DNA of 32,000 bases from Geotalea uraniireducens Rf4. Its GTDB lineage: Bacteria > Desulfobacterota > Desulfuromonadia > Geobacterales > Geobacteraceae. The notes beneath the pieces are model-generated. The model worked only from the letters and a program-made list of their open reading frames with translations. It ran no database searches and was not told where the DNA came from. The stretch's first letter is position 1; every line of letters starts with the position of its first letter. Below are positions 1-32,000 of the stretch, in pieces. The DNA lies in NCBI RefSeq assembly GCF_000016745.1, contig NC_009483.1:4230001-4262000 (forward strand). The letters run 5' to 3'. The position numbers and the translations under genes are program-made.

Positions 1-82
1 CCGTTTTCCTCACATGCAACATTTATCCATTAGTGTCCGATTAGAAGATTGCACTCTCCAAGCCATAAAAACCAGCACATTG

Positions 83-187
83 CACCCTCCCCTAACCCCT
101 CCCATCAAGGGAGGGGAGCTTTTAGGTCCCCTCGCCCCTTGTGGACCCAAACAGCGGGCCTAAAGGAGAGGGCTAGGGTGAGGGGAG
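83..187. repeat. GC-rich REP-like palindromic intergenic element (family 1, copy 1)
   Basis: Perfect 8-bp hairpin CCCCTCCC-atcaa-GGGAGGGG at 96-116. Outer arms CACCCTCCCCTAAC (left) and GCTAGGGTGAGGGG (right) are related as inverted repeats. The 24-nt core GGACCCAAACAGCGGGCCTAAAGG (143-166) recurs at 4051-4074 with 22/24 identity. The listed 61-aa ORF 49-234 is simply a translation of this element. Confidence 0.6.
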
Positions 188-312
188 AAGTGCGGATGCA
201 AAAACTAACCAGACATTGCTACCCAGCATTTTAACCGCAAAGACACCAGGAGACAAAGCATTTCTTCAGGAAAAGGGGCGGTGTCCCGGTCATCGCTATT
301 GGAAGTATGCCG

Positions 313-1053
313 TCATACTACGCCGCCGTCAACGACCAGGCACTGGCCGGTGATATACGACGCCCGCTCCGAGGCGAGGAACGCCACCGCCTCGGCAACC
401 TCCTCGACCCTGCCGATCCGCCCCAGCGACGCGCTCTTGACGATTTTATCCACCATTTCGGGCTTCATGGCAGCGGTCATCTCCGTCTCGATCAGTCCCG
501 GCGCCACGGCATTGACCCTGATCCCCATCGGCCCGACTTCCCTGGCCAGCGAACGGGTGAAACTCATCGCCGCCCCCTTGCTTGCTGCGTAGTTGGTCTG
601 TCCGGCAGTGCCGGTCAGGGCGGAGATGGAGGAGAGGTTGACGATAATCCCGCGCCGGTTGCCGATCATCTTCCGCACCCCCCACTTGCAGCAGTGGAAC
701 AGCGGGTAGAGGTTCCCCCTGAGCACCGCATCCCAGTCCTCGTCGGACATCATGGGGAGGTAGCCGTCGCGGATTATGCCGGCGTTGTTGACGAGGATAT
801 CGATGGCGCCGCCGTCTCCTGCCGCTGCCTCCATAAGGGCCATGGCCCCCTCGGCGGTGGCAACGTCCGCCTTCACCGCACTGATCGTGCCTGCCAGACC
901 GAAAGCCTCTTCCATCAAGGCCGCGGCCGCAGCATCGTTAGTCAGATAAGCAGCGGTGACCTGCGCCCCGAGCCGGGCGAAGTGCAGCGAGATGGCCCGG
1001 CCGATCCCTCTGGTGCCGCCGGTGACGACGACGATCTTGTCCTTGAACTCCAT
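313..1053 (-). CDS. fabG: 3-oxoacyl-ACP reductase (FabG-type classical SDR)
   Basis: 246 aa with TGGTRGIG cofactor motif, NNAG, and YAASK (YxxxK) catalytic motif. GAGGAG RBS lies about 6 nt upstream of the ATG at 1053. It is the last gene seen in the minus-strand operon. Confidence 0.9.
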   Translation of the reverse strand: MEFKDKIVVVTGGTRGIGRAISLHFARLGAQVTAAYLTNDAAAAALMEEAFGLAGTISAVKADVATAEGAMALMEAAAGDGGAIDILVNNAGIIRDGYLPMMSDEDWDAVLRGNLYPLFHCCKWGVRKMIGNRRGIIVNLSSISALTGTAGQTNYAASKGAAMSFTRSLAREVGPMGIRVNAVAPGLIETEMTAAMKPEMVDKIVKSASLGRIGRVEEVAEAVAFLASERASYITGQCLVVDGGVV

Positions 1054-1075
1054 GGTTACTCCTCAATACATTTAG

Positions 1076-1262
1076 ATCCACCACGAAATCACGGAGAAAG
1101 GCAGAACCTATTTACCGCAAAGACGCGAAGAGAACCTAAAACCTTTTTGGATTTAAACCAAAAGATTCCAGGATCTTAAACCCGGTCTTTGTTTTTCTTT
1201 GCGTCTTTGCGGTTCGATGGTTCTCAGGTACTGCCTTTCCTCTGTGTCTCTGTGGCAAATGG
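1076..1262. repeat. Long (~187 bp) imperfect palindrome / MITE-like element between the B12-rSAM and fabG genes
   Basis: The left arm 1078-1135 is CACGAAATCACGGAGAAAGGCAGAACCT...ACCGCAAAGACGCGAAGAGAAC. It matches the reverse complement of the right arm 1191-1261, which reads CACAGAGACACAGAGGAAAGGCAGTACCT...ACCGCAAAGACGCAAAGAAAAAC. Central small hairpin TTTTGG-atttaaa-CCAAAA. A partial third copy of ACCGCAAAGAC sits at 233-243. Confidence 0.7.
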
Positions 1263-1265
1263 TAG

Positions 1266-2648
1266 TTACATCGGCTTTACCCGGCTCCGCCCCAGCCGCT
1301 TCATCAGTTTCCACAACGGACCGCGCACCGGAAAGTGGCGCAACGCTTCGAGCATGGCGTCGCTCATGTTGATCTCCAGCCCCGGCGCCACCCAGTTTTT
1401 CCGGGCCAGCGCCCGTTCGGTCACCATCCGGCAAAGCGTCTCCCGGATGGGGGGCGAGATGTAGAAAACCGGCTCAAGAAGCGATGTCCGGCTGGTGATG
1501 ACGCCATCCGCCAGCGCCGCATCATGGAGGGGGGTGCCTGGAAATATCCTGATGCCGGTCATGGCAATGACCGCGGTCGGCTCCAGCTCGTCCATCAGGG
1601 AAAAGCTCTCGTCTATGGTCGCCTCGCTCTCGCCCGGGCCGCCGAAGAGGATGTAGTGGGCAAAATCCGCCCCCTGCTCCCTGCAGAGGCGGGAGGCGCT
1701 CCGCACATCTTCCACGCCGAACGACTTGCCGAGGTTACGCAGCATCTGCGCCGAACCGGATTCGCTGCCGAACTCCACGGCATCGCAGCCGGCTGCAATC
1801 ATGGCATTCAGCAGTGACGGGGTTACAAAGGCGGGATTGATGAACGCAGTCCAATTGATCGGCAGCTGCTCGGCAATGATGGCGCGGCAGAGCTCTTCGG
1901 CAAATTCCGGCGGATAGTTGAAGATATCATCGACAAAATAGATGTAACTGACGCCGAATCCATCGACAAGCGACCTGATCTCGGCGACGATCTCGCCGAT
2001 GGGGCGAAGCCTGATGCTGTTCCCCTCCAGGATCGGATAGGTGCAGTAAATACAGGTAAAAGGGCAGCCGCGCTTGGTCTGCAGATTGGCCATCCCCCCT
2101 TCGCGGTGGTAGCGGTCAACCGTGAAATGGCTCCGTTCAGCCGGGCCGATATTTTGTACGAGCCGGGCCGGGAGGCAGCCCGCCTCCCCCTTGACGAGCA
2201 CTCCCGGCAAAGAGCGAGGTGAAGCGCCGTCTGCCAGTGATGCAACCAGCTCCGGCAGAACTTCCTCCCCCTCGCCGACCACGCCGTAGTCGCCATCCAG
2301 GTAGGCGAGCAGTTCCACCGGCATGAGAGAGAAACCGGAACCGCCCAGAATGACCGGCGCTTTTCCCCGGCAGAGGTCCACGACCTTCCTGACCCCGGGC
2401 AGATAGGAACGGCTCCCGGGAAAAGTGACGTTGTCGATGTTCCTGATGGAAATCACCACCGCCGCGGGCATGAAGTCGAGGAGCGCCTCGCTCACGGCCG
2501 CGTCCGGGTCATCGGCAAAGCAGAGGTCGAGCACCCGCAGGCGATGCCCCCGTGCAGCCAGCGGCCCGGCAAGATAGGAAAGACCCAGGGGGAAGACCGG
2601 GTACGGGCTTTTCTCCCTGTTGGCGGAAATGAGCAGGATATCCATCAC
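1266..2648 (-). CDS. B12-binding-domain radical SAM protein (1 of 3)
   Basis: 460 aa. N-terminal Rossmann-like B12-binding region (ILLISANREKSPYPVFPLGLSYLAG), then the radical SAM motif CPFTCIYC. The start is GTG 2648 or ATG 2645, and both overlap the stop of the upstream thioesterase gene. Confidence 0.9.
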   Translation of the reverse strand: MMDILLISANREKSPYPVFPLGLSYLAGPLAARGHRLRVLDLCFADDPDAAVSEALLDFMPAAVVISIRNIDNVTFPGSRSYLPGVRKVVDLCRGKAPVILGGSGFSLMPVELLAYLDGDYGVVGEGEEVLPELVASLADGASPRSLPGVLVKGEAGCLPARLVQNIGPAERSHFTVDRYHREGGMANLQTKRGCPFTCIYCTYPILEGNSIRLRPIGEIVAEIRSLVDGFGVSYIYFVDDIFNYPPEFAEELCRAIIAEQLPINWTAFINPAFVTPSLLNAMIAAGCDAVEFGSESGSAQMLRNLGKSFGVEDVRSASRLCREQGADFAHYILFGGPGESEATIDESFSLMDELEPTAVIAMTGIRIFPGTPLHDAALADGVITSRTSLLEPVFYISPPIRETLCRMVTERALARKNWVAPGLEINMSDAMLEALRHFPVRGPLWKLMKRLGRSRVKPM

Positions 2649-3064
2649 ACCCCCAGAAAGGCCATCAGCCCCTGAAGCCTCTCGGCGATCACTTGCGGCA
2701 GTGCATATTGCAACACCCCGTCCCTGTCGGTCAGGGCATGCACCGTCCGGCCGGAAGCGGACAGCTTGCCCTCCTCGCCGAAGATGTCGCAGGCAAACTC
2801 CAGGGTGGCGGTTTCCGTGCGCCGCAGCGTAGTCCGTACCCGCAGTTCCTCGCCGAAGCGGGCCGGTCTTATGAATTTCAGCTCCAACGCCACCACCGGC
2901 GCCAGGTAGCCCGAATCTGCTATCTGTACCGCATCCAGGCCGAAGCGGCCGGCCAGGTCGTTGCGCCCGACTTCCATCCAGGCCACATAATGGCCGTGCC
3001 AGGCTATCTTATAGGCATCAACCTCGTTGAAGCGGACCTTTATCAAGGTTTCGTGAAAGTTCAC
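2645..3064 (-). CDS. Hot-dog fold acyl-CoA/acyl-ACP thioesterase (4HBT/YbgC-like)
   Basis: The core FHETLIKVRFNEVDAYKIAWHGHYVAWMEVGRNDL is typical of 4HBT thioesterases. I place the start at GTG 3064, which has an AAGAGGG RBS 5 nt upstream and gives about 139 aa. The longest ORF runs to GTG 3163, but its extra 33 codons are the translation of a heptad-repeat element, so the start is uncertain. Confidence 0.8.
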   Translation of the reverse strand: MNFHETLIKVRFNEVDAYKIAWHGHYVAWMEVGRNDLAGRFGLDAVQIADSGYLAPVVALELKFIRPARFGEELRVRTTLRRTETATLEFACDIFGEEGKLSASGRTVHALTDRDGVLQYALPQVIAERLQGLMAFLGV

Positions 3065-3159
3065 CAGTCCCTCTTTAACAAGGAGCGAGGAGCGATGCAC
3101 GAGGCACGAAGCACGAGGTCCGAGGAGCGAGGAAAGACTCGTTCCTTTATCCTCGTTCG
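3065..3159. repeat. Heptad-repeat structured element (CACGAGG/CACGAAG type)
   Basis: GCACGAG-GCACGAA-GCACGAG tandem heptads at 3097-3118. They are flanked by GAGGAGCGA direct repeats (about 3085-3095 and 3122-3132). An imperfect hairpin GAGGAAAG-actcgtt-CCTTTATCCTC follows. The element fills the gap between the FabD-like stop (3160) and the likely thioesterase start. Confidence 0.55.
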
Positions 3160-4020
3160 TCACCGATGTTCGCTCTCGATCCAGCGGTTGTATTTCTTCA
3201 GTGAATCCCCCACCCCCACCTCGAAGAAGGTCCTGACCCCGGACGCACGCAGGGCGTGATAGGTCTTTTCCCAGAATACCGGCTGGAAGAGCTGCCGCAG
3301 CATGAAATCGGCCAGGTCCGCAGCTGTGAGGTACTCCTGGTCAAGATGATCCATTAACGGGCAGAACGGCTCTGCGTAATGGTAATCGGCAAAGATGTCC
3401 CGCAATTCCTCTTCCGCCTCCGCCATCAGCGGGGTGTGGAGCGGAGCGTCACAGTCGAAGGTCTTTGCCGAAAAGGCCCCCTGCGCCAACGCTTCCGCCA
3501 TGGCCGTTTCCATATCCGGCCGCGTACCGGCCAGGAGAAAGTGACGGGAGGTGTTGTGGTTGGCCAAATGGACACCGTTATTTTCGGCAACGGCCAGAAG
3601 CGGCTCCAGGGTGAGGCCGATCACGCAGCCGAGGGCGTACCGGCGGCTCTTTCCCATCTGCGCCAGACACGAGCCGACACGACAGGTCAGCTCGACGACT
3701 TCCGCTTCGGGAAGGCAGCCGCAGGCGGCCAGAGCCGGATAGATCCCCATGCTGTGCTCGGCGACCAGATCCGGCGTTACCCCTTGACGGCGCATCTTCC
3801 GCGCCTGGTAAATGCTCATTGCCACGCCGAAGAGCTGGAGCTTGACGTTGTCGGTGCTCCCCTCCCCCAGCCAACTGAAGCTTTCCAGGTCGAAGCGGGC
3901 CCGTTCTCTCACCATCCCGGCAATGGCGGAAAAGTCGTCATCCACCGGCAACGTAGCGCTGCGCGACAAAGGTTGTCCGGGAAACATGAAACAGTTCATC
4001 AATAATAAACTCCGTAACAT
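3160..4020 (-). CDS. FabD-like acyltransferase (malonyl-CoA:ACP transacylase superfamily)
   Basis: 286 aa. The nucleophile elbow is AEHSMGIYPALAACG, with EHSMG in place of canonical GHSLG. Length and layout fit a stand-alone AT domain. Confidence 0.75.
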   Translation of the reverse strand: MLRSLLLMNCFMFPGQPLSRSATLPVDDDFSAIAGMVRERARFDLESFSWLGEGSTDNVKLQLFGVAMSIYQARKMRRQGVTPDLVAEHSMGIYPALAACGCLPEAEVVELTCRVGSCLAQMGKSRRYALGCVIGLTLEPLLAVAENNGVHLANHNTSRHFLLAGTRPDMETAMAEALAQGAFSAKTFDCDAPLHTPLMAEAEEELRDIFADYHYAEPFCPLMDHLDQEYLTAADLADFMLRQLFQPVFWEKTYHALRASGVRTFFEVGVGDSLKKYNRWIESEHR

Positions 4021-4028
4021 TCAGCAAC

Positions 4029-4143
4029 AAATTCCCCCCTTTGAGAAAGGGGACCCAAACTGTGGGCCTAAAGGGCAAGGGGGGATTTTCCTGGCTGCGA
4101 TGAAAGGCAAATCCCCCTAAATCCCCCTTTCATAAAGGGGGAC
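4029..4143. repeat. GC-rich REP-like palindromic intergenic element (family 1, copy 2)
   Basis: Outer inverted pair AAATTCCCCCCT (4029-4040) and AGGGGGGATTTT (4078-4089). Perfect hairpins CCCCTTT-gag-AAAGGGG (4036-4052) and TCCCCCTTT-cat-AAAGGGGGA (4122-4142). Tandem AAATCCCCCT x2 at 4109-4128. Core GGACCCAAACTGTGGGCCTAAAGG (4051-4074) is shared with 143-166. Confidence 0.65.
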
Positions 4144-4174
4144 TTGGTCTTTCGGAAGATTGGCACAAATCTGC

Positions 4175-5464
4175 CTACCCCTTGAATTTCGCCGTGCGGC
4201 GAATGGCGCTCCGGAAACCGAAATTCATCGGCGCAAAGACCTGCACGGAGCGGTGCAGCTTGAAAATCCGCCGATACATGGAGGAGAACGAGTAAAATGA
4301 GCTGTTAAGCCAGTCATGACCGGCCTGAAGCTCCGCGGCGGTCATCCCGCGGGGGATGAAGTTCACGTGCCCCATGTCGTAATCCCGCCAGTCGTTGGAG
4401 GTGATCCGCCCCTCCTCTTCCAGCCTCTTGCGGACCTGCGTGCCGGGATAGGGGGTGAGGATCGGAAAGATCGCCGCCTCGATTCGTGCCGCCTCGCAAA
4501 AACGAAGGATCGGCTCGAAAACCGCCGGCGTGTCGCCGTCGCAGCCGAGCACGAATGAACCTAGGATGCCGATACCATTATCGCGGAACGCCCTGGCTTG
4601 CTCGAGGTATGCGTCGGCCCGGTTGGTCACCTTCCCCATGGCGACGAGCGCCTCCTGGTTGAGCGACTCGAAACCGACGAACATGCCGATGCAGCCGGCC
4701 TCACCGGCCGCCCGCATCAGCTCTGGGTCTTTGGCGAAATCGATGGGGGCGTGGGAGAGCCACTTGAACCTCATCCCGCGCATGGCGGAAAAGAGTGACA
4801 AGGCGTAACGCCGGTTGGCCACCAGGTTATCGTCGACGAAAAAGGCAAATGAATTGTTCTTGCGCAGGATTTCCAGCTCGGCAAGCACCTGCTCAACCGG
4901 CCGTTCCCGGTATTTTCTGCCGTAAAAGGCGGTGACGGAACAGAATTCGCAGTCAAAGGGACAGCCGCGGGTCGTCTGGATTGTGTTGGTGAGGAGGTAC
5001 CCCTTGCGGTCGAAGATTTCGCGGCGGGCAACGGGAAGGTCGGCCATGTCGAGCATGGCGCCAGGGCGATAAACCGGTTGCAGCGCCCCCCGTTCGAAGT
5101 CGGCAATCAGTCGGGGCCAGACCAGATCCCCCTCGCCGACCACCACCGCATGCACATGGTTCAGCGCCTCGTCGGGAAGATTGCTGGCATGAAAGCCGCC
5201 CATGACCACACTGACACCCCTGGCGCGAAAAGCCGCGGCAATCTCGTAGGCACGGGGCGCCTGTGGAGTCATGGCGGTAATCGCCACCAGGTTGACATCG
5301 GCGGCAAGGTCGAGCGGCTCCACGTTCTCGTCACACAGCGCCACGTGCCAGTGCGCCGGCGTGGCCGCGGCAATGACGGCAAGCGAGAGGGACGGGAATT
5401 TGAATCCCAGTTCCCCCCACAATCTCCCCTTCGGCCATCCGGGAGAGACGAGGAGCAGTTTCAT
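4175..5464 (-). CDS. B12-binding-domain radical SAM protein (2 of 3)
   Basis: 429 aa. N-terminal B12-binding-like region (MKLLLVSPGWPKG...), radical SAM motif CPFDCEFC. Its ATG overlaps the ACP stop in an ATGA arrangement at 5461-5464. Confidence 0.9.
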   Translation of the reverse strand: MKLLLVSPGWPKGRLWGELGFKFPSLSLAVIAAATPAHWHVALCDENVEPLDLAADVNLVAITAMTPQAPRAYEIAAAFRARGVSVVMGGFHASNLPDEALNHVHAVVVGEGDLVWPRLIADFERGALQPVYRPGAMLDMADLPVARREIFDRKGYLLTNTIQTTRGCPFDCEFCSVTAFYGRKYRERPVEQVLAELEILRKNNSFAFFVDDNLVANRRYALSLFSAMRGMRFKWLSHAPIDFAKDPELMRAAGEAGCIGMFVGFESLNQEALVAMGKVTNRADAYLEQARAFRDNGIGILGSFVLGCDGDTPAVFEPILRFCEAARIEAAIFPILTPYPGTQVRKRLEEEGRITSNDWRDYDMGHVNFIPRGMTAAELQAGHDWLNSSFYSFSSMYRRIFKLHRSVQVFAPMNFGFRSAIRRTAKFKG

Positions 5465-5718
5465 TTACGATGTTCCGCGATATAAGCCGCCATGGTCCTG
5501 ACCGACTGGAAAACCTTGGTACCGGTCGCAGCATCGGCCACCACCACGCCGAATGCCTTTTCCATCCCCACCACCAGCTGCAGGGCGTCGATGGAATCAA
5601 GCCCCAACCCTTCACCAAAAAGTGGAGCGTCGGTGTCGATATCAGCGATTGACATCCCCTCAATGCGGAGACTGTCGATGATCAGTTGCTTAACCTGGTT
5701 TATCAATTCTTCAGACAT
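5461..5718 (-). CDS. Acyl carrier protein (dedicated, cluster-specific)
   Basis: 85 aa. Phosphopantetheine attachment motif GLGLDSIDALQLV and an acidic helical carrier-protein pattern. It starts 1 nt after the stop of the upstream acyltransferase gene. Confidence 0.9.
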   Translation of the reverse strand: MSEELINQVKQLIIDSLRIEGMSIADIDTDAPLFGEGLGLDSIDALQLVVGMEKAFGVVVADAATGTKVFQSVRTMAAYIAEHRK

Positions 5719-6621
5719 CTACAAACCCTTTTCCTTCTCTGTATTTTCATCCGCCCAGTAATCGAAAAAGTTGTACCACTGGTCGGGATAAGTTCTGATA
5801 TGGCGTTCGAAAACCCGGATAATCCGCTCTGTTCCTTCTTTGATCGACCGGGCATGCTCGGCATGCCCCCCGCTGAAATAAATCGGCTCCTCCATGATCG
5901 TGGCGTAGCGGCTCCCCTCCAGGGGAACAAAAACCGGGATGACCGGCGCACCGCTGGCGAGGGCCAGGTAGGCGGCGCCCAGCGGAATGGGAGCCGGCCT
6001 GCCGAAAAAGTCGAGGGTCATGGTGTGGGAGGAGCCGTCCCGCTCGCCGAGAAGCGCCAGAACCTCGTTACGCCGCAGGGCGTTAACCGCCTCGATCACC
6101 GCCAGCGGCGAGGTATCGTCGCGGTCCACATAGATGAAGCGGATACCACGCTCCCGCCGCACCTGCTCCCGCAGCTCGTTGACCCGCTCATCCGGCTCCC
6201 GGAAGGTGAGGACGTTGAGGGGATACCCCATGTCCGCCAGTCCCAGGCCGCCCAATTCCCAGTTTCCCAGGTGCGGGGAGATGAGGATGGCGCCGCACCC
6301 CGCCGCCAGGGCATCATCGAGGGCCCGGCCGCTTGACCTCCTGCCGATCAGCGATTGCAGTTTCGAGCCGCGCCACCGCATCATCAGCATCACGTCGCAC
6401 CAGTTGAGGGCGAACTTGTAATAGGTTGCGAATACCAGTCGTTCAACATCCCGCATACCGGTGATGACCCGGAGATTAGACCTGATGCCGCGCCGCTTCT
6501 CCGGCAGCATCAGGTAAAAGAGCCCACCCCAGAAGAGGGCGAAGGGGGGATGGAGAAACCGGGGGACCAGTATGGTAAAGAGTCTGATGAAAAACAGGTT
6601 TAAACTGCTGTAAAGTGCCAA
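5719..6621 (-). CDS. LpxL/HtrB-family (lysophospholipid / lipid A late) acyltransferase
   Basis: 300 aa. N-terminal hydrophobic anchor (FTILVPRFLHPPFALFWGGLFYLML), then SPHLGNWE. This is the HxxxxD/E-type motif region typical of lauroyl/myristoyl acyltransferases. Confidence 0.8.
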   Translation of the reverse strand: MALYSSLNLFFIRLFTILVPRFLHPPFALFWGGLFYLMLPEKRRGIRSNLRVITGMRDVERLVFATYYKFALNWCDVMLMMRWRGSKLQSLIGRRSSGRALDDALAAGCGAILISPHLGNWELGGLGLADMGYPLNVLTFREPDERVNELREQVRRERGIRFIYVDRDDTSPLAVIEAVNALRRNEVLALLGERDGSSHTMTLDFFGRPAPIPLGAAYLALASGAPVIPVFVPLEGSRYATIMEEPIYFSGGHAEHARSIKEGTERIIRVFERHIRTYPDQWYNFFDYWADENTEKEKGL

Positions 6622-6653
6622 TGAGCTGCCTTCTCGTTAAACTGCTGCCAATA

Positions 6654-8009
6654 CTAGAAAAAAAGATCGAATGCACAGGCCAGCATTTTTTTCAGCCTGA
6701 AGTCCTGTTTTTTGCCGTAATCCTTAAAATCGTCCACCGCTTTTGTCGATCGCCGGTAAAACCTGATGTATGCCTTGATGAGCAAAAACTGGAGCAGATG
6801 GCGGTTGATGCGCGGGTGGCGGAAGACGAGATGAAGCGCATCATAAAATTTCCAGCGTTTGACGAATATCCGCTCCTTCACCTCCTCGTAAAGTGCGGTG
6901 CCGGGATAGGGGGTCAGGATGGAGAACTGGGCAACGTTGGTGTTGAGCTTGACCGCCAGATCGATGGTTCGTTCAATGTCTTTGCGGCTCTCGTTAAGAT
7001 GGCCGAGTATGTAGCTGCCGAACACCTCGATGCCGTTTTCCTGCAACAGCTTTACCGCTGCGGCGGTCTCATCCCCCTGCCCTTTTTTGCCGAGCATTTG
7101 CAGCGCTTCGGCTCCGGCGCTCTCGATGCCGAGGAATATGGTCTTTGCCCCGGCGGCAGACATGGCCCGCACCATCTGCGGGTTTCTGACAATGGTATCG
7201 ACACGGGAAAAATTCCACCATTTCAGGTCAAAGCCACGTTCGCGGATACCCTCGGCAATGCCGATGACCCGTTCGGGCGAAAGGCTGAAGTTGTCGTCGA
7301 CAAAAGCAACCGCCCGGAAACCGTAGCGGGTGTAAACCTCGTCCAGCTCGGCCAGCACCGACTCGGGACTACGGCTGCGCCAGCCACGGCCGAAAAAGTT
7401 TGAAGAGGAACAGAAAGAGCAGCCACCGGGACAACCGCGGCTCGTCACCACCGGCGTCAGAAGAACACCGTCGACAACAGCGCTGTATCGGTTCAGGTCC
7501 AGGAGGTGGCGGGCGGGCAATGGGAGCAGCTCCACATCGGGCGTAGCGCCGTTGGGCGTTTCCACCAGGGTTTTGCCGTCACGAAAGATAATGCCGTCAA
7601 CCGCCGCCGGCTCCTCGCGCCGTTCCAATGCCTCGACCAGGCGGGGAAAGGTGAGTTCCCCCTCCCCTTTGATTATGTACTGGACATGACCGGTGCGGAG
7701 GATCTCATCGGCCATGAACTGGGGATGGGGCCCACCCATCACCACCGGACGTCCCAGGGCTGCTGCCTGCCGGGCAATGAGCATGGCCTTTTCTATGCGG
7801 GTGGTGTCCGAGGTAATGCCGACCAGGTCGGCGGCCTTGACGTCGAAGGCACAAAGCCCGTCAGGCTCGATCTGCAGGTCTTTTACCTGCACCGTATGAC
7901 CGGCCTGCTCAAGGCAGGCGGCGATGTAGAGCAGCCCCATAGGCGGCAGACTCACGCCGAAGGTGGTAAACACACCGGTGGACGGCGGATTTACCAGGAG
8001 AATCCTCAT
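6654..8009 (-). CDS. B12-binding-domain radical SAM protein (3 of 3)
   Basis: 451 aa. Begins MRILLVNPPS in a B12-binding-like region, radical SAM motif CPGGCSFC. Its start overlaps the stop of the upstream rSAM gene (ATGA at 8006-8009). Confidence 0.9.
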   Translation of the reverse strand: MRILLVNPPSTGVFTTFGVSLPPMGLLYIAACLEQAGHTVQVKDLQIEPDGLCAFDVKAADLVGITSDTTRIEKAMLIARQAAALGRPVVMGGPHPQFMADEILRTGHVQYIIKGEGELTFPRLVEALERREEPAAVDGIIFRDGKTLVETPNGATPDVELLPLPARHLLDLNRYSAVVDGVLLTPVVTSRGCPGGCSFCSSSNFFGRGWRSRSPESVLAELDEVYTRYGFRAVAFVDDNFSLSPERVIGIAEGIRERGFDLKWWNFSRVDTIVRNPQMVRAMSAAGAKTIFLGIESAGAEALQMLGKKGQGDETAAAVKLLQENGIEVFGSYILGHLNESRKDIERTIDLAVKLNTNVAQFSILTPYPGTALYEEVKERIFVKRWKFYDALHLVFRHPRINRHLLQFLLIKAYIRFYRRSTKAVDDFKDYGKKQDFRLKKMLACAFDLFF

Positions 8010-9403
8010 CCCTTGACGTCACCGGCCCGCTTCGTCTGCCCGACTTCAGCGGCAAATTCCCGCTCCCAGGCAGGGTCGGCAATCTCGCCGTAGCGGCCTG
8101 CGTAATCGTCCATTTCCCGCGCCAGATCTGTAAAAATCTCGGCAGCACCGTCGTGGGTCGAATAGGCCCCCTCCGTGCCGAACAATTCACGCCCCACTTC
8201 CGGGTGGTCGATGAGCATGCACGGCCGCAGCAGATTGTCGTGTTCACCCTGCTTCTCCCTGATTTTGCGAAACAGCGGCGACCTCAAGGCCTCCTTGATG
8301 GAGGTGCGGCGGATGTTGTCCACGGCAAAGTGGCAGAAGACGCACGGCTCGATGTCACCGTTGGCATTAATATGGAAGTATTTGCGACCGCCGGCAAGGC
8401 AGCCGCTGATCATCGGCCCGTCATTCCAGAAGTCGATGAAGAGCATCGGCTTTGTTGCACGGAATTCGGCTGTGCTGCGCCGCATGAAATCGCGCTGCTC
8501 CGGAGTGGGCATCAGCCCTATCTCCGGCTTCCGTCCCACCGGCACGTAGGAAAAGAGCCAGAGGGCAAAACATCCCTTTTCCACCAGCATGTCGATGTAG
8601 CTGCCGTCGGTGATGATGCCGGTATTTTTATTCGTCTGGGTGAAGGAGCCGCAAAAGGAGAGGCCGGCTGCACGCAGGAGGTCCATGGCGTGCATCACCT
8701 TCCGGAAATGCCCGGCGCCGCGCCGCTCGTCGGTTTCCTTTTCATACCCTTCGAGGGAAAAGGCGGGCATCACGTTACCCACCTCGATCAGGCGCTCCAC
8801 CATCCGTTCGTCGATCAGCCCGCCATGGGTAAAGACGAGAAACGCCATGTCCGAATGTTTCTTGAAAATCTCGAAGATGTCATCCTTAAAAAACGGCTCG
8901 CCACCGGAAATGACGGCAAAATAGACCCCCATCTCCTTCATCTGCATCAACACCGAGTCGATCTCTTCCAGGGAGAGTTCCAGGGATTTCTGATAATCGC
9001 CGGCATAGCATCCGTAACAGGAAAGGTTGCACTTCATGGTGGGGCTGATGACCACCGTCGAAGGGGGGTAGTATCCCTCCCGGTCCGCCCACGTCTTACG
9101 CTTGTTGGTGCCGGAGAGGAGGTGGTTGACCGCCAGATTGGTGATCCACTTGTCGCGCTGGTTCGGATGAAGATCGCGCAGTATGCGGCGCGGAAACTCC
9201 ATGCTCGGGTGGTTGTCACGGATAAGCTGCCGCATCCACCTGATCCGCTCCCGGTAATAATCCTTCTTCGGGATGAGTTCCATAAGGTAGGTCATCCGCG
9301 CCAGGGTTTCATTGGACGAACTGGTCGCCAAAGAAAGGAGCAGCGAAATTATTTTTTCCGTCGAGTAATTTTTCAGGCTCTGGAGCATTTTCACCCACTT
9401 CAT
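8006..9403 (-). CDS. Radical SAM protein with probable C-terminal auxiliary Fe-S (SPASM/twitch-like) region and a long N-terminal extension
   Basis: 465 aa. The motif CNLSCYGC begins about 115 residues in. C-terminal cysteines occur in ISGCLAGG, EPCVFCHF and RPCMLIDHP. Confidence 0.8.
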   Translation of the reverse strand: MKWVKMLQSLKNYSTEKIISLLLSLATSSSNETLARMTYLMELIPKKDYYRERIRWMRQLIRDNHPSMEFPRRILRDLHPNQRDKWITNLAVNHLLSGTNKRKTWADREGYYPPSTVVISPTMKCNLSCYGCYAGDYQKSLELSLEEIDSVLMQMKEMGVYFAVISGGEPFFKDDIFEIFKKHSDMAFLVFTHGGLIDERMVERLIEVGNVMPAFSLEGYEKETDERRGAGHFRKVMHAMDLLRAAGLSFCGSFTQTNKNTGIITDGSYIDMLVEKGCFALWLFSYVPVGRKPEIGLMPTPEQRDFMRRSTAEFRATKPMLFIDFWNDGPMISGCLAGGRKYFHINANGDIEPCVFCHFAVDNIRRTSIKEALRSPLFRKIREKQGEHDNLLRPCMLIDHPEVGRELFGTEGAYSTHDGAAEIFTDLAREMDDYAGRYGEIADPAWEREFAAEVGQTKRAGDVKG

Positions 9404-9460
9404 TCAACGCTGATTTCCAGCAGATTGCAACTGTTTGACCCGCATGCTTACTGCCGGCGT

Positions 9461-10129
9461 TTAAGTTCTCATGTATTTCAAAAAAGTCATGCAGATATTC
9501 CAGGTATCGCGCACCGGCCGGTAATGGCTTGTGGCGCGGCCATCGGCCACACGCGCTGCTATCGGCAGGGAACCGATCATGAATCCGCCGCGCCAGGCCT
9601 TCATGAGGATCTCCATCTCCAAGTCGTAACCGGAAGCGGCAAGCTCCACGCCTCGCAACAACCTGGCAGAGTAATAGCGGAACCCGGACTGGCTGTCGCT
9701 TATCTCGAAGCCGGTCCGCTTCCTCATGCACCAGACACCAAAACGGTTCCAGAAACTGCGCAGGCCGGCCATCTGCTCGAACTGGGAAAAGCGGGAAGCG
9801 ATGAGGATGTCAAACCCCTTTTCCCTTGCGGCTTCAGCCAGCAGCCGAATGGCGGCAACGTCGTGCTGGCCGTCGGCATCAATGGTCACCACCCCTTCAT
9901 ACCCATGCATAAGCGCCCAGGCAAAGCCGGTTCTGAGGGCCGCCCCTTTGCCGAGGTTCTGCCGGTGGGTGAGGATGTTCAGCGGCAGGTGCTCTATGCG
10001 TGCAACGGTAGCATCCGTTGAGCCGTCATCGACGACCAGGAGCGGAAACCCGGAATTGAGCGCTTCTTCAGCCACGGCGGCAATGGTTTTCCCGGCGTTA
10101 TAGGCCGGAACGATTACGCAGATTGCCAC
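9461..10129 (-). CDS. Family 2 glycosyltransferase (Dpm1/GtrB-like)
   Basis: 222 aa with VIVPAYNAGKTI, VVDDGSTD and DADGQH (DxD) motifs. GTG start overlaps the 3' end of the deacetylase gene by 16 nt. Confidence 0.85.
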   Translation of the reverse strand: MAICVIVPAYNAGKTIAAVAEEALNSGFPLLVVDDGSTDATVARIEHLPLNILTHRQNLGKGAALRTGFAWALMHGYEGVVTIDADGQHDVAAIRLLAEAAREKGFDILIASRFSQFEQMAGLRSFWNRFGVWCMRKRTGFEISDSQSGFRYYSARLLRGVELAASGYDLEMEILMKAWRGGFMIGSLPIAARVADGRATSHYRPVRDTWNICMTFLKYMRT

Positions 10130-10968
10130 GTTGCCACCAGCTGCCTCATGGTACGGAATCTGAAATTTTGCAAAAGATGCCTGAGCCGTCCCTCTGCATC
10201 GCTCCTGGTTCCGTAGGCGGCAAAGGATTTCAGGGGCGAAAGACTGAGCCGCGGGCCAAAAGCCTCCATCTCCCGGGGGTGCAGATAGAGCACTGCCGGC
10301 ATTCCGGCATCATTGAGCTTTTTCACGGTGCGGCTTATCATCGACAGGGAAAAGAACCTGAAACCCCACCCGCCGCCGGTCGGCAGGTTGCAGATGGGAG
10401 ATGGGGTCACCATCGGCGGCAGCTCGAAAATACTCCCAGCGGAGGTCGCAATCGAAAACGGAGTGCGCGCCCCCCGGCGGTCGCCGATGAATGGAAGCGG
10501 GTTATAACTTGAATCGTACAAGCAACCTTCCTCATGCAAAATATCCAGCGCCCACGGAGTTTCAGGGCCAAGCGACCATTGGGGCGCCCTGAAACCGACC
10601 GGTTTGCATCCGGCCTGCGTTCCGATTATTTCAGCCGTGCGTCGAATCTCGTCCCGGAATTTCTTCGGCCCGAGAAGCGGTACCAGGGTGTGGGAATAAC
10701 CGTGAGAGGATACTTCATGGCCCGCGGCAACTATCATGGGGACCAGCAACGGCTCTTCTTCCGCAACCGACCCAAGCATGAAGAAAGTGGCCTTCACACC
10801 AAATTCAGCCAACATCGCCAGTATCCGCTCGATATTCTGCCGTACCCGCCTTTTTCCTGCGGGAACAACGGGCTCCGCGTCGCCACAGCAAACGTGATAC
10901 CAGTCTTCAACATCAATAGTCAACGCGTTATGCACCGGTATAAGAAAAACCCACCCCACCCCTGACAA
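10114..10968 (-). CDS. CE4 polysaccharide deacetylase family protein (resembles the PEP-CTERM-locus / DUF3473 subfamily)
   Basis: N-terminal NALTIDVEDWYHV and later HGYSH histidine motifs. The start is uncertain: TTG 10968 gives the longest ORF, and GTG 10935 gives MHNALTIDVEDW. First gene of the minus-strand operon, divergent from mltG. Confidence 0.8.
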   Translation of the reverse strand: MSGVGWVFLIPVHNALTIDVEDWYHVCCGDAEPVVPAGKRRVRQNIERILAMLAEFGVKATFFMLGSVAEEEPLLVPMIVAAGHEVSSHGYSHTLVPLLGPKKFRDEIRRTAEIIGTQAGCKPVGFRAPQWSLGPETPWALDILHEEGCLYDSSYNPLPFIGDRRGARTPFSIATSAGSIFELPPMVTPSPICNLPTGGGWGFRFFSLSMISRTVKKLNDAGMPAVLYLHPREMEAFGPRLSLSPLKSFAAYGTRSDAEGRLRHLLQNFRFRTMRQLVATWQSA

Positions 10969-11220
10969 AATTAGAGTGGTAGGTTACACCATGTAAAGTG
11001 TTAAGTCAATACAAGCAGACACTTACGCCCGGTTACCGGGCGGATCCGCGGCACCCCCCGTATTATGCCGAAAACAGTGACGATAAACATCATTCGATAT
11101 TCGACCATGTGGCGACAGGGGGGATTTGGCCTTGACATAAGGGCGAATATAACCTACAAGTATCCGATAATCGGCGTTTTACCCCCATTTCACGTAACCA
11201 TTTCCAACATTAAATCCGCA

Positions 11221-12309
11221 ATGAAACGATATTTATATTTCTTACATAACAAAAAGTTGAGCCTGCTTCTGGTTACCGGATTATTACTACTTGCGCCGGT
11301 TTTACGATTCGCATTTTTCCTCACCACATCTGCCGGCGACGGCAGGAACGTGCAGATGCTGGACATCGGCCACGGTTCAAGTCCGGGGAAAATGGCTGCT
11401 GACCTCGAAACGAAGAAAATCATCTCCAGCGCCAGGCTGTTTACCCTCTACACCCGATTCAGCGGCGCCGACGCCAGATTGAAAGCCGGACTTTACCAGT
11501 TCAACGACGGCATGAAACCAACGGAAATCGTGCATAAGATGGTGGCCGGAGATGTTTACCTCCGTCTCTTTGCCCTGCCCGAAGGATACTCCACATACCA
11601 GGCGGCGGAACTGCTCCAGTCCCGCAGGTTTTTCAGCAAGGAATCGTTCCTCAAGCAGTGCGTAAACAGGAAACTACTCGCTGAACTCGGCATTCCGGGC
11701 AAAAGCGTTGAAGGCTACCTCTATCCCGGCGCCTACAACATCCCCCCGAACATGGACGAAGCTGAGCTGATCCGGCAGATGGTGCGGAAGTTCAACGAGG
11801 TGTATGCGGACAAGTTCGACGACCGGGCAAAAAAACTGGCAATGAACCGCCATAAAGTTCTGACCCTGGCCTCGATGATTGAGAAGGAGGCAGTCGACCC
11901 CTCCGAGCGCCCCATCATCTCTGCCGTCTTTTACAACCGGCTGAAAAAGGGGATGCGGCTGCAGAGCGACCCGACCGCTGTCTACGGTGTGCGTGCATTT
12001 GCCGGCAAGGTGTCGAAGCAGGACATCATGCGTCACTCCGATTACAACACCTATCTGATAAACGGTATCCCCCCGGGACCCATAGGCAATCCGAGCAGCG
12101 CGGCCATCGAAGCGGTTCTCAGCCCGGCCCAATGCGACTACCTCTACTTCGTGGCGAAAAAGGACGGCAATCACTTTTTTTCCAAAAACCTGGAAGAACA
12201 TAACCAGGCAGTGAACCGATATCTGAAATCTTCCGCAGCCGCTCCTCCAGCAACGCAACACATCGCGGGGTACACGAATGACCAGCCGAATCTTACTGGC
12301 AGAAGATAA
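11221..12309 (+). CDS. mltG: Endolytic murein transglycosylase MltG (YceG-like)
   Basis: Start chosen at ATG 11221 (MKRYLYFLHNKKLSLLLVTGLLLLAP, a membrane anchor). Signature LASMIEKEAVDPSERPIISAVFYNRLKKGMRLQSDPTAVYG, plus NTYLINGIPPGPIGNP. Confidence 0.9.
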   Translation: MKRYLYFLHNKKLSLLLVTGLLLLAPVLRFAFFLTTSAGDGRNVQMLDIGHGSSPGKMAADLETKKIISSARLFTLYTRFSGADARLKAGLYQFNDGMKPTEIVHKMVAGDVYLRLFALPEGYSTYQAAELLQSRRFFSKESFLKQCVNRKLLAELGIPGKSVEGYLYPGAYNIPPNMDEAELIRQMVRKFNEVYADKFDDRAKKLAMNRHKVLTLASMIEKEAVDPSERPIISAVFYNRLKKGMRLQSDPTAVYGVRAFAGKVSKQDIMRHSDYNTYLINGIPPGPIGNPSSAAIEAVLSPAQCDYLYFVAKKDGNHFFSKNLEEHNQAVNRYLKSSAAAPPATQHIAGYTNDQPNLTGRR

Positions 12310-14221
12310 CGAACAGCTGGCGCAGATGCTGCAAACGTTCCTCGCCGCACAGGGGCTCGATGTCCTGGTGGCGAAGAGCGGCGTCGAGGCCCTGCGGCTC
12401 ATCGCTTCCGGCAACGTGGACCTGCTCCTCCTCGACCTCAAACTGCCCGAACTGAGCGGCGTTGAGGTCCTGCAAAAGCTGCGCAAATCGCCCCAATGGG
12501 CAAAGCTTCCGGTAATCGTCATGACGGGTGTTTACAAGGGGGAAAAATACGCAGAGGGGGCTCGCAAACTGGGGGTAAACCACTACCTGGAAAAGCCATT
12601 TTCTCGCCAGGCGTTTCTGCATGCCGTCCAGTCAACCCTTGCGGAAATTCCGGGCAAGACAGAGGCGCCGAAACTGCTGGACCACCTTATCGACATATAC
12701 GACAAGGGGAAAAGCGGTCTCCTCACCCTGCCGCAGGGCATCCAGGTCTCTTTTTTCAACGGCGAGCCGTTCTCGTTCCTGTCAAAGGGGAAAAGAGATT
12801 TTGCCGCATTCCTCGTTTCCGCGGGGAAGATCGGCCAGGAAGACCTGAAACTCTTTGTCGACAACAACGAGGAGCGCCTCTTCTTCACCCAGGCCGGTCT
12901 TCTCACCTACGAGGACCTGGTGGATGAATCACGCCGCTTTCTGTCCGGCACGCTCACGGCCTCGTTGATGGAAGAAGCCGTTACAACCTTCAGCGAAGGG
13001 ACCTGCAACGCCGAACTCCCGCTCGTCCCCCTTTCCCTGCCGCGGCTTATCTACCAAGCCGCCAAAGATGGCGCGGGCCGCTTCGATGCAGACCGTTTCC
13101 TGGCGAAATTCGGCTGCCGTTACCCCGCCCGCACCAGGCTTTTCTTCCGCCGCACCAACCTGACCACCATGCGTAAGGGGGATATCGAACTGTTGGAGCT
13201 GGTCGATTCACGCCGCTCCCTTAACGATATCGTTGCCGCCGGCGAGGCACGAAACGAGTCCGCCGCCTTCTTCAGCTTTCTCTTCTCCCTCGGCATGATA
13301 GCCTTCCATGAGGCGCCTTCGCCCGATGAAGAACCGGACTTCCCGCAGAAGAACCTCTTCAACCGTCCCTTTGAAGAGCTGAAAACAGCGGAGGAATTCA
13401 AGGTCGGCTTTGACGACCTGGTGGAGGAAGTCTCAAACTCGGTGGAACTCGTGGTCGGAATCGAAGGGATGGCCGCCCCCCTCTCCTCCGACGAGATCAA
13501 TTTCGAACAGGCCGTCCAGCGCGACTATGCCGCCATCCAGGACAAAAACTATTACGGGATTTTCGGCCTCACCCGGAACAACTTCAGTTTCAACGCCTTG
13601 AAAGAGGCATACTTTGCCAAGACCCGCCAGTACACGCCGGAAAAATTCATGGAACTTTCCGGGACGACCATGAACATCGCCCAGGACATCCTCTCCCATT
13701 ACGCCAACGCCTACAACACCCTCTCCAACGTGGTGGCCAAGGAACGTTACGACGAAATGCTCAACGCCGATACCACCATGGGGCTTGACGGCAAGCAGGA
13801 CGACAAGCTCCAGGCGAGGATCCAGTTCCAGTCGGGTAATGTTTTCCTGGAGATGGAGGAGTTCGAAAACGCCGAAAAGGCGCTCCAGGAAGCCTACACG
13901 CTGGAACCGGACAACGCCCTGCATTGCGCCATCCTCGCCTGGGCAATCTACAGGAACCCGGCAAACAGAAGCTCCCGCGCCTCCCAGGAAAAGGCGAAAA
14001 TGCTTTTGGCCAAATCGCTGCAGATCGAGAAGTGCGCAGAGGCTTTCGCCTTGCGCGGCTGGATGCTGATCGACGAAGGTCGCGAGGGACTGGCAGAGGG
14101 TGAATTCCAAAAAGCGCTCAAGATCAATCCGAAGGACAAGAACGCCCGCGACGGTCTCAGACAGATCGCCGGAAAACGCGAAACGGAAAAGAAGGGGCTG
14201 TTCAGAAGGATTTTCAGATGA
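12278..14221 (+). CDS. Response-regulator receiver protein fused to a DUF4388-like region, a degenerate J-like domain and TPR repeats
   Basis: 647 aa. REC domain (ILLAEDNE..., acceptor context LLLLDLKLPELSG). KSGLLTLPQGIQVSFFNGEPF resembles DUF4388. The J-like segment NYYGIFGLTRNNFSFNALKEAYFAKTRQYTPEKF has TPE where HPD is expected. C-terminal TPR-like repeats. Overlaps the mltG 3' end by 32 nt. Confidence 0.8.
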   Translation: MTSRILLAEDNEQLAQMLQTFLAAQGLDVLVAKSGVEALRLIASGNVDLLLLDLKLPELSGVEVLQKLRKSPQWAKLPVIVMTGVYKGEKYAEGARKLGVNHYLEKPFSRQAFLHAVQSTLAEIPGKTEAPKLLDHLIDIYDKGKSGLLTLPQGIQVSFFNGEPFSFLSKGKRDFAAFLVSAGKIGQEDLKLFVDNNEERLFFTQAGLLTYEDLVDESRRFLSGTLTASLMEEAVTTFSEGTCNAELPLVPLSLPRLIYQAAKDGAGRFDADRFLAKFGCRYPARTRLFFRRTNLTTMRKGDIELLELVDSRRSLNDIVAAGEARNESAAFFSFLFSLGMIAFHEAPSPDEEPDFPQKNLFNRPFEELKTAEEFKVGFDDLVEEVSNSVELVVGIEGMAAPLSSDEINFEQAVQRDYAAIQDKNYYGIFGLTRNNFSFNALKEAYFAKTRQYTPEKFMELSGTTMNIAQDILSHYANAYNTLSNVVAKERYDEMLNADTTMGLDGKQDDKLQARIQFQSGNVFLEMEEFENAEKALQEAYTLEPDNALHCAILAWAIYRNPANRSSRASQEKAKMLLAKSLQIEKCAEAFALRGWMLIDEGREGLAEGEFQKALKINPKDKNARDGLRQIAGKRETEKKGLFRRIFR

Positions 14222-14284
14222 CCTGCTATGCGGGCAAAGGCTTTTTGACCCGTTTCCCTTCCGCATCCAAAACAGAACTGCCTC

Positions 14285-14548
14285 TCAATGCAGCACCATC
14301 TCCCGGACAACCTCCCCCAGCATCCTGCGGATCGCCTTTTCCTCAACGAGAGTGAACAGATCGCCCCGGCCGAAGACCATCTCCAGGCAGTCGCGCCAGC
14401 TCCTGACGATAACCGGCACCTCGGAAACGCCGTTCCCCAGAAGGCCGTAAAAAAGATGCTCGACCCCTCCCCCTTTTTTGCGCGGCTCCTGTTTCCGCAG
14501 ATCGAAATAAACCGCCTGGTCCAACGCGTCATTGGTAAGGTAAATCAT
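14285..14548 (-). CDS. Small hypothetical protein (87 aa), no family recognised
   Basis: ORF 14285-14605, with the start most plausibly at ATG 14548 (MIYLTNDALDQAVYF...). Convergent with the REC/TPR gene. Only ORF length and codon appearance support it. Confidence 0.4.
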   Translation of the reverse strand: MIYLTNDALDQAVYFDLRKQEPRKKGGGVEHLFYGLLGNGVSEVPVIVRSWRDCLEMVFGRGDLFTLVEEKAIRRMLGEVVREMVLH

Positions 14549-14625
14549 GTCGCACCTCCATGCTTTTCTATCACTAAAACACAGGTGTGCGACACAATAA
14601 GTCATACAAGTCTATAAAAAGCATT

Positions 14626-14762
14626 TTAGCCACTAATTTTCACGAATTTGCACGAATATACAAGCTCCTGTGATGCAGAAGGCACTCACCAGATCGGTAA
14701 TTACTAAAGACTTAACAAGGGGTTAAAAACATTCGTGTTTATTCGTGTCATTCGTGGTTAAC
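14626..14762. repeat. MITE-like inverted-repeat element built from CACGAAT repeats
   Basis: The left arm has CACGAAT at 14641 and 14651, plus a degenerate copy at about 14630. The right arm has ATTCGTG at 14731, 14741 and 14750. Arms are about 75% identical as reverse complements over about 32 nt and are separated by about 65 bp. Intergenic. Confidence 0.6.
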
Positions 14763-14812
14763 TGCCGTTTTTGGGTTAAACTTTAGTTTTGCCGAAAAAC
14801 TTCGCTGCCGCC

Positions 14813-15982
14813 TCATGGCGAAAAGCCGCGAAACCTGTCCACCGCCTCGGGAATAATCTCCTCTCTGATATTGCCGAAGGCAAGGCGCAGATAATCGGTG
14901 AGTCCGGGACCGAACACCTCGCCGGGAAGCGTCAGCAACCCGACCTCCTCCACCAACATTCTCGCCACCTCCCTGCCGGTGCGCTCCGGGAACGGATGGC
15001 GGATCCAGCCGAAAAACGTCCCGCTCGCCACAAGACGGAAAGGGTTCCCCGACCGGTTGAACTCGGCGCAGAAGCGATCATGGCGGCGTTCCATCATGAT
15101 CCTGTTTTCCCTGACCCAGTCGTCGAGGTTGTCCACCCCGTAGCATACGGCCTGCTGGGTGATTCTCGGCTGGCATACCGCCATGGTATCCTGGGCTTTG
15201 AGGGCATGGTGGATGAACTCCTCCGAAGCGGCGAGCATTCCGGCCCGATAGCCGGTCAGGGCGTAGGTCTTGCCGAATGAGGCGATATGGACGAAGTGGT
15301 CGCCCCAATGGTGATCGGCAAAGAGATCGTGGGGCCGGGCGCCGCCGGCGATGAATTCGCAGTAGGTCTCGTCCAGGACGAGCGCAATGCCGTGCCGGGC
15401 AGCCAGGCGGGCCAGCTCATGGATGGTGGCAGGAGGCGTCACTACGCCGGTGGGGTTGCTCGGGGTAACAAGGAGTATGGCCCTGGTGCGGGGTGTGATG
15501 AGCGTCTCGATTGCCGGGACCGACGGCAACCCGCCCGACGCCTCGTCGAACGGGGCGAAAACCGGACGGATACCGAGCATTTCCAGGGCCATGGGGTGGT
15601 CGAAGTAGGCGGGGAGCTGGACGATCACCTCATCCCCCTCCCTGCAGAGGGTCACCATGGCGAGCCAGAACGCCTGGCTGGCGCCGATGGTAAGGCAGAG
15701 CTGGCGGGGATTCATGATGGCGCCGTACTTCCGTTCGTAGCGGGCACAGACCGCCTCGCGCACCTCCTGCAGTCCCTCATCGGGGGAGTATTTCGAGGTG
15801 AGCGGGTCCATAAGCAACTCTGCCAGATGCTTGGTCAGCTCTTGTGCAGGAGGATAATCGGGAACCGCCTGACAGAGATCGATAAGGGGATAGTCTTGGG
15901 CTGCGCCGGCAAGCCACCCCTTCACTTCGGAAATGGGAGGAAAATGCACCTTGCGGATATGGTCTGATATGGGGAATTTCAT
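14813..15982 (-). CDS. Class I/II PLP-dependent aminotransferase
   Basis: The PLP-lysine region SFGKTYALTGYRAG follows the SxxK...GxR pattern. Start set at ATG 15982 (MKFPISDHIRK), with a GGGAGG RBS 5 nt upstream. The paralogous relic at 24913-24981 begins at the same codon. The longest ORF extends to 16006. Confidence 0.85.
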   Translation of the reverse strand: MKFPISDHIRKVHFPPISEVKGWLAGAAQDYPLIDLCQAVPDYPPAQELTKHLAELLMDPLTSKYSPDEGLQEVREAVCARYERKYGAIMNPRQLCLTIGASQAFWLAMVTLCREGDEVIVQLPAYFDHPMALEMLGIRPVFAPFDEASGGLPSVPAIETLITPRTRAILLVTPSNPTGVVTPPATIHELARLAARHGIALVLDETYCEFIAGGARPHDLFADHHWGDHFVHIASFGKTYALTGYRAGMLAASEEFIHHALKAQDTMAVCQPRITQQAVCYGVDNLDDWVRENRIMMERRHDRFCAEFNRSGNPFRLVASGTFFGWIRHPFPERTGREVARMLVEEVGLLTLPGEVFGPGLTDYLRLAFGNIREEIIPEAVDRFRGFSP

Positions 15983-16144
15983 TGGTGCCTCCCTGCAGGA
16001 ATTCACGCTCTGTTCTTCTTACAATGTTTTGCGCCCTGGAGCAAGCACCACGTGCAATAGTTCAGACGTGTCAAGCCGCTTTGCCTCATGTTCAGGATTC
16101 TCTTTGCTTTTATCAATTTATTGCAAGGAATGTCGAAATTTACT

Positions 16145-16160
16145 TGGCAAATCTTTTGCA
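16145..16160 (+). promoter_or_regulatory. Sigma-54-type -24/-12 promoter-like motif upstream of uppP
   Basis: TGGCAA-atctt-TTGCA has correct GG-N10-GC spacing and lies 120 nt upstream of the uppP start. This is a motif match only. Confidence 0.3.
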
Positions 16161-16279
16161 TAATTGCATTCTTGTTAATCGGCATCCAGGTATGCCCCAC
16201 CATCGGCATCTGCCTTTAACTCACGGATTGACGATTGTTGCTAAAGTGGAAAAAACGTTACGTCCCCAAGGAGGCTTGA

Positions 16280-17044
16280 TTGACTATTCTTGAATCTATC
16301 ATACTCGGTGTCGTGGAGGGATTGAGCGAATTCCTCCCCATCTCTTCCACCGGGCACCTCATCCTCGCGTCCGCCCTGTTGAAAATCAAACAGACCGATG
16401 CCCACAAGGTATTCGAGGTTACGATCCAGTCGGGGGCCATACTGGCGGTTGTCTACATCTACCGCAAGCAGCTCGCATCCCGATCGGACCTGCTTCTGAA
16501 GGTTTGCGCCGCATTCATTCCCACGGGGGTCTTAGGCTATCTCCTTTACAAGACCGTCAAATCATTCTTCCAGCCATCGATGGTGAGTTACATGCTGATC
16601 GCAGGGGGGATTGCGTTTTTAGCCATTGAAAGGCATCTGAAGAACCGCTCCTCTGCTGGGGAGGGTCTCCAGGACATCTCCTACGGGAAGGCCTTGCTCA
16701 TAGGGATCATCCAGAGCCTTTCCATGATCCCGGGGGTATCCCGCTCCGGAGCTACCATCATGGGCGGGCTTTTGGTCGGCATGGACAGGAAGGCTGCCGC
16801 AGAGTTCTCCTTTCTCCTCGCCATCCCCACCATGCTCGCGGCCACCGCCTTCGACATATACAAGAACTTCGGCATCTTCAGCTTTGGAGATTGGCAAAAC
16901 ATCCTCGCCGGCTTCGTAACCTCCTTTATCTTTGCCGTTATCGGCATTAAGGCGCTCCTGAAATTCATCACCGGCCATACATTCGTGCCGTTCGCCATCT
17001 ACAGGATCGCCGCAGGGGTCCTGTTCCTCCTGTTTCTGCCGTAG
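16280..17044 (+). CDS. uppP: Undecaprenyl-diphosphate phosphatase UppP (BacA)
   Basis: 254 aa polytopic membrane protein with VEGLSEFLPISSTGHL and PGVSRSGATI signature motifs. TTG start at 16280 is preceded by an AAGGAGG RBS (16268-16274). Confidence 0.9.
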   Translation: MTILESIILGVVEGLSEFLPISSTGHLILASALLKIKQTDAHKVFEVTIQSGAILAVVYIYRKQLASRSDLLLKVCAAFIPTGVLGYLLYKTVKSFFQPSMVSYMLIAGGIAFLAIERHLKNRSSAGEGLQDISYGKALLIGIIQSLSMIPGVSRSGATIMGGLLVGMDRKAAAEFSFLLAIPTMLAATAFDIYKNFGIFSFGDWQNILAGFVTSFIFAVIGIKALLKFITGHTFVPFAIYRIAAGVLFLLFLP

Positions 17045-17223
17045 CATCTTCTCAGCCGGGGAGGACTATTTGCCGGCCGGCCTTCTTCCATTGCAACTCG
17101 GCAGGCACAAAAGAGCGGAACCGTTGAGCTTCATCGAATATTTACCGCCATCAACCGACGCCGGCGTAGACAGCCGCCATCCCTGCAGTGAAGTCATTAA
17201 ACCTGGAAAGAGTAAAAGAACCG

Positions 17224-18102
17224 ATGGGAAACAAATTCATCATTATCTCCTGCATTCTCCTGCTCAGTCTGCATTCCAGCGGAAAGAACGGCTTCGCTGC
17301 CGACAAGCCGGTAGTTCATTTCGGCATTAATTTACGTTACAACCCTGTGATTCTCTACAAGCGCTATCAGCCGCTCATGGATTATCTCACACAGAACTCG
17401 CCGTACAGATTCGAATTGAAAATCAGCCGCGATTACCAGGAAGCCGTCAAGTTCCTGAAAGAAGGAAGAACCCAGATAAGTTCCTTGGGGGATGGCGCTT
17501 TCATCGAAGCCATCCTGCTTCATGGCGCAGTTCCCATTGTCAAGCCGCTCAATAAGGACGGAAAGCCCTTCTACCGATGCGCTATCATCGTCCCGCGCAA
17601 TTCCGCTCTTAATTCCCTTCAGAACCTGCGCGGCAAAAGCATCGCCCTTGGATCATACCATTCAACTACAGGCAACCTTATCCCCAGATATCTTCTTGCG
17701 GTTAACGGTATAAACTTGCAAGGCATTGGCTCTGTCGCATCCCTGAAGAACCACGATGCAGTGACCAAGGCAATCCTGAAGGGACAATATGACGCGGGTG
17801 CTGTCAAGGATGTCTTTGCTGAAAAATACGGGGAATACGGCCTGCGGGTCTTGGCCTACTCCGACCCCATTCCTTCCGTGCCTCTAGTGGTAAGAAACAA
17901 TGCACCCCGTGAGTTTGTAAAGGCGGTCACCGAAGCCCTTTTGAAACTCGATCCGCGCAATCCCGCCCATCAAAAGCTCATGGAGAACTGGGACGAAGAA
18001 TACAAACACGGCTTCGTCTCCGCAGACATCTCAGGCTACCGGGAAATCTTCAGGATGTTTCGCTCGATTCCGAACGGTTGCGGCATGAGGTGTCACCGGT
18101 GA
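17224..18102 (+). CDS. PhnD-like periplasmic substrate-binding protein (phosphonate/phosphite ABC-type SBP fold), no cognate permease or ATPase nearby
   Basis: Start at ATG 17224 gives the signal peptide MGNKFIIISCILLLSLHSSGKNGFA/AD. The segment HFGINLRYNPVILYKRYQPLMDYL...GSYHSTTGNLIPR is typical of the PhnD-like family. Its stop overlaps the kinase start. Confidence 0.75.
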   Translation: MGNKFIIISCILLLSLHSSGKNGFAADKPVVHFGINLRYNPVILYKRYQPLMDYLTQNSPYRFELKISRDYQEAVKFLKEGRTQISSLGDGAFIEAILLHGAVPIVKPLNKDGKPFYRCAIIVPRNSALNSLQNLRGKSIALGSYHSTTGNLIPRYLLAVNGINLQGIGSVASLKNHDAVTKAILKGQYDAGAVKDVFAEKYGEYGLRVLAYSDPIPSVPLVVRNNAPREFVKAVTEALLKLDPRNPAHQKLMENWDEEYKHGFVSADISGYREIFRMFRSIPNGCGMRCHR

Positions 18103-19577
18103 AGGCTCCATTTTTTTTCAGCATCAAGATAAGGTTTGTCCTTACTGCGGCACTCATCATGGCACTCTCTTCCATCACATGGGGGAGCTGGGCCTGGTAT
18201 AACGAGAAGCAGCATCTCATCGAAAAACTTGAAGGACAAGGGAAACTTCTCCTGACCTCTCTCAAGGCTCCCATCATCAATGCAATCGTTTATGAAGAGA
18301 TTGGCCAGGTTGAGGATGTAGGGCTTCTCGATAATTTTGTGGGGGAGATCGTCGGCAATCATGAACTGCCGACGCCTTATGCCTTTATTACCGACCAGGA
18401 AGGGAAAGTGCTCGCCCACAACCATTATGAGGAATTTGGCAAGAAGTATCATGATCCCTTGACCCTTGCCGCGCTGGCCGGAGATAACGTTCAGAGCAGA
18501 ATCGTGCGGGACGCCCCTGGAATAGGTCCTGTTCTGGATATGGCCATGCCGCTGCGCATTTCCGGAAAAAGCTGGGGCATGCTCCGTATCGGGCTTTCCA
18601 TGATTCCCATGGAAGGGGAGTTGTCAATCCTTCGCATGCAGATCCTCTCCTTCTCCGCCCTCTTTTTCCTGATCGGCACCGCCATCTTCTATTTGATCGG
18701 CCGCACCATGTCACGCCCTCTTGAGCAGCTTTCCAATGCCATGGCAGATGTAAATCATGAATCCCTGGAAGTGACGGCATCACCAAGGCAAAGGAATGAT
18801 GAAATCGGCCTGTTACAGGAAAGCTTCAATGAAATGCTGACGCGACTGAAAAAGAGTGAACAGGAAAGGCAGAGGGCTGTAAGCCAGATGATTCAGAATG
18901 AGAAACTGGCAACCATCGGCAAGATCGTCGCGGGGGTTGCCCATGAAGTCAACAACCCCTTGGCGGCCATATCGACCAGCATATACAATCTGGATGGAAA
19001 GGCGCCCCAGGAGCTAAAAAGGTATATCGAAATACTAAAGAAGGGGGTGCATCGCATAGAGGCGATTGTGCGCCAGCTGACCGATTTCAGCCGGGTAAAC
19101 ACTCTGGATCTGCGACCTGTGCCGAGTGAGCTCTTTTTCAAGGAGGCCGCAGGTTTTGCCGGCATGGCTCTCAAGGGCACCGATCTGAGATTTGTCGGCA
19201 CCGACTCCTGTCCACCAACCACGCTGGACATTGACAAGGGCAAATTGCACCAGGTGGTTCTCAACCTGATTCTCAATGCTTTGGACGCTTCACCACAACA
19301 AGGCACGATAGAATTTCTCGCCTACTGCCATGATGGGTTTTACTTTTTGGTTGTCACAGACCAGGGGAGTGGAATTCCTCCGGAGGACAGGGAAAAAATA
19401 TTCGAGATCTTTCACACAACCAAGCCGGCAGGGGAAGGGAGCGGCATTGGTCTTGCCATATGCAGGAGCATTGTCGAGATGCACAGGGGAGAAATTATTC
19501 TCGAGAGCAGGCAAGGGATGACAACATTCATTGTTAAAATACCGCTGGGCAGGGGAGATTTTCATGGACAGGCTTAA
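18099..19577 (+). CDS. Sensor histidine kinase (periplasmic sensor domain, HAMP, HisKA, HATPase_c)
   Basis: Two TM segments flank a periplasmic domain of about 150 aa. H-box AGVAHEVNNPL, with N/G boxes LNLILNALDAS and GSGIGLAICRSIV. The likely start GTG 18099 overlaps the SBP stop (GTGA). The longest ORF starts at TTG 18078. Confidence 0.85.
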   Translation: MKAPFFFSIKIRFVLTAALIMALSSITWGSWAWYNEKQHLIEKLEGQGKLLLTSLKAPIINAIVYEEIGQVEDVGLLDNFVGEIVGNHELPTPYAFITDQEGKVLAHNHYEEFGKKYHDPLTLAALAGDNVQSRIVRDAPGIGPVLDMAMPLRISGKSWGMLRIGLSMIPMEGELSILRMQILSFSALFFLIGTAIFYLIGRTMSRPLEQLSNAMADVNHESLEVTASPRQRNDEIGLLQESFNEMLTRLKKSEQERQRAVSQMIQNEKLATIGKIVAGVAHEVNNPLAAISTSIYNLDGKAPQELKRYIEILKKGVHRIEAIVRQLTDFSRVNTLDLRPVPSELFFKEAAGFAGMALKGTDLRFVGTDSCPPTTLDIDKGKLHQVVLNLILNALDASPQQGTIEFLAYCHDGFYFLVVTDQGSGIPPEDREKIFEIFHTTKPAGEGSGIGLAICRSIVEMHRGEIILESRQGMTTFIVKIPLGRGDFHGQA

Positions 19578-20913
19578 ACTCTTGATTATTGAAGACGATC
19601 CCCTGTTCGGCGAAGCCATTTGGGAAGCTCTGCAAGCGGCCGGTTACCGGACCAGGCTTGCGACAAGTGGTGCTGAAGCTCTGGCGGCTGTTGCAGAGGA
19701 GAGTTTCGACCTGATGCTTCAGGATATACGACTTCCCGATGCCAATGGACTGGATATACTGAGGGAAATTTTGCAGAGACAGCCCCATTCCAGGGCGTTG
19801 GTCATGACCGGGTTCGCTACCGTAGATAGTGCTGTTGAAGCCATGAAAATAGGGGCTTTCGATTTTCTTACCAAACCATTTCCCATGGAAATGCTGCTCA
19901 TGAAACTGCAGAAGGTTCTGGAATTCAAGCAGATGGAAAAGGAGATCGACTCTTTCAGGAGTAAGGAAGAGGAATGTCATCTCATAGTCAGTCGCAGTCC
20001 TGCCATGAAGGACCTGCTGGAAATGGCAAGGGCCGTGGCGGTCACGGATGCCACCGTGCTCTTGCAGGGGGAAAGCGGCACCGGCAAAGAACTCCTGGCT
20101 GAAACCATCCACAAGACAAGCAAAAGACGCCACAAACCGTTCATCCAGGTGAACTGTGCCGCCATCCCCGAAACCCTCCTGGAAAGCGAGCTTTTTGGTG
20201 TGGAACGGGGAGCTTTTACCGGGGCAGACAGGAGTCGCCAAGGCTATCTTGAGGCAGCGGAAAGCGGCACATTGCTGCTGGATGAGATAGGAGATCTGCC
20301 CCTCCATTTACAGGGCAAAATCCTGAGGGTTCTGGAAGAGAAAAAGGTCTTCAGGGTGGGAGGGACCAGGGCGTATAATGCCAATTTCCGGCTTATCGCC
20401 GCCACCAACTGGGACCTGAAGGAGATGGTTCAGGAAAAGAAATTCCGCGAAGACCTTTATTTCAGGCTGAATGTAGTGCCCTTGACCATCCCTCCTCTCA
20501 GGGAACGGCGGGACGACATCCCCCTGCTGATTGCGCACTTCCAGAAGTGCCTGTCAGCGAAAGATGCCGGGAAGAAAGTGATTTTTTCTCCCGAGGCCCT
20601 TGAGCTCCTCTGCCGTTACGACTACCCGGGAAACATCCGTGAGCTGAAGAATATTGTAGAGCAACTCACCGTACTTTATCCGGGAGAGGCGATCAAGCCC
20701 TTGCATATTCCCGTCTCATTGCAGAAAGAGTCATGGGTCGGGAATCTTTTCGAGAACTTTGTCGTCGGTAAACCGCTGAAGGATGCAGTCGGGGAATTCG
20801 AAACCAGATACATCGAAAAAGTCCTGAAAAGCGCCGGCGGTAATAAATCCCTCTCAGCCAGAATTCTCGGCATATCCCGGCAGATGTTGTGGGAAAAGCT
20901 CAAACAGAGATAA
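19564..20913 (+). CDS. Sigma-54-dependent response regulator (NtrC family enhancer-binding protein)
   Basis: REC domain (LLIIEDDP..., DLMLQDIRLPD). AAA+ domain with GESGTGKE Walker A and the GAFTGA sigma-54 contact motif. C-terminal Fis-type HTH (SLSARILGISRQMLWEKLK). ATG 19564 overlaps the kinase 3' end by 14 nt. Confidence 0.9.
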   Translation: MDRLKLLIIEDDPLFGEAIWEALQAAGYRTRLATSGAEALAAVAEESFDLMLQDIRLPDANGLDILREILQRQPHSRALVMTGFATVDSAVEAMKIGAFDFLTKPFPMEMLLMKLQKVLEFKQMEKEIDSFRSKEEECHLIVSRSPAMKDLLEMARAVAVTDATVLLQGESGTGKELLAETIHKTSKRRHKPFIQVNCAAIPETLLESELFGVERGAFTGADRSRQGYLEAAESGTLLLDEIGDLPLHLQGKILRVLEEKKVFRVGGTRAYNANFRLIAATNWDLKEMVQEKKFREDLYFRLNVVPLTIPPLRERRDDIPLLIAHFQKCLSAKDAGKKVIFSPEALELLCRYDYPGNIRELKNIVEQLTVLYPGEAIKPLHIPVSLQKESWVGNLFENFVVGKPLKDAVGEFETRYIEKVLKSAGGNKSLSARILGISRQMLWEKLKQR

Positions 20914-21163
20914 GGCTCGGAACTTGGCCGGCTATTTCGCCGAACTGTAAACAATCCTTTACGGTCCCCACTGCCTTCCCATTCGAAATCCATCATTCAA
21001 AGCCAACTTCTCCATAAAAACAACCCGCCGATTCATTTTATATTTCCGATCATATCCCCCCTGCGACATTCCGAAGTATCAACAACCATAAAGGGATTCG
21101 CGAGTAATTTGCCACATTATTAGAATGCGAACAAATGCTGAAAAACCTCTTTCATTAATTGCG

Positions 21164-21179
21164 TGGCACACCTCTTGTT
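21164..21179 (+). promoter_or_regulatory. Sigma-54-type -24/-12 promoter-like motif upstream of the decahaem cytochrome gene
   Basis: TGGCAC-acctc-TTGT has a perfect -24 element and correct spacing. The -12 element is GT rather than GC. It lies about 220 nt upstream of the cytochrome start and directly downstream of a sigma-54 activator gene. Confidence 0.45.
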
Positions 21180-21398
21180 ATAGGAGACAGAAGCAGATAG
21201 GAAGGGAGGTGGAGATTTACGGCAGCTTCTGCACGTTGGGATCAACTAATTCCAATTTTCAAATCGAGGATGGAATCAAGGGCGGCAAGGAATGAGGCGA
21301 CGAAGGCGTACAGATAGTACGTTGAGGAGCCGAAGACGAGCCAACAAAGATAGCGCCTTGATTTGGAATTGGAATAATTCAAGAAGGAGGTTTATTTG

Positions 21399-22298
21399 AT
21401 GAACAAAAGAGAGATACCAAAAAAGTTGTTTCTGTTGTCGGCTCTGACCGGCTGCCTGTTGCTGATAGGCGCAATCGTTTTTGCCGCTGATGGAGGCTAC
21501 GTCGGCAGCGAAAAGTGCAAGGAGTGTCACGCGGAGCTGGCCAAGGCATTTTCCACGAACATTCACGCCAAGGCGGGAGCATACGGCGTCAAGGACGCAG
21601 GCTGCGAGTCCTGTCATGGCGCGGCTGGCGGCCATGTAGCCTCCGGGGACAAATCGTCCATCATCAATCCGTCCAAGGTCGACTACGAGGCCGCCTCGGC
21701 AGCCTGTCTCAAGTGCCATACGAAGGATAAGGGGCAGATGTTCTGGCACGGCAGTATTCATGAGGGCCAGGGATTGAGCTGTGTGGCCTGTCACAAGGTC
21801 CATGGTGGCAATGACAAGCTGCTCGCCAAGAAAAATGAGAGCGACCTCTGTTTCACCTGTCATGCCGATGTCCGCGCTGACATGTTCAAACGCTCCAAAC
21901 ATCCCATGCGGGACTCTTCTTCTCCCACCACCGAAGGGAAAATGACCTGCTCTTCCTGCCACAACGCCCACGGCGCCAAGGGTGAAAAGCTGATCGACGC
22001 CAAGTCCTTCAATGACAAGTGTTACGAGTGCCATTCGGAGAAAAAGGCTCCGCTCCTCTGGGAGCATTCTCCTGTCAAGGAAGACTGCCTCACCTGCCAC
22101 AGCTCCCACGGTTCATCCAATGACAAGATGCTTGTCACGAAGGTTCCGCGCCTTTGCCAGGAGTGCCATATGCAGGGGCGGCATCAGACGGGAACCCTGG
22201 GCACCAATTCTGTTTTTGCATTCAGCAGGGGTTGCCTGAACTGCCACCCGATGGTACACGGCTCCAACAACCCGTCCGGGCCGGTGCTGCAAAGGTAA
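21399..22298 (+). CDS. Periplasmic decahaem c-type cytochrome (MtrA/DmsE/PioA/MtoA-like)
   Basis: Ten CxxCH motifs in about 300 aa: CKECH, CESCH, CLKCH, CVACH, CFTCH, CSSCH, CYECH, CLTCH, CQECH, CLNCH. Signal peptide KKLFLLSALTGCLLLIGAIVFA/AD. GAAGGAGG RBS lies 8 nt upstream of ATG 21399. Confidence 0.9.
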   Translation: MNKREIPKKLFLLSALTGCLLLIGAIVFAADGGYVGSEKCKECHAELAKAFSTNIHAKAGAYGVKDAGCESCHGAAGGHVASGDKSSIINPSKVDYEAASAACLKCHTKDKGQMFWHGSIHEGQGLSCVACHKVHGGNDKLLAKKNESDLCFTCHADVRADMFKRSKHPMRDSSSPTTEGKMTCSSCHNAHGAKGEKLIDAKSFNDKCYECHSEKKAPLLWEHSPVKEDCLTCHSSHGSSNDKMLVTKVPRLCQECHMQGRHQTGTLGTNSVFAFSRGCLNCHPMVHGSNNPSGPVLQR

Positions 22299-22332
22299 TA
22301 CGGAGTGTCGATCACAAATCAAAGGAGGCAGC

Positions 22333-24840
22333 ATGATGAAGCGAAAAAGTTATAAACATATGACGCTGGCCATGCTCCTGTCGTTCTTTGCGACAGTGGG
22401 AGCGGCGCAAGCGGATACGGATATTATGGAAGGTAAGGCGACCATCAGTGGCGGAATCAATGCGGGAGTTCAGCAGAAGATCATCGATGGATCTCGCGAA
22501 AAGTTCGAAGAATACCGGGACGTACAGAACGGTTTCCTGATCAATGACTTCCGCCTTAAAGGCGATGGCAACACAACCCCTTACTTCCTCGACGTCAAGA
22601 TAAAAAATCCGGTACAGGATAATGAGTTCTACCAGTTAAACGGCGGGGTCCATGGAAAATATAATTTCGGCCTTTTCTATGACAGCATCCCGCATAACTT
22701 CAGCAGCGGCAAATTTCTGCTGAATGATTTGGGAGGGGGGCGATACGCCATTGGCGATGTCATCCAGAGCCAGCTGCAGGCAAATGAGATCCTGCGGAGC
22801 CAGCGGCTGACATATGCACCTCCCCCCGGTGGCGTTACCAATACCGCAGGCGGCGCTTTCATCAATCCGGCTGACGCCCAGAACCAAGCCCAGGACGCGG
22901 GCATGACCGGCATCGTCAACAATCTGTACGGGTCCGCCAACACAATCAAGCTTGGCCTGAAGAGGGAAAAAACAGGTTTCGCTTTCGACTATCGGATCTC
23001 GGACGACGCAAAGGTCTGGACAAAGATAAGCAACGAGAAACGTATCGGCACCAGGCGCATCAACCAAGGCACCTACGAGCGGTACAATAACGGCAACACT
23101 ACCGCAGGAGACCGCGGCCATATCGTCGATTTCTTTCTGGCAGCGGGGATCGAGCTGCCGGAGACCATCGACTATCGGACCACCACCCTGAACATCGGCA
23201 CCGGCGTCTACAAGAAGAACTGGCTGGCTGACGTCGAATATACCTTTACCAACTTCGATAATAAGGTATCGACCCTGACCTGGGACAACCCCTTCAGGAT
23301 TACCGACGCAACCGCTACAAATGCAGCTGCCACTCCTCCGGCTCTCGTCGGCACGGCAAACCCCTTCAACAGGGGCCGTTCTGCCACCGGTCAGATGTCC
23401 CTCACACCGGACAGCCAGTCCCATGACCTGGCCGTTTCCGGCTCGGTTGAACTGCCGCTGCACAGCAGGGTGTCCGGCACCATCAGCTACGGCTGGATCA
23501 CCCAGGACGAGGCCTTTGCCCCCTACACCAGGAACAGCGCCATCAGCTTAATTGCAGGCACCGCCGGACCAGGCTTTGATGTGACCAATCCCGCCAACCT
23601 GCCACAGCAAGACCTGAACGGCAAAGTAGCGACCCTGTTCCAGAGTTACCAGCTGACCAGCAAGCCGGTTGAACCGCTGACCGTGACAGCCCGCTATCGC
23701 TACTATGACTACGACAACAGGTCCGACAACATCACCTTCCCCGGCTACTCGGCCTTCGGTGATTCGTTCTGGAGAACGGAGAAGAACGACGTCACTTCGG
23801 GCCAGGATGCCCCGGTTCGCAACGAGGCCCTTTCCTTTACCCGTCAAAATGCCGAACTCGCCATCGATTACCACCTGATGAAGCCGCTCACCGTCATGGT
23901 CGAAGGCTTCTGGGAAGGATGGGACCGGGAGCAGCTCCGAATCGACGGCACCAACGAACTGGGTGCAGGAGGAGGCTTCATCTTCAAGCCGTTCAAGGCG
24001 GCCAAACTCAAGGGTAACTACCGCTACGCCCACCGCAGCGTTGACGGCTACAAACCGGGCAACACCGCAGAAAACCCCGAGGCTGTGGGACTGGCCAACT
24101 ACGACTGGGCTGACCGGGTCCGTCACAAAGCCGACCTCCGCTTACAGATGATGCCTGTGGAGGCCTTAACGGTGGGGCTATCCGGCCAGTACCTGAATGA
24201 TAAGTATGGTAACGACAACAGGTTCGGTCTCAAGAAGAACGAAAACGTCACAGGCGCCATCGACATTGCTTACGCTGCATCCGAGGCCCTGTCGTTCTAC
24301 GCCAATTATGTGAAGGAGTACCGCAAGGGGGCGATGCAGTCGGCAGCGAAAGACGATGCCTTCAATGGGTCGCTTAACAGCCTCATCCCGCCTGGCGGCG
24401 CTCCGTTCAATCCGGAAAACTACTGGAACACCGACATCTATGAGAAGGTCGACACGTTCGGGGTGGGTGCGACGGTCCAGGTCATTCCCGACAAGCTGAC
24501 CGTGAACACCAGCTACAATCTCTCTAACAGCAAGATGGATTTCAATACCGTCAACCCTAACGGGGCAGTAAAGCTGGCAAACGCCTTGGGCCAGTCCTGG
24601 CCGACAGTCAGAAACCGTCTCCAGGAGCTCAAGACCGACATCGGCTACAACTTCACCAAGAACCTGAAGGCGGGTGTCACTTACCTCTATGAGTGGTATA
24701 AACTGGACGATTTCGTCAACACATCGGCGTATATGGCCGGCGCGTCTGTTGAGAACACCACCAAGTACTTATTTACCGGTGCCAACAACTTCAGCTACGA
24801 CGCACATGTGGCCGGGGCATACCTTAGTTACAAGTTTTAA
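22333..24840 (+). CDS. Large outer-membrane beta-barrel protein (MtrB/PioB-like, decahaem-associated)
   Basis: 835 aa. Signal peptide ...FFATVGAAQA/DTD. Composition is rich in Y/G/N/T/D with alternating-strand character, and the C-terminus is ...AYLSYKF (aromatic terminal residue typical of OMPs). It directly follows the decahaem gene. AAAGGAGG RBS. No cysteine anywhere in the translation. Confidence 0.8.
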   Translation: MMKRKSYKHMTLAMLLSFFATVGAAQADTDIMEGKATISGGINAGVQQKIIDGSREKFEEYRDVQNGFLINDFRLKGDGNTTPYFLDVKIKNPVQDNEFYQLNGGVHGKYNFGLFYDSIPHNFSSGKFLLNDLGGGRYAIGDVIQSQLQANEILRSQRLTYAPPPGGVTNTAGGAFINPADAQNQAQDAGMTGIVNNLYGSANTIKLGLKREKTGFAFDYRISDDAKVWTKISNEKRIGTRRINQGTYERYNNGNTTAGDRGHIVDFFLAAGIELPETIDYRTTTLNIGTGVYKKNWLADVEYTFTNFDNKVSTLTWDNPFRITDATATNAAATPPALVGTANPFNRGRSATGQMSLTPDSQSHDLAVSGSVELPLHSRVSGTISYGWITQDEAFAPYTRNSAISLIAGTAGPGFDVTNPANLPQQDLNGKVATLFQSYQLTSKPVEPLTVTARYRYYDYDNRSDNITFPGYSAFGDSFWRTEKNDVTSGQDAPVRNEALSFTRQNAELAIDYHLMKPLTVMVEGFWEGWDREQLRIDGTNELGAGGGFIFKPFKAAKLKGNYRYAHRSVDGYKPGNTAENPEAVGLANYDWADRVRHKADLRLQMMPVEALTVGLSGQYLNDKYGNDNRFGLKKNENVTGAIDIAYAASEALSFYANYVKEYRKGAMQSAAKDDAFNGSLNSLIPPGGAPFNPENYWNTDIYEKVDTFGVGATVQVIPDKLTVNTSYNLSNSKMDFNTVNPNGAVKLANALGQSWPTVRNRLQELKTDIGYNFTKNLKAGVTYLYEWYKLDDFVNTSAYMAGASVENTTKYLFTGANNFSYDAHVAGAYLSYKF

Positions 24841-24867
24841 GCATGACCTCCTTCATGCGTGTTATGG

Positions 24868-24891
24868 GCGCCGGCAACGGCGCTTTTTTTT
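24868..24891 (+). terminator. Rho-independent terminator after the barrel gene
   Basis: GCGCCG-gcaa-CGGCGC stem-loop followed by an 8-T run (24884-24891). Confidence 0.8.
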
Positions 24892-24912
24892 GGCCAATTG
24901 AATTAGTCGGTT

Positions 24913-24981
24913 TCACCCCTTCACTTCGGAGACAGGTAAAAAATGTACCTTGCGGATATGGTCTGATATGGGGAATTTCAT
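24913..24981 (-). pseudogene. 22-codon relic of an aminotransferase paralogue (5' end only)
   Basis: By hand alignment, 61/69 nt are identical to 15914-15982, and the last 35 nt are identical. It translates as MKFPISDHIRKVHFLPVSEVKG-stop, against MKFPISDHIRKVHFPPISEVKGW in the intact gene. Homology starts exactly at the ATG and ends 7 nt from the IS end. Confidence 0.7.
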
Positions 24982-24988
24982 CAAATGT

Positions 24989-26513
24989 TTAATACTACTC
25001 CGACACATATAGTTCTTTAACATTTCAATATTCGCACCAGAAGCTTTGCAATCTGATGCCTGATGTCAGGCAAGGACGGCATGCCTTTGAGTCGTTGCCT
25101 CCGCCTCCATCGCTCAGAGGAACGAAGAGAACAGCAACGATGGCGCCACTTTTCCAGGTGTTTGGTTTTCAGAACAAAGCGTCGTTGGCCAGTGTCGATT
25201 TTTTCTGAATCCAGTTGCTCCGCGCTGTCGCACTCTTCTGTTTTTTTTGCTGCAAACGCAACAGTGTCAGATAGCCATATGCCAGGGACGTCAGGAGCAC
25301 ATGTCGATGCCATCCGCTCCATGAGCGCCCTTCATGGTGATCAAGGCCAAGCTCTTCCTTTAGCTGTTGATAGCCATGCTCTATCCAATAACGTTCATGG
25401 TAGAGGCGGGCAAGGTCAATCGTTGCCAGATGCTGCGGCATATTGCTGAAGAAATAGCGAAGCTCGTATCCACCCAGGTTCAGGGGGCGGCGCTCTATCA
25501 GGAGCCAGACTTGTTCATGATGATTGCCCTGCCGCCATCCGTGAGCCGGCCACACTCTCATTGAGACGGCCTCTGCAACAAGTGGCTTGTCCTTGGAATT
25601 GAGCCTCAATTCTAGCCGTTGCCATGCATCATCGGCAATGCTTTCGCCCAGTACCGACAGCTTGACCGGTTCGGGGTTTGTGGAGACTACCTTAGGGCGA
25701 GTTCGTGGACGCCCTCGCTTATGCTCTTTGACTGGCGCAATTTCAAAGACCGGCTCCTCAAGAAATACCGGGGTGTTGGAGTAAGCTCCCAGGATGTAAT
25801 TTTCACTGCGGGACTCAAGCTCCTTGCGAAACTCCGGAATGTTGCCATACCAGCTGTCAGCAAGGACTGCACGATGGGGAACATTGTCTTTTCGGGCCAG
25901 GTCAACAAAATCAAGTGCCATGCGCCATTTTGACTTATGGTGCACTGACTCCGGCATGTGAGCCTTTTTACGCTTTGCGGTGCAATCATCATTTTGCTGA
26001 TCCCAGGATTCCGGGACGAACAGTTCCATGGCATATGGCCAGGCGACATCTCTGCCGACATACGTCATGCTTACGCCAATCTGACAGTTGTCAGTCTTGC
26101 CTGATGCACCGCAGTATTGCCGGGCAACACATACACTGTCGTACCCTTTCTTAGGGAACCCGGTATCATCAAGAACCAGGATCCCCTGCGGGTCGGAAGT
26201 GACGTCAAGCATGGAACGGCGGAATTGCTCAGCAACAAGTTGATCGTCCCATTTGGCAGTCGAAAGGAGGCGCTGCATACTTCGTTCAGATGCGTTTACC
26301 TTCTCTGACATGGGTTCAACTGACTTGCGCTCACCGTCCATGAGCAGGCCGGCCAAGTAACATTCTGCCAGTTCACGGCTCTCTGACCGATGGAAATAGC
26401 CATAATAGGGAGCCATATATTCTTCGATGCCGGGGAAAACGATCTCTGTTGTCATTCGCAGAGATTATCACATGAAACAGATTATATCAAGCTATGTGTC
26501 GGAGTAGTATTAA
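24989..26513 (-). mobile_element. Complete insertion sequence, IS701-like (IS4-superfamily DDE), about 1.5 kb
   Basis: Perfect 21-bp terminal inverted repeats TTAATACTACTCCGACACATA (24989-25009 and the reverse complement of 26493-26513). They enclose a single transposase ORF. The outermost TTAA is palindromic, so it could be the IR tip or a 4-bp target duplication. Confidence 0.85.
25169..26455 (-). CDS. DDE transposase, IS701-family-like
   Basis: 428 aa. The N-terminus FHRSESRELAECYLAGLLMDGERKSVEPMSEKV is typical of IS701-type transposases. Candidate DDE residues lie in LVLDDTGFPKKG, VLADSWYGN and YWIEHGYQQLKEELGLDHHEGRSW. Confidence 0.85.
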   Translation of the reverse strand: MTTEIVFPGIEEYMAPYYGYFHRSESRELAECYLAGLLMDGERKSVEPMSEKVNASERSMQRLLSTAKWDDQLVAEQFRRSMLDVTSDPQGILVLDDTGFPKKGYDSVCVARQYCGASGKTDNCQIGVSMTYVGRDVAWPYAMELFVPESWDQQNDDCTAKRKKAHMPESVHHKSKWRMALDFVDLARKDNVPHRAVLADSWYGNIPEFRKELESRSENYILGAYSNTPVFLEEPVFEIAPVKEHKRGRPRTRPKVVSTNPEPVKLSVLGESIADDAWQRLELRLNSKDKPLVAEAVSMRVWPAHGWRQGNHHEQVWLLIERRPLNLGGYELRYFFSNMPQHLATIDLARLYHERYWIEHGYQQLKEELGLDHHEGRSWSGWHRHVLLTSLAYGYLTLLRLQQKKQKSATARSNWIQKKSTLANDALF

Positions 26514-26532
26514 TTGACGCGGTTTTTCCCCG

Positions 26533-26562
26533 TTGATTTACCGAAGACGTTGGTGGTATCTT
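26533..26562 (+). promoter_or_regulatory. Possible sigma-70 promoter for the M16 peptidase operon, just outside the IS end
   Basis: TTGATT (26533-26538), an 18-nt spacer, then an extended -10 TGgTATCTT (26554-26562). It lies about 45 nt upstream of ATG 26607. Motif match only. Confidence 0.3.
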
Positions 26563-26606
26563 TACCGACGATTGCAGCCAATCCATTACTTTGTGAGGTT
26601 CTCTTT

Positions 26607-28100
26607 ATGAAGGCAGTGCATCGGATTTACCTTCTCGCCCTGTGCCTCGCACTCCTCGCCCCCTTCGCCCATGCGGCGGGTCTGGCGGACAAGGTGCAGG
26701 AACACACCTTGAAAAACGGCATGAAACTCCTCATGGTGGAGCGCCACACCTCGCCGACGGTTGCCGCATGGATCCGCTTCAAGGTGGGGAGCGCGGACGA
26801 ACGGAGCGACGAGCGAGGGCTCGCCCACCTCCTGGAACACATGCTGTTCAAGGGGACAAAGACCCTTGGGACAACCGACTACGCCGCCGAAAAACCGCTT
26901 CTGGACAAGATCGAACAGACGGCACAGCTTCTCATGCTGGAAAAGGCCAAACGGGAAAAGGGGGACCAGGCAAAGATCAACCAGTTGAAGAAAGAGCTCG
27001 ACAGCCTGGAAAAAGATGCGGAGAAGTACGTGGTAAAGGAGGAGTTCGCCCAGATCTACGCCAGAAACGGCGGCTCCGGCTACAACGCCTTCACCAGCAA
27101 GGACGGCACCACTTACCTGATCAACATGCCTGCAAACAAGATGGAGCTCTGGGCTGCAATCGAATCTGACCGGATGAAGAACGCGGTGCTACGCGAATTC
27201 TACACCGAGCGGGACGTGGTGATGGAGGAGCGACGCCGCTCCTACGACACGGAGCCTGAAGGGGAGCTGTGGGAAAACTTTCTTGCCACGGCCTTCGTCG
27301 CCCACCCATTCGGCCAGCCGACCATCGGCTGGATGTCTGACATCGAAAACCTCTCCCGCAACAAGGCCGAGACGTTCCTCCACAAATATTACGCCCCCAA
27401 CAACGCCATTGTGGCCGTTGTCGGCGATATCGACCCGCAAAGAATCATCACCCTTGTGGAAAAATATTTCGGCGTCATAGCTCCCGGCACACCGGTCGGG
27501 CCGGTGGCGGTTGAAGAACCGCGGCAGCGGGGGGAAAAAAGGATCGAGGTCCTGGCCGATGCCGAACCGCAGCTGATGATCGGCTTTCACAAGCCGACGC
27601 TGCCGGCCGCAGACGATTACGTGTTTGACGTCATCGACATGCTCCTGGCCGACGGGCGCACCTCCCGCCTCTACAAGAAGATGGTCGTGGAAAAGCAGCT
27701 CGTTACGGACGTTTCCTCCTTTACCGCACCGGGTAGCCGCTACCCGAATCTGTTTGTCATCGCTGCCACCCCACGTGCCCCCCACACCGTGCAGGAGGTG
27801 GAATCAGCGATTTACGAGGAGCTGGAGCGACTTAAGAAAGAGCCGGTCACCGAGCGCGAGCTGCAACAGATTCTCAACAAGCTGGAATTCGAAGAGTCCC
27901 GCCAGATGCTTTCAAACGGCGGGCTGGCAAGAAACCTTACCGAATATGAGGCAACCGCCGGCACCTGGCGCTACCTCATCGAGCACAGGCAGCGGGTGGC
28001 TGCCGTCACGCCGGCGGACGTGGCGCGCGTGGCGCAGAAATACCTGGTCAGGGAAAACAGGACCATCGGCGTCATTACCAAACAGGAGGTGGCAAAATGA
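26607..28100 (+). CDS. M16 family zinc peptidase (pitrilysin/insulinase-like), catalytic subunit, exported
   Basis: Inverted zinc motif HLLEH in GLAHLLEHMLFKGT. Start at ATG 26607 gives the signal peptide MKAVHRIYLLALCLALLAPFAHA/AG. The longest ORF begins at TTG 26514, immediately after the IS. Confidence 0.9.
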   Translation: MKAVHRIYLLALCLALLAPFAHAAGLADKVQEHTLKNGMKLLMVERHTSPTVAAWIRFKVGSADERSDERGLAHLLEHMLFKGTKTLGTTDYAAEKPLLDKIEQTAQLLMLEKAKREKGDQAKINQLKKELDSLEKDAEKYVVKEEFAQIYARNGGSGYNAFTSKDGTTYLINMPANKMELWAAIESDRMKNAVLREFYTERDVVMEERRRSYDTEPEGELWENFLATAFVAHPFGQPTIGWMSDIENLSRNKAETFLHKYYAPNNAIVAVVGDIDPQRIITLVEKYFGVIAPGTPVGPVAVEEPRQRGEKRIEVLADAEPQLMIGFHKPTLPAADDYVFDVIDMLLADGRTSRLYKKMVVEKQLVTDVSSFTAPGSRYPNLFVIAATPRAPHTVQEVESAIYEELERLKKEPVTERELQQILNKLEFEESRQMLSNGGLARNLTEYEATAGTWRYLIEHRQRVAAVTPADVARVAQKYLVRENRTIGVITKQEVAK

Positions 28101-29521
28101 TGACCAACTGGAAGAGACTCCTGCTTATGGCAGCAGCAATCCTTTCTCTCTCTGCCTGCGCTGCGACGCAAAAAGCCGTTGACCCGCGCACCATGACCTT
28201 TCCCAAGCTTACGTTCGAAATCCCCAAAAGCGAGCGGGTGCAGCTCGCCAACGGGATGGTGGTTTACCTGCTGGAAGACCATGAACTGCCGCTGGTAAGC
28301 ATGACCGCCTACGTCAACACCGGGAGTATCTACGAACCTGCGGAAAAGGCCGGCCTGGCCGGCCTTACCGGCGCCGTGATGCGGAGCGGCGGGACAATGG
28401 AAACACCGCCGGAAAAGCTGGACGCAGAGCTTGAATTCATGGCGTCGTCCATCGAGTCGAGTATCGGCGCCGACGTGGGCAACGTCTCCCTCAGCAGCCT
28501 GAAGAAAAACCTCGACCGGACGCTTTCACTTTTCGCCGATGTCGTCATGCATCCCGCTTTCCGCGAAGACCGGGTGACGCTGGCGAAGAACCGGACCATC
28601 GAGTCCCTGCGCAGGCAGAACGACGACGCCAAGGGGGTCGCCGACCGGGAGCTGAGAAAGGCCCTCTACCCCAACCATCCGCTCGGCCGTTATCCGACCA
28701 TCGGGTCGGTGAAGAGCATCACCAGGGACGACATGGCAGCCTTCCACAAGCGCTATTTCCATCCCAACACCATGATGCTGGCGGTTGCCGGCGACTTTGA
28801 CAGGAAAGAGCTCGTGGCCGCGCTGGAAAAGGCCTTTGCCGGCTGGGAAAAAGTCTCGGTCGACTTCCCGGCGGTAGCGCCGCTGCAGCAGGATATAAAG
28901 CCTGAAGTGCTGTTGGCGAAAAAGGAGATCAACCAGTCGGTGATCCGCATGGGGCACCCGGGGATCGACAAGAACAACCCGGACCTCTACCCCATCAGGG
29001 TCATGGATTACATCCTCGGCGGCGGCTTCACCTCGCGGCTGACCACGGAGATCCGATCCAACCAGGGCCTGGCCTATAACGTGGACAGCTATTTCGATGT
29101 GGGGAGGCGCTTCCCCGGCATCTTCCTCGCCGAAACGGAGACCAAGAGCGAATCGACAGTCAAGGCCGTCACCCTCATGCGCGACATCATCGCCGGCATG
29201 ACCAGGGCGCCGGTCACCGACGACGAGCTGAAGCTGGCCAAGGATGCCATCGTCAACTCCTTCATCTTCGGTTTCGCTCGGACCGATGCGGTGGTCAACC
29301 AGCAGCTGCGGCTCGAATACTACGGCTATCCCGCCGGCTACCTGGAAAACTACCGGGACAACATATCCAAGGTGACGAAAGAAGATGTGCTGCGCGTGGC
29401 GCAGAAATACCTCCACCCGGAAAGGTTGGTGCTCGTGGTGGTGGGAAATGAGAAGCAGTTCGACAAGCCGCTCGCCACCCTGGGACCGGTGAGGGAGATC
29501 AAGCTGGAGAACGGCAAATAA
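28097..29521 (+). CDS. M16 family peptidase-like protein lacking HxxEH (non-catalytic partner), predicted lipoprotein
   Basis: 474 aa. Lipobox LSLSAC in MMTNWKRLLLMAAAILSLSACAAT. GLAGLTGAVMRSGGT occupies the HxxEH position. ATGA overlap with the upstream M16 gene. Shares VAQKYL and other paralogous blocks with it. Confidence 0.85.
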   Translation: MMTNWKRLLLMAAAILSLSACAATQKAVDPRTMTFPKLTFEIPKSERVQLANGMVVYLLEDHELPLVSMTAYVNTGSIYEPAEKAGLAGLTGAVMRSGGTMETPPEKLDAELEFMASSIESSIGADVGNVSLSSLKKNLDRTLSLFADVVMHPAFREDRVTLAKNRTIESLRRQNDDAKGVADRELRKALYPNHPLGRYPTIGSVKSITRDDMAAFHKRYFHPNTMMLAVAGDFDRKELVAALEKAFAGWEKVSVDFPAVAPLQQDIKPEVLLAKKEINQSVIRMGHPGIDKNNPDLYPIRVMDYILGGGFTSRLTTEIRSNQGLAYNVDSYFDVGRRFPGIFLAETETKSESTVKAVTLMRDIIAGMTRAPVTDDELKLAKDAIVNSFIFGFARTDAVVNQQLRLEYYGYPAGYLENYRDNISKVTKEDVLRVAQKYLHPERLVLVVVGNEKQFDKPLATLGPVREIKLENGK

Positions 29522-29543
29522 TCAACGGACAACAGGAGGAACT

Positions 29544-29651
29544 ATGGCCACATGGAAATGCAATGCTTGCGGATTTACCAAGGAAGGGCGCTGCAAACCG
29601 CAAAAATGCCCGCAGTGCCAGGAAAAGGGAACTTTTGAAAAGACGGAATAG
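29544..29651 (+). CDS. 35-aa zinc-ribbon / rubredoxin-like mini-protein (below the ORF-track cutoff)
   Basis: MATWKCNACGFTKEGRCKPQKCPQCQEKGTFEKTE has two CxxC knuckles (CNAC and CPQC) plus one extra Cys. AGGAGGA RBS at 29534-29540, with 3 nt to the ATG. It starts 22 nt after the M16 stop and is followed by a strong hairpin. Confidence 0.55.
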   Translation: MATWKCNACGFTKEGRCKPQKCPQCQEKGTFEKTE

Positions 29652-29659
29652 ATGAATAG

Positions 29660-29687
29660 AGGCCTCCATCGGAAACGATGGAGGCCT
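29660..29687. terminator. Perfect 12-bp stem / GAAA tetraloop hairpin between convergent genes
   Basis: AGGCCTCCATCG-gaaa-CGATGGAGGCCT is followed on the plus strand by tcttgtgtg, a weak U-tract. It lies between the mini-ORF (+) and the Y1 transposase-like gene (-). Confidence 0.6.
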
Positions 29688-29719
29688 TCTTGTGTGCAGC
29701 TATCAGAACACACACTTCT

Positions 29720-29746
29720 GGGGTCAGGTCAGACATTCGGACATTT
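29720..29746. repeat. Left 27-nt inverted repeat flanking the Y1 transposase-like gene
   Basis: GGGGTCAGGTCAGACATTCGGACATTT. Its reverse complement matches 30697-30723 at 25/27 positions. It overlaps the last 5 sense codons and the stop codon of the gene (KCPNV-stop). Confidence 0.75.
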
Positions 29747-30679
29747 ACTCAAAGCCCCCCGCACATCTTCGATATTCGCGGCCAGTTCGACATCGGCCCG
29801 TGAGCGGGACAGCATTCTTTGCGCCGCTTTACCAAGGGCGGACGCATCACGGTTGAAGAGCCTCCCCAACTCCGTCAGGGAGAGGTGCGGCGATTCCTGC
29901 ACGATCACTGCGGCGAGCGCTCTCGCCTCGCTGAAAGGCCGGGTCTTGCCCGGCGATTTCAGTTGTTCCTCAGCGATTCCGTATCGACGGCAGACGGAGG
30001 CGACGATTTCCGGCAGTGTCCACTCCCGCTTACGCAACTGGTTGGCTTTATGCAGCGCATCGTCGGCAAAGCCGTCGTCACCGAGGATACGCCCTTCGCA
30101 TGTTCCGCTGTGAAACTCGTTTCTTCGTTCCTCACCCATTCCATCGGCAACAAATTGCCGATACGCCTTGCGGGCAGAATCGGTTCTGCGGCCAAGCAGC
30201 GAGAGCACCCATTCGGTAGTCAGCCACGGCAGCACTTCACTGCCGAGATAGGCGCGATGGCCGCTCCACGGGTACTCCTGCGGAAGCGGCACCATGTCTG
30301 CCCGAACCGGATTCAGGTGGACATAACGCACGAGCTCCAGCAGGTACGCGTCCGCGTCCAACAGGAGCGCCTTGTATCGCCCCTGGAAGAGATGTCCCGT
30401 GCGCCCTTGGGTGTAGTTGACCCATTTTGTATAGCGCAGTGACAGGTTCTGCATGATGAGCGAGAGAGGGGTGTCAGCCACCTGTACGACAAGGTGAATG
30501 TGATTCGTCATGCAGCAAAAGCCATGAATGCGGTAGCCGAATCTTTCCACGGATTCCTGCAGAAAGAGGTAGAGCCGGAAGCGGTCTGCATCCTTGAAGA
30601 AAATCGGCTGGCCGGCATTGCCGCGAAGTATTACGTGATAGACGGCTCCGGGATAATGAATGCGAGGTTTACGTGCCAT
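29729..30679 (-). CDS. HUH/Y1 (IS200-like, RAYT-like, COG1943-type) transposase-like protein fused to a DnaA C-terminal-like HTH domain
   Basis: 316 aa. N-terminus AVYHVILRGNAGQPIF, HUH motif in MTNHIHLVVQ, and a tyrosine-bearing helix LVRYVHLNPVRA. The C-terminal segment EIVASVCRRYGI...SEARALAAVIVQESPHLSLTELGRLFNRDASALGKAAQRM resembles DnaA domain IV. Confidence 0.85.
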   Translation of the reverse strand: MARKPRIHYPGAVYHVILRGNAGQPIFFKDADRFRLYLFLQESVERFGYRIHGFCCMTNHIHLVVQVADTPLSLIMQNLSLRYTKWVNYTQGRTGHLFQGRYKALLLDADAYLLELVRYVHLNPVRADMVPLPQEYPWSGHRAYLGSEVLPWLTTEWVLSLLGRRTDSARKAYRQFVADGMGEERRNEFHSGTCEGRILGDDGFADDALHKANQLRKREWTLPEIVASVCRRYGIAEEQLKSPGKTRPFSEARALAAVIVQESPHLSLTELGRLFNRDASALGKAAQRMLSRSRADVELAANIEDVRGALSKCPNV

Positions 30680-30696
30680 GTTTACAGGATATCAAC

Positions 30697-30723
30697 AAAT
30701 GTCCGAATGTCTAGCCTGACCCC
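30697..30723. repeat. Right 27-nt inverted repeat flanking the Y1 transposase-like gene
   Basis: AAATGTCCGAATGTCTAGCCTGACCCC, located 17 nt upstream of the gene start codon. It pairs with 29720-29746. Confidence 0.75.
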
Positions 30724-30778
30724 ATGATTTCACCATGATTTCACCATGATTTCATGATTTGCCTGACCCCATGATTTG
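30715..30778. repeat. Tandem 11-mer array and duplicated 16-mer upstream of the Y1 gene
   Basis: CCATGATTTCA repeated 3 times in tandem (30722-30754), followed by a truncated copy TGATTTG. CCTGACCCCATGATTT occurs twice, at 30715-30730 and 30762-30777. Confidence 0.8.
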
Positions 30779-30810
30779 CCCCGCCACACTTGAGCCCCAC
30801 TTCACGCTTT

Positions 30811-31758
30811 CTAGGCCAGGAACTCACAGATATGCTTTGCGATGACATCTCCGTCTTCCTCGAGAGCAAAATGTCCCGTATTCAGCAGGTGGAAGTCGAG
30901 ATTCTTCAAATCCCGTTTGTACGGATGGGCACCCGCCGCCGGGAAAATCTCGTCATTCGCGCCCCACACGATCAGCGTCCGCGGCTGGTGCTGGCGGAAA
31001 TATGCTTGCCAACTGGGATATAGAGGCGGATTGCTGCCGTAGTCGTAGAACAGTTGCAGTTGGATCTCCGCATTGCCTGGCCGATCCAGCAGTCTTTGGT
31101 CGACGTGCCAGTTGTCAGGGCTGATCGCCTCTTTGTTGCGAACCCCGTTGGTGTACTGCCACTGCGTTGCTTCTAACGTCAAGAGGAAGCGGAGCGCGTC
31201 TTCGTTCGACATATTGGGCTGCTTGTAAGCAGCCTTGATATTTTTCCACCATTCGTTGTCAAGACCCTTGTTGATGGCCCCACGATCTTTCCAGTACTCC
31301 TTGATCGGCTCCCAGAAATTGTTGTCAATCCCTTCGTCGTAAGCGTTACCATTCTGGATGATCAGTGACTCGACACGCTCGGGATATTTCGCGGCCAGAC
31401 GGAAGCCGATTGGAGCGCCGTAGTCCATCAGGTACAGGCTGTAACGTTCGAGCCCGAGTTTCACGGTGAACTTGTCGAGGATCTCGCTGAGATTATCGAA
31501 GGTGTAGTCGAACTCATCGACCCTAGGTATCGAACTGTTCCCGTAGCCGGGGTAGTCCGGGGCCACCAAGTGAAACAGGTCCGCCAGGGCAGGGATCAAA
31601 TCTCGGTACATATGCGAGGACGTCGGAAAACCATGCAGCAATAGCAGGGTAGGCGCTTCCCGCGAACCGGCCTCGCGATAGAAGATCGATTGCCCATCGA
31701 TTTCGACGGTGCGATACATGACCGCGGGAATTCGAGTAACGATGTTCGTTGAATTCAT
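30811..31758 (-). CDS. Alpha/beta hydrolase (epoxide hydrolase / haloalkane dehalogenase-like, Asp nucleophile)
   Basis: HGFP oxyanion motif in [14 protein letters not shown], nucleophile elbow LMDYGAPIG, and a C-terminal His in NTGHFALEE. Start at ATG 31758 (MNSTNIV) with an AGGAGGAG RBS. The longest ORF extends to 31851. Confidence 0.85.
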
Positions 31759-31871
31759 GATTCTCCTCCTTTTGTGATCGCGTGTACGCTCCGCATAACA
31801 TACGCTTAACCTGCGAAGGGGGCTTGTCAGGTTGAAGCGATTGTTCGGCAATTTTTTTGGTGATGAATTCC

Positions 31872-32000
31872 TTATACTTTACCATAAAGTTTTCGTAATT
31901 CATCTTTTGCAACTTCAAGGACTTTCAGCTGTTCTCTATCCAAGTTTTTCCCAGCTCGATTAATATAGAATACAAGCATTGACATTGCCGAACGAAATGG
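31872..32000 (-). CDS. 3' end of a DUF3175-like gene (truncated by the window edge)
   Basis: The minus-strand frame reads ...[42 protein letters not shown]-stop, with TAA at 31872-31874. The segment [16 protein letters not shown]...AKDELR matches my recollection of the DUF3175 C-terminus. Not verified by any search. Confidence 0.5.

Follow-up and report, generated by a model that had tools for sequence, protein, structure and literature searches.

The closest characterised system to the locus considered here is, on the basis of sequence comparison, the gene cluster for aryl-polyene (APE) lipids. APE lipid consists of glycerol-phosphate-GalNAc, the sugar of which bears the polyene in ester linkage; for the fusion protein ApeJ of E. 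coli, two successive steps have been proposed, namely transfer of GalNAc to a phospholipid and acylation of this sugar from the acyl carrier protein (ACP) ApeE. Clusters of the type described in the following are already recognised as aryl-polyene-like or 'ladderane-like', and similar ones in Geobacter were noted by Rattray et al. 2009; no product, transcript or mutant data were found in the literature on the cluster members. A preliminary description of this DNA missed the aryl-polyene/flexirubin-type lipid clusters as the closest known family. The conserved Geobacter-type cluster most likely makes an outer-membrane glycolipid with a special fatty chain on which four radical SAM enzymes act.

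The window, i.e. the whole stretch of 32 000 nucleotides of Geotalea uraniireducens Rf4 DNA that was analysed, carries 11 ORFs at 313-10968, all on the minus strand, as had been claimed. Profile-HMM comparison of the 11 proteins with Pfam and NCBIfam also matched every family previously named (a CE4 deacetylase with DUF3473, a GT2, a radical SAM protein with a SPASM domain, three B12-binding radical SAM proteins, a PF03279 acyltransferase, an ACP, a FabD-like acyltransferase (AT), a 4HBT thioesterase and FabG), and the expected activity motifs were found: all four radical SAM proteins have CxxxCxxC, the ACP its DSI serine, the acyltransferase HLGNWE, FabG S/YxxxK and GT2 DD/DAD. Genes overlap, as reported, at 10114-10129, 8006-8009, 5461-5464 and 2645-2648, and two of them abut at 5718/5719, but the spacing is not uniformly minimal, being interrupted by spacers of 154 nt and 212 nt. 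A further 4-nt overlap, at 3160-3163, is present only with the longest ORF of the thioesterase, the length of which differs among gene calls (172 aa on L081, 139 aa on the metagenome contig L083).

Across the cluster, the DNA sequences of L083 and the window are 96-97.5% identical, and L083 differs in both spacers. The 154-nt spacer at 4021-4174 contains two G+C-rich hairpins, with terminator-like sites at 4053-4035 on the minus strand and at 4122-4142, and may serve as an internal terminator or attenuator, or as a site of processing. Strains differ in the length of this spacer, L083 having 255 nt where the window has 139 nt. The 212-nt spacer at 1054-1265, between the third B12-binding radical SAM gene and fabG, is mostly a 200-nt palindromic insertion of MITE/REP-like appearance (1063-1263), with an inverted repeat at 1103-1143/1184-1224 and an RNA fold of -78 kcal/mol (z = -6.1); L083 lacks it, and the spacer there measures 15 nt. 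The insertion lies outside the pathway, yet it may affect co-transcription of the flanking genes.

The window ends 312 nt beyond the fabG stop codon, and what follows can be read from L083. The alignment extends to the first base of the window, the counterpart of L083 position 12455, and this base sits 12 nt within the ketosynthase (KS) gene called on that contig at 12443-13684. With the GTG start of that call at window positions 13-11, the first 13 nt of the KS gene (1-13, minus strand) fall inside the window; the conserved MMVRKRIAITGLG start would lie some 20-25 nt outside it. On L083, fabG is followed by an intact KS, a His-less KS partner, a FabZ-like dehydratase of 137 aa, a LolA-like protein and an MMPL exporter. 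In a Geotalea relative (L002), the KS has the Cys-His-His set and its partner lacks both His; the dehydratase there is FabZ-like, the LolA-like protein resembles the flexirubin LolA2 and the MMPL protein HpnN/HAE3. The continuation found on L083 is shared by 39 of 45 related Geobacterales loci, while in the other six the KS module is not adjacent. The locus had been described as ketosynthase-less, with neither ketosynthase nor dehydratase, as unable to build a chain by itself and as loading a preformed acyl group. The absence of the two genes holds inside the window only and the headline is an artefact of the window edge, since both genes lie directly after fabG on L083 and the KS module comes next there and in the 39 loci; the genes for KS, KS-like partner and dehydratase, adjoining the window edge, speak equally against the inability to build a chain and against a preformed acyl group. 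The 11 genes in the window appear to be the first of about 17 in a cluster for lipid biosynthesis and export.

The neighbourhood search that had been called for revealed a gene order that recurs, far above chance, in 56-59 of the 59 related Geobacterales loci. The FabD-like AT gene is found in all 59, the ACP, PF03279 acyltransferase and thioesterase genes in 58 each, and those of the CE4 deacetylase and GT2 in 56 each, the most conserved proteins being the ACP (mean identity 81%) and the SPASM-type radical SAM enzyme (57 loci, 80%). Among the B12-binding radical SAM proteins, B12b is encoded in 57 loci, many of which carry extra B12b paralogues of about 40% identity, and B12a in only 13. Such variation in number while the core genes stay is as expected for tailoring enzymes.

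The first two genes probably concern the sugar. The CE4 family protein (10114-10968, 284 aa), with a DUF3473 C-terminal domain and no signal peptide, matches PF01522 (69.6 bits) and PF11959 (112.8 bits); its top NCBIfam match, the XrtA-system deacetylase TIGR03006, scores 203.8 bits, below the cut-off of 276, and the enzyme is predicted to be a de-N-acetylase of a HexNAc head group. The small soluble GT2 (9461-10129, 222 aa) matches PF00535 and, under the cut-off, PpgS (89.4 bits), a lipid-phosphate GalNAc transferase that also tops the list of ApeJ. It is 30% identical to ApeJ residues 8-225 (BLASTP, 3e-18), and its sequence suggests a lipid-phosphate sugar transferase of the PpgS/DPM1/ArnC-like type. 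The PF03279 acyltransferase (5719-6621, 300 aa; 93.8 bits), which has an N-terminal hydrophobic segment, is in turn 25.5% identical to ApeJ residues 363-558 (2e-14), and has a PIM acyltransferase as top NCBIfam match (108 bits). It had been named LpxL-type, which, in the sense of a lipid A enzyme, is contradicted by scores of about 25 bits with the LpxL/LpxM models (cut-offs near 300) and by the nearest solved structure, PatA (64 bits, versus only 21 for LpxM), which is a mannoside 6-O-acyltransferase acting on a glycophospholipid and not a lipid A enzyme. The acyltransferase is predicted to move an ACP-bound chain onto a glycolipid sugar. The ACP (5461-5718, 85 aa), with its serine within LGLDSI, passes NF006617 (72.8 bits, cut-off 70; ApeE of E. 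coli scores 89.5), and the idea of a private ACP at the centre of the cluster is supported. With GT2 and acyltransferase matching the halves of ApeJ, and the ACP matching ApeE, the earlier logic of a chain joined to an amino sugar is also strengthened: by analogy, the acyltransferase probably takes the chain from the ACP and passes it to an acceptor for which GT2 and the deacetylase provide the amino-sugar head.

As for chain building, the FabD/MdcH-like AT (3160-4020, 286 aa; 279 aa in related-contig calls) matches PF00698, has the active site EHSMG and gives sub-cut-off NCBIfam scores with MdcH (121 bits) and FabD (104 bits); it is predicted to put malonyl units on the private ACP. The ApeK-like 4HBT hot-dog thioesterase (2645-3163, 172 aa as longest ORF) matches PF03061 and PF13279. 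The FabG-type 3-oxoacyl-ACP reductase (313-1053, 246 aa) passes the subfamily model NF009466 (227.5 bits, cut-off 222), and falls below the cut-offs of TIGR01830 (266.5 versus 297.75) and of the FlxB flexirubin reductase model (214.9 bits).

Of the radical SAM enzymes, the SPASM/twitch-type one (8006-9403, 465 aa; PF04055 and PF13186, motif CNLSCYGC) has an N-terminal extension of about 110 aa, and its PDB relatives, SkfB and BlsE, are only distant. B12a (6654-8009, 451 aa; PF02310 and PF04055) is BchE/HpnR-like, with 198 and 156 bits, respectively, both far below the cut-offs, and seems to be an accessory tailoring gene, while B12b (4175-5464, 429 aa; PF02310, PF04055 and PF13282), with its DUF4070 tail, would be a core tailoring enzyme. 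None of these three passes any NCBIfam cut-off, which, together with the distant PDB relatives, makes the tailoring reaction a guess. B12c (1266-2648, 460 aa) passes TIGR04072 (rSAM_ladder_B12; 395.7 bits, cut-off 360), and NCBI names its homologues 'lipid biosynthesis B12-binding/radical SAM protein'; its nearest PDB entry is TsrM (136 bits). The anammox 'ladderane' precedent invoked earlier was, thus, apt, also in view of the Geobacter clusters already noted.

The reading given the best odds, slightly better than even (about 0.55), is that of an APE-like lipid cluster devoid of an aryl starter and equipped with anaerobic radical tailoring, sugar coupling and export. The FabD-like AT would charge the ApeE-type ACP with malonyl units, and KS, His-less partner, FabG and FabZ-like dehydratase would build the chain on it. 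As the cluster lacks an enoyl reductase gene, this chain is probably unsaturated or hydroxylated. As a counterpoint, a housekeeping FabI could saturate it in trans. The core SPASM-type, B12b and B12c enzymes and the accessory B12a may act on unactivated carbons, C-methylation being the default guess, although the SPASM-type and B12a genes adjoin the sugar genes and the head group is an alternative target. GT2 would place HexNAc on a lipid phosphate, CE4 would remove the acetyl group, and the PatA/ApeJ-like acyltransferase would shift the chain to a sugar OH or to the freed amine, with the ApeK-like thioesterase serving in editing or release. The LolA-like and MMPL proteins, encoded outside the window, may bring the lipid to the outer membrane.

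Other explanations share part of this evidence. PF03279 is also the family of the lipid A late acyltransferases, and the gene set resembles the acpXL-lpxXL region of rhizobia, which combines an ACP, FabZ, two FabF-like genes and an acyltransferase. The cluster could, therefore, remodel lipid A, with private ACP, KS pair, FabZ and FabG building a chain that the PF03279 enzyme adds, after radical SAM modification, as a secondary acyl chain, and with GT2 and CE4 providing, in lipid-linked form, the amino sugar that decorates lipid A or its core, in keeping with ArnC/ArnD, a GT2 and CE4 pair working on polyprenyl-phosphate sugars. The gene of the lipid A 3-O-deacylase PagL adjoins the cluster in L083 and Geotalea relatives, but in only 8 of 45 loci and on the opposite strand; an ArnT-like transferase is absent from the cluster, dedicated LolA and MMPL proteins are typical of non-LPS outer-membrane lipids (APE, hopanoids) and not of lipid A, and the PatA-over-LpxM scores point the same way, so that lipid A remodelling is considered unlikely. 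A little less probable again is the chance neighbourhood of two units, CE4 and GT2 (with or without the SPASM-type enzyme) serving exopolysaccharide or PEP-CTERM-type glycan modification, and the ACP, radical SAM and KS genes a separate lipid or hydrocarbon, such as the polyunsaturated hydrocarbons reported from Desulfotalea psychrophila, host of a related cluster (Rattray et al.). The XrtA-system model as top curated match of CE4 and the two spacers, which could split transcripts, would fit; however, CE4 falls short of the TIGR03006 cut-off, 56-58 of the 59 loci keep the CE4-GT2-SPASM-acyltransferase-ACP order, the genes of which overlap or nearly abut, and the fusion of GT2 and acyltransferase in ApeJ places the sugar and acyl functions in a single pathway.

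That the pathway truly dispenses with a ketosynthase, the private ACP receiving from primary metabolism a preformed acyl group that the radical SAM enzymes would remodel before its transfer to an acceptor, appears improbable. Positions 313-10968 do lack a KS, the AT might in principle accept acyl groups other than malonyl, and the six loci where B12c has no KS module next to it indicate that the upstream genes are able to form a separate block; against this, KS, its KS-like partner and a dehydratase are encoded directly after fabG in L083 and the 39 relatives, FabG is itself a member of the elongation cycle, and the top AT matches are malonyl-transferring enzymes. Least credible, to the point of being very remote, is a ladderane product, with concatenated cyclobutanes, as proposed for TIGR04072-bearing anammox clusters, in spite of the TIGR04072 membership of B12c and of the parallel between private ACP, KS/His-less KS pair and FabZ and amxACP, amxFabF2/FabFmut and amxFabZ. 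Ladderanes are known from anammox bacteria only and none were found in D. psychrophila despite its related cluster, a phytoene-desaturase-like gene is absent from both the window and L083, and the export and glycolipid genes suggest an APE-like outer-membrane lipid.

To return to the APE-like reading, the ACP corresponds to ApeE (45% identity, NF006617 common to both), the thioesterase to ApeK (32%, with identical top NCBIfam matches), FabG to its counterpart ApeQ (35%) and the KS to ApeO (41%) and ApeR (31%), similarities that mostly lie at 25-45% identity and are in several cases generic (FabG, KS). The separate GT2 and acyltransferase genes match the N- and C-terminal parts of ApeJ, which combines both in a single protein. 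In contrast to APE clusters, the aryl-starter gene is absent, the His-less KS partner has no BLAST match to ApeC, and only one dehydratase and one ACP are encoded, whereas a CE4 deacetylase, a private FabD-like AT and four radical SAM enzymes are found beyond the APE set; as these are foreign to APE clusters, considerable differences in both head group and chain are conceivable.

The eleven minus-strand genes at 313-10968 form a real and strongly conserved cluster, which is uncharacterised but neither ketosynthase-less nor without precedent, and which, as judged from its sequence, appears to be a radical-SAM-bearing, non-aryl variant of the clusters of aryl-polyene (APE) lipid type, overlapping the 'ladderane-like' class. 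Its description as an uncharacterised pathway stands to the extent that no characterisation of the Geobacter cluster was found in the literature, nor any on GSU045x, TIGR04072 or a Geobacter arylpolyene; it goes too far in that precedents exist, one of the enzymes having been named by NCBI, Geobacter clusters having been noted in 2009 (Rattray et al.) and the architecture being APE-like. Thus, the cluster is not categorically new.

All eleven open reading frames of the preliminary description are present, as are the overlaps at 10114-10129, 8006-8009, 5461-5464 and 2645-2648 and the abutment at 5718/5719, and every one of its family assignments was upheld by profile-HMM searches of Pfam and NCBIfam. 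In order of transcription, the minus-strand genes encode a CE4 deacetylase with a DUF3473 domain (10114-10968), a small GT2 glycosyltransferase, a radical SAM enzyme with a SPASM domain (8006-9403), a B12-binding radical SAM enzyme (B12a, 6654-8009), a PF03279 acyltransferase (5719-6621), an acyl carrier protein (ACP), a second B12-radical SAM enzyme with a DUF4070 domain (B12b, 4175-5464), a FabD/MdcH-like acyltransferase (AT, 3160-4020), a 4HBT hot-dog thioesterase (2645-3163), a third B12-radical SAM enzyme (B12c, 1266-2648) and FabG (313-1053). Inspection of motifs found CxxxCxxC intact in all four radical SAM enzymes, along with the LGLDSI serine of the ACP, HLGNWE of the acyltransferase, the Ser/YxxxK residues of FabG and DD/DAD of GT2; the ACP also scores over the curated cut-off of NF006617 (72.8 versus 70 bits). 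The start of the thioesterase is ambiguous: the longest frame (2645-3163), which shares 4 nt with the end of AT, would encode 172 aa, of which the N-terminal ~33 lack conservation in relatives, and the corresponding call on a near-identical metagenome contig (L083) is of 139 aa.

Both the 'ketosynthase-less' headline and the supposed inability of the cluster to make a chain arise from the position at which the window is cut, only 312 nt beyond the FabG stop. Exact-sequence matches to the window FabG are only short Logan contigs, which break in the repeat-rich DNA past this gene, and L083 was reached through its B12c homologue (98% identical). By BLASTN, this contig is 96-97.5% identical to the window across the whole cluster, with the same eleven genes and the same flanks (response regulator and MltG). 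Past FabG and a 307-nt spacer, it encodes a 413-aa ketosynthase (KS), a 349-aa KS-like protein consisting of an N-terminal KS domain only, a 137-aa protein, and then LolA and an 843-aa MMPL transporter; a RhuM-family gene (L083 15324-15881) stands between the FabZ-like dehydratase and LolA and, being absent from the 45 other loci, is a recent insertion in the L083 lineage. No enoyl reductase is encoded in the cluster or its continuation. Base 1 of the window equals position 12455 of L083, 12 nt into the KS gene call, which starts at a GTG corresponding to window 13-11, the conserved MMVRKRIAITGLG start of the KS being expected just beyond the window. The FabG-KS spacer is ~300 nt in the window (1-312) and L083 versus ~80-105 nt in two Geotalea relatives (L001 and L002), with which the window has a conserved 'GGTTAAAATG' stretch in common; the extra DNA of the window (~60-200) is G+C-rich and of inverted-repeat type, and short-read contigs break there. 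Overlapping the stretch conserved in L001 and L002 is a promoter-like TTGTCT-17-TAAAAT match (256-228, minus strand), which could serve the KS block as an internal promoter; counts of sigma-70 promoter and terminator consensus sequences in a scan were close to the shuffled expectation.

A genome scan with B12c returned 224 loci, the best 80 of which (62-82% identity) are all labelled as Geobacterales or relatives, and every organism-named entry among the best 120 protein matches to B12c is from the Geobacterales; overall, the cluster is found in at least 80 species-level Geobacterales genomes. A metagenome-assembled genome contig labelled Pedobacter sp. (L078, JBAYZR010000162.1), with a 62%-identical B12c and the thioesterase upstream, is probably a mis-binned Geobacterales contig. 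Related loci were read by tblastn mapping and gene calls, longest-ORF calling having been dropped for the spurious antisense frames it gave in G+C-rich DNA, and each gene was counted only in loci with enough flank. Most of the eleven genes are kept in 56-59 of 59 loci, namely AT in all 59, the acyltransferase, ACP and thioesterase in 58, the SPASM enzyme and B12b in 57, and CE4 and GT2 in 56; the exceptions are B12a (13/59) and FabG, which, like the KS, the KS-like protein, the dehydratase and LolA, is found in 39 of 45 loci. Mean identity is highest for the ACP (81%) and the SPASM enzyme (80%). The KS of L002 keeps Cys-His-His and its partner lacks both histidines; its small protein is FabZ-like, its LolA resembles flexirubin LolA2, and its MMPL protein resembles HpnN/HAE3 exporters.

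The gene content varies around this core. Many loci carry further B12b-like paralogues, and B12-radical SAM genes number from two to about six per cluster (L015, L017, L024, L026, L063, L064, L069 and L076), the extra copies lying between B12b and AT, upstream of CE4 or past the MMPL gene, as do two in L064 (18796-21377); in L003 there is a second ACP. On L083, a minus-strand stretch at 19112-21330, downstream of the MMPL gene and convergent, holds the lipid A 3-O-deacylase gene PagL and a fifth B12-radical SAM gene (472 aa), an arrangement also seen in L001, L002 and L003. The G+C content of the cluster (0.565-0.64 in window 1-11000) is higher than that of much of the rest (0.51-0.53 at 16000-26000); the cluster is nevertheless conserved across the Geobacterales.

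As to its layout, the 'minimal spacing' noted earlier applies to most junctions, which overlap or are of less than 60 nt, but not to two spacers of 154 and 212 nt. The former (4021-4174) contains G+C-rich hairpins and differs in length between the window and L083. The latter, between B12c and FabG, contains little other than a palindromic MITE/REP-like insertion of 200 nt (1063-1263), which L083 lacks, its B12c-FabG spacer measuring 15 nt. The predicted fold of the insertion is a long hairpin (-78 kcal/mol, z = -6.1), its core motif ACCGCAAAGACNC recurs at 234-246, and it may interrupt the operon in this strain. Two transposase genes lie further along the window, one of the DDE_5 type (25169-26455, minus strand) and one encoding an IS200-like Y1 transposase with a fused DnaA-C helix-turn-helix (29729-30679, minus strand), possibly a tyrosine transposase of the REP-associated kind; either one may have a connection with the palindromic repeats dispersed through the window. 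Rfam and tRNA scans gave no matches, a cobalamin riboswitch in particular being absent. The flanks of the cluster (MltG, a response regulator with TPR repeats, an aminotransferase and UppP) are housekeeping or regulatory and unrelated to it. On the plus strand, a DmsE/GSU2203-type decahaem cytochrome followed by an MtrB/PioB-family outer-membrane porin (21396-24840) is predicted to be a porin-cytochrome module that serves extracellular electron transfer, typical of Geobacter relatives; upstream of it (17188-20913) are a phosphonate-type binding protein, an sCache/HAMP histidine kinase and a sigma-54 response regulator.

Among the radical SAM enzymes, B12c passes the equivalog cut-off of TIGR04072 (395.7 versus 360 bits, model positions 2-440 of 443), the 'lipid biosynthesis B12-binding/radical SAM protein' with the model name rSAM_ladder_B12, and has PF02310, PF04055 and a CPFTCIYC motif; B12a and B12b remain under this cut-off (110.8 and 74.8 bits, respectively). 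The nearest characterised relatives of B12c, TsrM and BzaD, are methyl-transferring, so that methylation is the default guess for its reaction. In PDB sequence searches, all relatives of the four enzymes were distant (TsrM, AprD4, 9ccb, OxsB, CysS, SkfB and BlsE), and they do not fix the tailoring reaction. For the genes of the putative head group, PpgS is the top NCBIfam match of GT2, the ArnC model scoring far under its cut-off, and CE4 falls below the cut-off of the XrtA/PEP-CTERM deacetylase model TIGR03006 (203.8 versus 276.2 bits). A hopanoid reading was dropped given the PDB ranking and scores far under the curated cut-offs for HpnJ (at most 123.7 versus 577.6 bits), HpnR (at most 156.1 versus 650) and HpnB (20.2 versus 379); hopanoid genes are also missing from the window.

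Taken together, the following scheme can be proposed, to which we assign a probability of roughly 0.55. AT would load malonyl onto the ApeE-type ACP, on which the KS and its partner, FabG and the FabZ-like dehydratase would build a probably unsaturated chain. The conserved radical SAM enzymes would then modify unactivated carbons, for instance by methylation, and the SPASM enzyme and B12a, which adjoin CE4 and GT2, could, in analogy to HpnJ, have the head group as their substrate. GT2 would form a lipid-phosphate-HexNAc from which CE4 would remove the acetyl group, the PatA/ApeJ-like acyltransferase would join the chain to the sugar, the thioesterase would edit or release, and LolA and the MMPL transporter would export the product. 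Each individual tailoring step is far less certain than the scheme as a whole.

The remodelling pathway without a KS, as proposed in the preliminary description, survives only for part of the loci, namely the 6 of 45 in which the KS block is not adjacent, against L083 and the 39 relatives with KS, KS-like protein and dehydratase after FabG. That two independent units simply lie side by side is contradicted by the conserved gene order and by ApeJ of the APE cluster, which matches GT2 in one half (GT2 residues 4-214 with ApeJ 8-225, 30% identity, 3e-18) and the acyltransferase in the other (residues 110-297 with ApeJ 363-558, 25.5% identity, 2e-14), and is therefore a natural fusion of these two genes, which places sugar addition and acyl transfer in a single pathway. 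Acylation of lipid A in the AcpXL/LpxXL manner, to which a PagL gene adjoining the cluster in the Geotalea group would point, is weakened by the presence of PagL next to only 8 of 45 loci, by the private exporter and by the PatA-like character of the acyltransferase. Indeed, 'LpxL-type' is correct for the latter as regards the broad family PF03279 but not in the lipid A sense, and that reading was dropped on the basis of curated cut-offs and PDB ranking: in a PDB sequence search the nearest solved structure is PatA (64 bits), which acylates the 6-OH of mannose on a glycophospholipid, with LpxM at 21 bits, and the scores on the LpxL and LpxM models fall more than 270 bits short (TIGR02207, 25.1 against 297.8; TIGR02208, 24 against 336).

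True ladderane synthesis is also unlikely. TIGR04072 is a family suspected in ladderane formation, but ladderanes have been reported only from anammox bacteria, nothing in their biosynthesis is proven so far in the literature, and no amine-oxidase/phytoene-desaturase domain, and hence no phytoene-desaturase-like gene, was found in the window or L083. Similar clusters were noted in Geobacter and Pelobacter, and no ladderanes in D. psychrophila, by Rattray et al. (2009), on whose work the antiSMASH 'ladderane' class rests; 'ladderane' clusters in Desulfobacterota and other phyla are reported with no function assigned to them, and a 2026 review lists as proposed radical-SAM-modified ketoacyl lipids only ladderanes and the Jaw5 product. 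TIGR04072 enzymes might also be the source of mid-chain methyl fatty acids in Geobacter, Desulfobacter and anammox bacteria. A more adventurous and rather improbable extension of the APE-lipid-like scheme is that the SPASM enzyme, B12b and B12c perform C-C chemistry beyond methylation on the ACP-bound unsaturated chain, which may include small-ring formation, cross-linking or skeletal rearrangement, leading to a new class of outer-membrane glycolipids in the Geobacterales. If so, since anammox bacteria have no genetic system, the Geobacter relatives would offer a route to ladderane-type chemistry in cultivable organisms.

Some Geobacter species are genetically manipulable. The cluster places a 'ladderane-type' B12-radical SAM enzyme and two conserved radical SAM enzymes within an otherwise interpretable APE-lipid-like pathway, making the functions of TIGR04072 and its partners testable in cultivable Geobacterales. 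Solving the product would define the function of TIGR04072, explain the 'ladderane' cluster calls in non-anammox anaerobes and enlarge the known set of outer-membrane lipids in metal-reducing bacteria by one class.

Several known systems have parts of this design. The AcpXL/LpxXL region of rhizobial lipid A likewise assembles a private ACP, FabZ, two FabF-like genes and a PF03279 acyltransferase, but the acyltransferase of the present cluster is PatA/ApeJ-like rather than LpxL/LpxXL-like, and radical SAM enzymes, genes for the sugar and a private exporter are added. The Nod factor module follows a matching logic, in that a private ACP (NodF) and KS (NodE) supply an unusual unsaturated acyl chain, the GT2 NodC provides the HexNAc acceptor, the CE4 enzyme NodB frees the amine and NodA N-acylates it; it differs in its soluble chito-oligosaccharide acceptor, in NodA, which is unrelated to PF03279, and in having neither radical SAM enzymes nor LolA/MMPL, and the matches of CE4 (45.6 bits to NodB) and GT2 to this module are only generic. 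In the HpnI/HpnK/HpnJ, ArnC/ArnD and PpgS-type pathways, a GT2 acts on a lipid and de-N-acylation follows, as proposed here, although HpnK is not known to belong to CE4. The sugar of the hopanoids is then remodelled by a B12-radical SAM enzyme, a precedent by which the head group might be the substrate of the SPASM enzyme or B12a.

With the anammox clusters (Kuenenia Cluster I, KustE3603-3608, and those of Rattray et al. 2009) the cluster has in common a TIGR04072 B12-radical SAM enzyme, a private ACP, a FabZ variant and a paired arrangement of active and inactive FabF, a KS/CLF-like heterodimer there and the KS and its partner here. A polysaccharide-deacetylase-like gene (Kuste3351) and a glycosyltransferase also occur in anammox/Desulfotalea clusters (Rattray et al. 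2009); the ApeJ-like glycolipid genes and the LolA/MMPL exporter distinguish the present one, as does the lack, in the window and L083, of the phytoene-desaturase-like gene that the anammox clusters carry.

The APE clusters (apeA-R of E. coli CFT073, taken as the reference for protein comparison, and of Xenorhabdus doucetiae, with the flexirubin and xanthomonadin clusters as relatives) differ in their aryl starter. The ligase ApeH, which activates the 4-hydroxybenzoate starter, and the methyltransferase ApeB are unmatched by any protein of the window or L083, neither of which encodes an AMP-binding domain, and direct comparison gave no equivalents of ApeD, ApeF, ApeC, ApeA and ApeG, the KS-like partner included in the case of ApeC; the product would therefore not be expected to carry an aryl head. 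The KS is closer to FabF (293 bits for the B. subtilis enzyme versus 151 for PDB 6qsp, which we take to be the APE KS), there is only one FabZ-like dehydratase, and the additional genes are those for a CE4 deacetylase, a FabD-like AT of the cluster's own and between three and six radical SAM enzymes. The likeness lies in the carrier (ACP to ApeE, 45% identity, 5e-21; ApeE scores 89.5 bits on NF006617, the model of the window ACP), the thioesterase (32% identical to ApeK, with MenI/YbgC as the common top NCBIfam match), FabG (35% to ApeQ), the L083 KS (41% to ApeO, 31% to ApeR) and ApeJ, matched by two separate window genes, with PpgS as top match of both ApeJ and GT2. Beyond the window edge, on L083 and in 39 of 45 relatives, it may extend to the KS with an inactive KS-like partner and the ketoreductase and hot-dog dehydratase set lacking an enoyl reductase, and, on L083 and relatives, to the LolA-like protein and the MMPL exporter (only 22% identical to ApeM). 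In the APE lipid, a glycerol-phosphate-GalNAc with the polyene esterified to the GalNAc 6-OH, ApeJ is proposed to transfer GalNAc to the phospholipid first and then to acylate it from ApeE, and a LolA-like protein and an RND/MMPL transporter bring the product to the outer membrane; the logic proposed for the present cluster would be the same, with an ACP-bound chain esterified to HexNAc on a phospholipid and then exported to the outer membrane.

Follow-up and report, generated by a model that had tools for sequence, protein, structure and literature searches.

A three-component system of the oxyanion-sensor type, probably dedicated to an adjacent mtrAB operon in Geotalea uraniireducens Rf4

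The described systems that the present locus most resembles in its architecture are the "three-component" oxyanion sensors AioXSR and ArxXSR, which control arsenite oxidase in Agrobacterium, Rhizobium NT-26 and Alkalilimnicola. Each combines a substrate-binding protein (SBP) of the PF12974 family with a kinase and a sigma-54 regulator of the AtoC type; an RpoN promoter and a site for the regulator precede the target (PMC5908839). The sensor domain of AioS is sCache-like (PMC8050422). The ArrR regulator of the ArrXSR system is of the CitB/FixJ type and has no AAA+ domain (PMC5908839). Conduits of the MtrA/MtrB type have been noted only recently in Geobacterales, where an "ABC transporter substrate-binding protein" is encoded beside the MtrA/MtrB genes and has been taken as a hint of transport or metal uptake (PMC11492766).

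The locus described here lies in a 32-kb window from Geotalea uraniireducens Rf4, the window being the whole stretch of DNA that was analysed, with positions counted from its first letter. The SBP, kinase, activator, promoter motif, mtrA and mtrB are all found where the initial annotation had placed them. The genes and coding features are:

16280-17044, + strand: bacA, undecaprenyl-diphosphatase (PF02673, E=4e-75)
17224-18102, + strand: orphan SBP of the PhnD/PtxB/ArrX/AioX family, the X component (PF12974 Phosphonate-bd, E=2.8e-64)
18079-18096, + strand: C-X3-C-H codons (Cys286...Cys290-His291) at the SBP C-terminus, function unexplained
18099-19577, + strand: sensor histidine kinase, the S component (domain order TM, periplasmic sCache_3_2, TM, HAMP, HisKA with His282, HATPase_c)
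19564-20913, + strand: sigma-54-dependent response regulator, the R component (REC with Asp54, AAA+ with GAFTGA, HTH_8)
21399-22298, + strand: MtrA/PioA/MtoA-type periplasmic decahaem cytochrome (10 CXXCH motifs)
22333-24840, + strand: MtrB/PioB-type outer-membrane porin of 835 aa (PF11854, E=1e-173)

The three sensor genes overlap one another in series, as had been noted. The SBP gene is coupled to the kinase gene through a GTGA, the SBP stop codon (TGA, 18100-18102) overlapping the in-frame kinase GTG at 18099, and the kinase and activator genes share 14 nt (activator ATG at 19564, kinase stop TAA at 19575-19577). The SBP was also said to be without a transporter partner, and this holds more widely: neither an ABC permease nor an ATPase gene is present anywhere in the window, in the gene table of L083, a locus with 97% identity, or in those of the related loci. 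The kinase matches sCache_3_2 with E=4e-24. The regulator matches Sigma54_activat with E=1e-70, carries the Walker A sequence GESGTGKE and the recognition helix ISRQMLWEK, and has AtoC (top) and NtrC as its best NCBIfam matches. RpoN itself is encoded in Geobacter species (PMC2700814, Table 3).

This architecture is not new, but matches that of AioXSR and ArxXSR. In each case an orphan PF12974 SBP of the same structural family serves as the sensor, its gene is followed by that of a kinase with an sCache-like periplasmic domain and then by that of an AtoC/NtrC-type sigma-54 response regulator, and an RpoN promoter and regulator site, here predicted from sequence, precede an adjacent respiratory operon. 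The differences lie in the target, which is mtrA-mtrB rather than an arsenic molybdoenzyme (aio, arx or arr); in the SBP, which has low identity to AioX (E=3e-6), no equivalent of the arsenite-binding Cys106 and an additional C-X3-CH tail; and in the host, which belongs to the Geobacteraceae. The initial annotation had not remarked upon homology to the AioXSR/ArrXSR family. The rewiring of an XSR-type sensor to a PioAB/MtoAB-like conduit appears not to have been described.

The closest paralogues are uncharacterised triads from Desulfuromonadales and Nitrospirae metagenome-assembled genomes (MAGs) that precede clusters encoding a cytochrome, ArrA, ArrB and ArrD (L095, L096, L176-178 and L003). 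Their SBPs are 61-66% identical to the protein in the window, the kinases 54-56% and the regulators 53-58%, and they share with it the gene order, the overlaps, the C-X3-CH tail and a related 16-bp palindrome, GTTAC-N6-GTAAC. They differ in the downstream operon, in forming a separate clade, in the residues of the latch loop and pocket shell, and in the type of recognition helix and operator.

The conduit genes form a two-gene operon of the kind seen in PioAB of Rhodopseudomonas palustris and MtoAB of Sideroxydans, with a decahaem MtrA-type cytochrome followed by a long MtrB/PioB porin and no MtrC. The MtrA-like protein scores 248 bits against TIGR03508 (DmsE-family, cut-off 192) and matches MtrA of PDB 6r2q (chain A) with E=2.6e-61; MtrB scores 287 bits against TIGR03509 (cut-off 240) and matches chain B of 6r2q weakly. 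Shewanella MtrB carries an N-terminal CXXC motif, whereas the first 156 residues of MtrB here contain no cysteine, and in contrast to MtrCAB no gene for an MtrC/OmcA-type extracellular decahaem lipoprotein is found in the window or in the IS-free relatives. The locus also differs from all three systems in having no pioC, mtoD or cymA-type partner. From the literature searched, no dedicated sigma-54 three-component regulator is known for PioAB, MtoAB or MtrCAB.

In sequence and fold the SBP, which begins with a signal sequence, is closest to PtxB, PhnD and HtxB, which are binding proteins of ABC transporters. Its matches in the PDB are PtxB (E=2e-20), ArrX (2e-15) and AioX (3e-6), and its AF2 model (pLDDT 92) superimposes on PtxB, ArrX, PhnD and AioX with Foldseek TM scores of ∼0.8. 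Of these, ArrX of Chrysiogenes arsenatis (PDB 6x6b) is a close solved relative that is likewise a sensor and not a transporter component. The oxyanion cage of PtxB, PhnD and HtxB, made up of two tyrosines, an S-T-S stretch and a histidine, is kept as Tyr71, Tyr117, Ser147-Thr148-Thr149 and His177. Compared with PtxB, on the other hand, Ile takes the place of the phosphite-capping Tyr and Arg38 that of the latch residue Asp16, and in the loci examined there is no PhnCE/PtxAC-type transporter nearby, the gene being coupled to the kinase instead. The initial annotation regarded the sequence as insufficient to identify the ligand, and we agree; the ligand can only be narrowed to one of oxyanion type.

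Adjacency in one genome had been the only hint of a regulatory link between the triad and mtrAB; conserved synteny, phylogenetic footprints and co-variation of operator and recognition helix now support it. The five genes SBP-HK-RR-mtrA-mtrB stay together in at least 12 Geobacteraceae lineages and in differing chromosomal contexts, the cassette being flanked by bacA and M16 peptidases in L083, by bacA and a metal-resistance/RND cluster in L086, by gcvTHP-lplA and radical SAM in L088, by hypothetical genes and TauE in L090, and by gcvTHP-lplA and cheW in L092 and L094. When kinase orthologues were sampled irrespective of their neighbours, all six that are at least 59% identical are followed by mtrAB, and all five that are 53-56% identical by an Arr-like molybdoenzyme cluster. 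A metagenome scan based on MtrB adds further triad-linked loci (L099, L109, L116, L117, L131, L138, L142, L145 and L162). At one shared chromosomal site the triad precedes either of two MtrAB types that are ∼30% identical, and inside the Mtr-linked clade the two MtrB types, which share 25-30% identity, are interspersed. In simple neighbour-joining trees, built without support values, of the SBP, the kinase and the regulator, the Mtr-linked triads form a single clade whose sister group is the Arr-linked triads. Close MtrAB paralogues without a triad also exist (L102, L098 and L103), so that MtrAB does not require it.

The candidate control elements within and around this unit are:

16144-16161, + strand: P1, putative sigma-54-type promoter TTGGCAAATCTTTTGCAT (GG-N10-GC, 10 of 11 consensus positions), ∼120 nt upstream of bacA
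20927-20965, + strand: candidate upstream activating sequence, a conserved unit of ∼40 nt with the palindrome core GTAAACAATCCTTTAC at 20947-20962
21164-21179, + strand: P2, putative sigma-54-type promoter TGGCACACCTCTTGTT for mtrAB (-24 GG, -12 GT)
21190-21398, + strand: mtrA leader, with block A GGGAGGTGG at 21204-21212 and block B GGGATCAAC at 21238-21246
24866-24893, + strand: intrinsic terminator after mtrB (8-bp GC-rich stem, then a T run), ending the two-gene mtrAB operon

The motif TGGCAC-N5-TTGT, previously pointed out ahead of the decahaem cytochrome gene, is present on the + strand as TGGCACACCTCTTGT at 21164-21178, 221 nt before the mtrA ATG. It is the sole exact occurrence of TGGCAC-N5-TTGY in the window when both strands are counted, against ∼0.15 expected by chance. 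A GG-N10-GC/T element occurs in 13/13 distinct intergenic regions, and in the alignment of 14 sequences TGG and TG(C/T)T are the sole conserved columns of the promoter part. The GT at -12 is non-canonical in sequence and weighs against our preferred explanation; the same variant is seen in two other lineages, L086 and L090. Several loci score 6-7 of 10, values that are not individually significant. MtrAB paralogues without an upstream sigma-54 regulator have no such motif, whereas those preceded by a different sigma-54 regulator do. The motif also keeps a constant position relative to a conserved block of the leader. This leader is ∼120 nt longer than in most relatives, has no Rfam match and no consensus RNA fold, and its block B is found in triad-less mtrAB loci too.

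Just after the regulator stop codon, a unit of ∼40 nt around GTAAA-N6-TTTAC is conserved and can be aligned across 14 intergenic regions; L092 and L138 carry it as a tandem duplication. TGTAAA-N6-TTTACR has one exact match in the window, and in all loci 205-305 bp separate the candidate enhancer from the -24 element downstream of it. The palindrome half-sites co-vary with the recognition helix of the activator: SRQML pairs with GTAAA/TTTAC, SRKVL with GTAAC/GTAGC, and the Arr-linked SRK[VAS]L with GTTAC/GTAAC. The regulator in the window is sister to that of L086, which is of the RKV type, yet it combines RQM with the palindrome that fits this helix. Between the candidate enhancer and P2, which are >200 bp apart, no E. 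coli-type IHF site is found. Some doubt over the role of the palindrome comes from certain Arr-linked loci, in which its homologue is too near the downstream gene for a classical upstream enhancer.

Upstream of the triad, the P1 element was not part of the initial annotation. It is kept in L086 as GTGGCAACGATTTTGCAA despite diverged surrounding sequence, and L088, L092, L094, L116 and L138 have an equivalent, TTGGCyG-N5-TTTGCA, immediately ahead of the SBP gene. The bacA gene adjoins the triad, upstream of the SBP gene, only in the sub-clade L083-87. P1 probably drives bacA-SBP-HK-RR, and bacA is probably co-transcribed with the sensor genes.

Taken together, these features make it likely that the SBP, the sCache kinase and the sigma-54 activator constitute an XSR-type three-component system dedicated to the adjacent mtrAB operon. 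We infer ligand-dependent activation of mtrAB, and with it contact between SBP and kinase, a phosphorelay, recognition of the palindrome by the regulator, promoter activity and the nature of the ligand; the steps could be as follows. The secreted orphan SBP would take a periplasmic ligand of oxyanion type and, once liganded, would dock onto the periplasmic sCache domain of the kinase. The kinase would autophosphorylate at His282 and pass the phosphate to Asp54 of the regulator, which would assemble at the GTAAA-N6-TTTAC enhancer immediately beyond the end of the regulator gene. Looping the DNA and hydrolysing ATP, the regulator would then open the TGGCAC-N5-TTGT promoter ∼215 bp away, and mtrA-mtrB would be transcribed to the terminator at 24866-24893, giving a PioAB/MtoAB-like outer-membrane electron conduit without MtrC. 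The sensor operon, which here includes bacA, would probably also be read from a sigma-54 promoter, P1.

The same circuit might instead respond to the arsenic oxyanion (arsenate or arsenite) of the sister triads, which would make MtrAB part of a response to arsenic, acting for instance on Fe(III) minerals that bear arsenic. The identity of the SBP to its Arr-linked homologues is about the same as that to many Mtr-linked orthologues, the oxyanion core is kept, with the counterpart of ArrX Tyr138 among its residues, the molybdoenzyme of the Arr-linked loci matches ArrA with E=6e-264, and L177 sits inside an ars island. The two groups of SBPs, however, fall into separate clades and differ consistently at positions 35-37 (INL in Mtr-linked and VIP in Arr-linked proteins), which correspond in the alignment to the latch loop of PtxB near Asp16, and at 91-92 (GA against VT), 176 (N against H) and 181 (T against A), with STS relaxed to S-x-T/S. 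The absence of a cysteine at the As(III)-ligand position of AioX, and of ars genes from the gene tables of the Mtr-linked loci, also argues against arsenic, and we regard this ligand as unlikely.

Less probable still is that the triad and mtrAB are mere neighbours, the motif and palindrome being non-functional or otherwise used and mtrAB being expressed by read-through or from another promoter. Read-through is possible, since the stretch from the regulator gene to mtrA yielded no terminator, and the non-canonical -12 element, the modest scores in several loci and the mtrAB paralogues that lack the triad would all fit. Against this, the synteny persists across different flanks and an exchange of mtrAB cassettes, the motif holds its place relative to the leader block and comes and goes with a sigma-54 regulator, and the co-variation points to binding of the palindrome by the regulator. 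We give least credence of all to the SBP being a transport component that takes up a metal or other solute together with MtrAB, the reading based on its co-occurrence with these genes (PMC11492766). Its score against TIGR01098 (phosphate/phosphite/phosphonate ABC substrate-binding) is 115.7, just above the cut-off of 112.05; on the other side stand the absence of permease and ATPase genes from the window and from the gene tables of the related loci, the translational coupling to the kinase in all loci, and sister systems that are sensor triads before respiratory enzyme genes. The transporter annotation may have arisen from the NCBI name for such kinases, "ATP-binding protein".

A dedicated XSR-type system would mean that these neighbouring genes can be re-read as a sensor from the lineage of arsenic-oxyanion sensors. 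It predicts that the conduit is turned on by a specific soluble, oxyanion-like periplasmic signal and not by contact with a mineral or electrode. The trio thus offers a testable lead on the signal that controls an outer-membrane electron conduit, its parts now being defined as an SBP for ligand screening, a 40-nt candidate enhancer and a promoter. It would also exemplify a sensory module rewired between respiratory outputs, from Arr to MtrAB, the operator and the recognition helix having evolved together.

The C-terminal tail of the SBP, which the initial annotation does not mention, falls beyond the Pfam domain and is modelled by AF2 with low pLDDT. The solved chains of ArrX, AioX and PtxB stop short of this position. 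Within this SBP subfamily the motif does not vary, and those chains lack it. C-X3-C-H could tentatively be read as a site of covalent c-type haem attachment, a doubtful but possible assignment that would make the SBP a "cytochrome binding protein" joining ligand occupancy to periplasmic redox state. If so, a haem-bearing SBP would, through a sigma-54 relay, time the building of alternative terminal electron-transfer modules, namely the MtrAB conduit in this locus and arsenate reductase among the sister triads. Whatever its role, this unexplained tail on sensor SBPs is widespread and deserves flagging: it is present in 17/17 Mtr- and Arr-linked SBPs and in 19/44 diverse SBP representatives (30-63% identity), including those of Latescibacterota and Acidobacteriota MAGs.

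Three genes, for a periplasmic binding protein (SBP), a histidine kinase (HK) and a sigma-54 response regulator (RR), precede the genes of a decahaem cytochrome and an outer-membrane-type MtrB porin in the window. Domain and open reading frame checks reproduce this arrangement, including the gene overlaps and the spacer motif, at every coordinate of the initial annotation. The features are as follows.

16144-16161: near-consensus sigma-54 site TTGGCAAATCTTTTGCAT (P1), ~120 nt upstream of bacA
17224-18102, plus strand: SBP gene, 292 aa, signal sequence and full-length Phosphonate-bd domain (PF12974, E=2.8e-64)
from 18099, plus strand: histidine kinase gene, with periplasmic sCache_3_2, HAMP, HisKA and HATPase_c domains; the periplasmic part covers about residues 43-186
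from ATG 19564, plus strand: sigma-54 activator gene, REC-AAA+-HTH_8, with Walker A, GAFTGA and Asp54
20927-20965: conserved ~40-nt unit directly 3' of the RR stop codon, with core palindrome GTAAACAATCCTTTAC
21399-22298, plus strand: mtrA-type cytochrome gene, 299 aa, ten CXXCH motifs, above the TIGR03508 (DmsE/MtrA decahaem) cut-off
22333-24840, plus strand: MtrB/PioB porin gene, 835 aa (PF11854, E=1e-173)
24866-24893: strong intrinsic terminator 3' of mtrB

The proposed coupling of SBP and kinase is evident in the SBP stop codon TGA (18100-18102), which shares GTGA with an in-frame GTG at 18099 of the kinase ORF, and that of kinase and activator in the kinase stop codon (19575-19577), which falls 14 nt within the RR gene. 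The PhnD-like SBP does indeed stand without a transporter partner; the 32-kb window contains neither an ABC permease gene nor an ABC ATPase gene, and the gene table of the 97%-identical homologous locus L083 lists none either. AxA-type cleavage sites are conserved in the SBP signal region. A lipoprotein assignment was rejected, as the signal-region IISC lacks conservation and is preceded by too short a segment.

In architecture the triad matches the AioXSR/ArxXSR three-component systems, in which a PF12974 SBP senses an arsenic oxyanion and acts together with a kinase and a sigma-54 regulator of the AtoC type; upstream of the target lie an RpoN promoter and a site for the regulator (PMC5908839). 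The likeness extends over the PF12974 SBP, the kinase, the AtoC-type regulator and the sigma-54 promoter layout; the AioS sensor domain is also sCache-like (PMC8050422). In sequence the SBP is closest to PtxB (E=2e-20) and ArrX (2e-15), followed by PhnD and AioX (3e-6), and a profile search likewise gives PtxB (3.5e-41) and ArrX (2.8e-35). Its predicted structure (pLDDT 92.2) superimposes on PtxB, ArrX, PhnD and AioX with a target-normalised TM score of ~0.8.

The cytochrome matches MtrA of the Shewanella MtrCAB structure 6r2q with E=2.6e-61, and its gene is separated from that of the regulator by a 485-nt spacer in which no terminator was found. Downstream of the mtrB terminator, and before M16 peptidase genes, lies an insertion sequence of ~1.5 kb (24994-26509) with perfect 16-bp terminal inverted repeats, a ~5 bp target duplication and a DDE_5 transposase gene on the minus strand (25169-26455). 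It is not present in the 97-98% identical loci L083-85 and L097 from three JGI metagenomes, which have the same gene order without the window's transposase gene. Loss of mtrC through this insertion was rejected, since mtrC is also missing from the IS-free relatives and mtrB is followed by the terminator. Near the cassette there is a second gene of mobile-element type (29729-30679, minus strand), whose product has an IS200-like Y1 transposase domain and a DnaA C-terminal HTH domain.

Whether the association of triad and mtrAB is more than adjacency can be judged from the gene context of kinase homologues picked by identity level alone. All six kinases at 59-97% identity (P0001, P0002, P0007, P0010, P0014 and P0025) lie in an SBP-HK-RR triad followed by a spacer of 0.35-0.6 kb and mtrA-mtrB. 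The five at 53-56% identity (P0050, P0098, P0077, P0064 and P0059) lie in the same triad, followed in every case by an Arr-like set of cytochrome, molybdopterin subunit, Fer4_11 subunit and TorD-like chaperone; the molybdopterin subunit of one Arr-linked locus, L096, matches Shewanella ArrA with E=6e-264, and another, L177, is located in an ars island. The kinase homologues carry the names Geobacter sp., Geobacteraceae or Desulfuromonadaceae MAGs. At least four differing pairs of flanking genes surround the five-gene Mtr unit, and a search with an MtrB alignment gave nine further triad-linked loci from metagenome contigs.

The porins behind these triads are of two types, only 25-30% identical to each other, which are intermixed in neighbour-joining trees of SBP, HK and RR. 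Loci L088 and L092 (type 2) and L094 (type 1) share one chromosomal site, downstream of gcvTHP-lplA, and L092 and L094 also have downstream cheW genes in common. Two MtrB types at one site behind a resident sensor imply cassette-like replacement of the conduit genes behind orthologous triads, so that the conduit was exchanged and the association kept. Without functional coupling such an outcome would be difficult to account for. MtrAB can also occur without the triad; close paralogues in L102, L098 and L103 have none upstream. Two further loci have other sigma-54 regulators; in L105 a divergent triad lies upstream, with a PF12974 SBP that is 24% identical, a kinase and a sigma-54 regulator that is 39% identical, and in L107 there is a different kinase with a sigma-54-type regulator that is 37% identical.

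The sigma-54-like TGGCAC-N5-TTGT element (P2) that had been noted ~220 nt ahead of the decahaem gene was located as TGGCACACCTCTTGT at 21164-21178 and precedes the start codon of mtrA by 221 nt. It is the sole exact match to TGGCAC-N5-TTGY on both strands of the window, where ~0.15 would be expected, and a GG-N10-GC/T element is kept in all 13 distinct regulator-mtrA spacers. The window, L086 and L090 have TGGCAYNCNTCTTGTT, with TGGACCGAATCATGCT-like sequences in the remaining spacers; in a local alignment the only conserved columns there are TGG and TG(C/T)T. The GT at -12, for which the promoter had been called tentative, is confirmed, but its presence in these three lineages makes it a conserved variant. 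Comparable motifs are not seen at mtrAB paralogues without a sigma-54 regulator, and are found at the other sigma-54-regulated loci (TGGCATAGAAAGTGCT in L105, TGGCACGACCCTTGCT in L107).

The mtrA leader (21204-21246 in the window; also L086, L094, L099, L109, L116, L138 and others) contains two conserved blocks: GGAGGTG, located ~25-30 nt downstream of -12, and a second one, CAGGGATCAAY, which also occurs in mtrAB loci without a triad. Taken together, the two are reminiscent of an extended Shine-Dalgarno sequence or of GGA-type protein-binding motifs. Rfam gave no hit in the 485-nt intergenic region, whether at gathering or at permissive thresholds. A structured leader RNA conserved across loci was rejected on the RNAalifold result (3 pairs, -1.3 kcal/mol), and a leader peptide because the blocks fall in differing reading frames across loci.

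The palindrome directly after the RR gene is a candidate for the enhancer of the regulator. GTAAACAATCCTTTAC has no other exact match in the window, and the ~40-nt unit around it could be aligned in 14 of 14 sequences, with a tandem duplicate in L092 and L138, and precedes the -24 element by 205-305 bp in every locus. The best available evidence for this role is the co-variation of its half-site with the HTH_8 recognition helix. Regulators with SRQML accompany GTAAA-N6-TTTAC, those with SRKVL (L086, L090 and L117) accompany GTAAC-N6-GTAGC, and the Arr-linked regulators, with SRK[VAS]L, accompany GTTAC-N6-GTAAC. The window regulator is the phylogenetic sister of that of L086, yet is of the RQM and GTAAA type, and the match of helix and operator is therefore not simply inherited. 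No E. coli-type IHF site (WATCAR-N4-TTR) was found between enhancer and promoter in 12 of the 13 loci. In the Arr-linked loci L176-178 no classical sigma-54 promoter was found downstream of the palindrome and the spacing is too short, which makes an enhancer role less certain in that clade.

The proposal that the triad governs mtrAB thus gains independent comparative support from synteny, from promoter and enhancer footprints and from helix co-variation, and we regard such regulatory wiring as likely, with some reserve.

The sensor operon is probably also sigma-54 dependent, as P1 is kept in the form GTGGCAACGATTTTGCAA in L086, a locus with bacA immediately next to the SBP gene, and in five other lineages TTGGCyG-N5-TTTGCA immediately precedes the SBP gene. 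A GTTAC-N6-GTAAC palindrome at this promoter in L086 and L090, present only as a degenerate copy in the window, would be compatible with autoregulation.

The ligand had been judged not readable from the sequence. We agree, and alignment with PtxB, using its published pocket residues (PMC5700983), suggests only that it is of an oxyanion type. The SBP retains Tyr71 (PtxB Tyr49), Tyr117 (PtxB Tyr94, ArrX Tyr138), Ser147-Thr148-Thr149 (the S-T-S motif) and His177 (PtxB His155), with the phosphite-capping Tyr replaced by Ile and the latch Asp16 by Arg38. Mtr-linked SBPs differ consistently from Arr-linked ones in the latch loop (INL versus VIP at 35-37), at 91-92 (GA versus VT), at 176 beside the ligand His (N versus H) and at 181 (T versus A), and their ligand is probably other than that of their Arr-linked sisters.

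The 17 Mtr- and Arr-linked SBPs all share the C-terminal sequence IPxGC-x3-CH(R). Among 44 diverse representatives at 30-63% identity, 19 also have the C-X3-CH tail, some of them from Latescibacterota and Acidobacteriota MAGs. The tail is not part of the Pfam domain, has a low-confidence structure prediction, and is beyond the point at which the solved ArrX, AioX and PtxB chains stop; in the window its codons are at 18079-18096 (residues 286-291). CX3CH is documented as one of the rarer motifs for c-haem attachment (PMC11492766), so the sensor SBP may carry haem; a Cys2His metal or metalloid site is the alternative.

The same triad order is found in Nitrospirae (L003, where a cytochrome gene and an Arr/Psr-like molybdoenzyme set come next), Acidobacteriota (L004) and Zhuqueibacterota (L005). 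The Mtr-linked triads would thus seem to be a Geobacteraceae branch of a lineage whose usual targets are Arr-type enzymes. These three loci were the useful yield of a genome-contig search with the kinase alignment, which was drawn to the generic kinase core and gave mostly unrelated kinases.

MtrA-family cytochromes and MtrB/PioB porins in Desulfuromonadia were reported as a surprise in 2024; some of the Geobacterales operons also included genes named "ABC transporter substrate-binding protein" and "ATP-binding protein", and a transport role was suggested (PMC11492766). "ATP-binding protein" is the NCBI name for the kinase homologues, and may lie behind the transporter reading. In the literature searched we found no description of a sigma-54 or SBP regulator of Geobacter MtrAB, nor of the neighbouring genes as a sigma-54 three-component system acting on mtrAB. 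The XSR signalling architecture is already known; its tie to a PioAB/MtoAB-like conduit appears to be new, as does the pairing of enhancer and promoter with helix/operator co-variation.

Two Arr-linked loci, L095 (13119-14048) and L096 (12830-13771), have a second, divergent PF12974 SBP after the RR gene, and in L095 a further SBP-kinase pair begins after the arr genes (20397-21566), so that several such sensors cluster around one respiratory operon. Elsewhere in the window, a minus-strand cluster (1266-10968) of three B12-binding radical SAM genes, a radical SAM/SPASM gene and genes for a thioesterase, an acyltransferase, a lipid A-type acyltransferase, a glycosyltransferase and a polysaccharide deacetylase looks like an envelope lipid or glycolipid modification cluster. 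At 12278-14221, a gene whose start overlaps with the YceG-like gene before it encodes a 647-aa protein with a receiver domain and TPR repeats.
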